47,521 bases of DNA, from positions 1-47,521 of the forward strand of contig JAUCBJ010008479.1 of NCBI GenBank assembly GCA_032718475.1, in the 5' to 3' direction. The position numbers and the translations under genes were made by a program. The notes under the pieces are model-generated. The model worked only from the letters and a program-made list of their open reading frames with translations. It ran no database searches and was not told where the DNA came from. Positions 1 through 47,521 of the stretch are shown here, one piece after another. How positions within the stretch are numbered: position 1 is the first letter of the stretch; each line of letters begins with the position of its first letter. Source of the stretch: Nemertoderma westbladi. Its lineage: Eukaryota; Animalia; Xenacoelomorpha.

Positions 1-1371
1 AGCATTCTACAGTTCTAGGTACTTTGTACTTTACTTTTAGTATATTGTTTAGTTTACAAATATTTAATTACAAATTGTATTTGGTGGAAACTGGTAGCAA
101 TGCCAGGTTTGCCAACTGCAGCTGCTGCTAAGGCTAACTACAGTACAAGCTACGATTTCGTCTAAGCCTATGGGAGCTCTATCAGAAAGAAATAGGCTAC
201 TGCAAGTTGATGCTACCACCATCTCTTCTAATTTTTCCATACAACAGGAAGGGTATTTTAAAACGGCTGGATAATGAAAGGGGATTAACGTGTTGGGGTC
301 TCCACATAATAAAACATGAACCAATTGAGGGAAAGGAACAGGTTACATAGGCAGGCTTTTCTAACTAAAACAATAAACGGCCACTTTTGACTTTACCAAT
401 TGAAGGAGCCCTATCACCACATACAGACATAGGGCATGTGCTTATACATACAGAAGCGGGCTTTTCTAACCAACTACTACTACAATCGGCATGCTGCATT
501 GCAGCTGCATTATATATATAGGCCCTATTAAGAATGCTGTGCCTGCTTCTTGACAAAATTGCGCTTCCACATGACATTTGACATGACATTTGTTAGATCA
601 TCCGTATCTTCACTAGGCAAGTGTCCTTTAAGACAGTAAGAAAGATGCGTCTCAAGAAAGTCGTGCTGTCCACCATGCTTATTCACTCCATGAGGTGCAC
701 TGGCTGGTCCTCACAGCGAAAGCAATGTCCTGCAAAGTAGAGGCGGCTTTGTTCTAGTGCCAAGCTTGGGGGAACCAATGAAACACCTCCAACTCCAATG
801 TTATATAGCGTCTGGTTGGAGATGTGTGCATTTTACTTGACACAGTGAACCTAATCAAAACAATTAATCAATAAACATTAACTCAATAACATAATGGGTT
901 ACACAGTTACAGTTTACAGTAGTCTTATTTTTGCCTTACGAAAATACCACAGGTATGGGTATGGATGAACTATACAGCTATAATTCAACTACCGCGGTAC
1001 GGTCATACACCGCTAAGGCAGTAAGGCTACCGCAAAGTCATACCACTACCGCAAAAAGTAACTACTGATGTCTGACTGTATCTATGCGATCCCTGCTTAT
1101 AATACTTAGAATAATTAATTTGATCATTAAAATAATGTTGCATTGTAATTATGTAATATGCATGATATGTATGTCAGTCTGTCAGTATGTACTGACTGAC
1201 TGATGCGGGATGCAGTTGTGATTTAAATACCGATATATACAGTATAGCAGTATGGGTACACTTGGAGTTGTACTAAAGTCCTATATTGGACTTCCAGGAC
1301 TTCAGAGTCCAAAATTAGACTTGAAGTCTAAAATTGGACTTGAAGTCCAATTTTTGACTTCTCACCGACTG
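1..1371 (-). mobile_element. Partial copy of a non-autonomous TIR DNA transposon (same family as 18933-24445, opposite orientation); other end lies outside the window
   Basis: Ends in ...GACTTCTCACCGACTG (1371) with AGTCCAAWWTTGGACT subterminal palindromes. The reverse complement of 1-1371 aligns co-linearly to 18933-19347 + 22060-22898 + 23821-24010. Confidence 0.85.
473..851 (-). mobile_element. RTE-clade LINE 3' fragment carried inside the TIR element
   Basis: Reverse complement matches 29430-29795 (RTE C-terminus: RLxFAGHCFR, HGGQ) and ends in a (TAG)n tail. Confidence 0.8.
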
Positions 1372-1450
1372 ACAGATTCGTGTAGATTCGTCGGACCGCA
1401 TATTACCTAATAAAGTAATAAACTTACATAACATGTTTGTAAAAGCTTTT

Positions 1451-1580
1451 GTGGACATAACAAGCCATTTTTATCCGCAATATACCGTGTAGGTGTTTTA
1501 GCGGACATAACAATCCATTTTTACCCGCTATGTCTGCATGTGTGCTTTAGCGGACATAACAAGCCATTTTCTCCGCAATG
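1451..1580 (+). repeat. ~50-bp tandem repeat (2.6 copies) at the start of U3; also present in the 3' LTR
   Basis: G(C/T)GGACATAACAA(G/T)CCATTTT at 1451, 1501 and 1550, with homologous intervening sequence. Confidence 0.85.
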
Positions 1581-1671
1581 CGCTTAATACTCTAAAGGCC
1601 GGAACTCAGATGACGACATCTACCAGCTGATTTGCTGACATGGAACTTTCCCTTGTTCTTTGTTCGGCTCA

Positions 1672-1743
1672 GCCAATCAGAGCGATTTTAATTTTATGTG
1701 GAAAAGGAGCCTATGTAAACCGAGCAAGTCTGTGTATGTCAGT
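1672..1743 (+). promoter_or_regulatory. Candidate LTR Pol II promoter (CCAAT box, TATA-like box, Inr)
   Basis: GCCAATCAG at ~1672, TATGTAAA at 1712-1719 and TCAGT initiator at 1739-1743 (canonical ~29-nt spacing). AATAAA at 2227 and 2515. Confidence 0.45.
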
Positions 1744-2606
1744 AGTAGTGTTTATCTTTCTAAGCCCAGAACACCGGCTTAGGATTCTTCTGTACTTCTG
1801 TGGAAGTTTCAGACTTTGGCCAGAACATTGGATGGCTTTGATTAAAGAAACGTAAAACTATTACTGGCCATACTACCCCACGGCCATACTCAATGCACTA
1901 CGATTTGCATAAGTAACATATACTGATTGTTCACCGCATTATTTTACTGTTTGTTATAATTGTTATATATGGATGGATATGTTATTGTATTTGGAGAATA
2001 ACGATAAATAATCATAAACCCCAATCTTCTTGATTACTGAAGGTAAGAGGGACCAGTTACCTGTAGCAACGGCGACTTACATTATAGTGGTTTTTATGTG
2101 AATTAAATGCTATTTCATAATCCCTACATGTGTCAGTTGCTATCCTCCTTATGCATGATCAAATTCAGTGACGGTCGGCAGATCAGTGTGAAGTGGTGTT
2201 AAGTCATGTGCAGTAGTGTGACTGTTAATAAAGCATCTCCTAAAGAATGCGCCTTTTACGAAACTCAATAGCCATCTAGTTGTGATTAGTATAAGTCATA
2301 ACTCTGTTTTTATACTTAAAGCGCCTCGTCCTAAAGGAACTGTTAATATTTCCCCGAAAGTGAATATATTGTCAGAGATTATATAGTAACGATCAATCGA
2401 ATAATACAGTAGGTCTGCAATGCAATAATAAGTCAAAGCATCCGAATCCAGTCTCCCTTAACAGTGGGTGAATGGTTGCGCATAGACTGGCTTCGGCTAA
2501 TGTTATTTCAGTGTAATAAATAATTTTGTAGGCTAAAGTCGATTTATAAACAAGAAGACACCTAAAATTGGCAGGTTAAACTGCTAAAGGTCTAAAAGCG
2601 CAAACA

Positions 2607-2619
2607 GTAATAGTTTTAC
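2607..2619 (+). other. Non-tRNA primer-binding position, complementary to an LTR-internal motif
   Basis: GTAATAGTTTTAC immediately follows the LTR (no TGG). It is the exact reverse complement of GTAAAACTATTAC at 1852-1864 and 16399-16411. Confidence 0.7.
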
Positions 2620-4394
2620 TAGTTTCTTTATTGCACCGTAGGCAATAAAGTCAAAGGTACCGGTCGAACGGTAAGCTGTAGGCGTAACTGCCCAACTGCC
2701 CGAACCGGTACTTACAGGTACAACAGTATTATTAGATTTTGATAATTATATACCAGTAGGTCTTGATATTTAATCAGGGACGGCCGCCCTGGTTTTTTAT
2801 TGGGATTTTACTTATTTCTGTCAGTTTTATTTATCAGTAAGTGTAATATTGAGCAGAAGGAGTGTAAGCCTGCTCAGATTGTACAGATAATATGTAGGCT
2901 GGATTGTTGTCTAGCTGTTGTTAGGTCTGAAGAGATTGCAGTGTGTGTAGAGTGTAGGTCCGATAAAGTACTAGTTAGGAAAGTGGGGGCATCCAGTGTT
3001 GTAAGGTGAATCCGCCCCGAAAGAATAAGTCGTACTACTCGGTTAGAACGCATACTAACTAACCATTTCGGAGTCTGCATATACTGTAGTTTATTTGGGC
3101 TTGACAGTAGTCTGCCAGCATTTGGTTTGAATTTTGTTTGTATAGTCTGCACGGGTAGCGTAATATTTATCATTCAGAGTTTATGCAAGTATTCGCAACC
3201 TTCAAATACCCCAAGTTTATTCCTACAGTAATTGTGCTTGTTATACATACTGTTATAGTTAAATTAACCCCGGTACTACATCAGGGCTGCTTGGCGTAGG
3301 TAAAGACTGGTGATTTTATGCTCTAGTCACTCCAGCAGATGCCGTGGTTCTTTTAGCTGTTCAAGTATATTTAACTGCTGGTTATTTGTTGTATAAGTAT
3401 TTGTACCTAATCTAGGGTTTAGTGTACAGTACTTTCCGAAGGTAATTTAGTTTGTAGGCAGTATATTTGTGTTGTAAAGTGGTTAATAGGCACGTTAGCT
3501 CTGGTTGGCTGCGGTAATTAACTTCTAGGTAAGGACACTCCAGGTACATAACGTAGTACTTATAGTGCTGTAGAGCAAAAAGACTATAAGTCGTCAGACG
3601 GTGGTATTTTCTTATCTGGACAACGCAATTTATTTACTACTGCTTAATTATTTTCAAATACCGTAGTATCCTGTCCATTTGTAATAACCAGAAATTCTAA
3701 CTCCCTGTTAGACTGGTTTGTAGACTTCCTGTAAAATTACCCTAAAATTTGTACCTGTAATTTGTTATTGTTTATTTAGAGATTGTAATCTCACCCTATA
3801 TGTAAGTAATTAGTAGTAATAAGTAACTTAGTAAAGTAGAATTATTTGTTTTAGTGTCCAACAGGTAGCACTCCACTGAGAGCGTTTAGCTTCTGTGTAG
3901 TGACCCTTACCAGAAATAATAACATTTATTTCAAACATTATCAAAACCCATTATACGGGTATATATAAATATATTATAAATCAACTCAAACAGATTTATA
4001 AAATAGTAGGCCTGTCATACATCAATTAGGTCTTAATATCAGTTGGACTACTGCTTAATAACAGTAATAAAGTAAAGGAAAGTAACTCTAAAATTCAGAA
4101 ATTCAGTTATTCTAAAATAATTGACATTGCCGTTATTTATAGTAGGCTTATTATATTTATTTATATAAATTTATGCTGAAATTATATACCGGTATTCTGT
4201 AATTAATTCTAGTCTATAATAATACTTATATATACTATAAGTGTATACCGGTATCCTAATATATTATACATATATATCGCGTTACATTGAGTAACAATAT
4301 CGGTAATTAATTATTAGGCTTACAGTTGATACTGAATTACTAGATCTGCTTTAACTGTTGATATAATAGTAGGCATTCAACTGTATAATCAAAC

Positions 4395-4961
4395 ATGGCT
4401 GACACAAAGCAAACTCTGTCAGATAGTCTCCTAGAAACAACAGTCTGCAACTCAGACAGGAGTGTAGAACATCTTAGACCGAAGTTCAAGTCCCCTCCTA
4501 CTGTAAGAAAGGTCATCCCTCCAGTAGTAGTATCAGACCCTAGGCTGGTAAAGCACCGTAGGTCTATCATAGGCACTCGAGCTCAAGTCAAGCGGGACCA
4601 AGAGGCAGCTGTTAAACAGCATCAACATCCGAACCGAGAACTTATTTCTCAGCGGCCCGATAGCTCCAGTAGTTCAGATACTGTAGAGTTGACACCAGAG
4701 ATCGGAGCAAAGATGGCAGAAGCGGTTTATTCGGATCCCCTTCTCATTCTTCCTGAAGCCGTACTCACTAGGGTATTGATCATGGTGGAGGAACATCAAA
4801 TCGATTGGGCGAGAAGTAGGCGATCGACCAAGGACAGTTATGCGGGATACACAATGGAGGGACTGAAGTCTATTGTCGAGACGCAATGGAACTTCCCCGG
4901 CCCGGACTCTCGTTTAACTTATCGGAAGCTGCCTGGGAGGACTTATACCGGATGGGAGTAG
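4395..4961 (+). CDS. 188-aa ORF at the head of the element 1 coding region (probably frameshifted gag N-terminus, or a separate ORF0)
   Basis: ATG-initiated after a 1.8-kb leader; overlaps the next ORF in another frame; no recognisable motif. Confidence 0.45.
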   Translation: MADTKQTLSDSLLETTVCNSDRSVEHLRPKFKSPPTVRKVIPPVVVSDPRLVKHRRSIIGTRAQVKRDQEAAVKQHQHPNRELISQRPDSSSSSDTVELTPEIGAKMAEAVYSDPLLILPEAVLTRVLIMVEEHQIDWARSRRSTKDSYAGYTMEGLKSIVETQWNFPGPDSRLTYRKLPGRTYTGWE

Positions 4962-7900
4962 TAAAGGATACTCGAGATCCCGCTGTGTGGAAGAGGTCGG
5001 CAGCAGGATATGTCCAGGGATTCTTCAGCTCTTTGGAGCGATTAGAGGAACACCTGTTTCAACAACCTCACGGACCTCAAGAGCAGGGAGAGCTGCTTTA
5101 TCAAGTTCGAGAACGAATTCTACGGATCAGACTAATCCTTTCAGCCTTTGAGGAAGCCTCGAAGAGAAGCCAAGACACGTCGTTGCAAGTCGCCATAAAG
5201 ACTTGGTTCCAACGGGTGAGTCTTAAAGTCCAAGGAACAGCCTCATGGAAAATTCAACTAACCGAACGCTCGACCCAAGGAGAATCAACAGACGCCGCCT
5301 TTTCTCAAGTGGAAAGCAAAGTTACGACAGAAAAACCTCAGAAGAAGGACGCTATTGACATCTATCTGTTGGACTATCAGCGATTTATAGGAGACAAAGA
5401 GTTAAGGAGACGGTTAGCTGGACTTCACCCTAAAAGTGGGGGAGCCAAATTTGTGTTAGACTCATTAGATGCGGAAATTTTAGCCTCGGATCGAGCTAAA
5501 TTTGAGGAAAAAATCCGCATTGTTAGAGTCCAAGAAGAGCAGCTAAAGAAAAAACAAATAGAAGACAGAAAAGCAGCAACAGCGGCAGCGGCAGAAGTGA
5601 AAAGAAAAGCTGCAGTGGCAGAGGCAGAAAGAAAAGCGGCAGCAGCAGAGGTGAAAAGAAAAGCTGCAGTGGCAGAGGCAGAAAGAAAAGCGACAGCGGC
5701 AGAGGCAGAAAGAAAAGTGGCAATGGCAGAGGCAGAAAGAAAAGCGGCAGCGGCAGAAGCGGAAATAACTGCGGCAGTGGCAGAGGCAGAATGAAAAGCG
5801 GCAGCGGCAGAAGCGGAAAGAACTGCGGCAGAGGCAGTGGTCAAAGCGTTCTGCTTTGACCACTGCCTCTGCCGCAGTTCTTTCCGGAAGGCATCTGAAG
5901 AGACAACCCAACTCGAGTTGGAAAATCTTCAAGAGAAGCAAGACTACTTAAATAAACAGATAACAGCTAGTCAGATGCAGATGATAAGTCGATCTACTCC
6001 CAAGAGACAGGGATTTACATCATCTGATGAAGGTGATACAACAGATCCTTAAGGCGGAGGAAATAGATCTCGTTCCAACAGACGTAGAAGAACACCCCAC
6101 CGTCAGAAATTGCCTAATTTGCCCCCAGTTGTGAGAAGGCAACTAGCTAGTGTAGACTTAGGTAGTACAGAATCCACAGACCAAGTTATTAGAGTAGAAA
6201 GACTCCCTACTATAGTAGATGAGCCTGAAATAATTGGGCCTGTTCTCGAAGCCACCTCTTCTGTGATAGAGACCCCTGTACATCCAGAACCTAACTCTAA
6301 ATTCCCTTTGCACGGTACTAAACTACCTGTGCCCAGTAGAATAGTCCCTAAATTCCCCCCGGTCCTGGACGCCGAGCAAGACATCAACAATTTGTCGCCC
6401 GTCGTCCCTCGTCTGCCCGCTACTATGTTGGCGGCTCCCGCTTCGGCAGTAGAGTAGGTGGATGAGGGACGGCGGGAGATTTGTCTCCTGCTCGGGCAGC
6501 TGAGGGAATACCGGGTATGTTCCTCCCAGCAGGTCCGGGAGTTGGAAGGGACTGTTCAGCAGTTAAAGGGAACAGTAAGAGAGGGTAGGTTAGAGTTGCA
6601 AGAAGTGCAGCAGAGTATCGCGTTAGAACGCAATAAATTGGTAAATATACAAAGGGGTATACCACCACCCCCTGTAACAATGTGTCAACCTGTTAGGTCT
6701 GAAGTATTTCATGCGCAAGGTGTGGAGCCTACACGCATCTATACTGCTAGTGAAGTAGAAACTCCTATAGTAAACCCTATTAAGGATAATTATAAACCTG
6801 TTGATAATTATATTCCATATAGACCTGATCATAATCCGAGAAATTTATATACCGATAACTTGATATTAAATAATACGATGGCCCAAGAAAGTTTTATGCG
6901 TCAAATGGCTAGAACTGAAGCCCGTCAAGCGGTAAAGGTGGGAGAGATCGTCAAGTTCAATGGAGATGAGATGAAATGGTTACCTTTTAATGAATATTAT
7001 AAAGATAACATACAGAGTTCCGTACTATCCCACAGAGAGAAACTAAGATTCCTCATCGAGTGCTTGGAAGGACCTCCCAAGTTAATGGCGTTAAAGTTTA
7101 TTGGACATCCAGATGGATTAAGACAAGTTTGGGATACACTAAACATCAGGTATGGTAATAGGACTAACATAGCTAGGTATTTGTATGCGAAATTAGTAGC
7201 GCCCCGAACGTTTCTTAGCAGCGGGATTATAGAATTTTCCGATGAGATCCAGGAGATCTGTAGACAGCTAGATTGGTTAGGTAAGTCTCATGAATATCAG
7301 AGTTCCATGGTTATTGGAGCCGTAGCATATACTTTGTCAAAGGGTGGAGTAGGTACTCGTTGGGACAAGAGAGTGCTCTATATGATGGACCAGCAACAAA
7401 GAGACCCTACCATGGCTGATCTCATGTCATTCTTAAATGGAGAGGTAAGATTACAGCTCCTAAAACAGTCCCGATAGAAGTACCGGAAAATAAGGTAATT
7501 GAAAAACCGGTTTCTAGAAGAAAGGTAACACCAGTTTGTTATACAGATGACGGCAAAAGCCAAACCTCTCAAGAGGAGAATAGCGGGAAAGACACCGAAA
7601 GATCTTACTATGTCAACAAAGCACCTAAAGACGTAAGTAAATTTAAGTCTCGAACCAGTGACAGGAGAGAACAGGTTACAAAAACTCCTCCTACGTCTCC
7701 TAAGATAATTCATGGAAGAAAGCCCGAGGAAAGAACCAGTGTGCACAACACCACACAAGGTAAAGTAAGTAACATCAAGCCAAAATGTGCATTGTGCGAC
7801 GGGCCCCATCGTTTAAGTGTATGTGATGAATTCTTGAAGAAATCCCTAAAGGATAGACGTGATGTCATGAGGGATAAGCGGTTGTGTTATAATTGTCTCA

Positions 7901-7990
7901 GACAAGGACACCAACGACGAACCTGTTACTCGGACATGAGGTGCGCTAAGTGCGGCGCGAAACATCATATCTTGCTGCACACAGAATTTG
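4886..7990 (+). pseudogene. gag: Bel/Pao gag with long coiled-coil N-terminus; in-frame stops and a frameshift
   Basis: ORFs at 4886, 5837, 6110 and 6458 are all in one frame, separated by single stops. AEAERKAAAA repeats; core KFNGD..W..F / KLRFLIECLEG / WDTLNIRYGN; triple knuckle CALCDGPHRLSVC, CYNCLRQGHQRRTC, CAKCGAKHHILLH. Confidence 0.85.
5814..5886. repeat. Perfect 34-bp inverted repeat with a 5-nt loop inside gag
   Basis: CGGAAAGAACTGCGGCAGAGGCAGTGGTCAAAGC (5814-5847), loop GTTCT, exact reverse complement at 5853-5886. Confidence 0.95.
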
Positions 7991-10900
7991 AAAGAACCAG
8001 CCCGAGTCAGGTAAGTGAGTCTGAACTACATGTCCAATTCAGTGATGTGAACGACACTGACCACAGCTCTGAGATGGAAGGATTTTACACGGACGAATTC
8101 TCCGACGAAAACGAATCCTGTTATATGATAAACACCGCGGTGTATCGAGCGCTTACGTATGAGACTGAAACCGATAAAAAAACGCACCCAGCTATTCCTG
8201 ACCGACAACCATCTTGGAAAGCGCCAACTTCCAGCGTCGGAATCCGGGAATTCCTGGTAGTTCAGCTGAGAGTCCATGGATTAGGTAGGAGTTTTATAGT
8301 CAACGCCCTCCTGGACTCCGGCAGCACAGGAATATTCATCGACAAAGAACTAGCCAAAGACATCTTTGCTGGACAACCCAAGTTCCGAACTAAGTTGAAC
8401 CTTTCAGGAATTATGCAGGTTTGGAAATCTACAGTAGCTACGGACTACTATGTAGGAGCGGTGTCCACTCCCCAGGACAAACTAGGAGAACATAGCAAAA
8501 GGTCAGTAAAAATGGTGGCGATAAAGAACTTTGCTACCAGCCAAGTAGAACCTTACAACTGGGATGAAGACAATTTTACCCAGCAGCATGATATCCCTAA
8601 ATTCAACACCGACTACCCAGGGGTGCAAATACTGATCAGTCAAAATGCGCATGAGGCGCTTGAGACATTAGAAAAACGGCCTGCTCGACCGCAACCATTG
8701 CAAACATATGCGGGGAGAACAAGAGTAGGTTGGTACTTCACTGGACCTTCCCGTAGAACACTCATGGAAAGATTACCTACCGAACAAATACATCAGGTGA
8801 GTGAGTGGGAAGAAGAAATCAGTAAGGGAGAGATCACACCTGAGGGAACACCATACTCCTCAGATAACAACGATATTACTCAATTATTTGACGAGGAAAA
8901 TACAATCGACCTCCTCACCGAGAGTGAATTTTGGAAAAACCAAATGCAACTGTCCCATCTTGTTAATCATGGCGGACAACTTGACTACAACGACGAGCTA
9001 AATGAGGTGATAGATCGACACATCGCTAAGATTCGTGATGAACACGCAGTACGATTCTTTACTCAAGAAGCTGTAGAGCCTAATTCCTATGACAAAGCAC
9101 TATCGGTCGAGGAGGAAAGAGCCAAGCAGATCCAAGAAACGACTACACGTTTTCTTAAAGATCAAGGTAGGTATGAGATTGGTCTGCCATTCCGATGGCG
9201 AGAACCAAACTTTATCAATAACAGACCGTTAGCTGAGAAGAGAATCGCGCAACTACATCGGCGTCTTACAGCCAATGCTTCAGCTAAAGAGATGTATAAG
9301 ACCCAGCTAAAGAAATTTATCAATAAGGGATACGCGGAGCGAGTACCAGAAGAAACACCGTAACTGAGAACATATTATCTAACACATCATTACGTTCCCA
9401 AACCCGGTAAACCCAACGAAGTCCGGGTAGTATTCGACGGCTCCGCCCTTTACATGGGCCAATCCCTTAATTCTGAGTTGTTGCCGGGACCCAACTTACT
9501 ACAATCCTTGTTGGGAATACTCTTAAGACTACGGCAATATTCTATCGCTTTCGCCTCAGATATAGAAGGTATGTTCTTACAAGTCAAGGCACTGGATAGG
9601 GATCGAGACAGCCTACGATTTCTGTGGTGGCCTGAAGGAGACCTCAACCAAAAACCCGTGGAGTACTGGATGACCATCCAGGCTTTTGGAATCATCTCGA
9701 GCCCCTCGAACGCTTGTTCAGTAGTGTGTACCACTGCTGATGACAACCGAGACGCCTTATCTAAAGCGGTTATCGACAACATCAAACCGGATATATTCAT
9801 GGACGATAATTTAAAGTCCCTCCCATCGGTGGAAGAAGCCATTGATGTAGCCAAGGGAACGGTAGAGTGTTTGAAGCGTGGTGGATTTCGACTAACCAAA
9901 TTCACTAGTAACTCCCGTGAGTTTCTGGAATCAATCCCGGAAGAAGATCGAGGTGTTAAAGAGCTGAACCTTATCAAGGACGATCTTCCGGAAACCAAGA
10001 CGCTTGGTTTGAAATGGGACACGGAGAGAGATATCCTGTTTTTCCAGCTAAAACAGCAAGATAATCCAGTTCGAACTAAACGTATTTGTCTAAGTATCCT
10101 GAGCACTTATTTCGATCCATTGGGATTTATTAGCCCCATTACATTGGTTGCTCGGAGTTTAGTACAACAAATGTGGCTTGAAAACCACTCGTGGGACAAT
10201 CCACTTAAGGGAGAACTACTAAAGAAGTGGATGAAATGGGAAGATTCTCTACCATCCATCGAGAACTTTACCATTTCCCGTTCATATTTTGGTCACGTTC
10301 TCCCCACGTATTCCTATCAACTCCATGTGTTTGGAGACGCCAGCGATATGGGATTAGGTATAGTAGCCTACCTGAGAGTTGAAACTCCGGATGGAATTAA
10401 AGTTGCCTTGGTTACCTCTAAGGCCTTGATAAACAACAAACTACGAGTTCCTCGAGCGGAGTTAAAGGCGGCTCTATACGCTACAGCCATCGGCCGGAAT
10501 GTAACAGAACAGATCGACTATCCACTAGAGAAAACTGTCTATTGGACTGATGCTTCACTCGTTTTGGAGTATATAACCAATGAAGTCTGTCAGTTCAGCA
10601 TCTTTGTTACCAACAGAGTAGCCATTATACTTAGTCGCACTAATGTAGATAAATGGAGACATTGCCCTGGGACGATTAATCCAGCCGACATCGCCTCCAG
10701 AGGAGCGACTCCTCAAGAACTGATAGATACTCCGGACTGGTTAGGTGGACCCGACTTCCTAAGTAAAGAAGAAGATGAATGGCCTCCTCATCTTACCACG
10801 GCTGAGATTAGACAAGCCAAGGGAGCGGAGAAAGTCAAACCTAAAACCCGGACGAGTAAATCGAAGTTATTTAAACCCGTGATAGATCTGTGTGTACTAC

Positions 10901-12618
10901 ACATTTCCAGGGACGACGCTGTGGATCTAAACTCCCCCGCCACAAATAAATCTGTTGTGGAGATTAGAGAGAGAGACTGGTAATCTGGAACACCAGATGT
11001 CTCGCAGGGACTCTCACCTCTCCTGCAGAGAGCGATAAATCACTATAGCTCCTGGAATTGGCTTTGTAAGGCCGTCGGATATTTGAAGCGATGCTTCCAT
11101 CATCACTACTCCAGGATGAAGATCGCTAGTGATACTCCTCCACTGACATCTGCGCAGGTCCATGCTATTAAAGATCTTTCCAAATACAAGGTATCAGAGC
11201 GGTTTCTGACGGAGAAGATCAGTTACCAGGAGCATGAAGAAACCAATAAGCAGATACTGAGACTCCTGCAATGCTATGAAGATTCCGATAAGTATTTCCT
11301 GTTGTTGAGAAATCCACAGATGCGCTTAAGGGATCGTTTCTCTAGCACAATGATAGATGGATTAATACGCGTTGGAGGGAGACTAACTAATGCTCCATTA
11401 TCCTTTGACACTAAGTTTCCCATACTCATTAGAAATCTTGAAATACAAATCAAGATGATTGTAGATGTTCACAGTAGGCTTTACCATGCTGGTAGAGAAC
11501 GAGTTCTTAGCGAAATTCGAACTCGCTTTTATTTTCATAAACCCCGTAGAGCTCTGAACAAAGTTCTTAGGAACTGTATACCCTGTAGGAAAGCATTTAG
11601 TAGGTTTAACACAGTGAGAGGCAGAATTACCTAGGGAACGCGTAAGCTTCTATGAACCCCCCTTTACTAATACCGGTGTGGATTTATTTGGCCCTATTGA
11701 AGTATATCGTGCTAGGATAGGACTATAGTCAAGCGATGGTGTGTCATCTTTGTCTGTATGACTTGTAGAGCGATCCATCTAGATATGGTGAACGATCTAT
11801 CTACCAACAGCTTCATACTGAGTTTACGCCGACAGATCGCTCGCTTTGGAACTAGCAACACGATGAGATGTGATAAGGGAACGAACTTCATTGGCGCCAA
11901 TAATGAGATCAAGGCTTACGTTAAAGATTGGAACCAAAGACAGGTGGACAATCAGCTAAGGGTAACAGCATCTAGCTGGACCTTCAACGCCGCCGACGCC
12001 CCTTGGTGGGGAGGAATTTGGGAGAGATTAATAAGAAGCGTGAAGACCGCATTTTATTTTATAGTGCCGTGCCGCGCGTATCTCACCGACAAACTTTTGC
12101 GGATGTTAATGGAAGAAATCGCAGCCTATCTTAACGAGAGACCGCTTATGCCAGTCTCATCGAGTCCCGACTCCCTGGAAGCGCTAACACCCGCGCACTT
12201 CCTACTGAAGAAACCTGTAGCCATGCTACCACGATCGGAAATCACGGACGGAGACGAATACTGCCGACAAACTTGGCAACTTATGCAGTTATTATCCCAT
12301 TGTTTCGCTGACCATTTCGAAAAACATTATCTGCCTACGCTACAACTTCGAACCAAGTGGTTTGCGCAGCAAGAAAATGTCAGCGCCGGAGAAATGGTCC
12401 TTATTGTGGGGTCAGATCTTCCACGTAAGCGGTGGCAGAAAGGTCGTATCATCGAGACTCATATCTCCGATGATGGTTTAGTGCGATCGGTAGAACTCAT
12501 CATCATGCGACGTAACTTTAAGAAACCTGGAATTGTATTCGAAATGCAGCAGCTCAATCGCCCAGTTGGTCGTTTATGTTTACTGGAAAGAGACAGAGAA
12601 CTATCCGGAAACTATTGA
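7991..12618 (+). pseudogene. pol: Bel/Pao pol (protease, RT, RNase H, integrase), disrupted
   Basis: PR ALLDSGS; RT RVVFDGS, SDIEGMFLQV, FMDD; RH LHVFGDAS, PRAEL, WTDAS, NPADIASRG; IN H-H-C-C, GVDLFGP (shifted frame), CDKGTNF, GIWERLI. Stops at 9361 and 10981; compensating frameshifts at ~11610-11720. Confidence 0.92.
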
Positions 12619-13204
12619 AGGCAAGATACTCTTCCCACAACCACCTCCCTAATCCCGCAAACATCTAGGGACTCCCCAACGTAGAGTTTGGAGTGGGTGT
12701 GTGACTATATTATTTTATATTTGTTTTTATTATTTTTATATTTACGTATGTATTATTATGTAATTTTATAATAATCGTTTTCTTTAATTTTATTTAGTAG
12801 AATGTTATTTTAGCGATTATTTAGTAGAATTAGTGCCATATATATTCGCGTTTATTACTTAATTACTTATATTATATATTTAGTGTAACGGCGAGAAATA
12901 ATTCTTTTTCTCTTTCCTTACTGTCCGTATCATATTATAAATGCGTGACTACAGTAAGATGAAATATCCGTACTTATAAAAGTACAATAAAGCTCCTACT
13001 ATATTCAAGTATTATTGGTAAGCAGAGTATTAGGAATGCAAAGTTCAGATCCTCATGTCTCGGCTAAACCAAGCTCTGGGTAGACCTTGGAAACGACTTG
13101 CCTCTTCTCACTGACATTGCTTCTTGCAATATTGCTCTCATACCGTATATTAAATATTACATATAGTAGCGTGATGTCCCTTTAACAGTAGCGTAAAATT
13201 CAAA

Positions 13205-13580
13205 ATAAATCTGTTAAACCCTTTGACCATCTGTAATTCTAGTCGATTAAGATATCGCAGCACCCACCGATATACTTGAAAGACAAAATTCTAGAATCAA
13301 TGGTTAACGTCCCCAGACAAGTTCTGGAATCAATCGGTGCCCATCTTAAATATTAATTATTTAATATTTATAAAAATCTATTAAGACAAATATAATAGCG
13401 TAAACGCTAAGAAATAAACTTTAGAAAATCTACAATTTAAAATCTGTTAAAATTTAGATCCTCTAAAAATTCTAGTCGATTAAGATATTGCAGCACTTAC
13501 CGATACTCTTAAAGGACAAATTTCCTAGAATTAAGGATCCTATTCCCCAGACATGCTCTGGAATAGAATTGTGTCTATTT
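13205..13580 (+). repeat. Diverged direct duplication (~235-bp period) in the pol-ORF3 spacer
   Basis: AAATCTGTTAAA...AATTCTAGTCGATTAAGATAT(C/T)GCAGCAC...CCCCAGACA...CTGGAAT occurs at ~13207-13330 and ~13440-13565. Confidence 0.8.
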
Positions 13581-14456
13581 TAGTGATAAATAATAAAATT
13601 TACAGGAATAAATTTAAATTCATATCCTCTCATGAATTTGATAAATTGTCATTTTATACAATTTATAACATTCCCAAAATTCCATTAATTAATAGATCAT
13701 GGGAGCGGAGATTTACCCTATTAAGTATATTAGTGTCAGAAAATCTCCAATATATAGTCAATAGCTGATAAAATTCATAAAATCATGTATAAAGGGGAAT
13801 ACTGCAATTAAAGGATTACTATAAAATAGCATCCCAGATCTGTATGCATGAGAATTACCCTAATTCTACCGCTAGCTTTCCATAATGTCACCATAGCAAC
13901 AACCACGCTAGAATTAGAAGCGAGTTAAAAGTAGAATAGAAAACTTGCCCCATTGAATAGCATATGGAATAAATGGCACACTGCTAGTATCCAGGGATAC
14001 ATAATAATAACGTGACATTCTGAAGGCACTTGACTAACGGACAAATGACCCGAATGTGTGACAGAATGTGTACAATTTGTGACAGTTGTGTGGAATTTGT
14101 GCGTTTATAGGTGAATGTTACTATTAAAGTGTGTTTACAGTAGCGAGTCGCAGTTGTGAAAGTAACCCTACCTCTGTAGCAAGAACCTGAAGTAAATCTA
14201 GGCCCTTGGGACGGACAGTGGAGTGACTCACGCTGAGTATTGTTGTCGTTGTGTAGCTACTACGTTGGCGAAAGGCACAGCGGCAACAGTACATTAGCGC
14301 TGAGGAGCTTGCGCTGTCCGGGGGCATTGAGGGGGAGGCAGCGACCGACGACCGCTTGCCTAATTATAATTAATTATAATATCGATAAACTCATATAGCA
14401 GCGATGACTGCGTTGATAGAAGATGATCTTGGTATCAGGGAACGATATACCCTACC

Positions 14457-15906
14457 ATGCAAGCGTTTGTTGATAGTTTAATACGCGGCGACGCTAGTCA
14501 ACCCACTACGGAGGACGATGGCCGTTATATAGAACTGCCAATATCAAAGGAACAACTCACGCGTAAATTGGACTATAGAAAATTCACCGCTCGCTATAAG
14601 CATCGTAATGGTACGTATATGGACTTCTTAACTACTGGTCATCCTATCGATTTACACAATACGGATGATGTAGACACCGAAAGGGAAATGGTTCTATTTA
14701 AATATCATACCCAGCGGAGTCGGAACGATAAACTGAGAATCGAACACGAAAAATTATATTCGAAACTGACTCGAAAGAAAGATGTTGAAGAGCCGGATAA
14801 ACGCAGTGACTTCAACGAATATCTGGAATTATTGAGAGAAACATATCTCAATATAGCCAGTCAACAAAATCTCGAAACTCAATATCCTCAAGGTATACAT
14901 CATGACCCTATGATAGAACTCAAACGACTCTATTTCACTATGATGTATCTTACCACCGATCGACCGCCAATTGTTGTACCGGATAGCTTCGAACAGATGG
15001 AGAAATATTGTAAAACTGGAGAAAGATCACCCGCGTTTCCCCTACAGGACGTGCGTCTTTGGTATTATTGCGATGAATGCCCTAGACCCAACCAACAAAC
15101 GGAAAGACATAAACATCCCCGGAGACGTTGCGCTAAACACCGTTTTACTCGCTATACTTACGGGATTTTCGAGCGAATCTTGTTCGACGTATCACCCGCG
15201 CTCGCTCGACTCAAACGATCCTTAAATAACCGATGATCAGAATTCCGGAATACTTGGTCAGACCTCCTCATTCCCTAGTGAGACCTCAAACTCTTGATCC
15301 TAATAGTATAATGAACTGTACTCACTGTTCAAAGATCTAGTGTTACCCTAACAATTAATCGGTGGCACTCCGGTAGTGGGCTCTCTAGATATTTGCCCAT
15401 CCTACCTAGCCGGATTGGGACGCAGACATTTAATATTGCCGTTTAACCCGTATAATCGTCCCGGTTTAACCCTGATACAACCTGTCATCAAGGCGGAGGA
15501 GAGCGTTGTACGAAACGCGTTAGACGCTATTCGGCAAAGGATCGGAAAATGAACTTACTATTGTTTAGAGAAACGTAAATTGCAGCAGCAAGTTCCAGCA
15601 GTAAACGAATTGGCTTTACCTCAGTTCGATTGGGAAATCCAGAATCTATAAGAAGATTTCGAACTTGGACGACCCTATTCTCTGCGAGAGTTTTTGGACG
15701 AACGCATCCAACGACAAGCGGAGGAAAATCAGCTCGAGGAGAAGCATATCAAAATGGACGAGACACTGACCGTAACCCTAAACCTTTTGATGCAACCTTC
15801 ACCCAGGAGTTATAGACCTCCTAGTAAATTGGCTCACCCCAAAGAGAAAAGGACTCTTGCTAGCCTCAAAAAACTTCGTAAACGCCGTTCACGTAAGAAG
15901 GACTAG
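14457..15906 (+). pseudogene. Extra ORF (ORF3) of element 1, frameshifted, with a ~2.7-kb internal deletion
   Basis: Co-linear with the N-terminal ~385 aa and the last ~50 aa of the 1345-aa ORF at 43434-47471. Junction MDE/TDRNP at ~15762. Confidence 0.9.
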
Positions 15907-15976
15907 TAGTTTAGAGTATTTTTATATTTTAGAAACTGTGATTTTATATATTTTATTGACTCAAATCCCATTTTCT

Positions 15977-15984
15977 GGGAGCGG
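15977..15984 (+). other. Polypurine tract of element 1
   Basis: GGGAGCGG abuts the TG of the 3' LTR; identical in element 3 (43356-43363, minus strand). Confidence 0.75.
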
Positions 15985-17151
15985 TGTAAAAGCTTTTGCG
16001 GACATAACAAGCCATTTTTATCCGCAATATACCGTGTAGGTGTTTTAGCGGACATAACAAGCCATTTTTACCCGCTATGTCTGCATGTGTGCTTTACCGG
16101 ACATAACAAGCCATTTTCTCCGCAATGCGCTTAATACTCTAAAGGCCGGAACTCAGATGACGACATCTACCAGCTGATTTGCTGACGTGGAACTTTCCCT
16201 TGTTCTTTGTTCGGCTCAGCCAATCAGAGCGATTTTCATTTTATGTGGAAAATGAGCCTATGTAAACCGAGCAAGTCTGTGTATGTCAGTAGTAGTGTTT
16301 ATCTTTCTAAGCCCAGAACACCGGCTTAGGATTCTTCTGTACTTCTGTGGAAGTTTCAGACTTTGGCCAGAACATTGGACGGCTTTGATTATTGAAACGT
16401 AAAACTATTACAGGTCATACTACCCCACGGCCATACTCAATGCACTACGATTTGCATAAGTAACATATGCTGATTGTTCACCGCATTATTTTACTGTTTG
16501 TTATAATTGTTATATATGGATGGATATGTTATTGTATTTGGAGAATAACAATAAATAATCATAAACCCCAATCTTCTTGATTACTGAAGGTAAGAGGGAC
16601 CAGTTACCTGTAGCAACTGCGACTTACATTATAGTGGTTTTTATGTGAATTAAATGCTATTTCATAATCCCTACATGTGTCAGTTGCTATCCTCCTTATG
16701 CATGATCAAATTCAGTGATGGTCGGCAGATCAGTGTGAAGTGGTGTGAAGTCGTGTGCAGTAGTGTGACTGTTAATAAAGCATCTCCTAAAGGCGCCTTT
16801 TACGAAACTCAATAGCCATCTAGTTGTGATTAGTATAAGTCATAACTCTGTTTTTATACTTAAAGCGCCTCGTCCTAAAGGAACTGTTAATATTTCCCCG
16901 AAAGTAAATATATTGTCAGAGATTATATAGTAACGATCAATCGAATAATACAGTAGGTCTGCAACGCAATAATAAGTCAAAGCATCCGAATCCAGTCTCC
17001 CTTAACAGTGGGTGAATGGTCGCGCATAGACTGGCTTTGGCTAATGTTATTTCAGTGTAATAAATAATTGTCGTAGGCTAAAGTCGATTTATAAACCAGA
17101 AGACACCTAAAATTGGCAGGTTAAACTGCTAAAGGTCTAAAAGCGCGAACA
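15985..17151 (+). repeat. 3' LTR of element 1 (1167 bp)
   Basis: Direct repeat of 1438-2606, followed by TSD ATGTT. Confidence 0.95.
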
Positions 17152-17290
17152 ATGTTACCCTATAAAGTAATTAACCTTACATATTTCTCCTACCTAATAA
17201 AGTAATAAACTTACATAACATATTACCGTATAAAGTAATTAACCTTACATATTATCTAATAAAGTAATTAACCTAACATATTATCTAATT
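17152..17290 (+). repeat. ~30-bp AT-rich minisatellite split by element 1 (first part 1399-1437)
   Basis: CATATTACCTAATAAAGTAAT(A/T)AAC units on both sides of the insertion. Confidence 0.7.
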
Positions 17291-17342
17291 GAGTAGTGCG
17301 GTCATCGTAGGGTAAGCTTACTACTTCAGTACTTAATATGTT

Positions 17343-18148
17343 GCACTGCAACAGCTCCTTGATATTTGTAGTAACTTCGCTAACTGCAATAACATTAATT
17401 TCAACCCTAGAAAGTCGAAGGTTATTGTTCTACATAGCGGCTATAGGAAGTATTCTAGAATTTGTACACATTTTAGACTTGGTAGCAATGTATTAGAAGT
17501 AGTTACTAAATTTAAATATTTAGGACATTTCATTACGTCGGATTTCTCCGACGATGTCGATATTAAAGCTCAGACAAGGTCATTGTACTCTCGTGCAAAT
17601 ATTATAATTCGTAAATTCAATTACTGTTCTCATGCAGTTAAGGTTAGACTATTACGTAGCTATTGCTGCAATATTTATTGTAATGCTCTCTGGGCTGATA
17701 CATACTACAGCCAGCGGGTTTTTAATAGTTTGAAAGTAGCCCTTACTAAATCAATAAAGAAACTATTTTGTATTCCTGGCGGTCCTGATTATAGTGCTAG
17801 TAAGATGCTAGTCAGCCTTGGAATCCCCTCTGTTGTTCATTTACATCGCTTTGCCCTGCATAGCTTATTTTCGCGAGTATTCGAGTCGAATAACGAAGTT
17901 CTATGTGCAATTCGATATTACTGCCTAGGCACTTCCGTTATTTATAAGTCATATCGCCGCCTACGAGCATAATCTACTTATATTTATAAGTGTTAAATTT
18001 ATTTAATTAATTATTTATCTACGTATTTACTTACCAATATATAAAATTTGTGCTTTATAGTATTACTTAATTATGTTTAGTGTGTTCCGGTAATCCTAAT
18101 ATGTCCGATTTTTTATGGATGAAATAAAAGAGAAATATAATATAATAT
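17343..18148 (+). mobile_element. 5'-truncated LINE 3' end (RT C-terminus, RTE-X-like)
   Basis: Open frame ALQQLLDIC..FNPRKSKV..FKYLGHFI..DDVDIKAQTRSLYSRAN..RKFNYCS..VK..LW to the stop at 17972, then AATAAA and an (ATATA)n tail. Clade assignment is from motif memory. Confidence 0.7.
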
Positions 18149-20129
18149 CCCCCACGGCCTTGTAGGCTACTTGGCTTGGTACTGTTGGTAGTATTGCAGT
18201 ACTGCAGTATGGGGATGGGCTGTGGATTCGGTAGTCTATTACAGTATTAGCTGGTTGGTCAGTCTGTTAGTGTCAATGCCAATGGTACTGGTCAAGGACT
18301 GCTATACTACAGGACTGGCACACTGAATATCCAGACCCCGCTAGCGGGGTCCATTAGTTGCAGAATTCCAGTACTGCTGTCTGGCTGTACAACTGTGTAA
18401 TCAACCAAATTACTTAGGCCTATGTACTTTTTTAAACGCAATAATTTTTATTGTCCGTTTATCTCCTTTTTTTGTCCTTTTTTTTGATTTTTTATGTCCT
18501 CCAAAAGTCTAATGTTAGGTTCCATGCTACCGGTTTCTCTACTGCTGTTCTCTCAGGCTATCAGTACCGGTATTAGTATATATAGCACTATTTTGCTGTA
18601 TTGCATATTGTATGTACAGATGTAGGTATAAAGCAGGTATTTCTGTATTTTAGTACCGGTACCGGCACCGGTACTGCTATAGGCCTACTGTGTAGCCTAC
18701 CATTTAAATACGGTAATGGTAGGCCTACCGGTTGTGCTAATAAATTTTAAATAATTGATAGGCCAAACTGGATTGCAGGATTGTGGAAAATGTGGATATA
18801 CCTTTCACATAATTTAGGCCTTTCTGTATTAGTTTTATAATCAATAATGGATCATGACTACTGTCTGAGTAGTGTTACAGAGAGCGGTACCACTACTTCC
18901 AACAGCACAGAAGGCCCGCCTCTGTAACCTGCCAGTCGGTGAGAAGTCAAAAATTGGACTTCAAGTCCAATTTTAGACTTCAAGTCCAATTTTGGACTCC
19001 AAAGTCCAATATTGGACTTTAGTACAACTCCAAACTGCCAAACTCCAAGTGTACCCATGCTGCCATACTGTATATCGGTATTTAAATCAAAACTGCATCC
19101 CGTATCAGTACATATATAATATTACATAATTACAATGCAACATTATTTTAATGATCAAATTAATTATTATATGTATTATAAACAGGGATCGCACACGTAC
19201 AGTCAGACATCAGTAGTTACTTTTTGCGGTAGTGGTATAGCTTTGCCGTAGCCTTACTGCCTTACTGCCTTAGCGGTGCATACCGCGGTAGCGTCTGAGC
19301 GTAGTGGAGTTATAGCTGTATAGTTCATTGTCATTCATACCCATACTCCCTATTGAAAAGTTTTACATGTACGCCGAATACGTTCGGCGCAGCACTAGAA
19401 CTTGCGCCGGGAGCTGGCGCAGAAATGTGCTACGCCGGGTAATGAGCCAGCAGGGTCGGCGCAGAGATGTGCTACGCCGGCGTAGCCGGCGGAGCACTCA
19501 CAATGATAGAGATGCTGCGCTCGGCGCAGCAGACGTCGAAATATTCCCGGCGTCGTCGCTGCAGAAATTGACCCGGCGCCGGATGCCGGAGCAGGAATCA
19601 GCCCAGCACACCCGGCTGCCCGGCGTACATATTTGCCTGGCGCATAAATCATTCGAACCTAGCACCAGGCAGATAGTGAGACTGAGACAGAGCACGACTC
19701 GACAGCAGACATGCGTTCATCAGACCAACAGCACAGCAACACCTGAACACAATAAAACCAACTGGCCATGGATGAGGCAGAATGGAAACTCACACTGGCT
19801 GATTGCAACTGGTCATTTATTTACGTATTTAGCCTTATGCTGTTATGAAGTAGGCAGGTAGGCTATCCTGGCTATCACAGTCCCAGCTATCAGTTGATCA
19901 GTCTAAATTACTATTGGTTAGTCAGTTTATTTATTTACATATTGCTGTATTGTATATGCTATATTTATATTATATTACAGTATTATATTACTTGGATGGT
20001 GACACCGCTGTCATTGAAGCGAACAAATAAAACTGCACATAATAAAACAGGATAAAGTTGAACAGTGAATAAAACAAAACGCCTTATTTATACTATGGCA
20101 ATGGCACTATTGATAATGAAACAATTTAT

Positions 20130-20990
20130 TACTGACATACATGCCTTACAGGCTGATCTAGACGCTAGTGGAATGTTGTAACCATTGGAAATTGCAGTCC
20201 TCAGTTCGATGACTCCAAGTGCAAGGTCATTCATCTAGGTTCTAGAAATCCCCAAGCAACTTTTTACACAATGAATGGACGGACACTTTTATCGGCAACC
20301 GAGGAACGTGATTTGGGAATTACATTTACACCAAACTTGTCTTTCACAACTCACTGCACAGACTGCAGCCCCCAGCCCCCAGCCCATGCCATATGCGACA
20401 TATTTATTGCGAAGAACTTTTACATATTTGGAAGCTCCGATGTTTACCCTCTGACCCTGTTATATGTACAAATCCCTTGTTCGGCCTCTCCTTGAATACG
20501 AATCGTCTTGAACAAGTACAACCCCGTGCCACAGTTGTCATATGAAAACCGACTACGTGCACTCAAACTACCGACATTAATATATCGCCGTGTACTAGCC
20601 GACCTTATAACAACATACAAGTTTATCCACGGGATTGACAATTGAGCGAAGTAATTTCTTCCAGTTTCGTTCCGAACTCCACCAATACTCAACACGAGGC
20701 TCTTCCTTGGCACTGTACAAAGTACAAAGTTCGAACTATAGGACTCAAAGGAGATGCAACAAATTTGCAGACAGCGTTGTAAACCTTTGGAATCCTTTAC
20801 CATTACTAGAAAGTGTTGTTAATGCATGTAATACACTTGGTACTCCATGCTTGAACACATTCAAAAATAGACTAGACTGCGAAATGTCCCTTAAAATGAA
20901 TATATAGTGATTATCCTGTGGCAGTAGAGAAATCTTTCGGATACTGATACAACGATATATTTATCTTATCTATCGTATCTTATTATTACT
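20130..20990 (+). mobile_element. Decayed CR1-group LINE 3' fragment
   Basis: Broken frames give LQADL, KCKVIHLG..NP, EERDLGI, LSYENRLRALKLPTL.YRR..ADLI.TYK, TRG, VVNLWNPLP, NTFKNRLD. Confidence 0.8.
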
Positions 20991-21012
20991 TTCTATGGAA
21001 CATAAGTTTGTT

Positions 21013-21274
21013 GAATTTTGAATACGATATCATGCAGTATTTAAATGAATACATGTCTCTTGTTGGTACCATCAACTAAAACAGGGGATGGCGGGGGGGG
21101 GGGGGATCAAGTGGGATATGTTTCATTACATACATATTTCAGAATTTTGAATACGATATCATGCAGTATTTAAATGAATACATGTCTCTTGTTGGTACCA
21201 TCAACTAAGACAGGGGATGGCGGGGGGGGGGGGGGGGGGGATCAAGTGGGATATGTTTCATTACATACATATTT
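21013..21274 (+). repeat. Near-perfect tandem duplication of ~129 bp containing a poly-G run
   Basis: GAATTTTGAATACGATATCATG... begins at 21013 and 21142; the G-run length differs. Confidence 0.9.
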
Positions 21275-21372
21275 TATTAATTACATACAGTATACTATAT
21301 GCAGGTGCAGTATTATAGATAACAGTTTAGTAAGTGAGAACGTGCCCTTGTCACCGCGTTAAGCATAATATA

Positions 21373-21754
21373 CTAGGTTTAGATTCAGAGACCAATTAAG
21401 GTGACAGAAAAATGGTGGTTTACTGAGTAATATTTCAGCCAACAGGCCTTTATCAAACTCAAACAATCAGATATATCTACCAACAGAGAAGCACAGTACA
21501 GACTCAGAATGCAATTCAAATTTCCCTCTAAAGACTATTGCACCAAAAAAGAAAAGATATACAGTACATCAACTAATTTAATGTTTCTAATTTTAATTGC
21601 ACCAAATTGAAAAATGATTGAAAAAAGTCTATTCTAAATTTTGCGTGTGTCGTAATAGTAAAAAAAAATATATATGAAAAATGTATATAAAGAAATTTTT
21701 TGTACCCGTGATAATTTTTCTGTCACCTTAATTGGTCTCTGAATCTAAACCTAG
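21373..21754. mobile_element. MITE with perfect 41-bp TIRs, TA-flanked (Tc1/mariner-type)
   Basis: CTAGGTTTAGATTCAGAGACCAATTAAGGTGACAGAAAAAT and its exact reverse complement at 21714-21754. Confidence 0.88.
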
Positions 21755-22166
21755 TATATTATAGATAACAGAATAAAGTAAAGGTACCGTACAGTATGTA
21801 TCAGGGAGATTTTTATGTTTTATACCAGTCAGCCTGGTGCAGCTTTGAAGAGCCCGCGGAAGATTTTTCACCCGGCGCAGCATTTCGCATTGCACAGAGC
21901 CAGCGCATGATTTTTGCCCCCGGCATGGGCGATGGGCGTGGGTTTGCACAGAGCCAGCGCAGGATTTTTTGCACCCGGCGTGGCTTTGCTCAAAGCCGGC
22001 GCAGGATTTTTGGCACCCGGCGCTGCGTTCGGCGCAGAAAATAAAACTTTTCAATAGGGCCCATACTGCCATACCTGTGGTATTTTCGTATGGCAAAAAT
22101 AAGACTACTGTAAACTGTAACCTATTGTGTTATTGAGTTAATGTTTATTAACTAATTGTTTTGATT

Positions 22167-22591
22167 AGGTTCACTGTGTCAAATACAATGCACACATCTC
22201 TGCATCTCCAACCAAACACTATATAACATTGAAGTTGGAGGTGTCTTATTCAGTCATTGGTTCCCCCAAGCTTGACACTAGAACAAAGCCGCCTCCGCTT
22301 TGCAGGACATCGCTTTAAGTCGTGAGGACCAGTCAGTGCACCTCATGGAGTGAATAAGCATGGTGGACAGCCCATAACTTTCTTGAGACGCATCTTTCTT
22401 ACTGTCTTAAAGGACACTGGCCTTGAAGATGCAGATGATCTAGCAAATGTCATGGGTGATAAGGCTGTAAGAGTGTAAGGGAGTTGTGGAGGCGCACTTT
22501 TGTCAACAAGCCGGCACAGCATTCTTAATACATAATAGGGCCTATATATATACTCCATTTGCAATGAATCATGCCGATTGTAGTAGTAGTA
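22167..22591 (+). mobile_element. RTE LINE 3' fragment inside the hAT5-like element (paralog of 473-851)
   Basis: Matches 29430-29795; (TAG)n tail. Confidence 0.8.
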
Positions 22592-22898
22592 TGTGGTGAG
22601 GTTATAGGGCTCCTTCAATTGGTAAAGTCAAAAGTGGCCGTTTATTGTTTTAGTTAGAAAAGCCTGCATCTGTAACCTGTTCCTTTCCCTCAATTGGTTT
22701 ATGATTAAGACGTGTGACGTGTGTTACTTGTTACTTCTGTACTTATTATGTGGAGACCCCAACACGTTAATCAGTTACTAATCCCATTTCATTATCCTGT
22801 TATCCAGCCGTTTTATAATACCCTTCCTGTTGTATGGAAAAATTAGAAGAGATGGTGGTAGCATCAACTTGTAGTATTTCTTTCTGATAGGGCTCCCA

Positions 22899-23811
22899 CC
22901 TATATGGAATACTGACAAAAAGCGCGCCACACGTGTTCTGGTTAAACGAAAATCGCGCCAGCCATGATATCTAATGCGCGCCAAGCCAACAATTGACTAG
23001 GCCTATGAAATTTTGCAGTAATTGCTTAATTTTAATAATTTATCAGTTTATAATGCTGTAGCCCTACAGTATTTTAACATTAAAATGCGAGCGTAGCGAG
23101 CAAGGAAATTTTCCAATTGTGTTAAACATAAATACAGTCTGACAGTAATAGTCAGATAGTGCTGTAGTAGTAGTAGGTCAACGTCAACTGACTGTTTTTA
23201 AATGCAGATGTGATCAAGATGCGAGCGTCTGAGCGTAGCGAGCACGAAAATTTTAACATTTCAGCATTTAAAGTAGGCAAACCGACTGTTTTCAAATGCA
23301 GAAATCCAGATGTCATTAAATTGCGAGCTGACGAGCGTAGCGAGCACGGAAATTCTGCTGAATCATGCAGGCTGTCATGGTTTTATTGGTCTGACAATTG
23401 AAAAACTTTTGAAACAAGTCATGTTTATAATGGTCATGCTCAATCTGTCTGTTTCCATTTGTCCACAGCCAGACAGTGCTAAGAGTAGGCTTACAGTATA
23501 AATGCGAGCGAAGCGAGCGGACATTTTTCAATCTTTTTAAACCTATGGAATAATTTCAAATAGAGCTGTAGAGTGGGAGGTGTTGCTAGTGCACTGCTGC
23601 GCACTGACGCAACCTCCTACTGTCCTCTGGTCCTAACCTAACCCTACATCCATATTCGCGCCAGGAACGCCAGGATCCTCAATGCGCGCCACACGCCCCT
23701 GTCACTACGCGCCAGGATCCTTAATCCGCGCCACACGCCCCTGTCACTACGCGCCAGGATCCTTAATCCGCGCCACACATGTTGAGCAAACTCTACATAA
23801 ATTCCAACCTG
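22899..23811. mobile_element. 913-bp insertion with 9-bp TSD (MULE-like, degenerate TIRs)
   Basis: TSD GGGCTCCCA (22890-22898 / 23812-23820); empty site in the paralog at ~170-180; internal GCGAGCGTAGCGAGC motifs and a 42-bp tandem repeat (23669-23778). Confidence 0.8.
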
Positions 23812-24445
23812 GGGCTCCCATAGCCTTAGACGAAATCGTAGCTTGTACTGTAGTTAGCCTTAGCAGCAGCTGCAGTTGGCTAACCTGGCATTGCTTACCA
23901 GTATCCACCAAATATAATTTGTAATTAAATATTTGTTGGAGCATAATCTAATCTAGTCCTAAAGACACTATAAAGTCCTGGGTACATAAAGTACCTAGAA
24001 TGCTAGAATGTACCATTATATTCTAAGTACAGTACAGTCATTACACTGAAGATACATACAGAGCTGCAAAGGTAACTTTCCATAACTTAACAGCATAACT
24101 TAGGCTGTCTCTCATCTGTCATGCTTCATGTACCTTTAAGTTCGATTCTCAATGTCACGTCCAAAATTGGACTTAAAGTCCAATATTGGACTTTTGTAAA
24201 AATTCAAAGCCTTATAAAAAAAGTTCCCCCTGGTGAATTTCAGGTCCCCCTGTTCAAAACTCTTATTTTTTGATATATTTTCGATTAAAGAAAAAAAATC
24301 CCGCCCGATCCAATTACCCAAGGCCCTGGAACAATTGGCTGATTTGAAGTCCAATATTGGACTCACAGAAGTCCAATTTTAGACTTGAACTGGAGTCGAA
24401 GTCCAATTTTGGACTCAAGTCCAATTTTTGACTTCTCACCGACTG

Positions 24446-25108
24446 CCTGCCCCTTTCCCTCAATTAGTTAAATGATCGTTTATTGTTTTGGTTAGATAAT
24501 CCCGCCTCTGTAACCTGCTCCTTTCCCTCGATTGGTAATGTTATCGTTTATTGTTTTGGTTAGAAAATCCCGCCTCTGTAACCTGCTCCTTTCTCTCAAT
24601 TGGTAATGTTATCGTTTATTGTTTTGGGTAGAAAATCCCGTCTCTGTGACCTGCTCCTTTCCCTCAATTAGTTAAATGATCGTTTATTGATTTGGTTAGA
24701 AAATCCCGCCTCTGTAACCTGCCCCTTTCCCTCAATTAGTTAAATGATCGTTTATTGTTTTGGTTAGAAAATTCCGCCTCTGTAACCTGTCCCTTTCCCT
24801 CAATTAGTTAAATGATCGTTTATTGTGTTGGTTAGAAAATCCCGCCTCTGTAACCTGCTCCTTTCCCTCAATAAGTTAAGTGATCGTTTATTGTTTTGGT
24901 TAGAAAATTCCGCCTCTGTAACCTGTCCCTTTCCCTCAATTAGTTAAATGATCGTTTATTGTGTTGGTTAGAAAATCCCGCCTCTGTAACCTGCTCCTTT
25001 CCCTCAATAAGTTAAGTGATCGTTTATTGTTTTGGTTAGAAAATCCCGCCTCTGTAACCTGCTCCTTTCCCTCAATTAGTTAAGTGATCGTTTATTGTTT
25101 TGGTTAGA
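24446..25108 (+). repeat. 68-bp tandem array (~9.7 copies; first partial unit at 18915-18932)
   Basis: Unit CCTGCYCCTTTCCCTCAATTAGTTAAATGATCGTTTATTGTTTTGGTTAGAAAATCCCGCCTCTGTAA. Confidence 0.95.
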
Positions 25109-25660
25109 ATGATGGGTGAAATGCCAGATGTGTTGACGGCCATTAAACACCCTATTGAATGTCCAGGTTGCGTAACCCCATTTACCGATGAATCCCTTGT
25201 CCTTATAGATCGTTTGGGTGAACTTGAGGCTACTGTTGGTGAGCGGCATGCTGCTGCCTATGTAGCTGGTTATATCATTCGTGTAATTCCAGAGATAGAA
25301 GTATCCGGTAACACCATCCAGGCCGATAATGCATTTATCCAGACGCTATCTAGGGGTGGATTACAGCTGCCATCACATGAGTTGGTTTGGTGGGTAATGG
25401 CGTCTGCGACATGGGTAGATTCGGTACCTGATGGAACCATACTGTGCTACCGTCAATTAGCCCAGGTGGTCAAAACCATCGCTGTACAGTACGATATAAT
25501 ACCAGCGCCCCCCGCAGCTGCATGTACCACCCTTGCGAACACTCTGTTAAACGGAATGCAGAAACGCTCCAGCATGATGTGCTCTGAAAAGCGATCTTCC
25601 GAAGGTTACGGAACCAACAGGAAATTTCTCCGCATTGCCGGTCTGGATAAAGGACATTAA
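25109..25660 (+). pseudogene. P-element/THAP9-like transposase C-terminal remnant
   Basis: YVAGYIIR and FIQTLSRGGLQLPS motifs typical of P-type transposase C-termini; lies between P-type TIRs. Confidence 0.72.
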
Positions 25661-26989
25661 TCTTCTGTAGTGAAGATTGACTATTCGACTATCTATTAAT
25701 TTAATTGTAATTAATTTTGTTAATTCAATATGCCTACAGACACATGTCACATACTGTAATACAACTCAACCCAAATGCCCCTTTTAAGGGCCAATTGCTG
25801 TTGTTATTTTGAATCGAGTGTGTCTACCTACACTGCCGGCAATTTATACATATAAAAACCATTGCAGATTGAAATAGCAGCTGCTGGAAATAAATAAATT
25901 TTCTAATCGTTATTTAATATTCATTTTGCGTGTTAAAATTTATAATCTTAAATTGCAGATCATTAGAATGTCAACATTATTAAATCTGTACGGTAAAGCT
26001 TCAACCACTACGTGGCTCTCCCCACTAAGATGTTTAATTAATGTATTGGGCTGGGCTGGTGGCGAGAGTAGTGGGCGGTGCCGGTGGTGTCTGAATTTAT
26101 TATGCATAGTGCACGATCACGATTACTACCATACAGTATTATGGTATATGGACTATCACTGGTTTAGCAATAATTATATCAGCCTCAAACGTTAAAGCAG
26201 GCAGCGAGGCAGGTTTGAGGTAGCTAGGTTCGTCATAAACACATAAGAAGAATAAATAACAATTTATCTGTGAGAGAAAATTGAAAATTGAACAAATTGC
26301 ATCTATTTCGGAGCCATATTAGAAGGGAACTAATGGACCCCGCTAGCGGGGTCTGGATATTCAGTGTGCCAGTCCTGTAGTATAGCAGTCCTTGGTACTG
26401 GTATGTGTTGAGTGCAGTGAGCTGTAAATAATTGGCAGCCATCTGGAAATAGGCTGATAGGGCTGTAGGGCTGTAGGGAGCGTTTGAGTGGCATACTATA
26501 CTAGTCTGTTAGTAGGTCGGCTCTCTGATTGATCTCAGACAGTCAGAGTGGTTCTGTTTGGACACGATCTCGCTGGTAAATATCATATGGCTGGATTTTT
26601 GATTTAATTATATTATTTACAATAACTTCTCCAAGCTCTAAATCTATTTTACAAGCACGTCAAGCTCAAGGTGTAGAATTTGAAGCCGGTTATAACGGTA
26701 TAATGATTCTAATATTTCCTTGCCCAAATTTTATTGAGAGTGCCCGTTTAAATTTCAAAACTCCAATGATAAGCCACGGCCCACGGGGATTTCCACTTAA
26801 AAACTGCAGAATCCAGCCCCCATCTGGCTGTACAAAAGTCATGAACTGCGAACTGGCCACTGGCTGACTGTACCTTTCTGTACACCTAGCTCATTGTCAT
26901 TTAGGCGTATATTAAATCTTCATTCAGTTAATATCCATTGCTTCTCGTACCGGGAGGACCTGTACTCTTTAAGCGACAACAATCAGACA

Positions 26990-27998
26990 ATGGAACGGTT
27001 TACTTGTGAGTCGGGCAACGCACTGCTAATTACCAAATCTATGTTCGCGAACATCTGTTCGGAAAATGGTCCGTTTGTGCGGACGTTTCTCGAAGAATAC
27101 CTGGACGCGAACTCGAGTTTTCTGGACTATTATGTCGTTAATAAATGTACGGCAGGTCATATTACCGAGTGGCTGCTGCGTTCACTCACCTCTGGGTCTA
27201 ACAACGCCGCCACCACATCGGATTTGTCTAACAACACGACCCAATCACCGGACACTGTCCCGACTGCCGGGTACCACGAGACCAGTATGCCACAGTGTCC
27301 CTGTCCATTGACGGCATCGGCGTCGACACCTACGTACCACCACAATTACAATCCTGCGACAGGAAATCATCCGCAATCTCGATACTCGAATCAACCCACG
27401 CCACCTACCGAACCCTCCTCTATGCACCCTGTGGTGAGGTTACAACATCTCAACCAGACAGACCTCCCGGGAGAACAAAGACAAGTGGATCCCAAACTGA
27501 GTCCGATAGACACCAAACCAAACCTCATTGAATCTGAATCGAGTAATAATACAGCCAGTTCAACTTTATTATCATATAACAACATATCCTCCTATACCGG
27601 TACCCCCGCAGTTACCACAACCAACTCAAACTATTATTCTACCCAACCTTTATCAGCAGACCAGTCAGATGTTCCGGTAATCCTACGCATTAAGACGGAA
27701 GACGAACTGGAATATAAACCCGACCTAAACGAGGTTGGCGATGGCTTGGGCCATTTATTCTCCCCTATAGATGTAGCATATGGAACCAGTACAGACACTA
27801 ATGCTTCGACCACCCACTCAGCTCAGCAGAATCTCCTCCCGGACTCTAACTCCCTGTCTCCCAACACCGCTCATGGTCCCTTAACAGACACTAACTCTTC
27901 ACCAACCCTCACTACTCAGTCTCGAGACGACGTCAACTTTAACCTTCCTAACACCTACAACATCCAGTTGGCCCCCAAATCGACAGTTTCCAGTATCG
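26990..27998 (+). CDS. C2H2 zinc-finger gene, first coding exon (~65-aa globular N-terminus plus S/T/P/N-rich linker)
   Basis: ATG at 26990; open frame to the G/GTGAGT donor at 27999 (phase 1), which joins in frame to 30064. Confidence 0.7.
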
Positions 27999-28189
27999 GT
28001 GAGTTACTATTATTTGTATTCTAAACATCGTCTAGTCCGTTCCGTATTGCCCCCAAACTAGTCAGAGTAATTGTTTATTTATAGTGACAGTTATGATAGT
28101 TCTGAATTTAGTTTTTATTTTTTAGGGTTTTTATCTGGTTTAATTAAATTCAATCTAGACTGAAACCTTTCTCACCAAATAACAAATAT

Positions 28190-28322
28190 AAAATACGAAG
28201 CCTATTTCCAAAACTCGCCGAATTGCAAACAATACTCCACAATAGAGACATCCCATTTTTAGCTTTGTCAGAGAAATAGCTGGACTCTATTATCCAGATG
28301 AAGAAATACAAATACAAGGGAA
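28190..28322 (+). mobile_element. Relic of a LINE APE endonuclease N-terminus (CR1/L2 group), intronic
   Basis: RSLFPKLAELQTILHNRDIPFLALSE.(W>stop)LDS..DEEIQIQG. Confidence 0.6.
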
Positions 28323-28354
28323 TTCATTCTGCGTCGCACAAGCTATTGCGATTA

Positions 28355-28712
28355 CTCAGGAGTCCCGAATTGACGGGGCGAGGCGACACGGCTATTATTT
28401 TTTGGAAAAAAATCCACCCATAATTCTCTTATTCCAGACACCGGCTGTTAAGTTTTTCTTAAAAAATTTAGTACATTTTTTATTATGAGTAAATAAACGT
28501 TTATTCTCATAATAATTGAGATTTGAAAGTGAAAGAAAACAAAAACCGTGTGCCGAGTATACCACCGGTAGCCGTAGATACTACTGTACCTGTCCTGTAC
28601 GCCTGTTAAGTAAGTAGGCCTAAATTTTCCACCCACGACGTTTATTCCAGCCACCCCGACTATTGGCGTAATGAAATTTTTCCACCCACCCCGTCTATTC
28701 GGGACTCCAGAG
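28355..28712. mobile_element. TA-flanked MITE, intronic
   Basis: TIR CTCWGGAGTCCCGAATWGACGGGG (22/24 match), TA on both sides. Confidence 0.8.
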
Positions 28713-28839
28713 TATATATCTGAATCGCTGTCTTATAAATAGGTCCTAACTATTGTGTTTACCACTTCAAATGTTCCGTTTTTCCGAGACACTCCATAAT
28801 CACATTAATCAGTGCTGCAATATTTTCTAAGACCCCTTT

Positions 28840-29795
28840 GCACCATTCTTGTTCATTATTGTGGTTGACTATGTTCTACGCATGTCCTTAGATCATCATA
28901 ATGATGATGGGGTGATGATAACTCCACCTACTGGCTCCAGAAGTCGAGGAAATCCTGCCAAGTACCTAACTGATCTAGACTTTGCTGATGACTTAGGAGT
29001 TCTCTCAGAATCATTAGAGGGAGCCCAACGGCTCCTCAGCTCATTAGAACATGCTGCTTCTAGTGTTGGTCTTTTTATTAACTCCAGAAAGACCAAAATT
29101 TTGACAGTTAACTTTGAAAGTCCTCAGCAAGTCTCTGATCGGATGAGCATAAGCTCAAAGGATGGTATGCTTGAGCATGTGAACGACTTCTGTTACCTGG
29201 GATCATGGATCCGGAAGTCAGGTGAGGACCTTCGAATACGTAAGGGAAAGGCATGGGCAGCCTTGAATAGGTTTTCCAGGATTTGGAAGTCACCGAGAAT
29301 TAATCTGAAACTTAAGCTCCGATTATTTAGAGCAGCAGTAGTTCCAGTACTCCTCTATGGGAGTCCATGCTGGGCTCTAACTGCTGATGACACCAAATCT
29401 CTGGATGGTACATTCACAAGAATGCTACGCCGGGTTCATTGTGTCAAGTACAATGCACACATCTCCAACCAGACACTATATAACATTGGAATTGTCTCAT
29501 TGGTTTCCCCAAGCTTGACACTAGAACAAAATCGCCTCCGCTTTGCAGGACATTGCTTTCGCCGTGAGGACCAGCCAGTGCATAATCTTGTACTTTGGCA
29601 GCCTCATGGAGTGAATGAGCATGGTGGACAGCCTATGACTTTTTTGAGACGCATCTTAAGGACACTGGCCTTGAAGATGCGGATGATCTAGCAAATGTCA
29701 TGGGTGATAGGGAGTTGTGGCGGTGCAATTTTGTTGACAAGCCGGCACAGCATTCTTAAAAATGCAGCTGCAATGCAGCATGCCGATCCTAGTAG
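28840..29795 (+). mobile_element. 5'-truncated RTE LINE (partial RT), intronic
   Basis: APFLFIIVVDY, DLDFADDL, FCYLGS, RLRFAGHCFR; (TAG)n tail; 12-bp TSD TAAGACCCCTTT (28828-28839 / 29796-29807). Confidence 0.92.
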
Positions 29796-30063
29796 TAAGA
29801 CCCCTTTACAGGTTATAATATTTCAGTCATTATCAGTAATTAATGGTGCTTATTTTATATTTTATGTTTTTTTTAGTAATTAAAGTATCAAACCTCACAC
29901 GTATTAATTTACAATGTCGAAACGAAAATCGTATTTATTTACATATAAGAATTTAAAACTACAGTAATTAGCAAGTTCTATTGACTAATTATTGCATTAA
30001 TTACTTCAATTATTCTCGTTTCCAATATTCTACATTTTTAATCTACTCCATTATTTTCTATAG

Positions 30064-30725
30064 GCGGCCAATCACAACCATCCCCTGATGATTCAGACAT
30101 GCTCACTTCCGACGATGACGTAACACCCGGAAGTATGAGTAATTCCTTCGACCAACCTGGTCCCTCTGGGATTCAGCCGCAGGATATTGTGAAAAGGAGC
30201 CGCACCGTTGAGAAGCCGCTCAGCTGTGATACTTGTGATAAAGCGTTCGCAAAGAACAGCGACCTAATTAGACACCAACGGATCCACACCGGCGAGCGTC
30301 CTTACCAATGCGGCATCTGTAACAAACGATTCTCTCAACTAAGTACCCTAAAGTCACACAAACGTTCGCACAGTGGAGAGAAACCGTTTAACTGCAACCT
30401 GTGTGGGAAAAGTTTCTCTCGACTAGGCCATCTAACCCCGCATAAGCGGACGCATTCCGGAGAGCGTCCGTTCGTGTGCGACACGTGCGGGAAGGGATTT
30501 ACGGAGAACGGCAGTTTAACGTCCCACAAAAGAATTCACACGAAAGATCGACCGTACGTGTGCGATAAGTGCGGGAAGGGATTTAGAGAGAGCGGTTCTC
30601 TAACGGCCCACAAGCGAACACATACAGGTGAACGACCGTTTAGCTGCGATACATGCGGTAAATGTTTCACCCACCGATATCAAGTAAAGCGCCACAAATG
30701 TATCCGCAGTGGGGAGACTCGGTAA
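30064..30725 (+). CDS. C2H2 zinc-finger gene, last exon (5 C2H2 fingers plus 1 C2HC); spliced product ~556 aa
   Basis: TTTTCTATAG/G acceptor; TGERPY/SGEKPF linkers; AATAAA at 30882. Confidence 0.9.
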
Positions 30726-30970
30726 CTGTAATGTTTGTAAGAAACGTTTCTCTACTTCCATGTATATTGGTAGACACTATTGCTCCCTGGTTGCGGTTTA
30801 AACTAGTAAACTGTGTATGACGTTAGTTTTAGATTGAACTGCTATATGTCACTCAGTACTACAACTCTTGCTATAATGATTAATAAAGGTTGTCTAGGGA
30901 CTGGCCTAGCGGCCCGATAAGGAGCCGATATTGTATTTCATAAAAACTGTCAATTGGTTGCGGTTACCAA

Positions 30971-31442
30971 GTTACAAATCTGAGTTTCTGGTTATAAATC
31001 AGAGTTTCTGGTTATAAATCTGATATTCCTGTAACAATTTAGTGTTCTCGGTTACAAATCGAAGCACCTTGGTACGAATCTGTTCTCACAATTATGATAA
31101 TGATCATAGTTGTAAATTGGAGTACCTTGTTACAAATCTTAGTTTATGGTCGTGAATCTGACTTTCTGGTTTCGAATCTGAGTTACCATTAATGAATCTG
31201 AGAACCTGGTTACGAATTGGAGTTCCCAGTTACGAATCTCAGTACCTGGTTACAAATCTGTGTTCCCACGTAAAATCAGTGTTTGGTTACAAAGATGAGC
31301 ACCCAGTTACGAATTTATGTCTCTGGTTATGATTTGTAGTTACTGGTTACAGATCAGAGCACCCAGTTTTAAATCTGAGTTCCAGGTAATAAATTCAACT
31401 GCCCAGTTACAAATCTCTAAGTACTCAATTACAAATCTGAGT
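30971..31442 (+). repeat. Degenerate 20-bp tandem array
   Basis: Consensus about GTTACAAATCTGAGTTYCTG with a 20-nt period. Confidence 0.85.
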
Positions 31443-32497
31443 GTCAGTTAAACTTTTTATCAGCCAGCACTAACCCATACTAATACTGTAATTTGCACAT
31501 GTTGGGCATTTATACAAAAAATTTGCAACATGATAGTAAACAAAGTTAACAAACAATTACAATCTGTTCCTAATAATTATTTAATTAGTTAGGCCAACAT
31601 ATATCCTGTCTAAATCAAAATAATAATACCGAAATAAACCGTGATGCATTTTACTCCACCGTCAATTAATTTAAACAATGAAAAGGAACACGACAATCGT
31701 TTTTAATCTTCTTCTATAATATTTAACGTCCACGTCCGCTGTACAACGAATAGGTCATTAAATGACTTTATTATAATAAACCAAATTAAATATAAAGTTT
31801 AAAATTGAAAAAAAAATCACTCTACGGAGTGTTTCCCCCCCCCTGTTGGCCCCTGCTGGTTGTTTCCCCTTTCGAGGTGGATTGACCTCTAACTTCCCTT
31901 TGTGTGGCTTTGGGGTTGTGTTGTCCCCGGAGTTGGTTGTGACACGAGATTAGTTTTTGCTAATCTCGTATCTCCAACATATTGCTGAAAAGGTGCCACT
32001 TCCCATTTTATGAGGGCAATGCAGCGGATTTGAATCCGCTCACACTCCCCCCCCATGCTATCTTCCCGGTGAGAAGATAGCATCACCTATAAGTGCGCTT
32101 CAATTCCGCTGGAACCCGATCCACTATCGGGTGTGGGGTGGAGTTCTTTTCTTGGAGTCGGCTTTCCAGGCCGCTCCCTCTGGGTATGATATTACTACCC
32201 CTTCTTGGTGCAACCGCAACCTATGTTGCACCAAGATATCTGACGTCTCTGTTTGAGACAATTGTGGAATCCTCACACAATTTTAAAAACTATCTCACTC
32301 TGAACTCTAACTTCTCACTCTAACTCCACTCTGCTCGCCCCCCACATTCGAATTGCACTCCTCTCACTCTCTCTCATCCTGTCAACACCTCCTCTCCATA
32401 CTTCCCTGTGCTCCTCTCATACTTCCAAAGTGTCAAGTTCTTATGCTACCCCTCTCTGTGCTATCATTCTACCTACCTTGCTACTTACTTCTTACTT

Positions 32498-32600
32498 ACT
32501 ACTAACTCTAACTCTACTAACTCTACTAACTCTCTAACTCTACTAACTCTAACTCTACTAACTCTCTAACTCTACTAACTCTCTACGTAACTCTCTTAAC
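32498..32600 (+). repeat. CTCTAA/CTCTACTAA microsatellite
   Basis: Directly visible. Confidence 0.85.
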
Positions 32601-32891
32601 TACGTGGCGCTTTCGGTGCCCACAACCCCTCTACTCTCTTTCTACGTGGCGCTTTCGGTGCCCAGATTAGATTAGATTAGTTTATTGACATAATTAAGTT
32701 CCACAAGCGACTGATGAAAGAAAGTGACAGAAAAATACAAACAGGTAACATAACAATATATGTAAGGAAGACACAACATTGATATAAACAAATACAGTAC
32801 ATAAGCAGTAAGCAGTCATAAAAACAATAACAAGAACAATGTGACAAACTATAGCATGCAGCAGACCACTAGGGAACGAGAACAATATGTG

Positions 32892-33166
32892 TGTCGTGCA
32901 ATATATTATTTTATCCACTTAGGAGATCATACCTCACACTTACATTAATTGATTTACTGTGCAAACAATATGATACAAGTTACAGTACCACTTTATGTGC
33001 CAACATGTGTTCGACTCATACTATAATTAATTTGATATATGAAGTATTGAGGTGACGGGATTTGCGTAGATTAATTAACATTTATATTATCAAGAATATA
33101 GTAAAGTTTTACATTAAAAGATTATTTTCCATTACAACCAAGTAATTGGTTGATACATGTACGACA
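32892..33166 (+). repeat. 5' LTR of element 2
   Basis: TGTCGT...ACGACA. Confidence 0.97.
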
Positions 33167-33176
33167 TGGCGCCCGA
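33167..33176 (+). other. Primer-binding site, tRNA-Lys(UUU)-like
   Basis: TGGCGCCCGA matches the first 10 nt of the canonical Lys3 PBS. Confidence 0.75.
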
Positions 33177-33266
33177 TAAAAATTTATAATTGTAATTAAA
33201 TTGAGTAATTTATTACATTTGAGTAAGTTCACTGGTATTATTGAAACGGCATCATCATCATTCATC

Positions 33267-36200
33267 ATGGCAATGTCGGAAGAAAAGGAATTGCGTCAAC
33301 TACGTGGATCAAGGAAGGGCATTCGGTCGGCTACCACAATCTCCATCGACTCCATAGAGGACGACATTGGCACTCTCAACATTGAAAGTCGAACAAGTAA
33401 AATAGCGACACTCGAAAACTACAGAGAAAGACCAAACATTATTAACGAAAAGATTTGGTCACTGATGGAAGAGGACATTGTAGAAACTGACACTGAAGGT
33501 GCAGTGAAGTATGAGGTTAGACTATCTGACACTATCACTAAACTCAAACTCTCAATTTCCGGTGCTAATTATGCAGATTATCAGGGTACTGTAGTACAAA
33601 ATCAGTCTGAGATTAATGAAAATTTTGTACCGGTACAGCCAAGTAACGTTCCTACATTTCATAGTAGTAGTATAGTAGCACGTTCTGTCTTGCCAAAATT
33701 ACACCCACCAAAATTTAATGGTAACCCTCTCAATTATTGTGGCTGGAGGGATGCATTCCAATCAGCAATTCATGATTCTGGGCTTCCAGATGTGCTAAAA
33801 TTCCAACACTTAATACAAAGTTTAGAGGGACCAGCCAAATCAGTCGTAGCAGGACTTCCGGTAACAGGGGATAACTACAGTATAGCTATGGAATTATTAA
33901 AAGAGCAGTTTGGGCAGGAGAGTCGAATAATAAATTGTCACATTGAGCAGTTACGTAACATTTCACTTAGGTTAGGCAAAGCGAGCACCCTCCGACAAGT
34001 TTACGATACCTGCACATCAAATATAAGAGCATTGGAAGCATTGGGGGTTACAACAGTTGAGTACCAAAGAATAGTTATTCCAGATATTTTAAGGGTAATA
34101 TCAGTTGATATAACAAAACGGTTGTTAAGATTCACAGAAAACAAGGTTGATAATTTAGAGTGGGTAATGGCACAGCTGAAAATCCATTTAGCCACGGAAG
34201 ATGCTGTAGCGGAATTATCTCAAAGCAATAAAGCAGTTTATGGAAGTATTAATCAATCATATGCAATGCCAAGCGCATCAGCACTGGTTGTGTCGAATTC
34301 AGCAACTAATAAATATACAAATAACAACTACAGAGCAAACAATATGCAGCGTTTTGATACCCGAAACTCACGCCAGTCAGAGCAAACGGTATCAAACTTC
34401 TCCAGACCAGCATCAGCAGCAATGCCCCACTGCGTGTATTGCAAGCAAGGACACTACTCATCAACGTGTCACATAATAGCAGATGTTGAACAAAGGAGGA
34501 ATTTTTTAACTACAAACAATCGTTGTTATAAGTGCCTCGACAACTCTCATCAAATACGACATTGCAGAAGAAAGAAACCGTGTTACATATGTCACGCTCA
34601 CGGTCACCACACATCGATTTGTAAAAAAAACACCAAGCCAAATCCAACACATATCCAAGCACCAGTAGTTATTACAAACACTGAATCAACAGAACCAATT
34701 TCAGGATTACAAATGGTCATGCCACATTATGACGAAACAGATGGTGACGTTCTTTTACAAACAGCAGTTGTACGCTGTTTGCTTGCATCAAATCAGGAGT
34801 GCATCATTAACATATTATTTGATCCAGGCGCACAAATTACATTTATAACAAAACGGTTCGCGGATAAACATTATTTACCGTTGTGCGGTAAACAAGGTAG
34901 TGAGGTAGGAGGTTTTGGAGGTGTCAGCACAGAGCCAAATAATTACGATGTCACTCAGCTGACTTTAATTTTACGTGATGGTTCTACGAAGAATATTAAA
35001 GCATTAATAACACACAATATTTGCGCACCACTAAAGGCAGGGATTGGAAATAAAGCATGGAAAGAAACATGTACATTAGACTTACAAGCTTCGGAGTTGG
35101 CTGATCCTTCAATAAGTATTCCAAATAACGGAGGTGATTTCATTATCGATTTGTTGGTGGGAGCCGATCAGTATTGGAACTTGGTTTCCGGGTCAGTGTT
35201 GAGAGCAACTAACTCTGATCTTGTGGCACTGGATAGCGGAGTGGGTTGGTTGCTTTCGGGAAAAATTTCTTACAATACACATTTAAGTCATTCTAACCCA
35301 CACAACATTGGATCTTGTATGTCTATCATCACTAAGATTACAAACACAGATTCAGATACATTAGATGAAAATGAAAATGACGTAATTTTAAAATTACTGC
35401 AAGCATTCTGGACATTAGAAAGTATAGGTATAACTTCACCCAATGACTTTGATGACCCTAAGAATGTTTTAAAGGAAATAGTATTCATTAATGGAATGTA
35501 TTCCGTTTCATTACCATGGAAGTTAGCACCTAGCAGTTTGCAGGACCACTATTGTCTGTGTCTTAAACAACTAGCATCATTAATACACAGATTACAGAAG
35601 ATGGGCATTTTACAGAGATATCATGACGTCATAACGGATCATCTTTCCAAAGGCTATATCGAACCAGTAGATCATAGGGAACCAATAAGTAAGGATCAAG
35701 TAGCACATTACATTCCACATCATGGGGTGTTGAGAGAAACTCGATTAAGCACAAAATTAAGAGTTGTATTTAATGCATCAGCTAGAACATTTCCTACCGA
35801 CCTATCATTGAATGATTGTTTAGAATCTGGCTCGCATTTATTTCCAAATTTGTGTCATTCATTGCTACACTTCAGGCTTCACAGCATAGGAATCACTGCC
35901 GATATTGAACAAGCTTTCCTACGCTGCCAGATAAATAAAAATGATCAAAACTGTTTACGTTTTTTGTGGATTAAAAGCTGCTCAGGCATTGTTATTGAAG
36001 AAGCAAACATACAGGCATATCGATACACAAGGGCACTTTTTGGGCTCACTTGTTCACCTCATATTTTGGGAGGGATTGTAAAGCACCATTTGGACATTGA
36101 ATCAGAAAGAATGGATCTACAACAGAGTGAAAGGGATGCTATCGAGAAGTTGCGTGAGATTCATGTGGACGATTTATGTTCAGGAGCCAATTCGGTAGAA

Positions 36201-39200
36201 GAAGGTAGATTGTTGCAAACAACATGCAAATCTATTTTAGGACGGGCGGGATTTAAAATTAGACGGTGGACCACAAATAGTTGTGAGTTACAAAGAATGT
36301 TTAATGCAGTTGAAGAAAGGGCAAGCAACTGTGATAATCGCACAGCAGAAAGTATAATTGAGGAAGATCAATCATTTGCAAAAACGAATCTCAGCTTATC
36401 ACCACCTCAAACGAATATTGTAAGACGCGTGCTTGGTCAATGTTGGGATTTGTCAACAGATACAATTGGCTATGACGTTTTGCCAGTATATAACTTCATT
36501 GCAACTCTCCCTTTAACAAAAAAAAGTCATTCTTCAACTTTCAGCAAGGTTGTACGACCCTCTTGGTTTACTTTCACCATTTACGGCTCAATTTAAGGTC
36601 ATGTTTCAAGAACTTTGTAAGACTAAAGTAAGTTTAGAGTGGAATAGCCCATTACCAGATCATATGGTTAAGGTATTCAAGAAATGGTTAGAAGATATAC
36701 CTCATATAAATAATATAACTGTGCCACGATATCTATTTGACACTACAAGAGAGATTGCTACGTTTGAAATACACGGATTCTCAGACGCTAGCAAATATAT
36801 TTATGCAGGTGTGGCATATATTCGCACAACTTACACAGATAACACATCAAGTGTGAAACTATTAGCATCGAAAGCAAAGGTTAACCCAGTACCAAAAAGG
36901 GGAAACTCTTTGGGTACACCTCGACTCGAACTCTTAGGAGCACTCATTATGATAAGATTAGTTACATTTGTCAAACAAGGTCTAAAATTACCATGCAAAG
37001 TTTATTTGTGGTCAGATGCAGTAGATGTAATTTACTGGATAAAAGCGACTAGTTCAAACTGCAAACAGTGGGTTCAATCCAGGGTTACGGAGATACGTTC
37101 ATTAACTCAACAATTGAAAGGCCAGTGGCGGTTTTGTCCAGGAATACAAAATCCGGCCGACTTACCCACAAGAGGGATGACAGTAGAACAACTCATAAAG
37201 GCAACTACTTGGTACAATGGCCCAAAGTTCTTAAGCGCAGAAGAGGAAACTTGGCCGAACAAATTAGTTATAGATCCAATAGAGGTATCACAAGATTGTC
37301 TAAAGGAATTCAAATCATCCATTGTGGGGCGAGCCACGAAGTTGGCGGAGCCTTAGCGAATTGACACTGTTAGGGGGTGGGTCAATTTATGCAAATAGTT
37401 GTCGTTGTCGTCGTCGTCGTCGTCGTCGTCGTTACGATTTTGACATGCTAATAACTTTGTCGGATTTAAAGCTGCCAAGTTGAAAATTTGTAGGTATCAA
37501 TATGAGCAAAAGTTGAGATTTTTGAGAGACTTTCAGACACCATCAGTGCAATGGTCTCCCGCTAGAGGGCCACATGTCTAAACATCAATTCTTTGCTTTT
37601 AATCCGTTTAAGCTGAAACTTGGCAGATATGTATTAGACCATTAGCTGTGACTTTCAAAGGAGGCGAATCCATCTGCAGTTCTCCAGTCTGCCGCTAGAG
37701 GGCCAACGTGACTATTTGCATAAATTGACCTACCCCCTAACAGTGTCAATTCGCTAAGGCTCTGCCAACTTCGTGCTGCGCGAAGTCCCCACTTCGTGTA
37801 GCTGTTACGACCATTAAATCACCCGATGAAGTTATTAGCAATTGTTTCCCATACTCCAATTATAGCAATCATACTGTAATTATACGAAAGCTTGCGTGGG
37901 TGCTCAGGTTTGTGAGCAACATTCGAGCAAGCATACACAATCATCCGCTTTCCCTAAGTGTAGTTCCTTCGGCAGAAGAAATGACTCAAGCGGAAATTAC
38001 ACTACTTCGAATGATACAATTAGAATATTATAAACCAGAATTAGAATACTTGCAACAACCGAAACGTGGTCGATGTCCAAACATTATTAAGCAATTAAAC
38101 TTATTTATTGACCACCAAGGTGTATTACGCTCCAAAGGTAGAGTACAGACCCCATACTTAACATGGCAGGCTCAAAATCCAATACTACTCCCACCGAAAG
38201 ATCATTTCACTAAGCTAGTAATTTTAAATGCTCATCATAAAGTTATGCATTCACGTGTAAGAGACACGCTGGTACAAATACGGGAAAGATATTGGATCCC
38301 CCGAGCGCGTCAAGTCATTAAGAATGTTTTACGAAACTGTGTAACCTGTAAAAGAATACAAGGCAGACCTTATACAAAACAGGAAACAAGTCCTTTGCCC
38401 ATTGAACGCATGACTATCGACATAAGTCCCTTTACTAATGTCGGGATAGATTTTGCAGGACCAGTGATGGCAGTTAGATCTCTTTCTGATCCGATTGGTT
38501 CAACATTTAAGGTTTATATATGTCTGTTCACTTGTGCTGTAGTAAGAGCAGTGCACTTGGAACTCGTGACCAGCTTAAGTGTTGCAGCATTTATCAGTGC
38601 ATTCCCGCGATTTATAGCAAGACGTGGAGTTCCAGCATTAATTTTTAGTGACAATGCTTCTACATTCAAACGATCAGCAGCAGATATCAAACTCTATAAC
38701 GAATTTCTTGACAGTGACATAGTACGCAAGGAGTTTGGAGAACTCTTAACAAAATGGGTATTTAATGTAGAACGCTACCCGGCGGCATTTGGCTTTATAG
38801 AGCGTTTGGTCGGTGTGACCAAAGGAGTTCTTCGCAAGACGTTAGGGAGAGCAGTTTTAACTGAAGAGGAAATTCGTACTGTACTTACATCATGTGAGGC
38901 AGTTGTTAATAGCAGACCACTAACCTTTATTTATAGCGACAGCAAAGAAAATTACCAGATATTGACACCCAGCCATTTCTTGGTAGGAAAAAGACTTTGT
39001 GCACTTCCATCCCCTACCGTAAAATCAATTAATCTAGATTTGTCTCGAACGAATCTTATAAATCGACTTAAATATCAAGAAAGAGCGTCCAATTTATATT
39101 GGAAATTATTTCGTGAAGAATACGTCGCAGAACTTCGGCAACACCATCGTTCCAAAAATCACAATAACAGAAACACAATCATCCCTAAGGTTGGAGATAT

Positions 39201-39546
39201 GTGTTTACTTCTTGATGAAAAACTTCCAAGATGTCTCTGGAAGTTGTGTATGGTTAACAAGTTGATAGTAAGTCGTGATGGAGTTATTCGCGCAATAACA
39301 GTAAATGTTGCTGAAAGAGGTCGGGAAGCAAGACTTCTTACTCGTTCCATACGTCATGTTATTCCATTGGAAATAACAGCGGACAAACCAACTGACACGA
39401 CTATTAAACCAGATAAAGATAATCTCAAGCCAGTTCCAGTAGACAATAAGATAACAAACGATGAGACAGCGATCATAACTGACAATTCTCGTCTTTCACG
39501 CTTGGCTAAGAGAAAAATGAAACCAGGATTTTACAATACAAAATAA
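33267..39546 (+). pseudogene. gag-pol: Single gag-pol ORF of element 2, broken by one extra A (36518-36525) and a 471-bp insertion
   Basis: PKFNGNP..F, KFQHLIQSLEG, three knuckles, ILFDPGA, KLRVVFNAS, ADIEQAF, HVDD, HGFSDAS, PRLELL, NPADLPTRG, GIDFAGP, SDNASTF, FIERLV. Confidence 0.92.
37324..37792. mobile_element. Helentron-associated (HINE/DINE-1-like) MITE inserted in pol
   Basis: GTGGGG...CCCCAC ends flanked by TT; ~63-bp subterminal inverted repeats; (GTC)n microsatellite; duplicated CCGCTAGAGGGCCA core. Removing 37324-37794 restores the pol frame. Confidence 0.8.
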
Positions 39547-39825
39547 TTACATACAGTATTGAACAAACTCGAGTTGGATTATGTAACTTTATTATATATT
39601 TAGTGAATATTTGTGTGTTCTACTTAGTATTTTACAAGTAAGATTATTGTTTATATAGCGGAAACGTATGTAAGTTTATGTAGTACTGTAAATGAAAATT
39701 ACTTTCAATTTACAATTATGTACTGTATAATTTATTTATTGTGTTGAGGAATAAATCATATCAGTACAGTAGTGTTATGTAATTATTTTATTGATTTAGA
39801 TTTTGCATGATATGCAAGGGAGGAG

Positions 39826-40100
39826 TGTCGTGCAATATATTATTTTATCCACTTAGGAGATCATACCTCACACTTACATTAATTGATTTACTGTGCAAAC
39901 AATATGATACAAGTTACAGTACCACTTTATGTGCCAACATGTGTTCGACTCATACTATAATTAATTTGATATATGAAGTATTGAGGTGACGGGATTTGGG
40001 TAGATTAATTAACATTTATATTATCAAGAATATAGTAAAGTTTTACATTAAAAGATTATTTTCCATTACAACCAAGTAATTGGTTGATACATGTACGACA
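39826..40100 (+). repeat. 3' LTR of element 2
   Basis: Direct repeat of 32892-33166. Confidence 0.97.
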
Positions 40101-40487
40101 ATGTGTATGATTCATAAGTAATAATAATTAATCGATTAACAATAATGATAAACTAATGATATGCAAGCGGGATCAATGACAAGACACAAATACAGATCCA
40201 AACGGACACGGTAGAAAATGCGATGTAATTAATTATAATTGTTATCAACAGTCATAACCAATAACTAATTGATTAACACTTAATTTGTCCAAAAAGAAGC
40301 CAGTCAGGGCGGTATCAAAAAAAAGAAAATATACAGTCCAGCTCACCAACAGAGTGCCATCGGATCCGATCGGATCCAACACACTCCGACAGCTTCAGAC
40401 AAGCACAATGCTAACCTACGGAGATTTAGTACTGTTTGATTCTGTTGGAGAAAATATTTCCAACAAGTTTAGTCTGTTGGAGCCCAT

Positions 40488-40625
40488 CTGAATCTGTCTG
40501 AAATCCGTCTGAAAGTGTTTGAAATTTCTGTTGGATGTTGTTGGAAGCTATCTGAAGTTGTTTGAAGTTGTCTGAAGCTGTTTGAAATTGTCTGAAACTG
40601 TTTGAAGTTGTCTGAAGATGTTTGA
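40488..40625 (+). repeat. 10-bp tandem repeat (GT(T/C)TGAAGTT)
   Basis: Directly visible, with alternating TTT/TCT variants. Confidence 0.8.
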
Positions 40626-41559
40626 CGCCATCGGAATTTGTTGGAATTTGCCAATGCCTTACAAAAGCGTAGTTCATTAACAAAATGTCAATCACTTTAA
40701 CTCTCAATTTGAAGTGATTGTGAGGGTGTGCTATTGTCAATTATAAACCGAAACAAAGATTTGCTTCATTTAACAATTTTTATTTACATAATTATGTCGT
40801 TATATCAATTAATTAACTAGAATGCATAAACGAATAATAAATTCCTATAATATAAATTCCGATAAATGAATATAATAACACCAACACGTTTTTAATTCCT
40901 TAATTTAATTAGAAATGTAAATAATGCTATAAATATATTAGTTTCTTTGACATAGGGCACTAAATACTGCACATAAACAGATATAAACTCAAACAGGTTA
41001 AACAAACAGTAAATATAATTACAATGAGTGAAAAAAATATTTTTGGTTAATTTTATTAGTTGTATTGAAAGAGCATCGAAATAGAACAGGTTTGCACGTA
41101 ATACTTCTAGCCCAACTATTTTTTCGCGCACCTACCCTATTTGAGTAAATTACATTCACACACTCAAAAGTTATTGCAACTTTAGTCTCTGCAAGGCGAA
41201 CTTCGAAACGGAACTCCATATCTAATATTGGTTTGTAGTTAAGCGGTTCCCTAGTTACGAAATAAATATTCGAGAACAATAAATTATTTAACATTGAGTA
41301 AGGCAGCACTTAAGCAGAATTTAGGAACAAACAAGTACCTATTTAAGAATAAAATTACGTATACATGGGAAAACTTATTTTGAATGTTATCACTACCCTT
41401 TAGTAATGATGGGTCGAAAGTCCCCCCTAGCCCTTCACAATCACAAGGGAGGGTGGACGTAGGGACGGGGCCCTACGTTAGATAGAGAATTGGGAATGTA
41501 AAGGCCCTTGTTTTCACGTCACTACCATGCCATATTATGATGTAATGTATATCCGCCAT

Positions 41560-41870
41560 CTCTGAACTTAAATTAAAGGAAGAACAGGAGTCTTACACCC
41601 CCAATAAAAAATATAGAATCAGGACATTTAGCCCAAAATATTTCTCGACCCCTAGAGGGTCATCGAAGAACAACAAACACAAAACAAATATAAATACATG
41701 CTAAACATACAGGTATGTGTCGCAACCCTAACCCTAAGCCTACCCGCCAGAAAAACGAAATTTGAAGAGGAACGGAACTTTGGGAGAAACGAAATTGCGA
41801 CAACTATGGAGAATCGGGAAGCCTGGAAGGATCTCATTTCCACTGTCCGAGTTCGCTCGACTTAGTAGTA
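41560..41870 (+). mobile_element. Short RTE-like LINE 3' end (different family)
   Basis: EIATTMENREAWKDLISTVRVRST* then a (TAG)n tail; 13-bp TSD GTATATCCGCCAT (41547-41559 / 41871-41883). Confidence 0.75.
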
Positions 41871-42130
41871 GTATATCCGCCATTGACGTACTATTGTTAT
41901 GTAAAAGGTAGACCTAATCACACCAGATACTAATTAAAATAATGTCTTAATAACTAATTATATTCATTCATACAATAAGCAATACAATAAGCAATGTAGC
42001 CAATTAAGGCTGTGATTGACAAATTAACCGCACAATTAATTAATTGACAAAACAAAAATCAAACTAGTAGAGATCATATCCAAACCTGTATAAATACGCA
42101 ACGATATAACTAACACATGTACGTACACTA

Positions 42131-43355
42131 TGTTCGCGCTTTTGAAGACCTTTAGCAGTTTAACCTGCCAAAATTTATATGTCTTTTAGTTAATTAAAAC
42201 ACCTTTAGCATACGACAATATTTTATGCTAATAAACAAAACATTACCCGAAGTCAGCCCATGCGCGATCATTCACCCGATGGATCTACACCCGGGAGGCT
42301 GAATTCGGCTGCTTAAATTTTATTATTGCAGTGTAAGGTTGCAGTGTAAACTTACTGTATTATTCGATTGATCGTTAATAATTAATTTCTGACAGATATT
42401 ATTGGCTTTCGGGAAATATTAACAGTTCCTTTAGGACGTGGCGCTCTATCTATTTAAACAGAACTAGGACTTATACTACACGCAACGATACTGCTTATGA
42501 TTAAAGTATAAAGCGCATTCATTAGGAAATGCTTTGTTGCCAATCACAATCATGCACACTATTCTGCCGACCGTCAGTAAATTTGATCACACATAAAGAG
42601 AGCAGCAATTGACTCATGTAGGGTCTGCTAAATAACATTAGATTCAATACACACCACATTAATATAAATCGCAATTGCTATATATAGCCTGTCTCTCTAA
42701 CCTGTAGTGTATCAAGAAAATTGGGAAATTTGGGTGATTTATCAGTATTCTCCAAAGAGCAATATTTCCATCAACAAATAGATACAATTAATTAAATTAA
42801 ATTAAATTAAATTAAATTAAACTGACGGTAAATAACAGTACAAACAATATGATTAATAGTGAGTTAATTAGATCAGATAAGATTGATTGCTTAGTTAGGT
42901 AACAGTTTATACTTTCGATAATTTAAGCAGTTTTACTAGAGTTCTTCCCAAAAAGCCGGTGTTATGGCGAAAAATGGGAACACAACAACAGAATCATATA
43001 AAATCATATGACTACCAACTATACGAGGATACCAACTACCCTTATTCCCCGAAGCTCCCGTTCAACACAGAGGATGAGCAGTGAGATAGGAAAATTCAGT
43101 TCAGTAGCTCTGGGATAGGTCGAAATCAACGCCCACTCAAATTCTATTGGCCGATACGGACAGCAAGGCTAAGGCAACCTCTCTAAGCTAGTTGGCCGAT
43201 TAAACTGAGCCCAGATACCTCCGTACAGCACATCAGCCAATAAGCTGGTAGCTTGCACTATTTTAGTTATAAATCCCTTTGAGAGTATTCTAGCGACTGG
43301 GGGGGAACTGGCCAGCAAAGGCAAACGTATCAGTTATCCCACAAAAGCTTTTACA
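42131..43355 (-). repeat. 3' LTR of element 3 (1225 bp)
   Basis: TGTAAAAGCTTTTG...AAAAGCGCGAACA on the minus strand; 3' half alignable to element 1 LTRs, 5' third divergent; (TTAAA)n at ~42787-42821. Confidence 0.9.
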
Positions 43356-43433
43356 CCGCTCCCAGAAAATGGGATTTAAGTCTATAAAATATACAAAATC
43401 ACAGTTTCTAAAATATAAAAATACTCTAAACAG

Positions 43434-46400
43434 TTAGTCTTTCTTGCGCGGACGGCGTTTACGCAGTTTTTTAAAGCTAGCAAGAGTCCTTTTCTCTTTG
43501 GGGCGAGCCACTTTACGAGGAGGGCTATAACTCCTGGGTGAAGGGTGCAATATGATTGCATCAGAAGGTATGGGATTACGATCGGTATATCCGCCGGTCG
43601 AAGTACCGGGTTGATTGACATCAACGTCCGGGGAGAGGGGTCTAACGGCTTTGAGAGCTCGTTTCAAGACAGCCGCTCTTACGGGTCCTGTACGAGTGGT
43701 CTGCACGAGGGCCGTGGGTGGACCATAGGTAGTTAGAAACTTCCTTGGTTTAATGGTTCTTTCCAACTCGCGTTCGCGGGCTCGATACTCGTAAGGCCGT
43801 CGATATACTTCCTGTAACTCGGGGTGTGAGTTGACAAATAAGTCTCCATAGGCAGGGTCTTGACGGATAAAGTTTATTAAGTTGTAAGAATGGATGTCAC
43901 TCGGATTAATGCTCCTGAGGAATTTGCATACATATTTAGTTGAAATACATTCTCCAACGCGCTTTAATAGTTCATAACTTGATAGGCGTGATTTTTGCTC
44001 GACGGATGCAAACAAATAAGGATGGAACGCATAAACTCCTTCGTAAGCGCGTCCAGGGTAATAGCGATGGCGTGAATCACAATGTAAATCAGCGTTCGCT
44101 TCCCAAGCTCTGATATAACGTAGTACAATCATTTCATCTACGCTCTCTAAATCATGATTAAAGGGACAATCAAAGCTGGCGTGTCCTTTTAATTGACAAT
44201 GATGGCATTGAGTCATAAATTGGGGGCAGACAGCAAAAATGTGCAAATTATTAAGCCGACAATATGCACAATAGATTTCCATCGACGGTTGTTCGTGGAA
44301 ATAGGAACAGAGATCGTTGGTGTCCATAGACGTAATATGGTCTCTCGATGCGCACAGCCGACAACGTTGTCGAGAAACATAATTGGCGTGGCGATAATCA
44401 TACGCAGTAAGACACTGTGGACCTTGATACCATTCCAATATATAGTCGCTATCGCTACTCCGAGACGTGGGGGGCTGAATCTCTTCAGATTCTAAACATA
44501 TGGGTTCGTCTTCCCCTTGTATAGTTGAGGTAGGCATGGCCGTCTCCTCAAGTGGACCTATCGTCTGAATTTCTACGACAGAATAACCTGTGGGGATCCG
44601 AGGTCTTTGGATAACCGAGGAGTGCAGGTTTATTATACAAATGTCTTTGAAAATAGCGAATCCAGCGCTATCTAACTTCTCCGCAGCCGAGTCTCTTAAG
44701 CTGAGCTTGGTCAAAGCGCGGTCTTTGAATTGGCTATCCACGTTGCGAAACGGGGTTAAAAACCGTCGGAAACATTCAAAGCGGATGAATTTATTATGTT
44801 CATCTAGCTTAGCGAGTTTGGTCCCAAGGATTAATGGATGGGCGCGTATAGTACGACTGCACACATCGGCTAGCCAACCGGAAAGTGCGGTGTTTTCGAA
44901 GATCGTGTAGATAGCTAAGGAGGGACGGAGTGGAACACTCATGAAGCTATACACGGCGCCAGGTGCGGTCAACGGTCCGTCAAAGTATAATCGAGAATAA
45001 TGGTCTCCGTATACTTGTTGATAGTTGATGGGATTTCCGACCTTGAAATTCCACCCGTATTCCTGAAAGGCAAGATGTCCGATGGAAGTTCGTTGCACCT
45101 TTGTAATGTTGCTAGACGCATTAGCATACATGGTGCGAAAGAAACCTCGGCCTTCGGCCCAAGGAGCTATCAGCTGAGTATCCACGAAAGGATAGGGGAT
45201 ATTCTCCATATTCCGAAAGTCGTTTTGGAGATCTCCGTAAACAGCTGAGCCGATTTTAATGATTCTTTCGTTGAATAACATCTCGAGAACGGGCTGGGGT
45301 AACATCGATCCATCGATACCCATGGCCGGTTTGCGTTCGGTGTCAATGACGTAACGCTGCGCGAGTTCGAATTGTCCATGTCGGAGATTCTTTTGCGTTT
45401 CGGTGAGAGTTTCAAAGGAATAATCGATCACGTCGGAACACGCTCGCGTAAACACGTGAGTGGAACCAGCTAATCCGCGTATGTGTATCATGCGCGTAGT
45501 TCCTAATTCTCCGATTGGAACGCTACCTTCGTTATCGTAAGTAACAACGCCATACATCTCAATGATATTAAGAGTTTCATTCCACTCTTTGGTGGCGTTC
45601 TCGAGGGTCATCCCTACCGGATGCCACAAGGTGGCGCATTGATTAGCGTCAGGGAGATCACTATACTTCATGTATCGAGTGGTATACGTCTCCACATTTC
45701 CATATCTTTGTATTTTCTCCTCCTCGAATAATACGTCTAGATTCCAATGGACTAATCGAGTTTTAATAAATCCATCGAGATTATAAGGAGGTTCTGTATC
45801 CTTCTCTATTCGAGAAACGTTATATGGTTTTCGAAATGAGTTTACCTTTACTAACTGATCCAGATGTTTTTGCAATTGTTCGAGTTCGACAATGTCCAGA
45901 GGATTTATTAGTGGTAGAAACTTTAAATTATGCGTCGGATCTTCTGGTTTTACCATATAATATTGAGTCAGATTAACGTAATAAGGGTGGTCTTTAATTC
46001 CATAAAAAGAGTTCTGTAAAGGTCTAGCGCGTAGGTTGACATCGTGTACCATACGACGGACAAGATCCGCTCGATTGTCCGGAGGTTCAACGAGTATACC
46101 GTCAACTCGAGCGGCCTCGATTGGCGGACGCTGTAACATAGGAGCGTCAGCGATAAGATTTTGCGATCTTATGCTGATATCAACCGGTTGGGGTTGTATC
46201 TTTGCGAAAAGTTTGTCGCCGAAATGAGGAACCATCGAGGGATGACGGACGGTTTTAGAGTAGAGATCGGTTATGAGTATCTGAGCTTCGGGTTGGGCTA
46301 AAGCGGCTTCTTCTCTCTCATCCATTTCCGTATGTTTCTCCTCTAGTTGATTTTCCTCCGCTTGTTTCTGTAAGCGTTCTTCTAGAAACTCCTGTAGAGA

Positions 46401-47521
46401 ATACGTACGTCCAAGCTCGATGTCCTCTTCGAGGTTTTGGATTTCTCTATCAAACTGCGGCAAGGCTAACTCTTTAACCGATTGGACCTGCTGCTGTAAT
46501 TTACGTTTCTCTAGAAAATCCTGGGTTCCCTTTCCAATTTTCTGTCGGATGGCGTCTAGAGCGTTTCTGATGACACTCTCCTCGACTTCCGTGGCAGGTT
46601 GTATCGGAGTTAATCCTGGCCGATTGTAAGGATTAAATGGCGATGTTAGATGCCCGCGTCCCAATCCGGTTAAATAGGATGGTCGAATATCTAACGAACC
46701 TACCGCTGGAACCCCACCGATTAACTGCTCGGGTAACACCAAATCTTTGAACAGTGAGTATAACTCGGGAGGATCAGTGATACTGTTAGGATCAAGAGTT
46801 TGAGGTCTCACGGGGAAATGGGGAGGCCTGACCGAGTATTCCGGAACTCTGATCATGGGTTTATTTAGCGATCGTTTTAGACGGGCGATCGTAGGTGATA
46901 CGTCGAACAGGTTTCGCTCGAAACTCCCGTAAGTATAACGCGTAAAACTGTGTTTAGCACAACGTCTCCGCGGATGTTTATGTCTTTCCGTTTGCTGGTT
47001 AGGTCTAGGACATGAGTCACAATAATACCAAAGACGTACGTCCTGCAGAGGAAACGCGGGTGATCGTTCTCCAGTTTTGCAATACTCTTCCATTTGTTCA
47101 AAGCTGTCCGGGACAACAGGCAGTGGACGATCTGCGGTAAGATACATCATGGTGAAATAGAGTCGTTTGAGTTCTACCATGGGATCGTGATGTATACCTT
47201 GAGGATATCGAGTCTCTAGGTTCTGTTGACTGGCAATATTGAGATAGGTTTCTCTCAAAAATTCCAAGTAGTCGTTGAAGTTGATGCGCTTATCGGGTTC
47301 TTCAACGTTTTCTCTGTCGAGTAGGTTGCGAATAGAGTTCTCGTGTTCTATTCTCGGTTTATCATTACGATTCCGCTGGGCATGATATTTAAATAAAACC
47401 ATTTCCCTTTCGGTGTCTACATCATCAGTATCATGTAAATCGGTAGGATGGCCGGTAGTTAAGAAGTCCATATACGTACCATTACGATTCGTATAGCGAG
47501 CGGTGAATTTTCTATAGTCCA
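43434..47521 (-). CDS. Retrotransposon extra ORF (>1360 aa): DEDDy-like 3'-5' exonuclease, three CCHC zinc knuckles, basic C-terminus
   Basis: Uninterrupted frame, open past the window edge. ExoI VTYDNEG, ExoII LPQPVLEMLFNERIIKIGSAVYGDL, FVDTQ, ExoIII PLRPSLAIYTIFE. Knuckles CRLCASRDH..C, CAYCRLNNLHIFAVC, CHHCQLKGHASFDC; KKLRKRRPRKK. Confidence 0.8.
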   Translation of the reverse strand, partial: DYRKFTARYTNRNGTYMDFLTTGHPTDLHDTDDVDTEREMVLFKYHAQRNRNDKPRIEHENSIRNLLDRENVEEPDKRINFNDYLEFLRETYLNIASQQNLETRYPQGIHHDPMVELKRLYFTMMYLTADRPLPVVPDSFEQMEEYCKTGERSPAFPLQDVRLWYYCDSCPRPNQQTERHKHPRRRCAKHSFTRYTYGSFERNLFDVSPTIARLKRSLNKPMIRVPEYSVRPPHFPVRPQTLDPNSITDPPELYSLFKDLVLPEQLIGGVPAVGSLDIRPSYLTGLGRGHLTSPFNPYNRPGLTPIQPATEVEESVIRNALDAIRQKIGKGTQDFLEKRKLQQQVQSVKELALPQFDREIQNLEEDIELGRTYSLQEFLEERLQKQAEENQLEEKHTEMDEREEAALAQPEAQILITDLYSKTVRHPSMVPHFGDKLFAKIQPQPVDISIRSQNLIADAPMLQRPPIEAARVDGILVEPPDNRADLVRRMVHDVNLRARPLQNSFYGIKDHPYYVNLTQYYMVKPEDPTHNLKFLPLINPLDIVELEQLQKHLDQLVKVNSFRKPYNVSRIEKDTEPPYNLDGFIKTRLVHWNLDVLFEEEKIQRYGNVETYTTRYMKYSDLPDANQCATLWHPVGMTLENATKEWNETLNIIEMYGVVTYDNEGSVPIGELGTTRMIHIRGLAGSTHVFTRACSDVIDYSFETLTETQKNLRHGQFELAQRYVIDTERKPAMGIDGSMLPQPVLEMLFNERIIKIGSAVYGDLQNDFRNMENIPYPFVDTQLIAPWAEGRGFFRTMYANASSNITKVQRTSIGHLAFQEYGWNFKVGNPINYQQVYGDHYSRLYFDGPLTAPGAVYSFMSVPLRPSLAIYTIFENTALSGWLADVCSRTIRAHPLILGTKLAKLDEHNKFIRFECFRRFLTPFRNVDSQFKDRALTKLSLRDSAAEKLDSAGFAIFKDICIINLHSSVIQRPRIPTGYSVVEIQTIGPLEETAMPTSTIQGEDEPICLESEEIQPPTSRSSDSDYILEWYQGPQCLTAYDYRHANYVSRQRCRLCASRDHITSMDTNDLCSYFHEQPSMEIYCAYCRLNNLHIFAVCPQFMTQCHHCQLKGHASFDCPFNHDLESVDEMIVLRYIRAWEANADLHCDSRHRYYPGRAYEGVYAFHPYLFASVEQKSRLSSYELLKRVGECISTKYVCKFLRSINPSDIHSYNLINFIRQDPAYGDLFVNSHPELQEVYRRPYEYRARERELERTIKPRKFLTTYGPPTALVQTTRTGPVRAAVLKRALKAVRPLSPDVDVNQPGTSTGGYTDRNPIPSDAIILHPSPRSYSPPRKVARPKEKRTLASFKKLRKRRPRKKD

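Follow-up and report, generated by a model that had tools for sequence, protein, structure and literature searches.

The stretch of DNA analysed here (the window) comprises 47,521 nt of contig JAUCBJ010008479.1 of Nemertoderma westbladi (assembly GCA_032718475.1). It contains a defective copy of a 15.7-kb Bel/Pao LTR element at 1438-17151 (E1), a second, distant Bel/Pao element (E2) and the 3′ LTR of a sister family of E1 (E3) (Table 1). The two LTRs of E1, both TG...CA, are 97.6% identical; a 5-bp target duplication, ATGTT, flanks the element at 1433-1437 and 17152-17156; and a purine tract lies ahead of the 3′ LTR. The gag-pol region is interrupted by stops and frameshifts, and the Pfam domains DUF1759, Peptidase_A17, Integrase_H2C2 and DUF5641 occur in it in that order, which identifies E1 as Bel/Pao. 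PF05380 is carried by all of the best protein matches listed for E1, and the searches made returned no protein relative closer than 44% identity, so E1 is given no clade name such as Suzu, Sinbad or Sailor. Pfam found no chromodomain in the E1 frames scanned, and the proteins are not those of a Ty3/gypsy chromovirus. The Bel/Pao membership of E1 rests on its proteins.

Elements of the Belpaoviridae have genomes of 4.2-10 kb, LTRs of 0.2-1.2 kb and an 18-nt site for a host tRNA (PMC8742986). E1 agrees with this profile in its set of Gag-Pol domains and their PR-RT-RH-IN order, in the length and TG...CA ends of its LTRs, in its purine tract and in its target duplication; it departs from the profile in having no 18-nt site complementary to the 3′ end of a host tRNA, and also in its 15.7-kb length, its 1.8-kb leader and its orphan 3′ ORF (PMC8742986). 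The leader (2607-4388) is unusually long, and the 3.4-kb 3′ region (12619-15984) holds the orphan ORF, for which no homologue was found among 104 candidates of near length. Gag has a long N-terminal part, in which a 27-nt tandem array at 5524-5847 encodes a repeat rich in alanine, glutamate and lysine. E1 is itself surrounded by another repeat with inverted ends made of 19-bp units (1270-1378, 18926-19018; 17152-17282), probably a DNA transposon.

Table 1. Positions of E1, E2, E3 and their parts within the window
Feature	Position	Strand	Remarks
5′ LTR of E1	1438..2606	+	1169 bp, TG...CA
Outer duplex extension, E1	1843..1851	+	Complete only in 5′ LTR; probably incidental
Predicted self-primer of E1	1852..1864	+	13 nt, contiguous, ends AC; LTR position 415
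Predicted pairing partner, within the LTR, of U5 end 2593-2602	2248..2258	+	One arm of a Tf1-like "pretzel"
U5 stem	2442..2496	+	Two compensatory pair changes, E1 vs. E3 (columns 234/283, 238/279)
U5 hairpin just ahead of primer site (U5-IR-like)	2568..2587	+	Pairing probability 0.94; conserved
Primer-binding site of E1, non-tRNA type	2607..2619	+	Offset 0 from LTR end; starts GT
9-bp hairpin 2626-2634 : 2642-2650	2626..2650	+	3′ bound of primer site; 0.97 from start 1852, 0.53 from start 1741
gag-pol of E1	4389..12618	+	Several frames; DUF1759, Pao peptidase A17, integrase H2C2, DUF5641
Extra 3′ ORF of E1	14427..15236	+	Without homologues; common to E1 and sister family E3
3′ LTR of E1	15985..17151	+	Primer core retained at 16399-16411
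E2, distant Bel/Pao element	32892..40100	+	Conventional TGG site at 33167; used as internal control
3′ LTR of sister family E3	42131..43355	-	72.7% to 3′ half of E1 LTR; own primer site beyond window
E3 segment aligned to E1 primer	42899..42912	-	G where E1 has A

The putative primer site of E1 complements its own LTR

The 13 nt straight after the 5′ LTR of E1, 2607-2619, read GTAATAGTTTTAC and are the exact reverse complement of 1852-1864 within that LTR. As the first-pass annotation had noted, no TGG directly follows the LTR: the first lies at 2790, 183 nt away. The primer 13-mer occurs exactly three times in the window, at 1852, at 16399 and reversed at 2607; the core is present in both LTRs, as had also been reported, and it therefore predates the insertion. 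A match of at least 13 nt starting 0-5 nt past the LTR arose in 5 of 20,000 dinucleotide shuffles of the E1 LTR (p = 0.00025), and none of 13,200 internal positions of E1 reaches a 12-nt match to its own LTR, the longest being 10 nt. No tRNA gene was found within the window, and an Rfam scan of 1400-4500 gave three matches, all far under the gathering score, and no ribozyme.

Two longer forms of the complementarity had been described. With the terminal CA of the LTR included, the match is indeed a perfect 15 nt (2605-2619 : 1852-1866); with a 2-nt bulge the duplex grows to 24 bp in the 5′ LTR (24 of 26 blastn columns), although this form is absent from the 3′ LTR and a local hairpin competes with it. 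The 3′ LTR differs at 1845, 1846 and 1865, so both extensions are confined to the 5′ LTR; they are probably incidental, the 24-bp one probably not functional, and the robust part of the complementarity is the 13-nt core.

A rival reading takes the match for a fold-back at the DNA level (template switch), or for a chance product of a single defective copy. Five of the 24 inter-LTR substitutions of E1 cluster in 1833-1868 (vs. 16380-16415), three of them strengthening the pairing in the 5′ LTR (p 0.0008 for the targeted interval, 0.084 once all windows are scanned), and the LTR stretch right after the primer lies near single-copy depth; as the copy is defective and three LTR differences improve pairing, part of the match may be secondary. 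The site is nevertheless carried by family contigs, and matches that exist only across exon junctions in relatives (see below) cannot arise by DNA fold-back. We regard this explanation as extremely improbable: it is largely refuted for the core, and may account for the extensions.

E2 serves as an internal control for the site of E1. In agreement with the first-pass annotation, which had assigned it a tRNA-type site, TGGCGCCCGA adjoins its LTR directly on the 3′ side (offset 0), and no complement to its own LTR was found.

Predicted RNA structure around the site

Folding of E1 RNA from four trial starts, each to 2720, predicts the duplex 1852-1864 : 2607-2619 with a pairing probability of 0.64-1.0 over the four starts, across a primer-to-site separation of 742 nt. 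The U5 end is predicted to join a second helix (2248-2258 : 2593-2602; probability 0.6-0.7 from start 1852), whose GCGC core pairs in three of three LTRs. The hairpin just ahead of the site is invariant in E1 and E3 and so carries no covariation evidence; the compensatory changes in the U5 stem are drawn from three sequences only. On the leader side, 2626-2630 are predicted to favor the local 9-bp hairpin over the outer extension of the duplex. Compared with the pretzel of Tf1, the central duplex and the U5-side helix are predicted in E1 and the leader side is a local hairpin, so that one of the two flanking helices is predicted.

The site is a variable trait of the E1 family

The E1 family is present in four DNA runs from three studies and is abundant in the host: in one of the runs as many as 6130 contigs cover 1.2 kb. 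The exact 25-nt U5 pattern of E1 had no match in metagenome contigs. The first-pass annotation had considered that a TGG site might simply have been deleted from this copy. Contigs of two studies span the LTR end, the primer site and the leader, and no TGG form is listed among them; likewise, none of the 11 downstream loose ends (among 16 of 41 loose ends) starts with TGG, and four of the downstream ones continue into letters resembling the hairpin arm 2624-2634.

The LTR of E3 contains two candidate primer segments. In the one aligned to the E1 primer a G replaces an A, from which a C at 2611 is expected; this was a blind prediction, made before the variants were listed, whereas A2618T had been seen earlier. 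T2611C occurs in the family contigs at 42% and 44% of depth in the two studies (16 and 6 contigs) and is the only alternative letter listed at that position. It would restore a Watson-Crick pair with the G of the E3 LTR; the two variants are unlinked, the family contigs being too short to join site and LTR segment on one molecule. T2617A, expected from one E3 segment, is not among the variants listed. Other listed changes fall at 2614, 2618 and 2619, with none listed at 2608-2610; G2607A/T was left out of the site variants, because AT-rich insertion flanks can produce such changes. The primer site is a family trait with varying letters. The second E3 look-alike lies at 42928-42939 on the minus strand, and its first 11 nt perfectly complement E1 2612-2622, including the two bases bulged in the E1 duplex.

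Many distant relatives carry different sites that match their own LTRs

The relatives compared here, 36-45% identical to E1, come from metagenome contigs searched by alignment and are the best 80 of at least 427 loci confirmed as Bel/Pao; viral contigs gave one marginal match and no usable Bel/Pao loci. Twenty-two of the 80 were scored, 11 with an LTR end fixed by the divergence of the two copies and 11 with an inferred end, from which L039 was then removed as belonging to the same family as L037, leaving 10. Left out were L019 (unclear end), L033 and L034 (duplicates of L035), L026, L049, L067 and L074, and the rest had no readable LTR.

In seven of the 11 fixed-end loci, 9-15 nt of the post-LTR site are complementary to the LTR of the same element. 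The match is contiguous in L048 (11 nt), L057 (11 nt) and L066 (12 nt; LTR end uncertain by a few bases), and exists solely across a GT-AG junction in L012 (12 nt), L037 (11 nt), L041 (15 nt) and L075 (9 nt). Matches of this length were reached by at most 7 of 1000 shuffles, and the sites of other elements score 7-9 at best on these LTRs, below the own site on each. A TGG within 5 nt of the LTR end is found in three of the 11 (L042, L045 and L072, the first two close kin), while L032 shows neither a TGG nor an own-LTR match. Among the inferred-end loci, the true orientation scores 10-11 in eight of ten, against decoys that score 10 in one of 20 and 11 in none of 20; neither signature was found in L027 and L050. 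The first-pass annotation had proposed that complementarity be sought beyond this copy, its failure in other copies or subfamilies counting against self-priming; complementarity recurs in other families, in different letters. Primer and site change together across these distant families; within the E1 family the matched variants are unlinked. The first two letters of the paired site are GT in 12 of 14 self-matching relatives, as they are in E1; L040 is omitted from this count as its 11-nt match has two candidate places.

Ten of the own-LTR matches in relatives are formed only when two exons are joined, an indication that the pairing takes place at the RNA level. A GTAAG donor is used in eight of these ten, vs. 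18 of 177 permitted background sites (p 4e-7, an optimistic value since the families are related). A primer of this splice-junction subtype is rejected for E1 itself: its primer is contiguous, and no junction match of at least 8 nt to the primer site was found in its LTR. The sole GTAAG donor motif of the E1 LTR (2043; window 2040-2049) aligns with a donor-like site in E3, and it is possible that an intron or a spliced RNA derives from R/U5 of E1, yet without building the primer.

It could be argued that a host RNA (a half-tRNA, an snRNA or a piece of mitochondrial tRNA) is the primer and that the matching LTR segment was captured from it; half-tRNA primers do occur in Ty1/copia lineages (PMC6317226). 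But subfamilies do not agree in the site, nor do at least 14 related loci, each of which matches its own LTR or splice junction, and a single host RNA would not tolerate the variation at 2611, 2614, 2618 and 2619. We therefore consider a host primer very improbable.

Alternatively, the duplex could be a regulatory or packaging structure, closing the leader or controlling translation or dimerization, with some other primer at work. The U5 of E1 is rich in conserved and partly covarying structure, and a priming intermediate has not yet been seen; against this, all own-LTR matches begin 0-3 nt past the end of the LTR and span 9-15 nt, mostly 11 nt, no alternative TGG is near, and the elements that have a TGG site are without a match. 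A purely regulatory role thus appears unlikely.

The primer could also be the element's own RNA in another form: a piece of the 3′ end, generated in the 3′ LTR by cutting or polyadenylation, or a second RNA supplied in trans. An ATTAAA hexamer lies 18 nt ahead of the primer end in the 5′ LTR (1841), and a spliced sister RNA could prime the splice-junction relatives. That hexamer, however, is missing from the 3′ LTR, where polyadenylation happens, and from E3, which disfavors a poly(A)-end primer; moreover, no AATAAA occurs in the 45 nt ahead of the contiguous primers of L048, L057 and L066. We consider primers of this origin quite unlikely, though the trans form may apply. The 45 nt ahead of the primers show no promoter motif common to them.

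Relationship of E1 to the self-complementary clade

In a quick tree of 51 RT/RNase H rows with SH-aLRT supports, the self-complementary loci fall within one clade (99) and the three TGG loci within another (99); E2 clusters with the outgroup. The long branch of E1 is placed outside both clades, with a weak support of 84, and a grouping with the self-complementary clade is neither rejected nor demonstrated by the AU test (p 0.547, under a simpler model and with the group named after the tree had been seen). Four relatives in the self-complementary clade, L019 together with L032, L027 and L050, have neither a TGG site nor an own-LTR match that we could find.

A putative self-priming mechanism

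The comparative evidence, own-LTR sites in relatives and a varying site within the family, supports the proposal of the first-pass annotation that this family primes itself, and suggests that E1, which lacks a tRNA site, probably primes minus-strand DNA synthesis with its own RNA in a Tf1-like manner. LTR bases 1852-1864 would pair with the 13 bases straight after the 5′ LTR, in a duplex predicted to be framed by the U5 hairpin, the U5-LTR helix and the downstream hairpin. A cut after 1864 would leave a 3′-OH opposite 2607, facing the terminal CA of the LTR, with A2606 as the first template base. The primer of Tf1 is produced by RNase H cleavage, and by analogy the cutting enzyme of E1 would be the RNase H of its own reverse transcriptase. 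Still by analogy with Tf1, strong-stop DNA would extend along the LTR as far as the cut and no further; after strand transfer the 3′ LTR would serve to restore the primer region, and primer and site would stay matched through the copying of the still attached primer into the plus strand. Such a scheme, in which the 3′ LTR and not strong-stop DNA supplies the primer region, would let an intron inside the primer persist; splicing of the 3′ copy may in turn yield intron-less contiguous forms such as E1.

We also put forward, tentatively and with some doubt, a broader scenario: self-priming in Bel/Pao may be widespread and undescribed; a large clade may splice an LTR intron to build an 11-nt primer, intron-less forms arising repeatedly; and the deeply diverged E1 lineage may either have branched off first or have invented self-priming on its own, its primer being cut inside the transcript and not at its 5′ end.

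Comparison with known systems

Tf1 RNA folds into a three-duplex structure in which its 5′ end pairs with the primer site (bioRxiv 10.1101/2022.12.06.519325; PMC4600332), and in about half of Tf1 cDNA a copy of the primer site is retained at the 3′ end (PMC11042837). Like Tf1/Tf2/Tj1 and Tf1/sushi generally, E1 has no tRNA site, has a site after the terminal CA that complements its own LTR, and has a predicted U5 structure adjoining it; the primers are about 11 nt in Tf1, 13 nt in E1 and mostly 11 nt in the relatives of E1. The differences are that E1 is Bel/Pao while Tf1/sushi are Ty3/gypsy chromoviruses; that the primer of Tf1 is known to be the 5′ end of the RNA, whereas the predicted primer of E1 may be that end or an internal segment; that 742 nt separate primer and site in E1; and that the primer of the relatives is often split by an intron, which the available portions of these sources do not describe for Tf1. 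E1 would work like Tf1 yet is no Tf1/sushi member.

Besides the self-priming reported for Tf1/sushi, there are predictions of it for Tcn1 (gypsy) and for TAR/Houba/Osr-1 (copia) of plants (PMC6317226). E1 shares with Tcn1 and TAR/Houba/Osr-1 the criterion applied there, at least 10 complementary nt located 0-5 nt past the LTR, and in each of them self-priming is a prediction (PMC6317226); these elements belong to other superfamilies and hosts than E1. We found no report of self-priming in Bel/Pao in the literature searched, outside the scope of which lay most subscription papers, Repbase reports and supplements; the available main text of PMC3118150, PMC554778, PMC6238403, PMC8220671 and PMC12451622 holds no primer passage, and their supplements could list Bel/Pao sites. 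A search for Cer7 returned no relevant paper. Cer7 of C. elegans is a Bel/Pao element that encodes its own tRNA-like primer for a TGG-type site; that primer is a tRNA-like copy, whereas E1 has no tRNA gene in the window and carries the complement within its LTR.

If self-priming of E1 and its relatives is correct, it would gain a third LTR superfamily, and these elements would be freed from the tRNA supply and from silencing by tRNA fragments; pipelines that demand a TGG site would miss or misjudge many animal elements; and, for the splice-junction relatives, host splicing would be a step in the manufacture of the primer. Given the abundance of the E1 family in the host, sequencing of its natural RNA and cDNA intermediates should pose little difficulty.

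Other features of the window

The LTRs of E2 are nearly identical and 275 bp long, yet its gag-pol is split over three frames. Upstream of E2 lie a 68-bp tandem array (24378-25221) and a C2H2 zinc-finger ORF (30042-30725), the latter followed by a 20-bp repeat array (30965-31445).

What the first reader, a model, noticed from the sequence alone, without database searches (positions are those of the whole stretch)
14457..16411. Possible coupled system: the exonuclease trims the element's RNA to make the self-primer
The PBS-complementary motif lies ~110 nt downstream of the best TATA/Inr candidate (TSS ~1741) and upstream of the LTR AATAAA signals. It is therefore not at the RNA 5' end as in Tf1, and would be present near both ends of the genomic RNA. 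In the 3' LTR the pairing stops exactly at the LTR boundary (TATTAC followed by AG, a mismatch). Inference: the RNA 3' end, or a cleaved fragment, anneals to the PBS and a single-strand 3'-5' exonuclease (ORF3) trims it back to the duplex, giving a correctly placed primer. This would explain why both oddities occur in one family. Speculative.
Basis: inference. Interest (0 to 1): 0.82.

Follow-up and report, generated by a model that had tools for sequence, protein, structure and literature searches.

The report
Self-priming retrotransposon with captured exonuclease
This jumping gene lacks the usual tRNA landing site and has one that matches its own terminal repeat, so it likely starts copying itself with its own RNA; its family also carries a predicted RNA-trimming enzyme, but related elements show the same self-match without that enzyme, so the two traits are probably not a required pair.

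Summary
Both oddities are real; the coupling is not supported as a requirement. The 14.5-kb-spaced LTRs (1438-2606, 15985-17151) flank a Bel/Pao element whose PBS (2607-2619) has no TGG and is 13/13 complementary to LTR 1852-1864 (0 of 5000 shuffles); a bulged helix extends the match to 24 bp. The ORF3 inside the finding's coordinates is broken and has lost the nuclease region; a predicted DEDDy-like 3'-5' exonuclease plus zinc knuckles survives only in a second copy (43434-47519, minus strand). Element 1 groups (99/97) with six complete Bel/Pao relatives that also lack a tRNA PBS; five show an 11-12 nt self-match (four across an LTR splice junction, directly before AATAAA), the sixth 10/11, and none has ORF3. 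The 3' LTR 'stop at the boundary' is one of 24 LTR-LTR mismatches and carries little weight. No RNA ends could be mapped. Best reading: a self-primed Bel/Pao clade, one branch of which later captured an exonuclease; a role of ORF3 in primer maturation stays open (about 0.2).

The parts
1433..1437 (+). Left target-site duplication ATGTT (right copy 17152-17156)
1438..2606 (+). 5' LTR of element 1 (TG...CA, 1169 bp; 97.6% to the 3' LTR)
1712..1743 (+).
1843..1866 (+). PBS-complementary segment: core 1852-1864 (13/13), 1865-1866 pair with the LTR's last CA, 1843-1851 pair with 2622-2630 after a 2-nt bulge
2043..2511 (+). Candidate intron in the LTR (strong donor at 2042|2043, acceptor at 2511|2512), with matching GT/AG in the second family's LTR (42701, 42228); splicing not shown
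2515..2520 (+). AATAAA 3 nt after the candidate acceptor, 86 nt before the LTR end; best poly(A) signal by analogy with relatives
2607..2619 (+). Non-tRNA PBS, directly at the LTR end, no TGG; most variable part of the leader across family copies
2620..2730 (+). Structured leader (9-bp hairpin and a longer stem; z = -2.8)
4395..12618 (+). Bel/Pao gag-pol with several stops and frameshifts: DUF1759, PR, RT (FMDD at 9796), RNase H (Peptidase_A17 model), integrase, DUF5641
14457..15906 (+). ORF3 remnant of element 1: N-terminal part and last ~45 codons; broken, nuclease and zinc-knuckle region deleted at about 15763/15764
15977..15984 (+). Polypurine tract abutting the 3' LTR
15985..17151 (+). 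3' LTR of element 1; motif copy at 16399-16411
43434..47519 (-). Open ORF3 of element 2 (at least 1361 aa, runs off the window): N-terminal region 85% identical to element 1, predicted DEDDy-like exonuclease, three Cys/His clusters, basic tail, no transmembrane stretch
44895..45539 (-). Predicted exonuclease core: D662 (45536), E664 (45530), D763 (45233), Y871 (44909), E875 (44897), all matched in homolog P0001
42131..43355 (-). 3' LTR of element 2 (1225 bp; about 72% to LTR1 in its 3' half) with an altered motif at 42912-42899 and a second partial copy at 42939-42929
32890..40100 (+). Element 3, internal control: Bel/Pao with 277-bp LTRs, TGG-type PBS, no self-match above 7 nt, no ORF3

Best explanation
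Element 1 belongs to a Bel/Pao branch that has no tRNA primer site and likely primes reverse transcription with a segment of its own LTR-derived RNA, and its predicted exonuclease gene is probably a later, branch-specific capture that self-priming does not require. Shown: the self-complementary PBS, its absence from TGG-type elements, the clade, and the absence of ORF3 in six complete relatives. Inferred mechanism: an internal R segment (from a short or 3'-terminal LTR transcript, or from the folded-back 5' end) anneals to the PBS in a bulged helix; the RNA 3' of the helix is removed by activities every member has (the element's own RNase H as in Tf1, or host 3' nucleases), leaving a 3'-OH exactly at the LTR boundary. 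Because the PBS would be recopied from this primer, PBS and motif drift together. ORF3 (exonuclease plus nucleocapsid-like knuckles, expressed probably from a spliced RNA) most likely does a general RNA 3'-end or anti-silencing job.
For: 13/13 match, 0 of 5000 shuffles; helix of 24 bp, -30.5 kcal/mol, and the second family's LTR independently pairs with the same leader further upstream; pair probability 0.57-0.65 from a 1741 start, 0.87-1.0 from 1852. PBS positions vary strongly among copies while the hairpin behind them does not (summed depth 5,223 at 2618-2623 against 25,621 at 2642-2647 in X1); the only listed change at 2611 (T>C, 59% of depth in X1, 44% in X3) is the one that fits the second LTR's motif. 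Tree: element 1 plus 11 loci form a 99/97 branch that holds all six complete non-TGG relatives and none of the five TGG-type rows. Five of those six have an 11-12 nt self-match (four across a GT-AG junction, 0 of 300 controls each; L004 contiguous, 0 of 6230), L002 has 10/11; L003 and L005 differ by two compensated changes. No ORF3 hit in any of the 30 loci; integrase-to-LTR gaps 132-783 nt in four of the six, and 5.2-kb internal regions in the other two. ORF3 N-terminal part under purifying selection, dN/dS 0.12 over 219 codons. DEDDy ORF3s were gained at least twice in rotifer Gypsy-type elements and occur in Athena elements (PMC5408684).
Against: No RNA end, splice or primer was observed; only contigs were available. 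The T2611C change is unlinked to any LTR motif, is a transition, and element 2's own PBS lies outside the window. Element 1 is the longest and earliest branch of the clade (1.33), the root is midpoint only, and no test_one_clade was run. The six relatives come from four assemblies. Element 1 differs from them in a way that could matter: its motif is contiguous and 178 nt upstream of the candidate donor, so far more RNA lies 3' of the helix than in the relatives, and it is the only ORF3 bearer. Host tRNAs or tRNA fragments could not be searched (no genome). The exonuclease call rests on language-model features (0.92), one homolog and motifs; Pfam, PDB and both structure predictions gave nothing.
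Confidence: 0.6

Rival explanations
1. Facultative coupling: in this one lineage ORF3 trims the RNA 3' of the PBS helix and has taken over a job that host nucleases or RNase H do in relatives, perhaps because the motif moved away from the poly(A) site.
For: In relatives the primer end lies 0-22 nt before AATAAA, which points to a primer cut from a polyadenylated 3' end; in element 1 about 200 nt (spliced) to 670 nt (unspliced) would have to go. ORF3 has putative catalytic residues and nucleocapsid-like knuckles. DEDDy enzymes do 3'-end processing of structured RNA (PMC5408684). Element 3 has neither trait.
Against: Six of six complete relatives self-match without ORF3. Copies lacking the nuclease exist, one joint at contig depth 2918 in X4, though trans-complementation could explain that. 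The 3' LTR mismatch argument does not hold. One ORF3-bearing lineage gives no co-occurrence statistics.
Confidence: 0.2
2. Plain Tf1-like priming: transcription starts at about 1843-1852, the 5' tip folds onto the PBS, RNase H cuts after the helix; ORF3 unrelated.
Against: In junction-type relatives the motif is about 190-200 nt downstream of the conserved TATA and exists only after splicing, so 5'-tip geometry is not the clade's rule.
Confidence: 0.25
3. ORF3 acts on DNA: if the primer has a long 5' tail, plus-strand strong-stop DNA would be copied past the PBS and carry a 3' flap that a single-strand 3'-5' exonuclease removes before second-strand extension.
For: Follows from the internal position of the motif (inference); DEDDy enzymes can act on single-stranded DNA (PMC5408684).
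Against: Relatives with equally internal motifs lack ORF3; no direct data.
Confidence: 0.07
4. The helix is only structural (for example it regulates poly(A) use or packaging) and another RNA primes.
For: The leader can also pair with 2512-2520 over the AATAAA and with its own hairpin partner (read from the sequence); no primer was observed.
Against: The match starts exactly at the LTR boundary where a primer must end, replaces the TGG site in the whole clade, and varies as a re-templated site would.
Confidence: 0.08

Closest known systems
Tf1/Tf2/Tj1 and the Tf1/sushi group; plant Tcn1 and TAR lineages (PMC7175516, PMC4600332, PMC6317226)
   Same: No tRNA PBS; the PBS is complementary to the element's own LTR; passes the 10-bp criterion used in PMC6317226.
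   Different: Bel/Pao, not Gypsy or Copia; helix of up to 24 bp with a bulge; motif apparently internal, and in relatives created by splicing next to the poly(A) signal, whereas Tf1 uses the first 11 nt of the RNA.
Belpaoviridae / Semotivirus (ICTV profile, PMC8742986)
   Same: Domain order and Pfam families, TG..CA LTRs up to 1.2 kb, 5-bp TSD, PPT.
   Different: The profile states priming by host tRNA-Arg or tRNA-Gly at an 18-nt PBS, genomes of 4.2-10 kb and env-like as the only third gene; here no tRNA PBS, 15.7 kb even after a 2.7-kb deletion, and a non-membrane ORF3.
DEDDy-exonuclease ORF3 of bdelloid Juno/Vesta LTR elements and Athena/Terminons (PMC5408684, PMC6431247)
   Same: Enzymatic ORF3 in the env position, altered acidic motif, Cys-rich region; a role in 3'-end processing was already suggested in general terms.
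   Different: Those hosts are Gypsy-type and Penelope-like elements; this ORF3 exceeds 1360 aa with a long unknown N-terminal part; homology to the rotifer proteins was not tested (no sequences on hand).

Membership tests
Belpaoviridae (Bel/Pao) | gag-PR-RT-RH-IN order with Pao-type domains | tested here: met
   DUF1759, Peptidase_A17 (E 9e-37), Integrase_H2C2, DUF5641 in order; 424 homologs at E<=1e-40, best 43%
Belpaoviridae (Bel/Pao) | TG..CA LTRs, TSD, PPT | tested here: met
Belpaoviridae (Bel/Pao) | PBS complementary to a host tRNA 3' end | tested here: not met
   No TGG at the PBS, none among listed variants; host tRNA fragments could not be searched
Tf1-type self-priming | PBS complementary to the element's own LTR (10 bp or more, 0-5 nt from the LTR end) | tested here: met
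   13/13 at offset 0; 0 of 5000 shuffles
Tf1-type self-priming | Complementary segment is the first bases of the RNA | tested here: inconclusive
   No RNA reads; helix extends to 1843; relatives have internal motifs
Tf1-type self-priming | RNase H cleavage makes the primer 3' end | not testable with these tools
   RNase H motifs are present; activity needs an assay
Tf1/sushi group (membership) | Ty3/Gypsy chromovirus pol | tested here: not met
   Pol is Bel/Pao
DEDDy 3'-5' exonuclease | ExoI D-x-E, ExoII D, ExoIII Y-x3-D | tested here: inconclusive
   D662, E664, D763, Y871, E875 align with P0001; last acid is E; the ExoI segment alone is not significant (436 of 1000 shuffles); motif labels are recalled
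DEDDy 3'-5' exonuclease | Profile or fold match | tested here: inconclusive
   Atlas features 0.92 to 3'-5' exonuclease clusters, 10 of 10 named hits in one family or clan; P0001 0.86 to a PF01612+zf-CCHC cluster and PF01612 at E 0.2; no Pfam or PDB hit for the window protein; both models pLDDT about 30
DEDDy 3'-5' exonuclease | Nuclease activity on single-stranded 3' ends | not testable with these tools
   needs an assay
Proposed coupled system (ORF3 + self-primer) | Self-complementary relatives also carry ORF3 | tested here: not met
   0 of 6 complete non-TGG relatives carry ORF3
Proposed coupled system (ORF3 + self-primer) | ORF3-bearing relatives all have self-complementary PBSs | not testable with these tools
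   No ORF3-bearing locus outside the window was retrieved; the contig of P0001 could not be fetched

The most novel reading that the evidence does not exclude
This Bel/Pao clade builds its primer from the polyadenylated 3' end of its own LTR transcript (spliced in most relatives), and the lineage in this window captured a DEDDy exonuclease with nucleocapsid-like knuckles that trims that end back to the PBS helix: a retroelement that encodes its own primer-maturation nuclease.
Probability: 0.2. Interest if true: 0.85.

Novelty: new variant of a known kind. Interest (0 to 1): 0.58.

Why it matters
Bel/Pao elements are described as tRNA-primed. A supported clade without tRNA sites, with self-matches that are internal and often splice-made, would be a further origin of self-priming with a geometry unlike Tf1, and it makes the question of how the primer 3' end is made directly testable by RNA-end mapping. 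A DEDDy-like ORF3 in Bel/Pao extends a cargo so far described for rotifer Gypsy-type and Penelope-like elements. The specific claim of an obligate nuclease-primer system, which would have been the most surprising part, fails its own comparative test; only a lineage-specific version remains.

Tried and rejected
No whole genome is held, so element 2's 5' end and host tRNAs were out of reach. No RNA holder listed with raw reads; one run was guessed to be RNA and is kept as contigs, so TSS, poly(A) site and splicing were not testable; no joint for the candidate intron was among those shown (15 joints not shown). ORF3 homolog searches: none at full length, one representative, none further from P0001. 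Locus scans that found nothing: ORF3 alignments in viral and metagenome contigs, a 21-nt LTR-end pattern in metagenome and genome contigs, pol alignment in viral contigs; one search gave one weak locus (L001) that was not pursued. PDB and phage searches gave no exonuclease hit. Two structure predictions failed, so no fold search was run. No tRNA gene in the window and no Rfam hit in 1400-4500. Rejected: a splice-junction primer in element 1 itself (best junction match 7 nt against 13 contiguous); ATTAAA at 1841 as the poly(A) signal (absent from the 3' LTR and LTR2); AATAAA at 16550 (3' LTR only); strong structure in R-U5 as a block to trimming (z -0.7 to -2.1, weak); the 3' LTR mismatch as a mechanistic feature. 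Of 20 listed ORF3 differences, 11 were synonymous: too few and too selected to use. PMC1839950 (rotifer Juno/Vesta) is not held, so the PBS type of those DEDDy-bearing elements is unknown to me.

Full report
Anatomy. The window holds three Bel/Pao elements. Element 1 runs from 1438 to 17151 with TG..CA LTRs of 1169 and 1167 bp, 97.6% alike (24 mismatches, 4 gap columns), a 5-bp target duplication and a PPT at the 3' LTR. Its gag-pol carries DUF1759, Peptidase_A17, integrase and DUF5641 matches and several stops. Element 2 lies on the minus strand, with its 3' LTR at 43355-42131 and an open ORF3 of at least 1361 codons that runs off the window. Element 3 (32890-40100) has short LTRs, a TGG-type PBS and no third gene.

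The PBS match is real. The 13 bases after the 5' LTR have no TGG and are exactly complementary to 1852-1864; in the 5' LTR the match runs on to 15 bp over the LTR's last CA, in the 3' LTR it stops at 13. None of 5000 dinucleotide shuffles reached 13, and of all 13,378 internal start positions only 2607 did. After a 2-nt bulge, 1843-1851 pair with 2622-2630 (9 bp; 5 bp in the 3' LTR; 2 of 1149 LTR 20-mers reach 8 or more), giving -30.5 kcal/mol; element 2's LTR, which is unalignable over most of U3, also pairs with this leader upstream of the core. So the pairing segment begins at or before 1843. In folded transcripts the helix has probability 0.57-0.65 from a 1741 start and 0.87-1.0 from 1852. 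Laying four runs of contigs on 2540-2700 shows that the PBS is the most variable part of the leader, while the hairpin behind it is shared; listed changes include G2607A, T2611C (59% of depth in X1, 44% in X3), T2614A, T2616A and A2618T, and no TGG start was seen. T2611C is the change that fits the motif of element 2's LTR, but contigs are too short to link the two, and calls at 2607 include flanks of 3' LTRs. A tRNA-templated PBS would be expected to stay constant (established knowledge, recalled).

LTRs of one insertion are identical at birth (recalled), so the T/A difference at 1865/16412 is a later change or an RT error. The TATA-like hexamer at 1712 and TCAGT at 1739 exist, but have no counterpart in element 2's LTR, whereas a 13-nt element 32-33 nt upstream of a motif copy does. 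The start site is therefore open; no raw RNA reads were served.

ORF3. Within the finding's coordinates there is no exonuclease: element 1's ORF3 matches residues 1-436 and 1322-1347 of element 2's protein in several frames, and DNA similarity jumps from 46316 to about 43587, a loss of about 2.7 kb. The lost part holds the nuclease-like region. Evidence for that call: Atlas features score 0.92 to 3'-5' exonuclease clusters; the only homolog among 1.84 billion representatives, P0001 (30%, E 1.8e-6), scores 0.86 to a PF01612 plus zinc-knuckle cluster, matches PF01612 at E 0.2 and retroviral nucleocapsids at E 1e-4; D662, E664, D763, Y871 and E875 align with acids and a tyrosine in P0001. Against: no Pfam or PDB hit for the window protein and two failed folds. 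I put the assignment at about 0.85. The shared N-terminal 219 codons give dN/dS 0.12, so ORF3 is a working gene of the family; this figure does not cover the nuclease region. Five joints skip the nuclease region in other copies (the best, 44515-47325, with 112 letters on its short side at contig depth 2918); depths are not copy numbers, and such copies could be helped in trans.

The comparative test. A pol alignment (31 rows) fetched 29 loci from genome contigs; they are animal-type Bel/Pao elements inside bacterial assemblies, presumably host contamination (inference). I examined 20 of the 29 for LTR pairs (nine short or weak loci were left out, two of them checked later). Eleven had both LTRs and a readable PBS: five TGG-type (L014, L016, L017, L021, L029) and six without TGG (L002, L003, L004, L005, L010, L018; four assemblies). 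In a 22-row tree (ten loci left out as short or weak, among them L029) element 1 and eleven loci form a 99/97 branch holding all six non-TGG elements and no TGG-type row; element 1 is its earliest and longest branch, and the root is midpoint only. Prompted by earlier scan notes (leads only), I tested splice junctions. L003, L005 and L010 have an 11-nt and L018 a 12-nt match across a canonical GT-AG junction in the LTR, each reached by 0 of 300 controls; L004 has 11 nt contiguous (0 of 6230); L002 has 10 of 11 across a junction, read from the printed flanks. L003 and L005 differ by two compensated changes. The five TGG-type loci and element 3 reach at most 7 nt. None of the 30 loci has a tblastn hit to ORF3 or P0001 at E<=0.01, and there is no room for one: 132-783 nt between integrase and LTR in four of the six, internal regions of 5.2 kb in the other two.

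What the relatives add. Their motif ends 0-22 nt before AATAAA in the five that have one and lies about 190-200 nt after the best TATA in L003, L005 and L010. A primer site that exists only in spliced RNA next to the poly(A) signal is most simply read as coming from a polyadenylated 3' end or a short LTR transcript, with the unspliced 5' copy keeping the intron in the progeny (inference). Element 1 has a matching candidate intron (2043-2511, AATAAA at 2515; GT and AG also in element 2's LTR), but its motif is contiguous and 178 nt upstream of the donor. It is thus the member with most RNA to remove and the only one with a nuclease, which keeps a narrowed coupling alive at about 0.2.

Comparison with print. 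Read: PMC8742986 (whole text; tRNA-Arg/Gly priming for Belpaoviridae); passages of PMC5408684, PMC6431247, PMC6338049 (DEDDy ORF3s), PMC6317226, PMC4600332, PMC7175516, PMC11042837 (self-priming in Gypsy and Copia lineages), PMC3601003 (LTR structure), PMC3118150; term look-ups in PMC554778 and PMC12440569 returned nothing. Ten library searches (listings only for the rest) showed no report of self-primed Bel/Pao or of a DEDDy ORF3 in Bel/Pao; subscription journals, Repbase and supplements were not seen and may hold such notes. Earlier scan notes report each trait separately in other genomes and none with both; they are unchecked leads.

Verdict. Observation partly confirmed; interpretation partly supported. 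What is there is a self-primed Bel/Pao clade with non-Tf1 geometry, one branch of which carries a captured exonuclease-like ORF3. The rival readings overlap in part (plain Tf1-like priming is a sub-case of 'ORF3 not required'), so their confidences do not sum to one. New variant of a known kind; interest 0.58.

Noticed in passing
L002, L003, L005, L010, L018 (5' LTRs): PBS complementary to an exon-exon junction of an intron inside the LTR, directly before AATAAA; independent support for a splice-made primer in Bel/Pao, arguably more striking than the finding itself.
   Followed up: partly
window 2042/2043 and about 14110, 14179: The strong LTR splice donor could also be joined to acceptor candidates upstream of the ORF3 ATG, giving a subgenomic ORF3 RNA without the PBS.
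   Followed up: no
window 2512-2520 and 2627-2635: The leader hairpin arm could alternatively pair over the AATAAA at 2515 (9 bp with one G-U), a possible switch against early polyadenylation in the 5' LTR.
   Followed up: no
window 1764-1777, 1819-1831, 42968-42956: A 13-14 nt element shared by both LTR families, duplicated in element 1, 32-33 nt upstream of a motif copy.
   Followed up: partly
window 45600-47519 (minus) and 14457-15236: The N-terminal 600+ residues of ORF3 have no known family, include a Cys/His cluster and are under purifying selection.
   Followed up: partly
window 5524-5886: 27-nt tandem repeat in gag (Ala/Glu/Arg-rich coiled-coil) followed by a short inverted duplication.
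   Followed up: no
window 13207-13564: A 125-nt direct repeat (78%) in the 1.8-kb non-coding gap between pol and ORF3.
   Followed up: no
window 26801-28024, 25088-25660, 19316-19861: Stop-free frames of 407, 190 and 181 codons with no Pfam match.
   Followed up: no
window 17337-17972, 28831-29691, 30042-30725: LINE-like RT fragments and a C2H2 zinc-finger array.
   Followed up: no
window 24378-25221, 30969-31389, 40465-40648: Tandem arrays of 68, 20 and 10 nt; pieces of 96-1378 recur inverted at 18926-29582.
   Followed up: no
L002-L029: Complete animal-type Bel/Pao retrotransposons sit inside bacterial genome records, several with identical LTRs: likely host contamination of these assemblies.
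   Followed up: partly

Follow-up and report, generated by a model that had tools for sequence, protein, structure and literature searches.

A conserved third gene of a Bel/Pao LTR retrotransposon family in Nemertoderma westbladi with a predicted DEDDy-like exonuclease domain and three zinc knuckles

Background

Juno and Vesta are gypsy-like LTR retrotransposons of bdelloid rotifers. Together with the Athena/Terminon elements of the same animals they carry a DEDDy-type ORF3, for which a role in 3'-end processing or in silencing has been proposed, and for which no selection data are given (Rodriguez, Kenefick and Arkhipova 2017, PMC5408684); the precedent that a preliminary description of the DNA studied here had named is real. 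Among cellular enzymes, the trypanosome exoribonuclease TbRND of the RNase D family uses C-terminal CCHC fingers to bind its RNA substrate, and passages of the report on it call the combination of exonuclease and CCHC fingers very unusual (PMC7797062). Here we describe an open reading frame (ORF) that resembles both, in a 47,521-nt stretch of the genome of the xenacoelomorph Nemertoderma westbladi (assembly GCA_032718475.1, contig JAUCBJ010008479.1, positions 1 to 47,521; hereafter the window). The LTR elements compared below are referred to as elements 1, 2 and 3.

Results

ORF3 of element 2 and its linkage to pol

ORF3 of element 2 (Table 1) is intronless, lies on the minus strand and comprises at least 1361 stop-free codons, counted from the window edge, where it is still open, to its stop codon, in agreement with the more than 1360 aa reported previously; the chance probability of so long a stop-free run is about 1e-32. 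It had also been placed between pol and the polypurine tract (PPT). On the 3' side this is evident, as a PPT-like tract follows closely and is succeeded by a 1225-nt LTR; on the other side, "behind pol" stands by homology to element 1, because the gag-pol of element 2 itself lies outside the window. Both ends of ORF3 are homologous to a deleted ORF3 behind the gag-pol of element 1, from which ~2.7 kb corresponding to the exonuclease and the knuckles are missing. The exonuclease-bearing ORF is linked to pol only via this element, where pol is accompanied by the two ends of the ORF but not by its middle, and none of the listed contig pieces spans the stretch from pol to the exonuclease ORF.

The gag-pol of element 1 contains DUF1759, three gag knuckles, an aspartyl protease, reverse transcriptase (RT), Peptidase_A17, Integrase_H2C2 and DUF5641, i.e. 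the domain set of Bel/Pao (Belpaoviridae) elements in the order PR-RT-RH-IN. The LTR ends (TG...CA, also seen in the 3' LTR of element 2) and the short target site duplication (TSD) of element 1, ATGTT, likewise agree with the Bel/Pao type. The pol of element 1 is 29-34% identical to that of element 3. A promoter scan of the pol-ORF3 spacer with a bacterial model, which is not applicable to this DNA, returned chance counts only, and no tRNA genes were found within the window. We interpret ORF3 of element 2 as a conserved third gene in a Bel/Pao family of LTR retrotransposons that is present in high copy number.

Table 1. Positions of the features in the window (aa numbers refer to ORF3 of element 2)
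Feature	Position	Strand	Remarks
Element 1 5' LTR	1438..2606	+	5-bp TSD ATGTT at 1433-1437 and 17152-17156
Candidate self-primer in element 1 LTR	1843..1866	+	perfect 13-nt core 1852-1864, LTR offset 415
Element 1 primer-binding position	2605..2630	+	without TGG; pairs with 1843-1866, one 2-nt bulge
Element 1 gag-pol, broken, Bel/Pao type	4389..12618	+	first frames, from 4389, without Pfam matches
pol-ORF3 spacer, element 1	12619..14426	+	AT-rich, ~1.8 kb, non-coding; longest frame 77 aa
Element 1 ORF3 remnant	14427..15906	+	matches aa 1-~394 and ~1325-1361; frameshifts, stops
Element 1 3' LTR	15985..17151	+	97.6% identical to 5' LTR
3' LTR of element 2 (TG...CA)	42131..43355	-	last ~630 nt 74% identical to element 1 LTRs
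Candidate self-primer site, element 2 LTR	42929..42939	-	11-mer, offset 417, complementary to element 1 PBS region
PPT-like tract, element 2	43356..43369	-	short, weakly purine-rich, adjoins LTR; identical in element 1
ORF3 of element 2	43434..47521	-	first full codon 47519, stop 43436-43434; 5' end beyond window
Basic NLS-like tail KKLRKRRPRKK	43440..43472	-	by sequence; kept in element 1
Short conserved block after knuckles, aa ~1133-1168	44016..44123	-	common to P0002 and P0003
Three tandem CCHC-type zinc knuckles, aa 1053-1118	44166..44363	-	
Predicted DEDDy-like 3'-5' exonuclease domain, aa ~640-895	44835..45602	-	motifs, profile, language-model and fold searches
ExoIII Y871/E875	44909-44895	-	Y871 at 44909, E875 at 44897
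ExoII D763	45233-45231	-	
ExoI D662/E664	45536-45528	-	D662 at 45536, E664 at 45530
Charged helical, coiled-coil-like stretch, aa 313-410	46290..46583	-	by composition; heptad check modest
Cys/His cluster, putative zinc site, aa 167-190	46950..47021	-	by sequence; kept in element 1 remnant

Predicted exonuclease domain

The catalytic residues proposed earlier (D646, E648, D747 and Y855, i.e. the present numbers minus 16) correspond to D662, E664, D763 and Y871 and are kept in two distant relatives, P0002 and P0003. ExoI DxE, the ExoII Asp and the ExoIII Tyr are invariant across the three proteins, whereas the last acid is Glu in ORF3 and P0002 and Asp in P0003. ExoIII of ORF3 (Y871-x3-E875) thus keeps the tyrosine and the spacing and departs from the canonical YxxxD, having E875 where DEDDy enzymes have Asp, which makes the acidic set D-E-D-E rather than DEDD. 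A candidate ExoIII at Y855-S859 (present numbering) was rejected, since the homologs place this motif at Y871-E875. Relative to the homologs, the domain carries an insertion of ~30 aa.

No Pfam exonuclease match was obtained for ORF3, the best member, P0002, falling below the cut-off with E=0.04, and phmmer against the PDB returned only a chance ferritin match (E=0.47). A profile of the three sequences had two matches at E<=10 among 177,635 PDB sequences, both of them DEDDy proteins: Egalitarian (E=0.18) and EXD2 (E=0.45). The profile alignment sets Y871/E875 on the ExoIII motif of EXD2, and D763 aligns with the ExoII acid of both proteins. In the language-model search of the ESM Atlas, DNA_pol_A_exo1 clusters appear at 0.92, and the best ten family-bearing matches all belong to one family or clan. 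AlphaFold confidence was low (pLDDT 30 from the single sequence, 35 from the 3-row alignment); still, the top 10 Foldseek matches of the pLDDT-35 model are all DEDD nucleases (eight EXD2 chains, RNase D and Pop2; best E=0.027), and VIA ranks EXD2 first (Z 5.1 and rmsd 5.2, with 99 aligned), the row after it having Z 3.8. These fold matches are weak (the VIA Z stays below 8), because both models are poor, and they are not independent of the sequence. The profile, language-model and fold searches, none individually significant, all point to the DEDDy group (EXD2, Egalitarian, RNase D), so the DnaQ/RNase H-like fold anticipated in the preliminary description is favored by every fold test, each of them being weak. 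We strongly infer that aa ~640-895 of ORF3 have the DEDDy fold, and regard this as very probable.

Other parts of the protein

The three knuckles announced earlier are all present; the first, C1053-x2-C-x4-H-x9-C, is atypical in its spacing, the second being C1084-x2-C-x5-H-x4-C and the third C1105-x2-C-x4-H-x4-C. An origin from the element's own gag knuckles was considered and rejected: the two scores (39 and 39) are within the shuffle range, compared with 67 and 119 for the homologs. The N-terminal Cys/His cluster and the NLS-like tail are likewise found as described, and no distant homolog covers the region of the former. A coiled coil agrees with the composition of aa 301-400, rich in E/K/R/Q, and is backed only modestly by the heptads. 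The hallmarks of env, a signal peptide and a transmembrane (TM) anchor, are absent as judged from hydropathy and from the N-terminus of element 1: the maximal 19-residue hydropathy is 1.37, so that no TM segment is present, and the likely N-terminus, visible in element 1 only (from 14457), is hydrophilic. ORF3 is not env, as previously stated.

Relatives of ORF3

A search of 1.84 billion representatives gave only two matches at E<=0.001, both with 23-30% identity: P0002 and P0003, ENA proteins on contigs of up to 9.4 and 11.5 kb; no close cellular homolog was found among these representatives. P0002 and P0003 share with ORF3 the succession of exonuclease, spacer, three CCHC knuckles and post-knuckle block. 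Over the exonuclease region their alignment scores are 165 and 113.5, whereas 300 shuffles for each gave no more than 67 and 60. With 575-648 aa they are devoid of the long N-terminal extension of ORF3. The top Atlas match of P0003 is a Euglenozoan cluster combining exonuclease and CCHC (0.92, 194/256 features). Homolog searches with aa 560-1200 of ORF3 and with the three-sequence alignment found nothing, the latter being insensitive, as it missed its own members P0002 and P0003; a search with P0003 returned only P0003 itself, and the viral and metagenome scans and the phage tblastn of contigs revealed no relatives.

Selection

ORF3 is under strong purifying selection. Compared with element 1, its dN/dS is 0.09 (95% 0.06-0.13, 384 codons), a value that covers aa 1-394 only. 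Among the variants listed (40 of 928 rows), 32 of 38 in ORF3 are synonymous, including 7 of 8 within the exonuclease, and all 12 listed indels fall into the LTR, none into ORF3. Since such selection acts in a very abundant family, ORF3 has likely aided the spread of the element.

A self-priming signature

Element 1 has no tRNA-type (TGG) primer site. The 13 nt straight after its 5' LTR are perfectly complementary to offset 415 of both LTRs, with the polarity required of a primer, and with the 5' LTR the match runs on to 24 nt if one 2-nt bulge is allowed. A 13-nt complement was reached in 2 of 3000 shuffles and occurs at one of ~13,350 internal positions, namely that at which the primer-binding site (PBS) lies. 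The U3 of element 2 is otherwise diverged, yet at offset 417 it holds a complement of 11 nt (reached anywhere in 18/3000 shuffles, and within offsets 395-435, a range chosen post hoc, in 2/3000). Duplex energy is only moderately exceptional, being matched in 6/300 shuffles for the 5' LTR, 74/300 for the 3' LTR and 114/300 for element 2. Element 3, which has no ORF3, possesses a canonical TGG PBS and a self-complement of at most 4 nt. Passages of PMC6317226 use a complement of at least 10 nt as the criterion for self-priming; in the Tf1-type arrangement this complement begins 0-5 nt past the 5' LTR and a tRNA PBS is lacking, and element 1, with its 13-nt match at offset 0 and no TGG, shows this arrangement. 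This Tf1-like signature suggests that element 1 may start reverse transcription from its own RNA. It also offers a 3' trimmer a use that competes with an action on small RNAs.

Discussion

Possible function of ORF3

We tentatively favor, at somewhat less than an even chance, the possibility that ORF3 is an active nuclear 3'→5' exoribonuclease that shortens small-RNA guides of the host, or the precursors of such guides, and thereby weakens silencing of the element. An RNA-processing nuclease for primer maturation or counter-silencing had also been put forward in the preliminary description. We infer, with fair though limited assurance, that D662, E664, D763 and E875 together with Y871 would perform two-metal catalysis, and that the knuckles, as in TbRND, would hold single-stranded RNA and pass the 3' end of it to the active site. 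The remaining steps are more conjectural: ORF3 might be expressed separately, across the 1.8-kb spacer, from a subgenomic or internal-promoter RNA; the C-terminal basic tail could mediate nuclear import; and small RNAs could conceivably be the target. The conservation of the motifs is no proof of catalysis, because Egalitarian keeps all five catalytic residues, which, according to passages of bioRxiv 10.1101/2025.08.03.668247, are dispensable for RNA localisation and RNA binding.

The latter protein is the model for a non-catalytic reading, which we consider unlikely: the exonuclease fold and the knuckles would bind the element RNA, and the N-terminal coiled region would recruit machinery for transport or export, in the way in which Egalitarian serves localised mRNAs and the RNAs of retrotransposons. 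Egalitarian is the best PDB sequence match (E=0.18) and binds RNA without needing its catalytic residues, ORF3 has Glu for Asp at ExoIII, and its long N-terminal extension with the charged helical stretch is missing from the 575-648-aa homologs. However, this match falls short of significance and EXD2 ties with it, and the acidic set is kept in three proteins of ~25% identity while most positions drift. About equally improbable, in our opinion, is that ORF3 matures the primer of a Tf1-like self-priming element, removing the 3' overhang that cleavage leaves, down to the duplex of primer and PBS, which would let synthesis start at the LTR end. The PBS of element 1, without TGG and with its perfect 13-nt LTR complement (24 nt with the bulge), the 11-nt complement at offset 417 of element 2, and the TGG PBS with at most 4 nt of self-complement in element 3, which is without ORF3, are as such a role would have it. 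On the other hand, a nuclear signal and an ORF of its own do not sit well with a task carried out within cytoplasmic particles, the duplex energy is only moderately exceptional against shuffles, and a pair of elements, one having both traits and the other neither, does not make a correlation. Moreover, in Tf1 the RNase H of the RT itself makes the primer, so that self-priming needs no extra nuclease. A reference title in PMC4600332 ascribes the Tf1 primer to this RNase H as well.

A DNA-directed 3'→5' exonuclease of the WRN/DnaQ type, proofreading cDNA or trimming its ends before integration, seems to us quite unlikely. Integrase processes cDNA ends by itself, and tandem CCHC knuckles typically bind single-stranded RNA, as in TbRND and retroviral nucleocapsids, even though EXD2 is the top structural neighbor, the basic tail is nuclear in type, and the DEDDy enzymes include ssDNA exonucleases (PMC5408684). 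Still less credit is due to the idea that the exonuclease resemblance is spurious, or that ORF3 is a host gene captured recently and drifting neutrally, as the preliminary description had considered. While there is no significant Pfam or structural match and the AlphaFold models are of low confidence, searches of four kinds arrive at the same family, the catalytic motifs are invariant in distant homologs, and a dN/dS of 0.09, the lack of introns and the absence of a close cellular homolog among the 1.84 billion representatives argue against recent neutral capture. A broader scenario, again improbable, would unite the small-RNA reading with primer maturation: a tRNA-primer-free Bel/Pao lineage whose knuckle-guided DEDE-y exoribonuclease finishes the self-primer and/or trims small-RNA guides, and would be one member of a family, old and hidden, of accessory genes that join an exonuclease to three knuckles. 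P0002 and P0003 indicate that such genes exist in other organisms.

Comparison with known systems

Like element 1, the Tf1/Tj1/sushi group has a PBS that complements a site in its own 5' LTR and no tRNA-type PBS (PMC4600332, PMC6317226). The passages of this literature describe self-priming in Ty3/gypsy chromoviruses, propose it for some plant copia elements and name no Bel/Pao case, whereas element 1 is a Bel/Pao element. The primer-making route of tRNA-independent Bel/Pao elements is one question raised here; another is whether LTR retrotransposons of animals encode nucleases that counter silencing by piRNA/siRNA.

With respect to the protein, the nearest neighbors in sequence and fold are Egalitarian, EXD2, EXD1 and Nibbler/Mut-7, which have the ExoI/II/III layout in common with ORF3; however, none of the matches to these metazoan proteins reaches significance (E 0.18-0.45; Z at most 5.1), and the proteins are neither borne by mobile elements nor fused to knuckles. 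TbRND, as far as passages of its description go, has a DEDD exonuclease, a linker and tandem CCHC fingers in the same order as ORF3, but it has four fingers and, as a cellular enzyme of mitochondria, serves to trim guide RNAs. Since there is no significant sequence match (VIA places TbRND weakly at row 47, Z 2.7), this likeness is an analogy and probably convergent. Env-bearing belpaoviruses (Atlas, Cer13; Tas) also have extra coding capacity behind pol; in passages of PMC9094657 their extra genes are membrane fusion glycoproteins with TM helices, fused in Atlas into one polyprotein, in contrast to the soluble, separately placed, basic-tailed protein predicted for ORF3.

The bdelloid ORF3 is a close counterpart, being an ORF of the RNase D-like DEDDy type that occupies the env position, has no TM segment and carries an altered acidic motif. 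That motif is DEED rather than D-E-D-E, and the bdelloid protein is further set apart by its description, which mentions no tandem CCHC knuckles, coiled coil or length of ~1400 aa; its LTR hosts are the Juno and Vesta clades, and the main text of PMC5408684 contains no Bel/Pao element. No exonuclease ORF in Bel/Pao and no DEDDy ORF3 with knuckles was found in the literature searched, with Repbase and most subscription papers lying outside that search. ORF3 of element 2 extends the idea of a DEDDy ORF3 to Bel/Pao elements, a superfamily in which the known extra genes code for viral envelope proteins, and adds to it a TbRND-like knuckle module and strong purifying selection.

Reading frame and family membership of ORF3

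Element 2, the Bel/Pao copy at the end of the window, carries on the minus strand a frame of 1361 stop-free codons that is open at the window edge, a run whose chance by composition is about 1e-32. This confirms the giant frame of the preliminary description, and its place before a PPT-like tract and its basic, NLS-like tail are likewise borne out. The frame is intronless. A transmembrane segment was not found in the 1361 codons (top 19-residue hydropathy 1.37), as had been stated, and the protein is soluble. The three CCHC knuckles announced earlier are present, but the first is atypical in that its last loop has 9 residues.

Element 1, a plus-strand Bel/Pao copy, has a broken gag-pol of Bel/Pao type (Pfam: DUF1759, 1.8e-12; Peptidase_A17, 9.4e-37; Integrase_H2C2, 2.9e-08; DUF5641, 8.7e-20), which a 1.8-kb non-coding spacer separates from an ORF3 remnant. 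The remnant corresponds to aa 1 to ~394 of element 2 ORF3 at 79-85% identity, plus the last ~35 aa, and is damaged by frameshifts, stops and the loss of ~2.7 kb. Since this homology, the PPT and the LTR ends are common to both copies, the frame belongs to the Bel/Pao family as its ORF3. The location behind pol proposed earlier therefore holds for the ends of ORF3, homologous to the frame that follows pol in element 1, whereas the exonuclease part is linked to pol only indirectly, because element 1 lacks it and the pol of element 2 lies beyond the window. The frame of element 1 starts ~38 codons further upstream, at a likely ATG, so that the whole protein would comprise ~1400 aa; an undeleted element would measure about 18 kb. 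Contig pieces of the family in public DNA runs labelled with the same organism, from two studies, number 28,877 (X1) and 7,485 (X3) and occupy all four identity bands and all 30 bins; the family is abundant and diverse, and several contig joints skip the middle of ORF3, like element 1.

Features of the window (element 3 is a further Bel/Pao copy)
Feature	Position	Strand	Remarks
Element 1 LTRs	1438-2606 and 15985-17151	plus	97.6% identical to each other; TSD ATGTT
Element 1, 13-nt primer complement	1852-1864 and 16399-16411	plus	LTR offset 415
Element 1, 5' LTR pairing	1843-1866 with 2605-2630	plus	24 nt, one 2-nt bulge
Element 1, LTR substitution cluster	1833-1868 vs 16380-16415	plus	offsets 396-431, round candidate primer site; 5 of 24 substitutions of the LTR pair
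Element 1, 5' leader	2607-4388	plus	also long
Element 1, coding-like sequence	4389-6457	plus	~2 kb, upstream of DUF1759 gag region; no Pfam match in the two frames scanned
27-nt tandem repeat	5524-5847	plus	within the preceding; encodes Ala/Glu/Lys/Arg-rich helical repeat
57-nt direct repeat	13235-13291 and 13468-13524	plus	86%; in pol-ORF3 spacer of element 1; possible regulatory element
Element 1, likely ORF3 ATG	14457	plus	
Non-LTR retrotransposon fragments	28831-29759, 22116-22876, 96-903, 17337-17972		direct and inverted partial copies; RVT_1 plus DUF6451 at 28831-29691
68-nt tandem array	24378-25221		
190-aa frame	25088-25660		adjoins the array; by eye, reminiscent of a P-element-like transposase C-terminus
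Ser/Thr/Pro-rich frame	26801-28024		407 aa, upstream of zinc-finger array; no Pfam match
C2H2 zinc-finger array	30042-30725		six fingers, 84-nt period; a host zinc-finger gene probably includes this array and the preceding frame as exons
Element 3	32891-40100		276-nt LTRs, 100% identical
Insert in element 3 pol	37335-37775		~440 nt, 65-nt inverted ends, MITE-like; breaks pol
Element 2 ORF3	47519→stop 43436-43434	minus	
Three Cys/His knuckles	aa 1053-1118 of element 2 ORF3	minus	
Element 2 3' LTR, TG...CA	43355→42131	minus	after short PPT-like tract downstream of ORF3
Element 2 LTR, 11-nt complement	42929-42939	minus	offset 417
(AATTA)n-type simple repeat	42780-42830		within element 2 LTR

Exonuclease-like domain

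The DEDDy motif residues reported previously are present as D662, E664, D763 and Y871 (numbers 16 higher than before). Against Pfam, element 2 ORF3 gave a weak knuckle match and no exonuclease family, and phmmer found no match in the PDB. A HMMER search with aa 561-1200 against 1.84 billion representatives retrieved two proteins at E<=0.001, P0002 (648 aa, 5.1e-07) and P0003 (575 aa, 1.5e-04). Each matches ORF3 twice, in the exonuclease-like block and in the knuckles, which indicates a common layout of exonuclease, low-complexity spacer, three knuckles and a short conserved block. Over the exonuclease region, P0002 reaches a local score of 165 and P0003 one of 113.5, vs shuffle maxima of 67 and 60. 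The alignment of the three domains shows no variation in the ExoI DxE, the ExoII D or the ExoIII Y; the last catalytic acid is E875 in ORF3, again E in P0002, and D in P0003. P0002 and P0003-P0007 are unnamed ENA proteins with the exonuclease and triple-knuckle layout and without the 600-aa N-terminal extension; P0003 keeps the canonical YxxxD and is represented by five members at 99.3-99.8% identity.

The HMMER check suggested at the outset thus yielded no Pfam exonuclease, but the three-sequence profile, run against 177,635 PDB sequences, gave only two matches at E<=10, neither significant: the DEDDy proteins Egalitarian (0.18) and EXD2 (0.45). In the ESM Atlas, aa 600-960 matched DNA_pol_A_exo1 clusters at 0.92, behind two unnamed clusters (0.94 and 0.92), and the best match of P0003 was a Euglenozoan cluster whose families include DNA_pol_A_exo1 (100%) and zf-CCHC (61%). 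Two AlphaFold models were of low confidence (pLDDT 30.4 and 35.4), and the second was used for fold searches. The proposed Foldseek comparison returned DEDD nucleases for all of the top ten, but its best E-value was only 0.027, with none at E<=0.001; among 48,161 chains, VIA placed EXD2 best (Z 5.1, rmsd 5.2, 99 aligned), below the tool's reliable level. No single fold or family test is significant alone, and it is the agreement of weak tests, together with catalytic motifs invariant at ~25% identity, that makes a DEDDy fold highly probable. ORF3 is, on its sequence, a variant rather than a canonical DEDDy member, because its ExoIII acid is E and no family HMM passes.

Selection on ORF3

Elements 1 and 2, compared over 384 codons within aa 1-394, show a dN of 0.088 and a dS of 0.98 (ratio 0.09, bootstrap 0.06-0.13). 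Among the 40 variants listed of 928 in the public DNA runs, 38 fall within ORF3. Of these, 28 affect third codon positions; 32 are synonymous and six nonsynonymous, and none creates a stop, where neutrality predicts 22-30% synonymous (p below 1e-11). Inside the exonuclease 7/8 listed are synonymous, a small sample for the nuclease domain alone. All 12 listed of 42 indels lie in the LTR. Together with these variants, the dN/dS comparison called for earlier excludes a recent neutral host capture for the family.

Primer site

No TGG follows the 5' LTR of element 1, which lacks a TGG-type tRNA primer site; TGG does follow the 5' LTR of element 3, a Bel/Pao copy without ORF3. The first 13 nt after the element 1 5' LTR are exactly complementary to a site in both LTRs, in the orientation by which RNA with its end at that site could start synthesis at the LTR end. 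Only 2/3000 shuffles reach 13 nt, and no other of ~13,350 internal positions has such a match. The element 2 LTR has an 11-nt complement that takes in the two bulged bases of the element 1 pairing (18/3000 shuffles match it anywhere); the surrounding sequence is not alignable to element 1 by blastn. Weighing against self-priming, these AT-rich sites stand out by duplex energy either moderately or not at all (6/300, 74/300 and 114/300 shuffles). The match falls within the working definition of self-priming in PMC6317226 and suggests a candidate Tf1-like signature. Of the two LTR versions of the candidate primer, the one in the 5' LTR gives the better pairing with the PBS.

Function and relation to known systems

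ORF3 is a selected accessory gene that we infer to work like a knuckle-guided DEDDy exoribonuclease in the manner of TbRND, a trypanosome RNase D-family enzyme with CCHC fingers: the knuckles would hold ssRNA and pass its 3' end to a two-metal site. Catalytic activity is rather probable. As target we tentatively favor nuclear counter-silencing, because of the long spacer between gag-pol and ORF3, the NLS-like tail and the small-RNA and RNA-handling kin; sequence and fold searches place EXD1, Nibbler and Egalitarian among the nearest cellular relatives. Arenavirus ExoN, which damps innate signalling, offers a viral precedent (PMC7968707).

Trimming of the self-primer would fit the signature of element 1, but Tf1 needs no such trimmer, and we consider this role unlikely. 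Equally unlikely is a non-catalytic RNA adaptor, for which Egalitarian provides the model, as it retains the catalytic tetrad yet does not need it (bioRxiv 10.1101/2025.08.03.668247). An exonuclease acting on cDNA seems improbable, and a spurious resemblance or neutral capture slightly more so.

DEDDy ORF3s in bdelloid retroelements, mentioned in the preliminary description, are indeed in print: Rodriguez et al. 2017 (PMC5408684) describe them, with the motif DEED and predicted activity, in Juno, Vesta and Terminons, and two reviews repeat the finding (PMC6431247, PMC6338049). For Bel/Pao, the literature searched, with most subscription papers and Repbase outside its range, gave no published exonuclease frame, and within it ORF3 is new to the superfamily. 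ORF3 differs from the bdelloid proteins in having E875 at ExoIII; it differs from the extra genes printed for Bel/Pao, which are fusion glycoproteins (PMC9094657), in being soluble and without a transmembrane segment. Its putative RNA feeding is modelled on the structure solved for TbRND, in which the knuckles grip ssRNA and deliver its 3' end to a two-metal site (PMC7797062). The LTR-complementary primer site of element 1 is similar to those of Tf1/Tj1 (PMC4600332).
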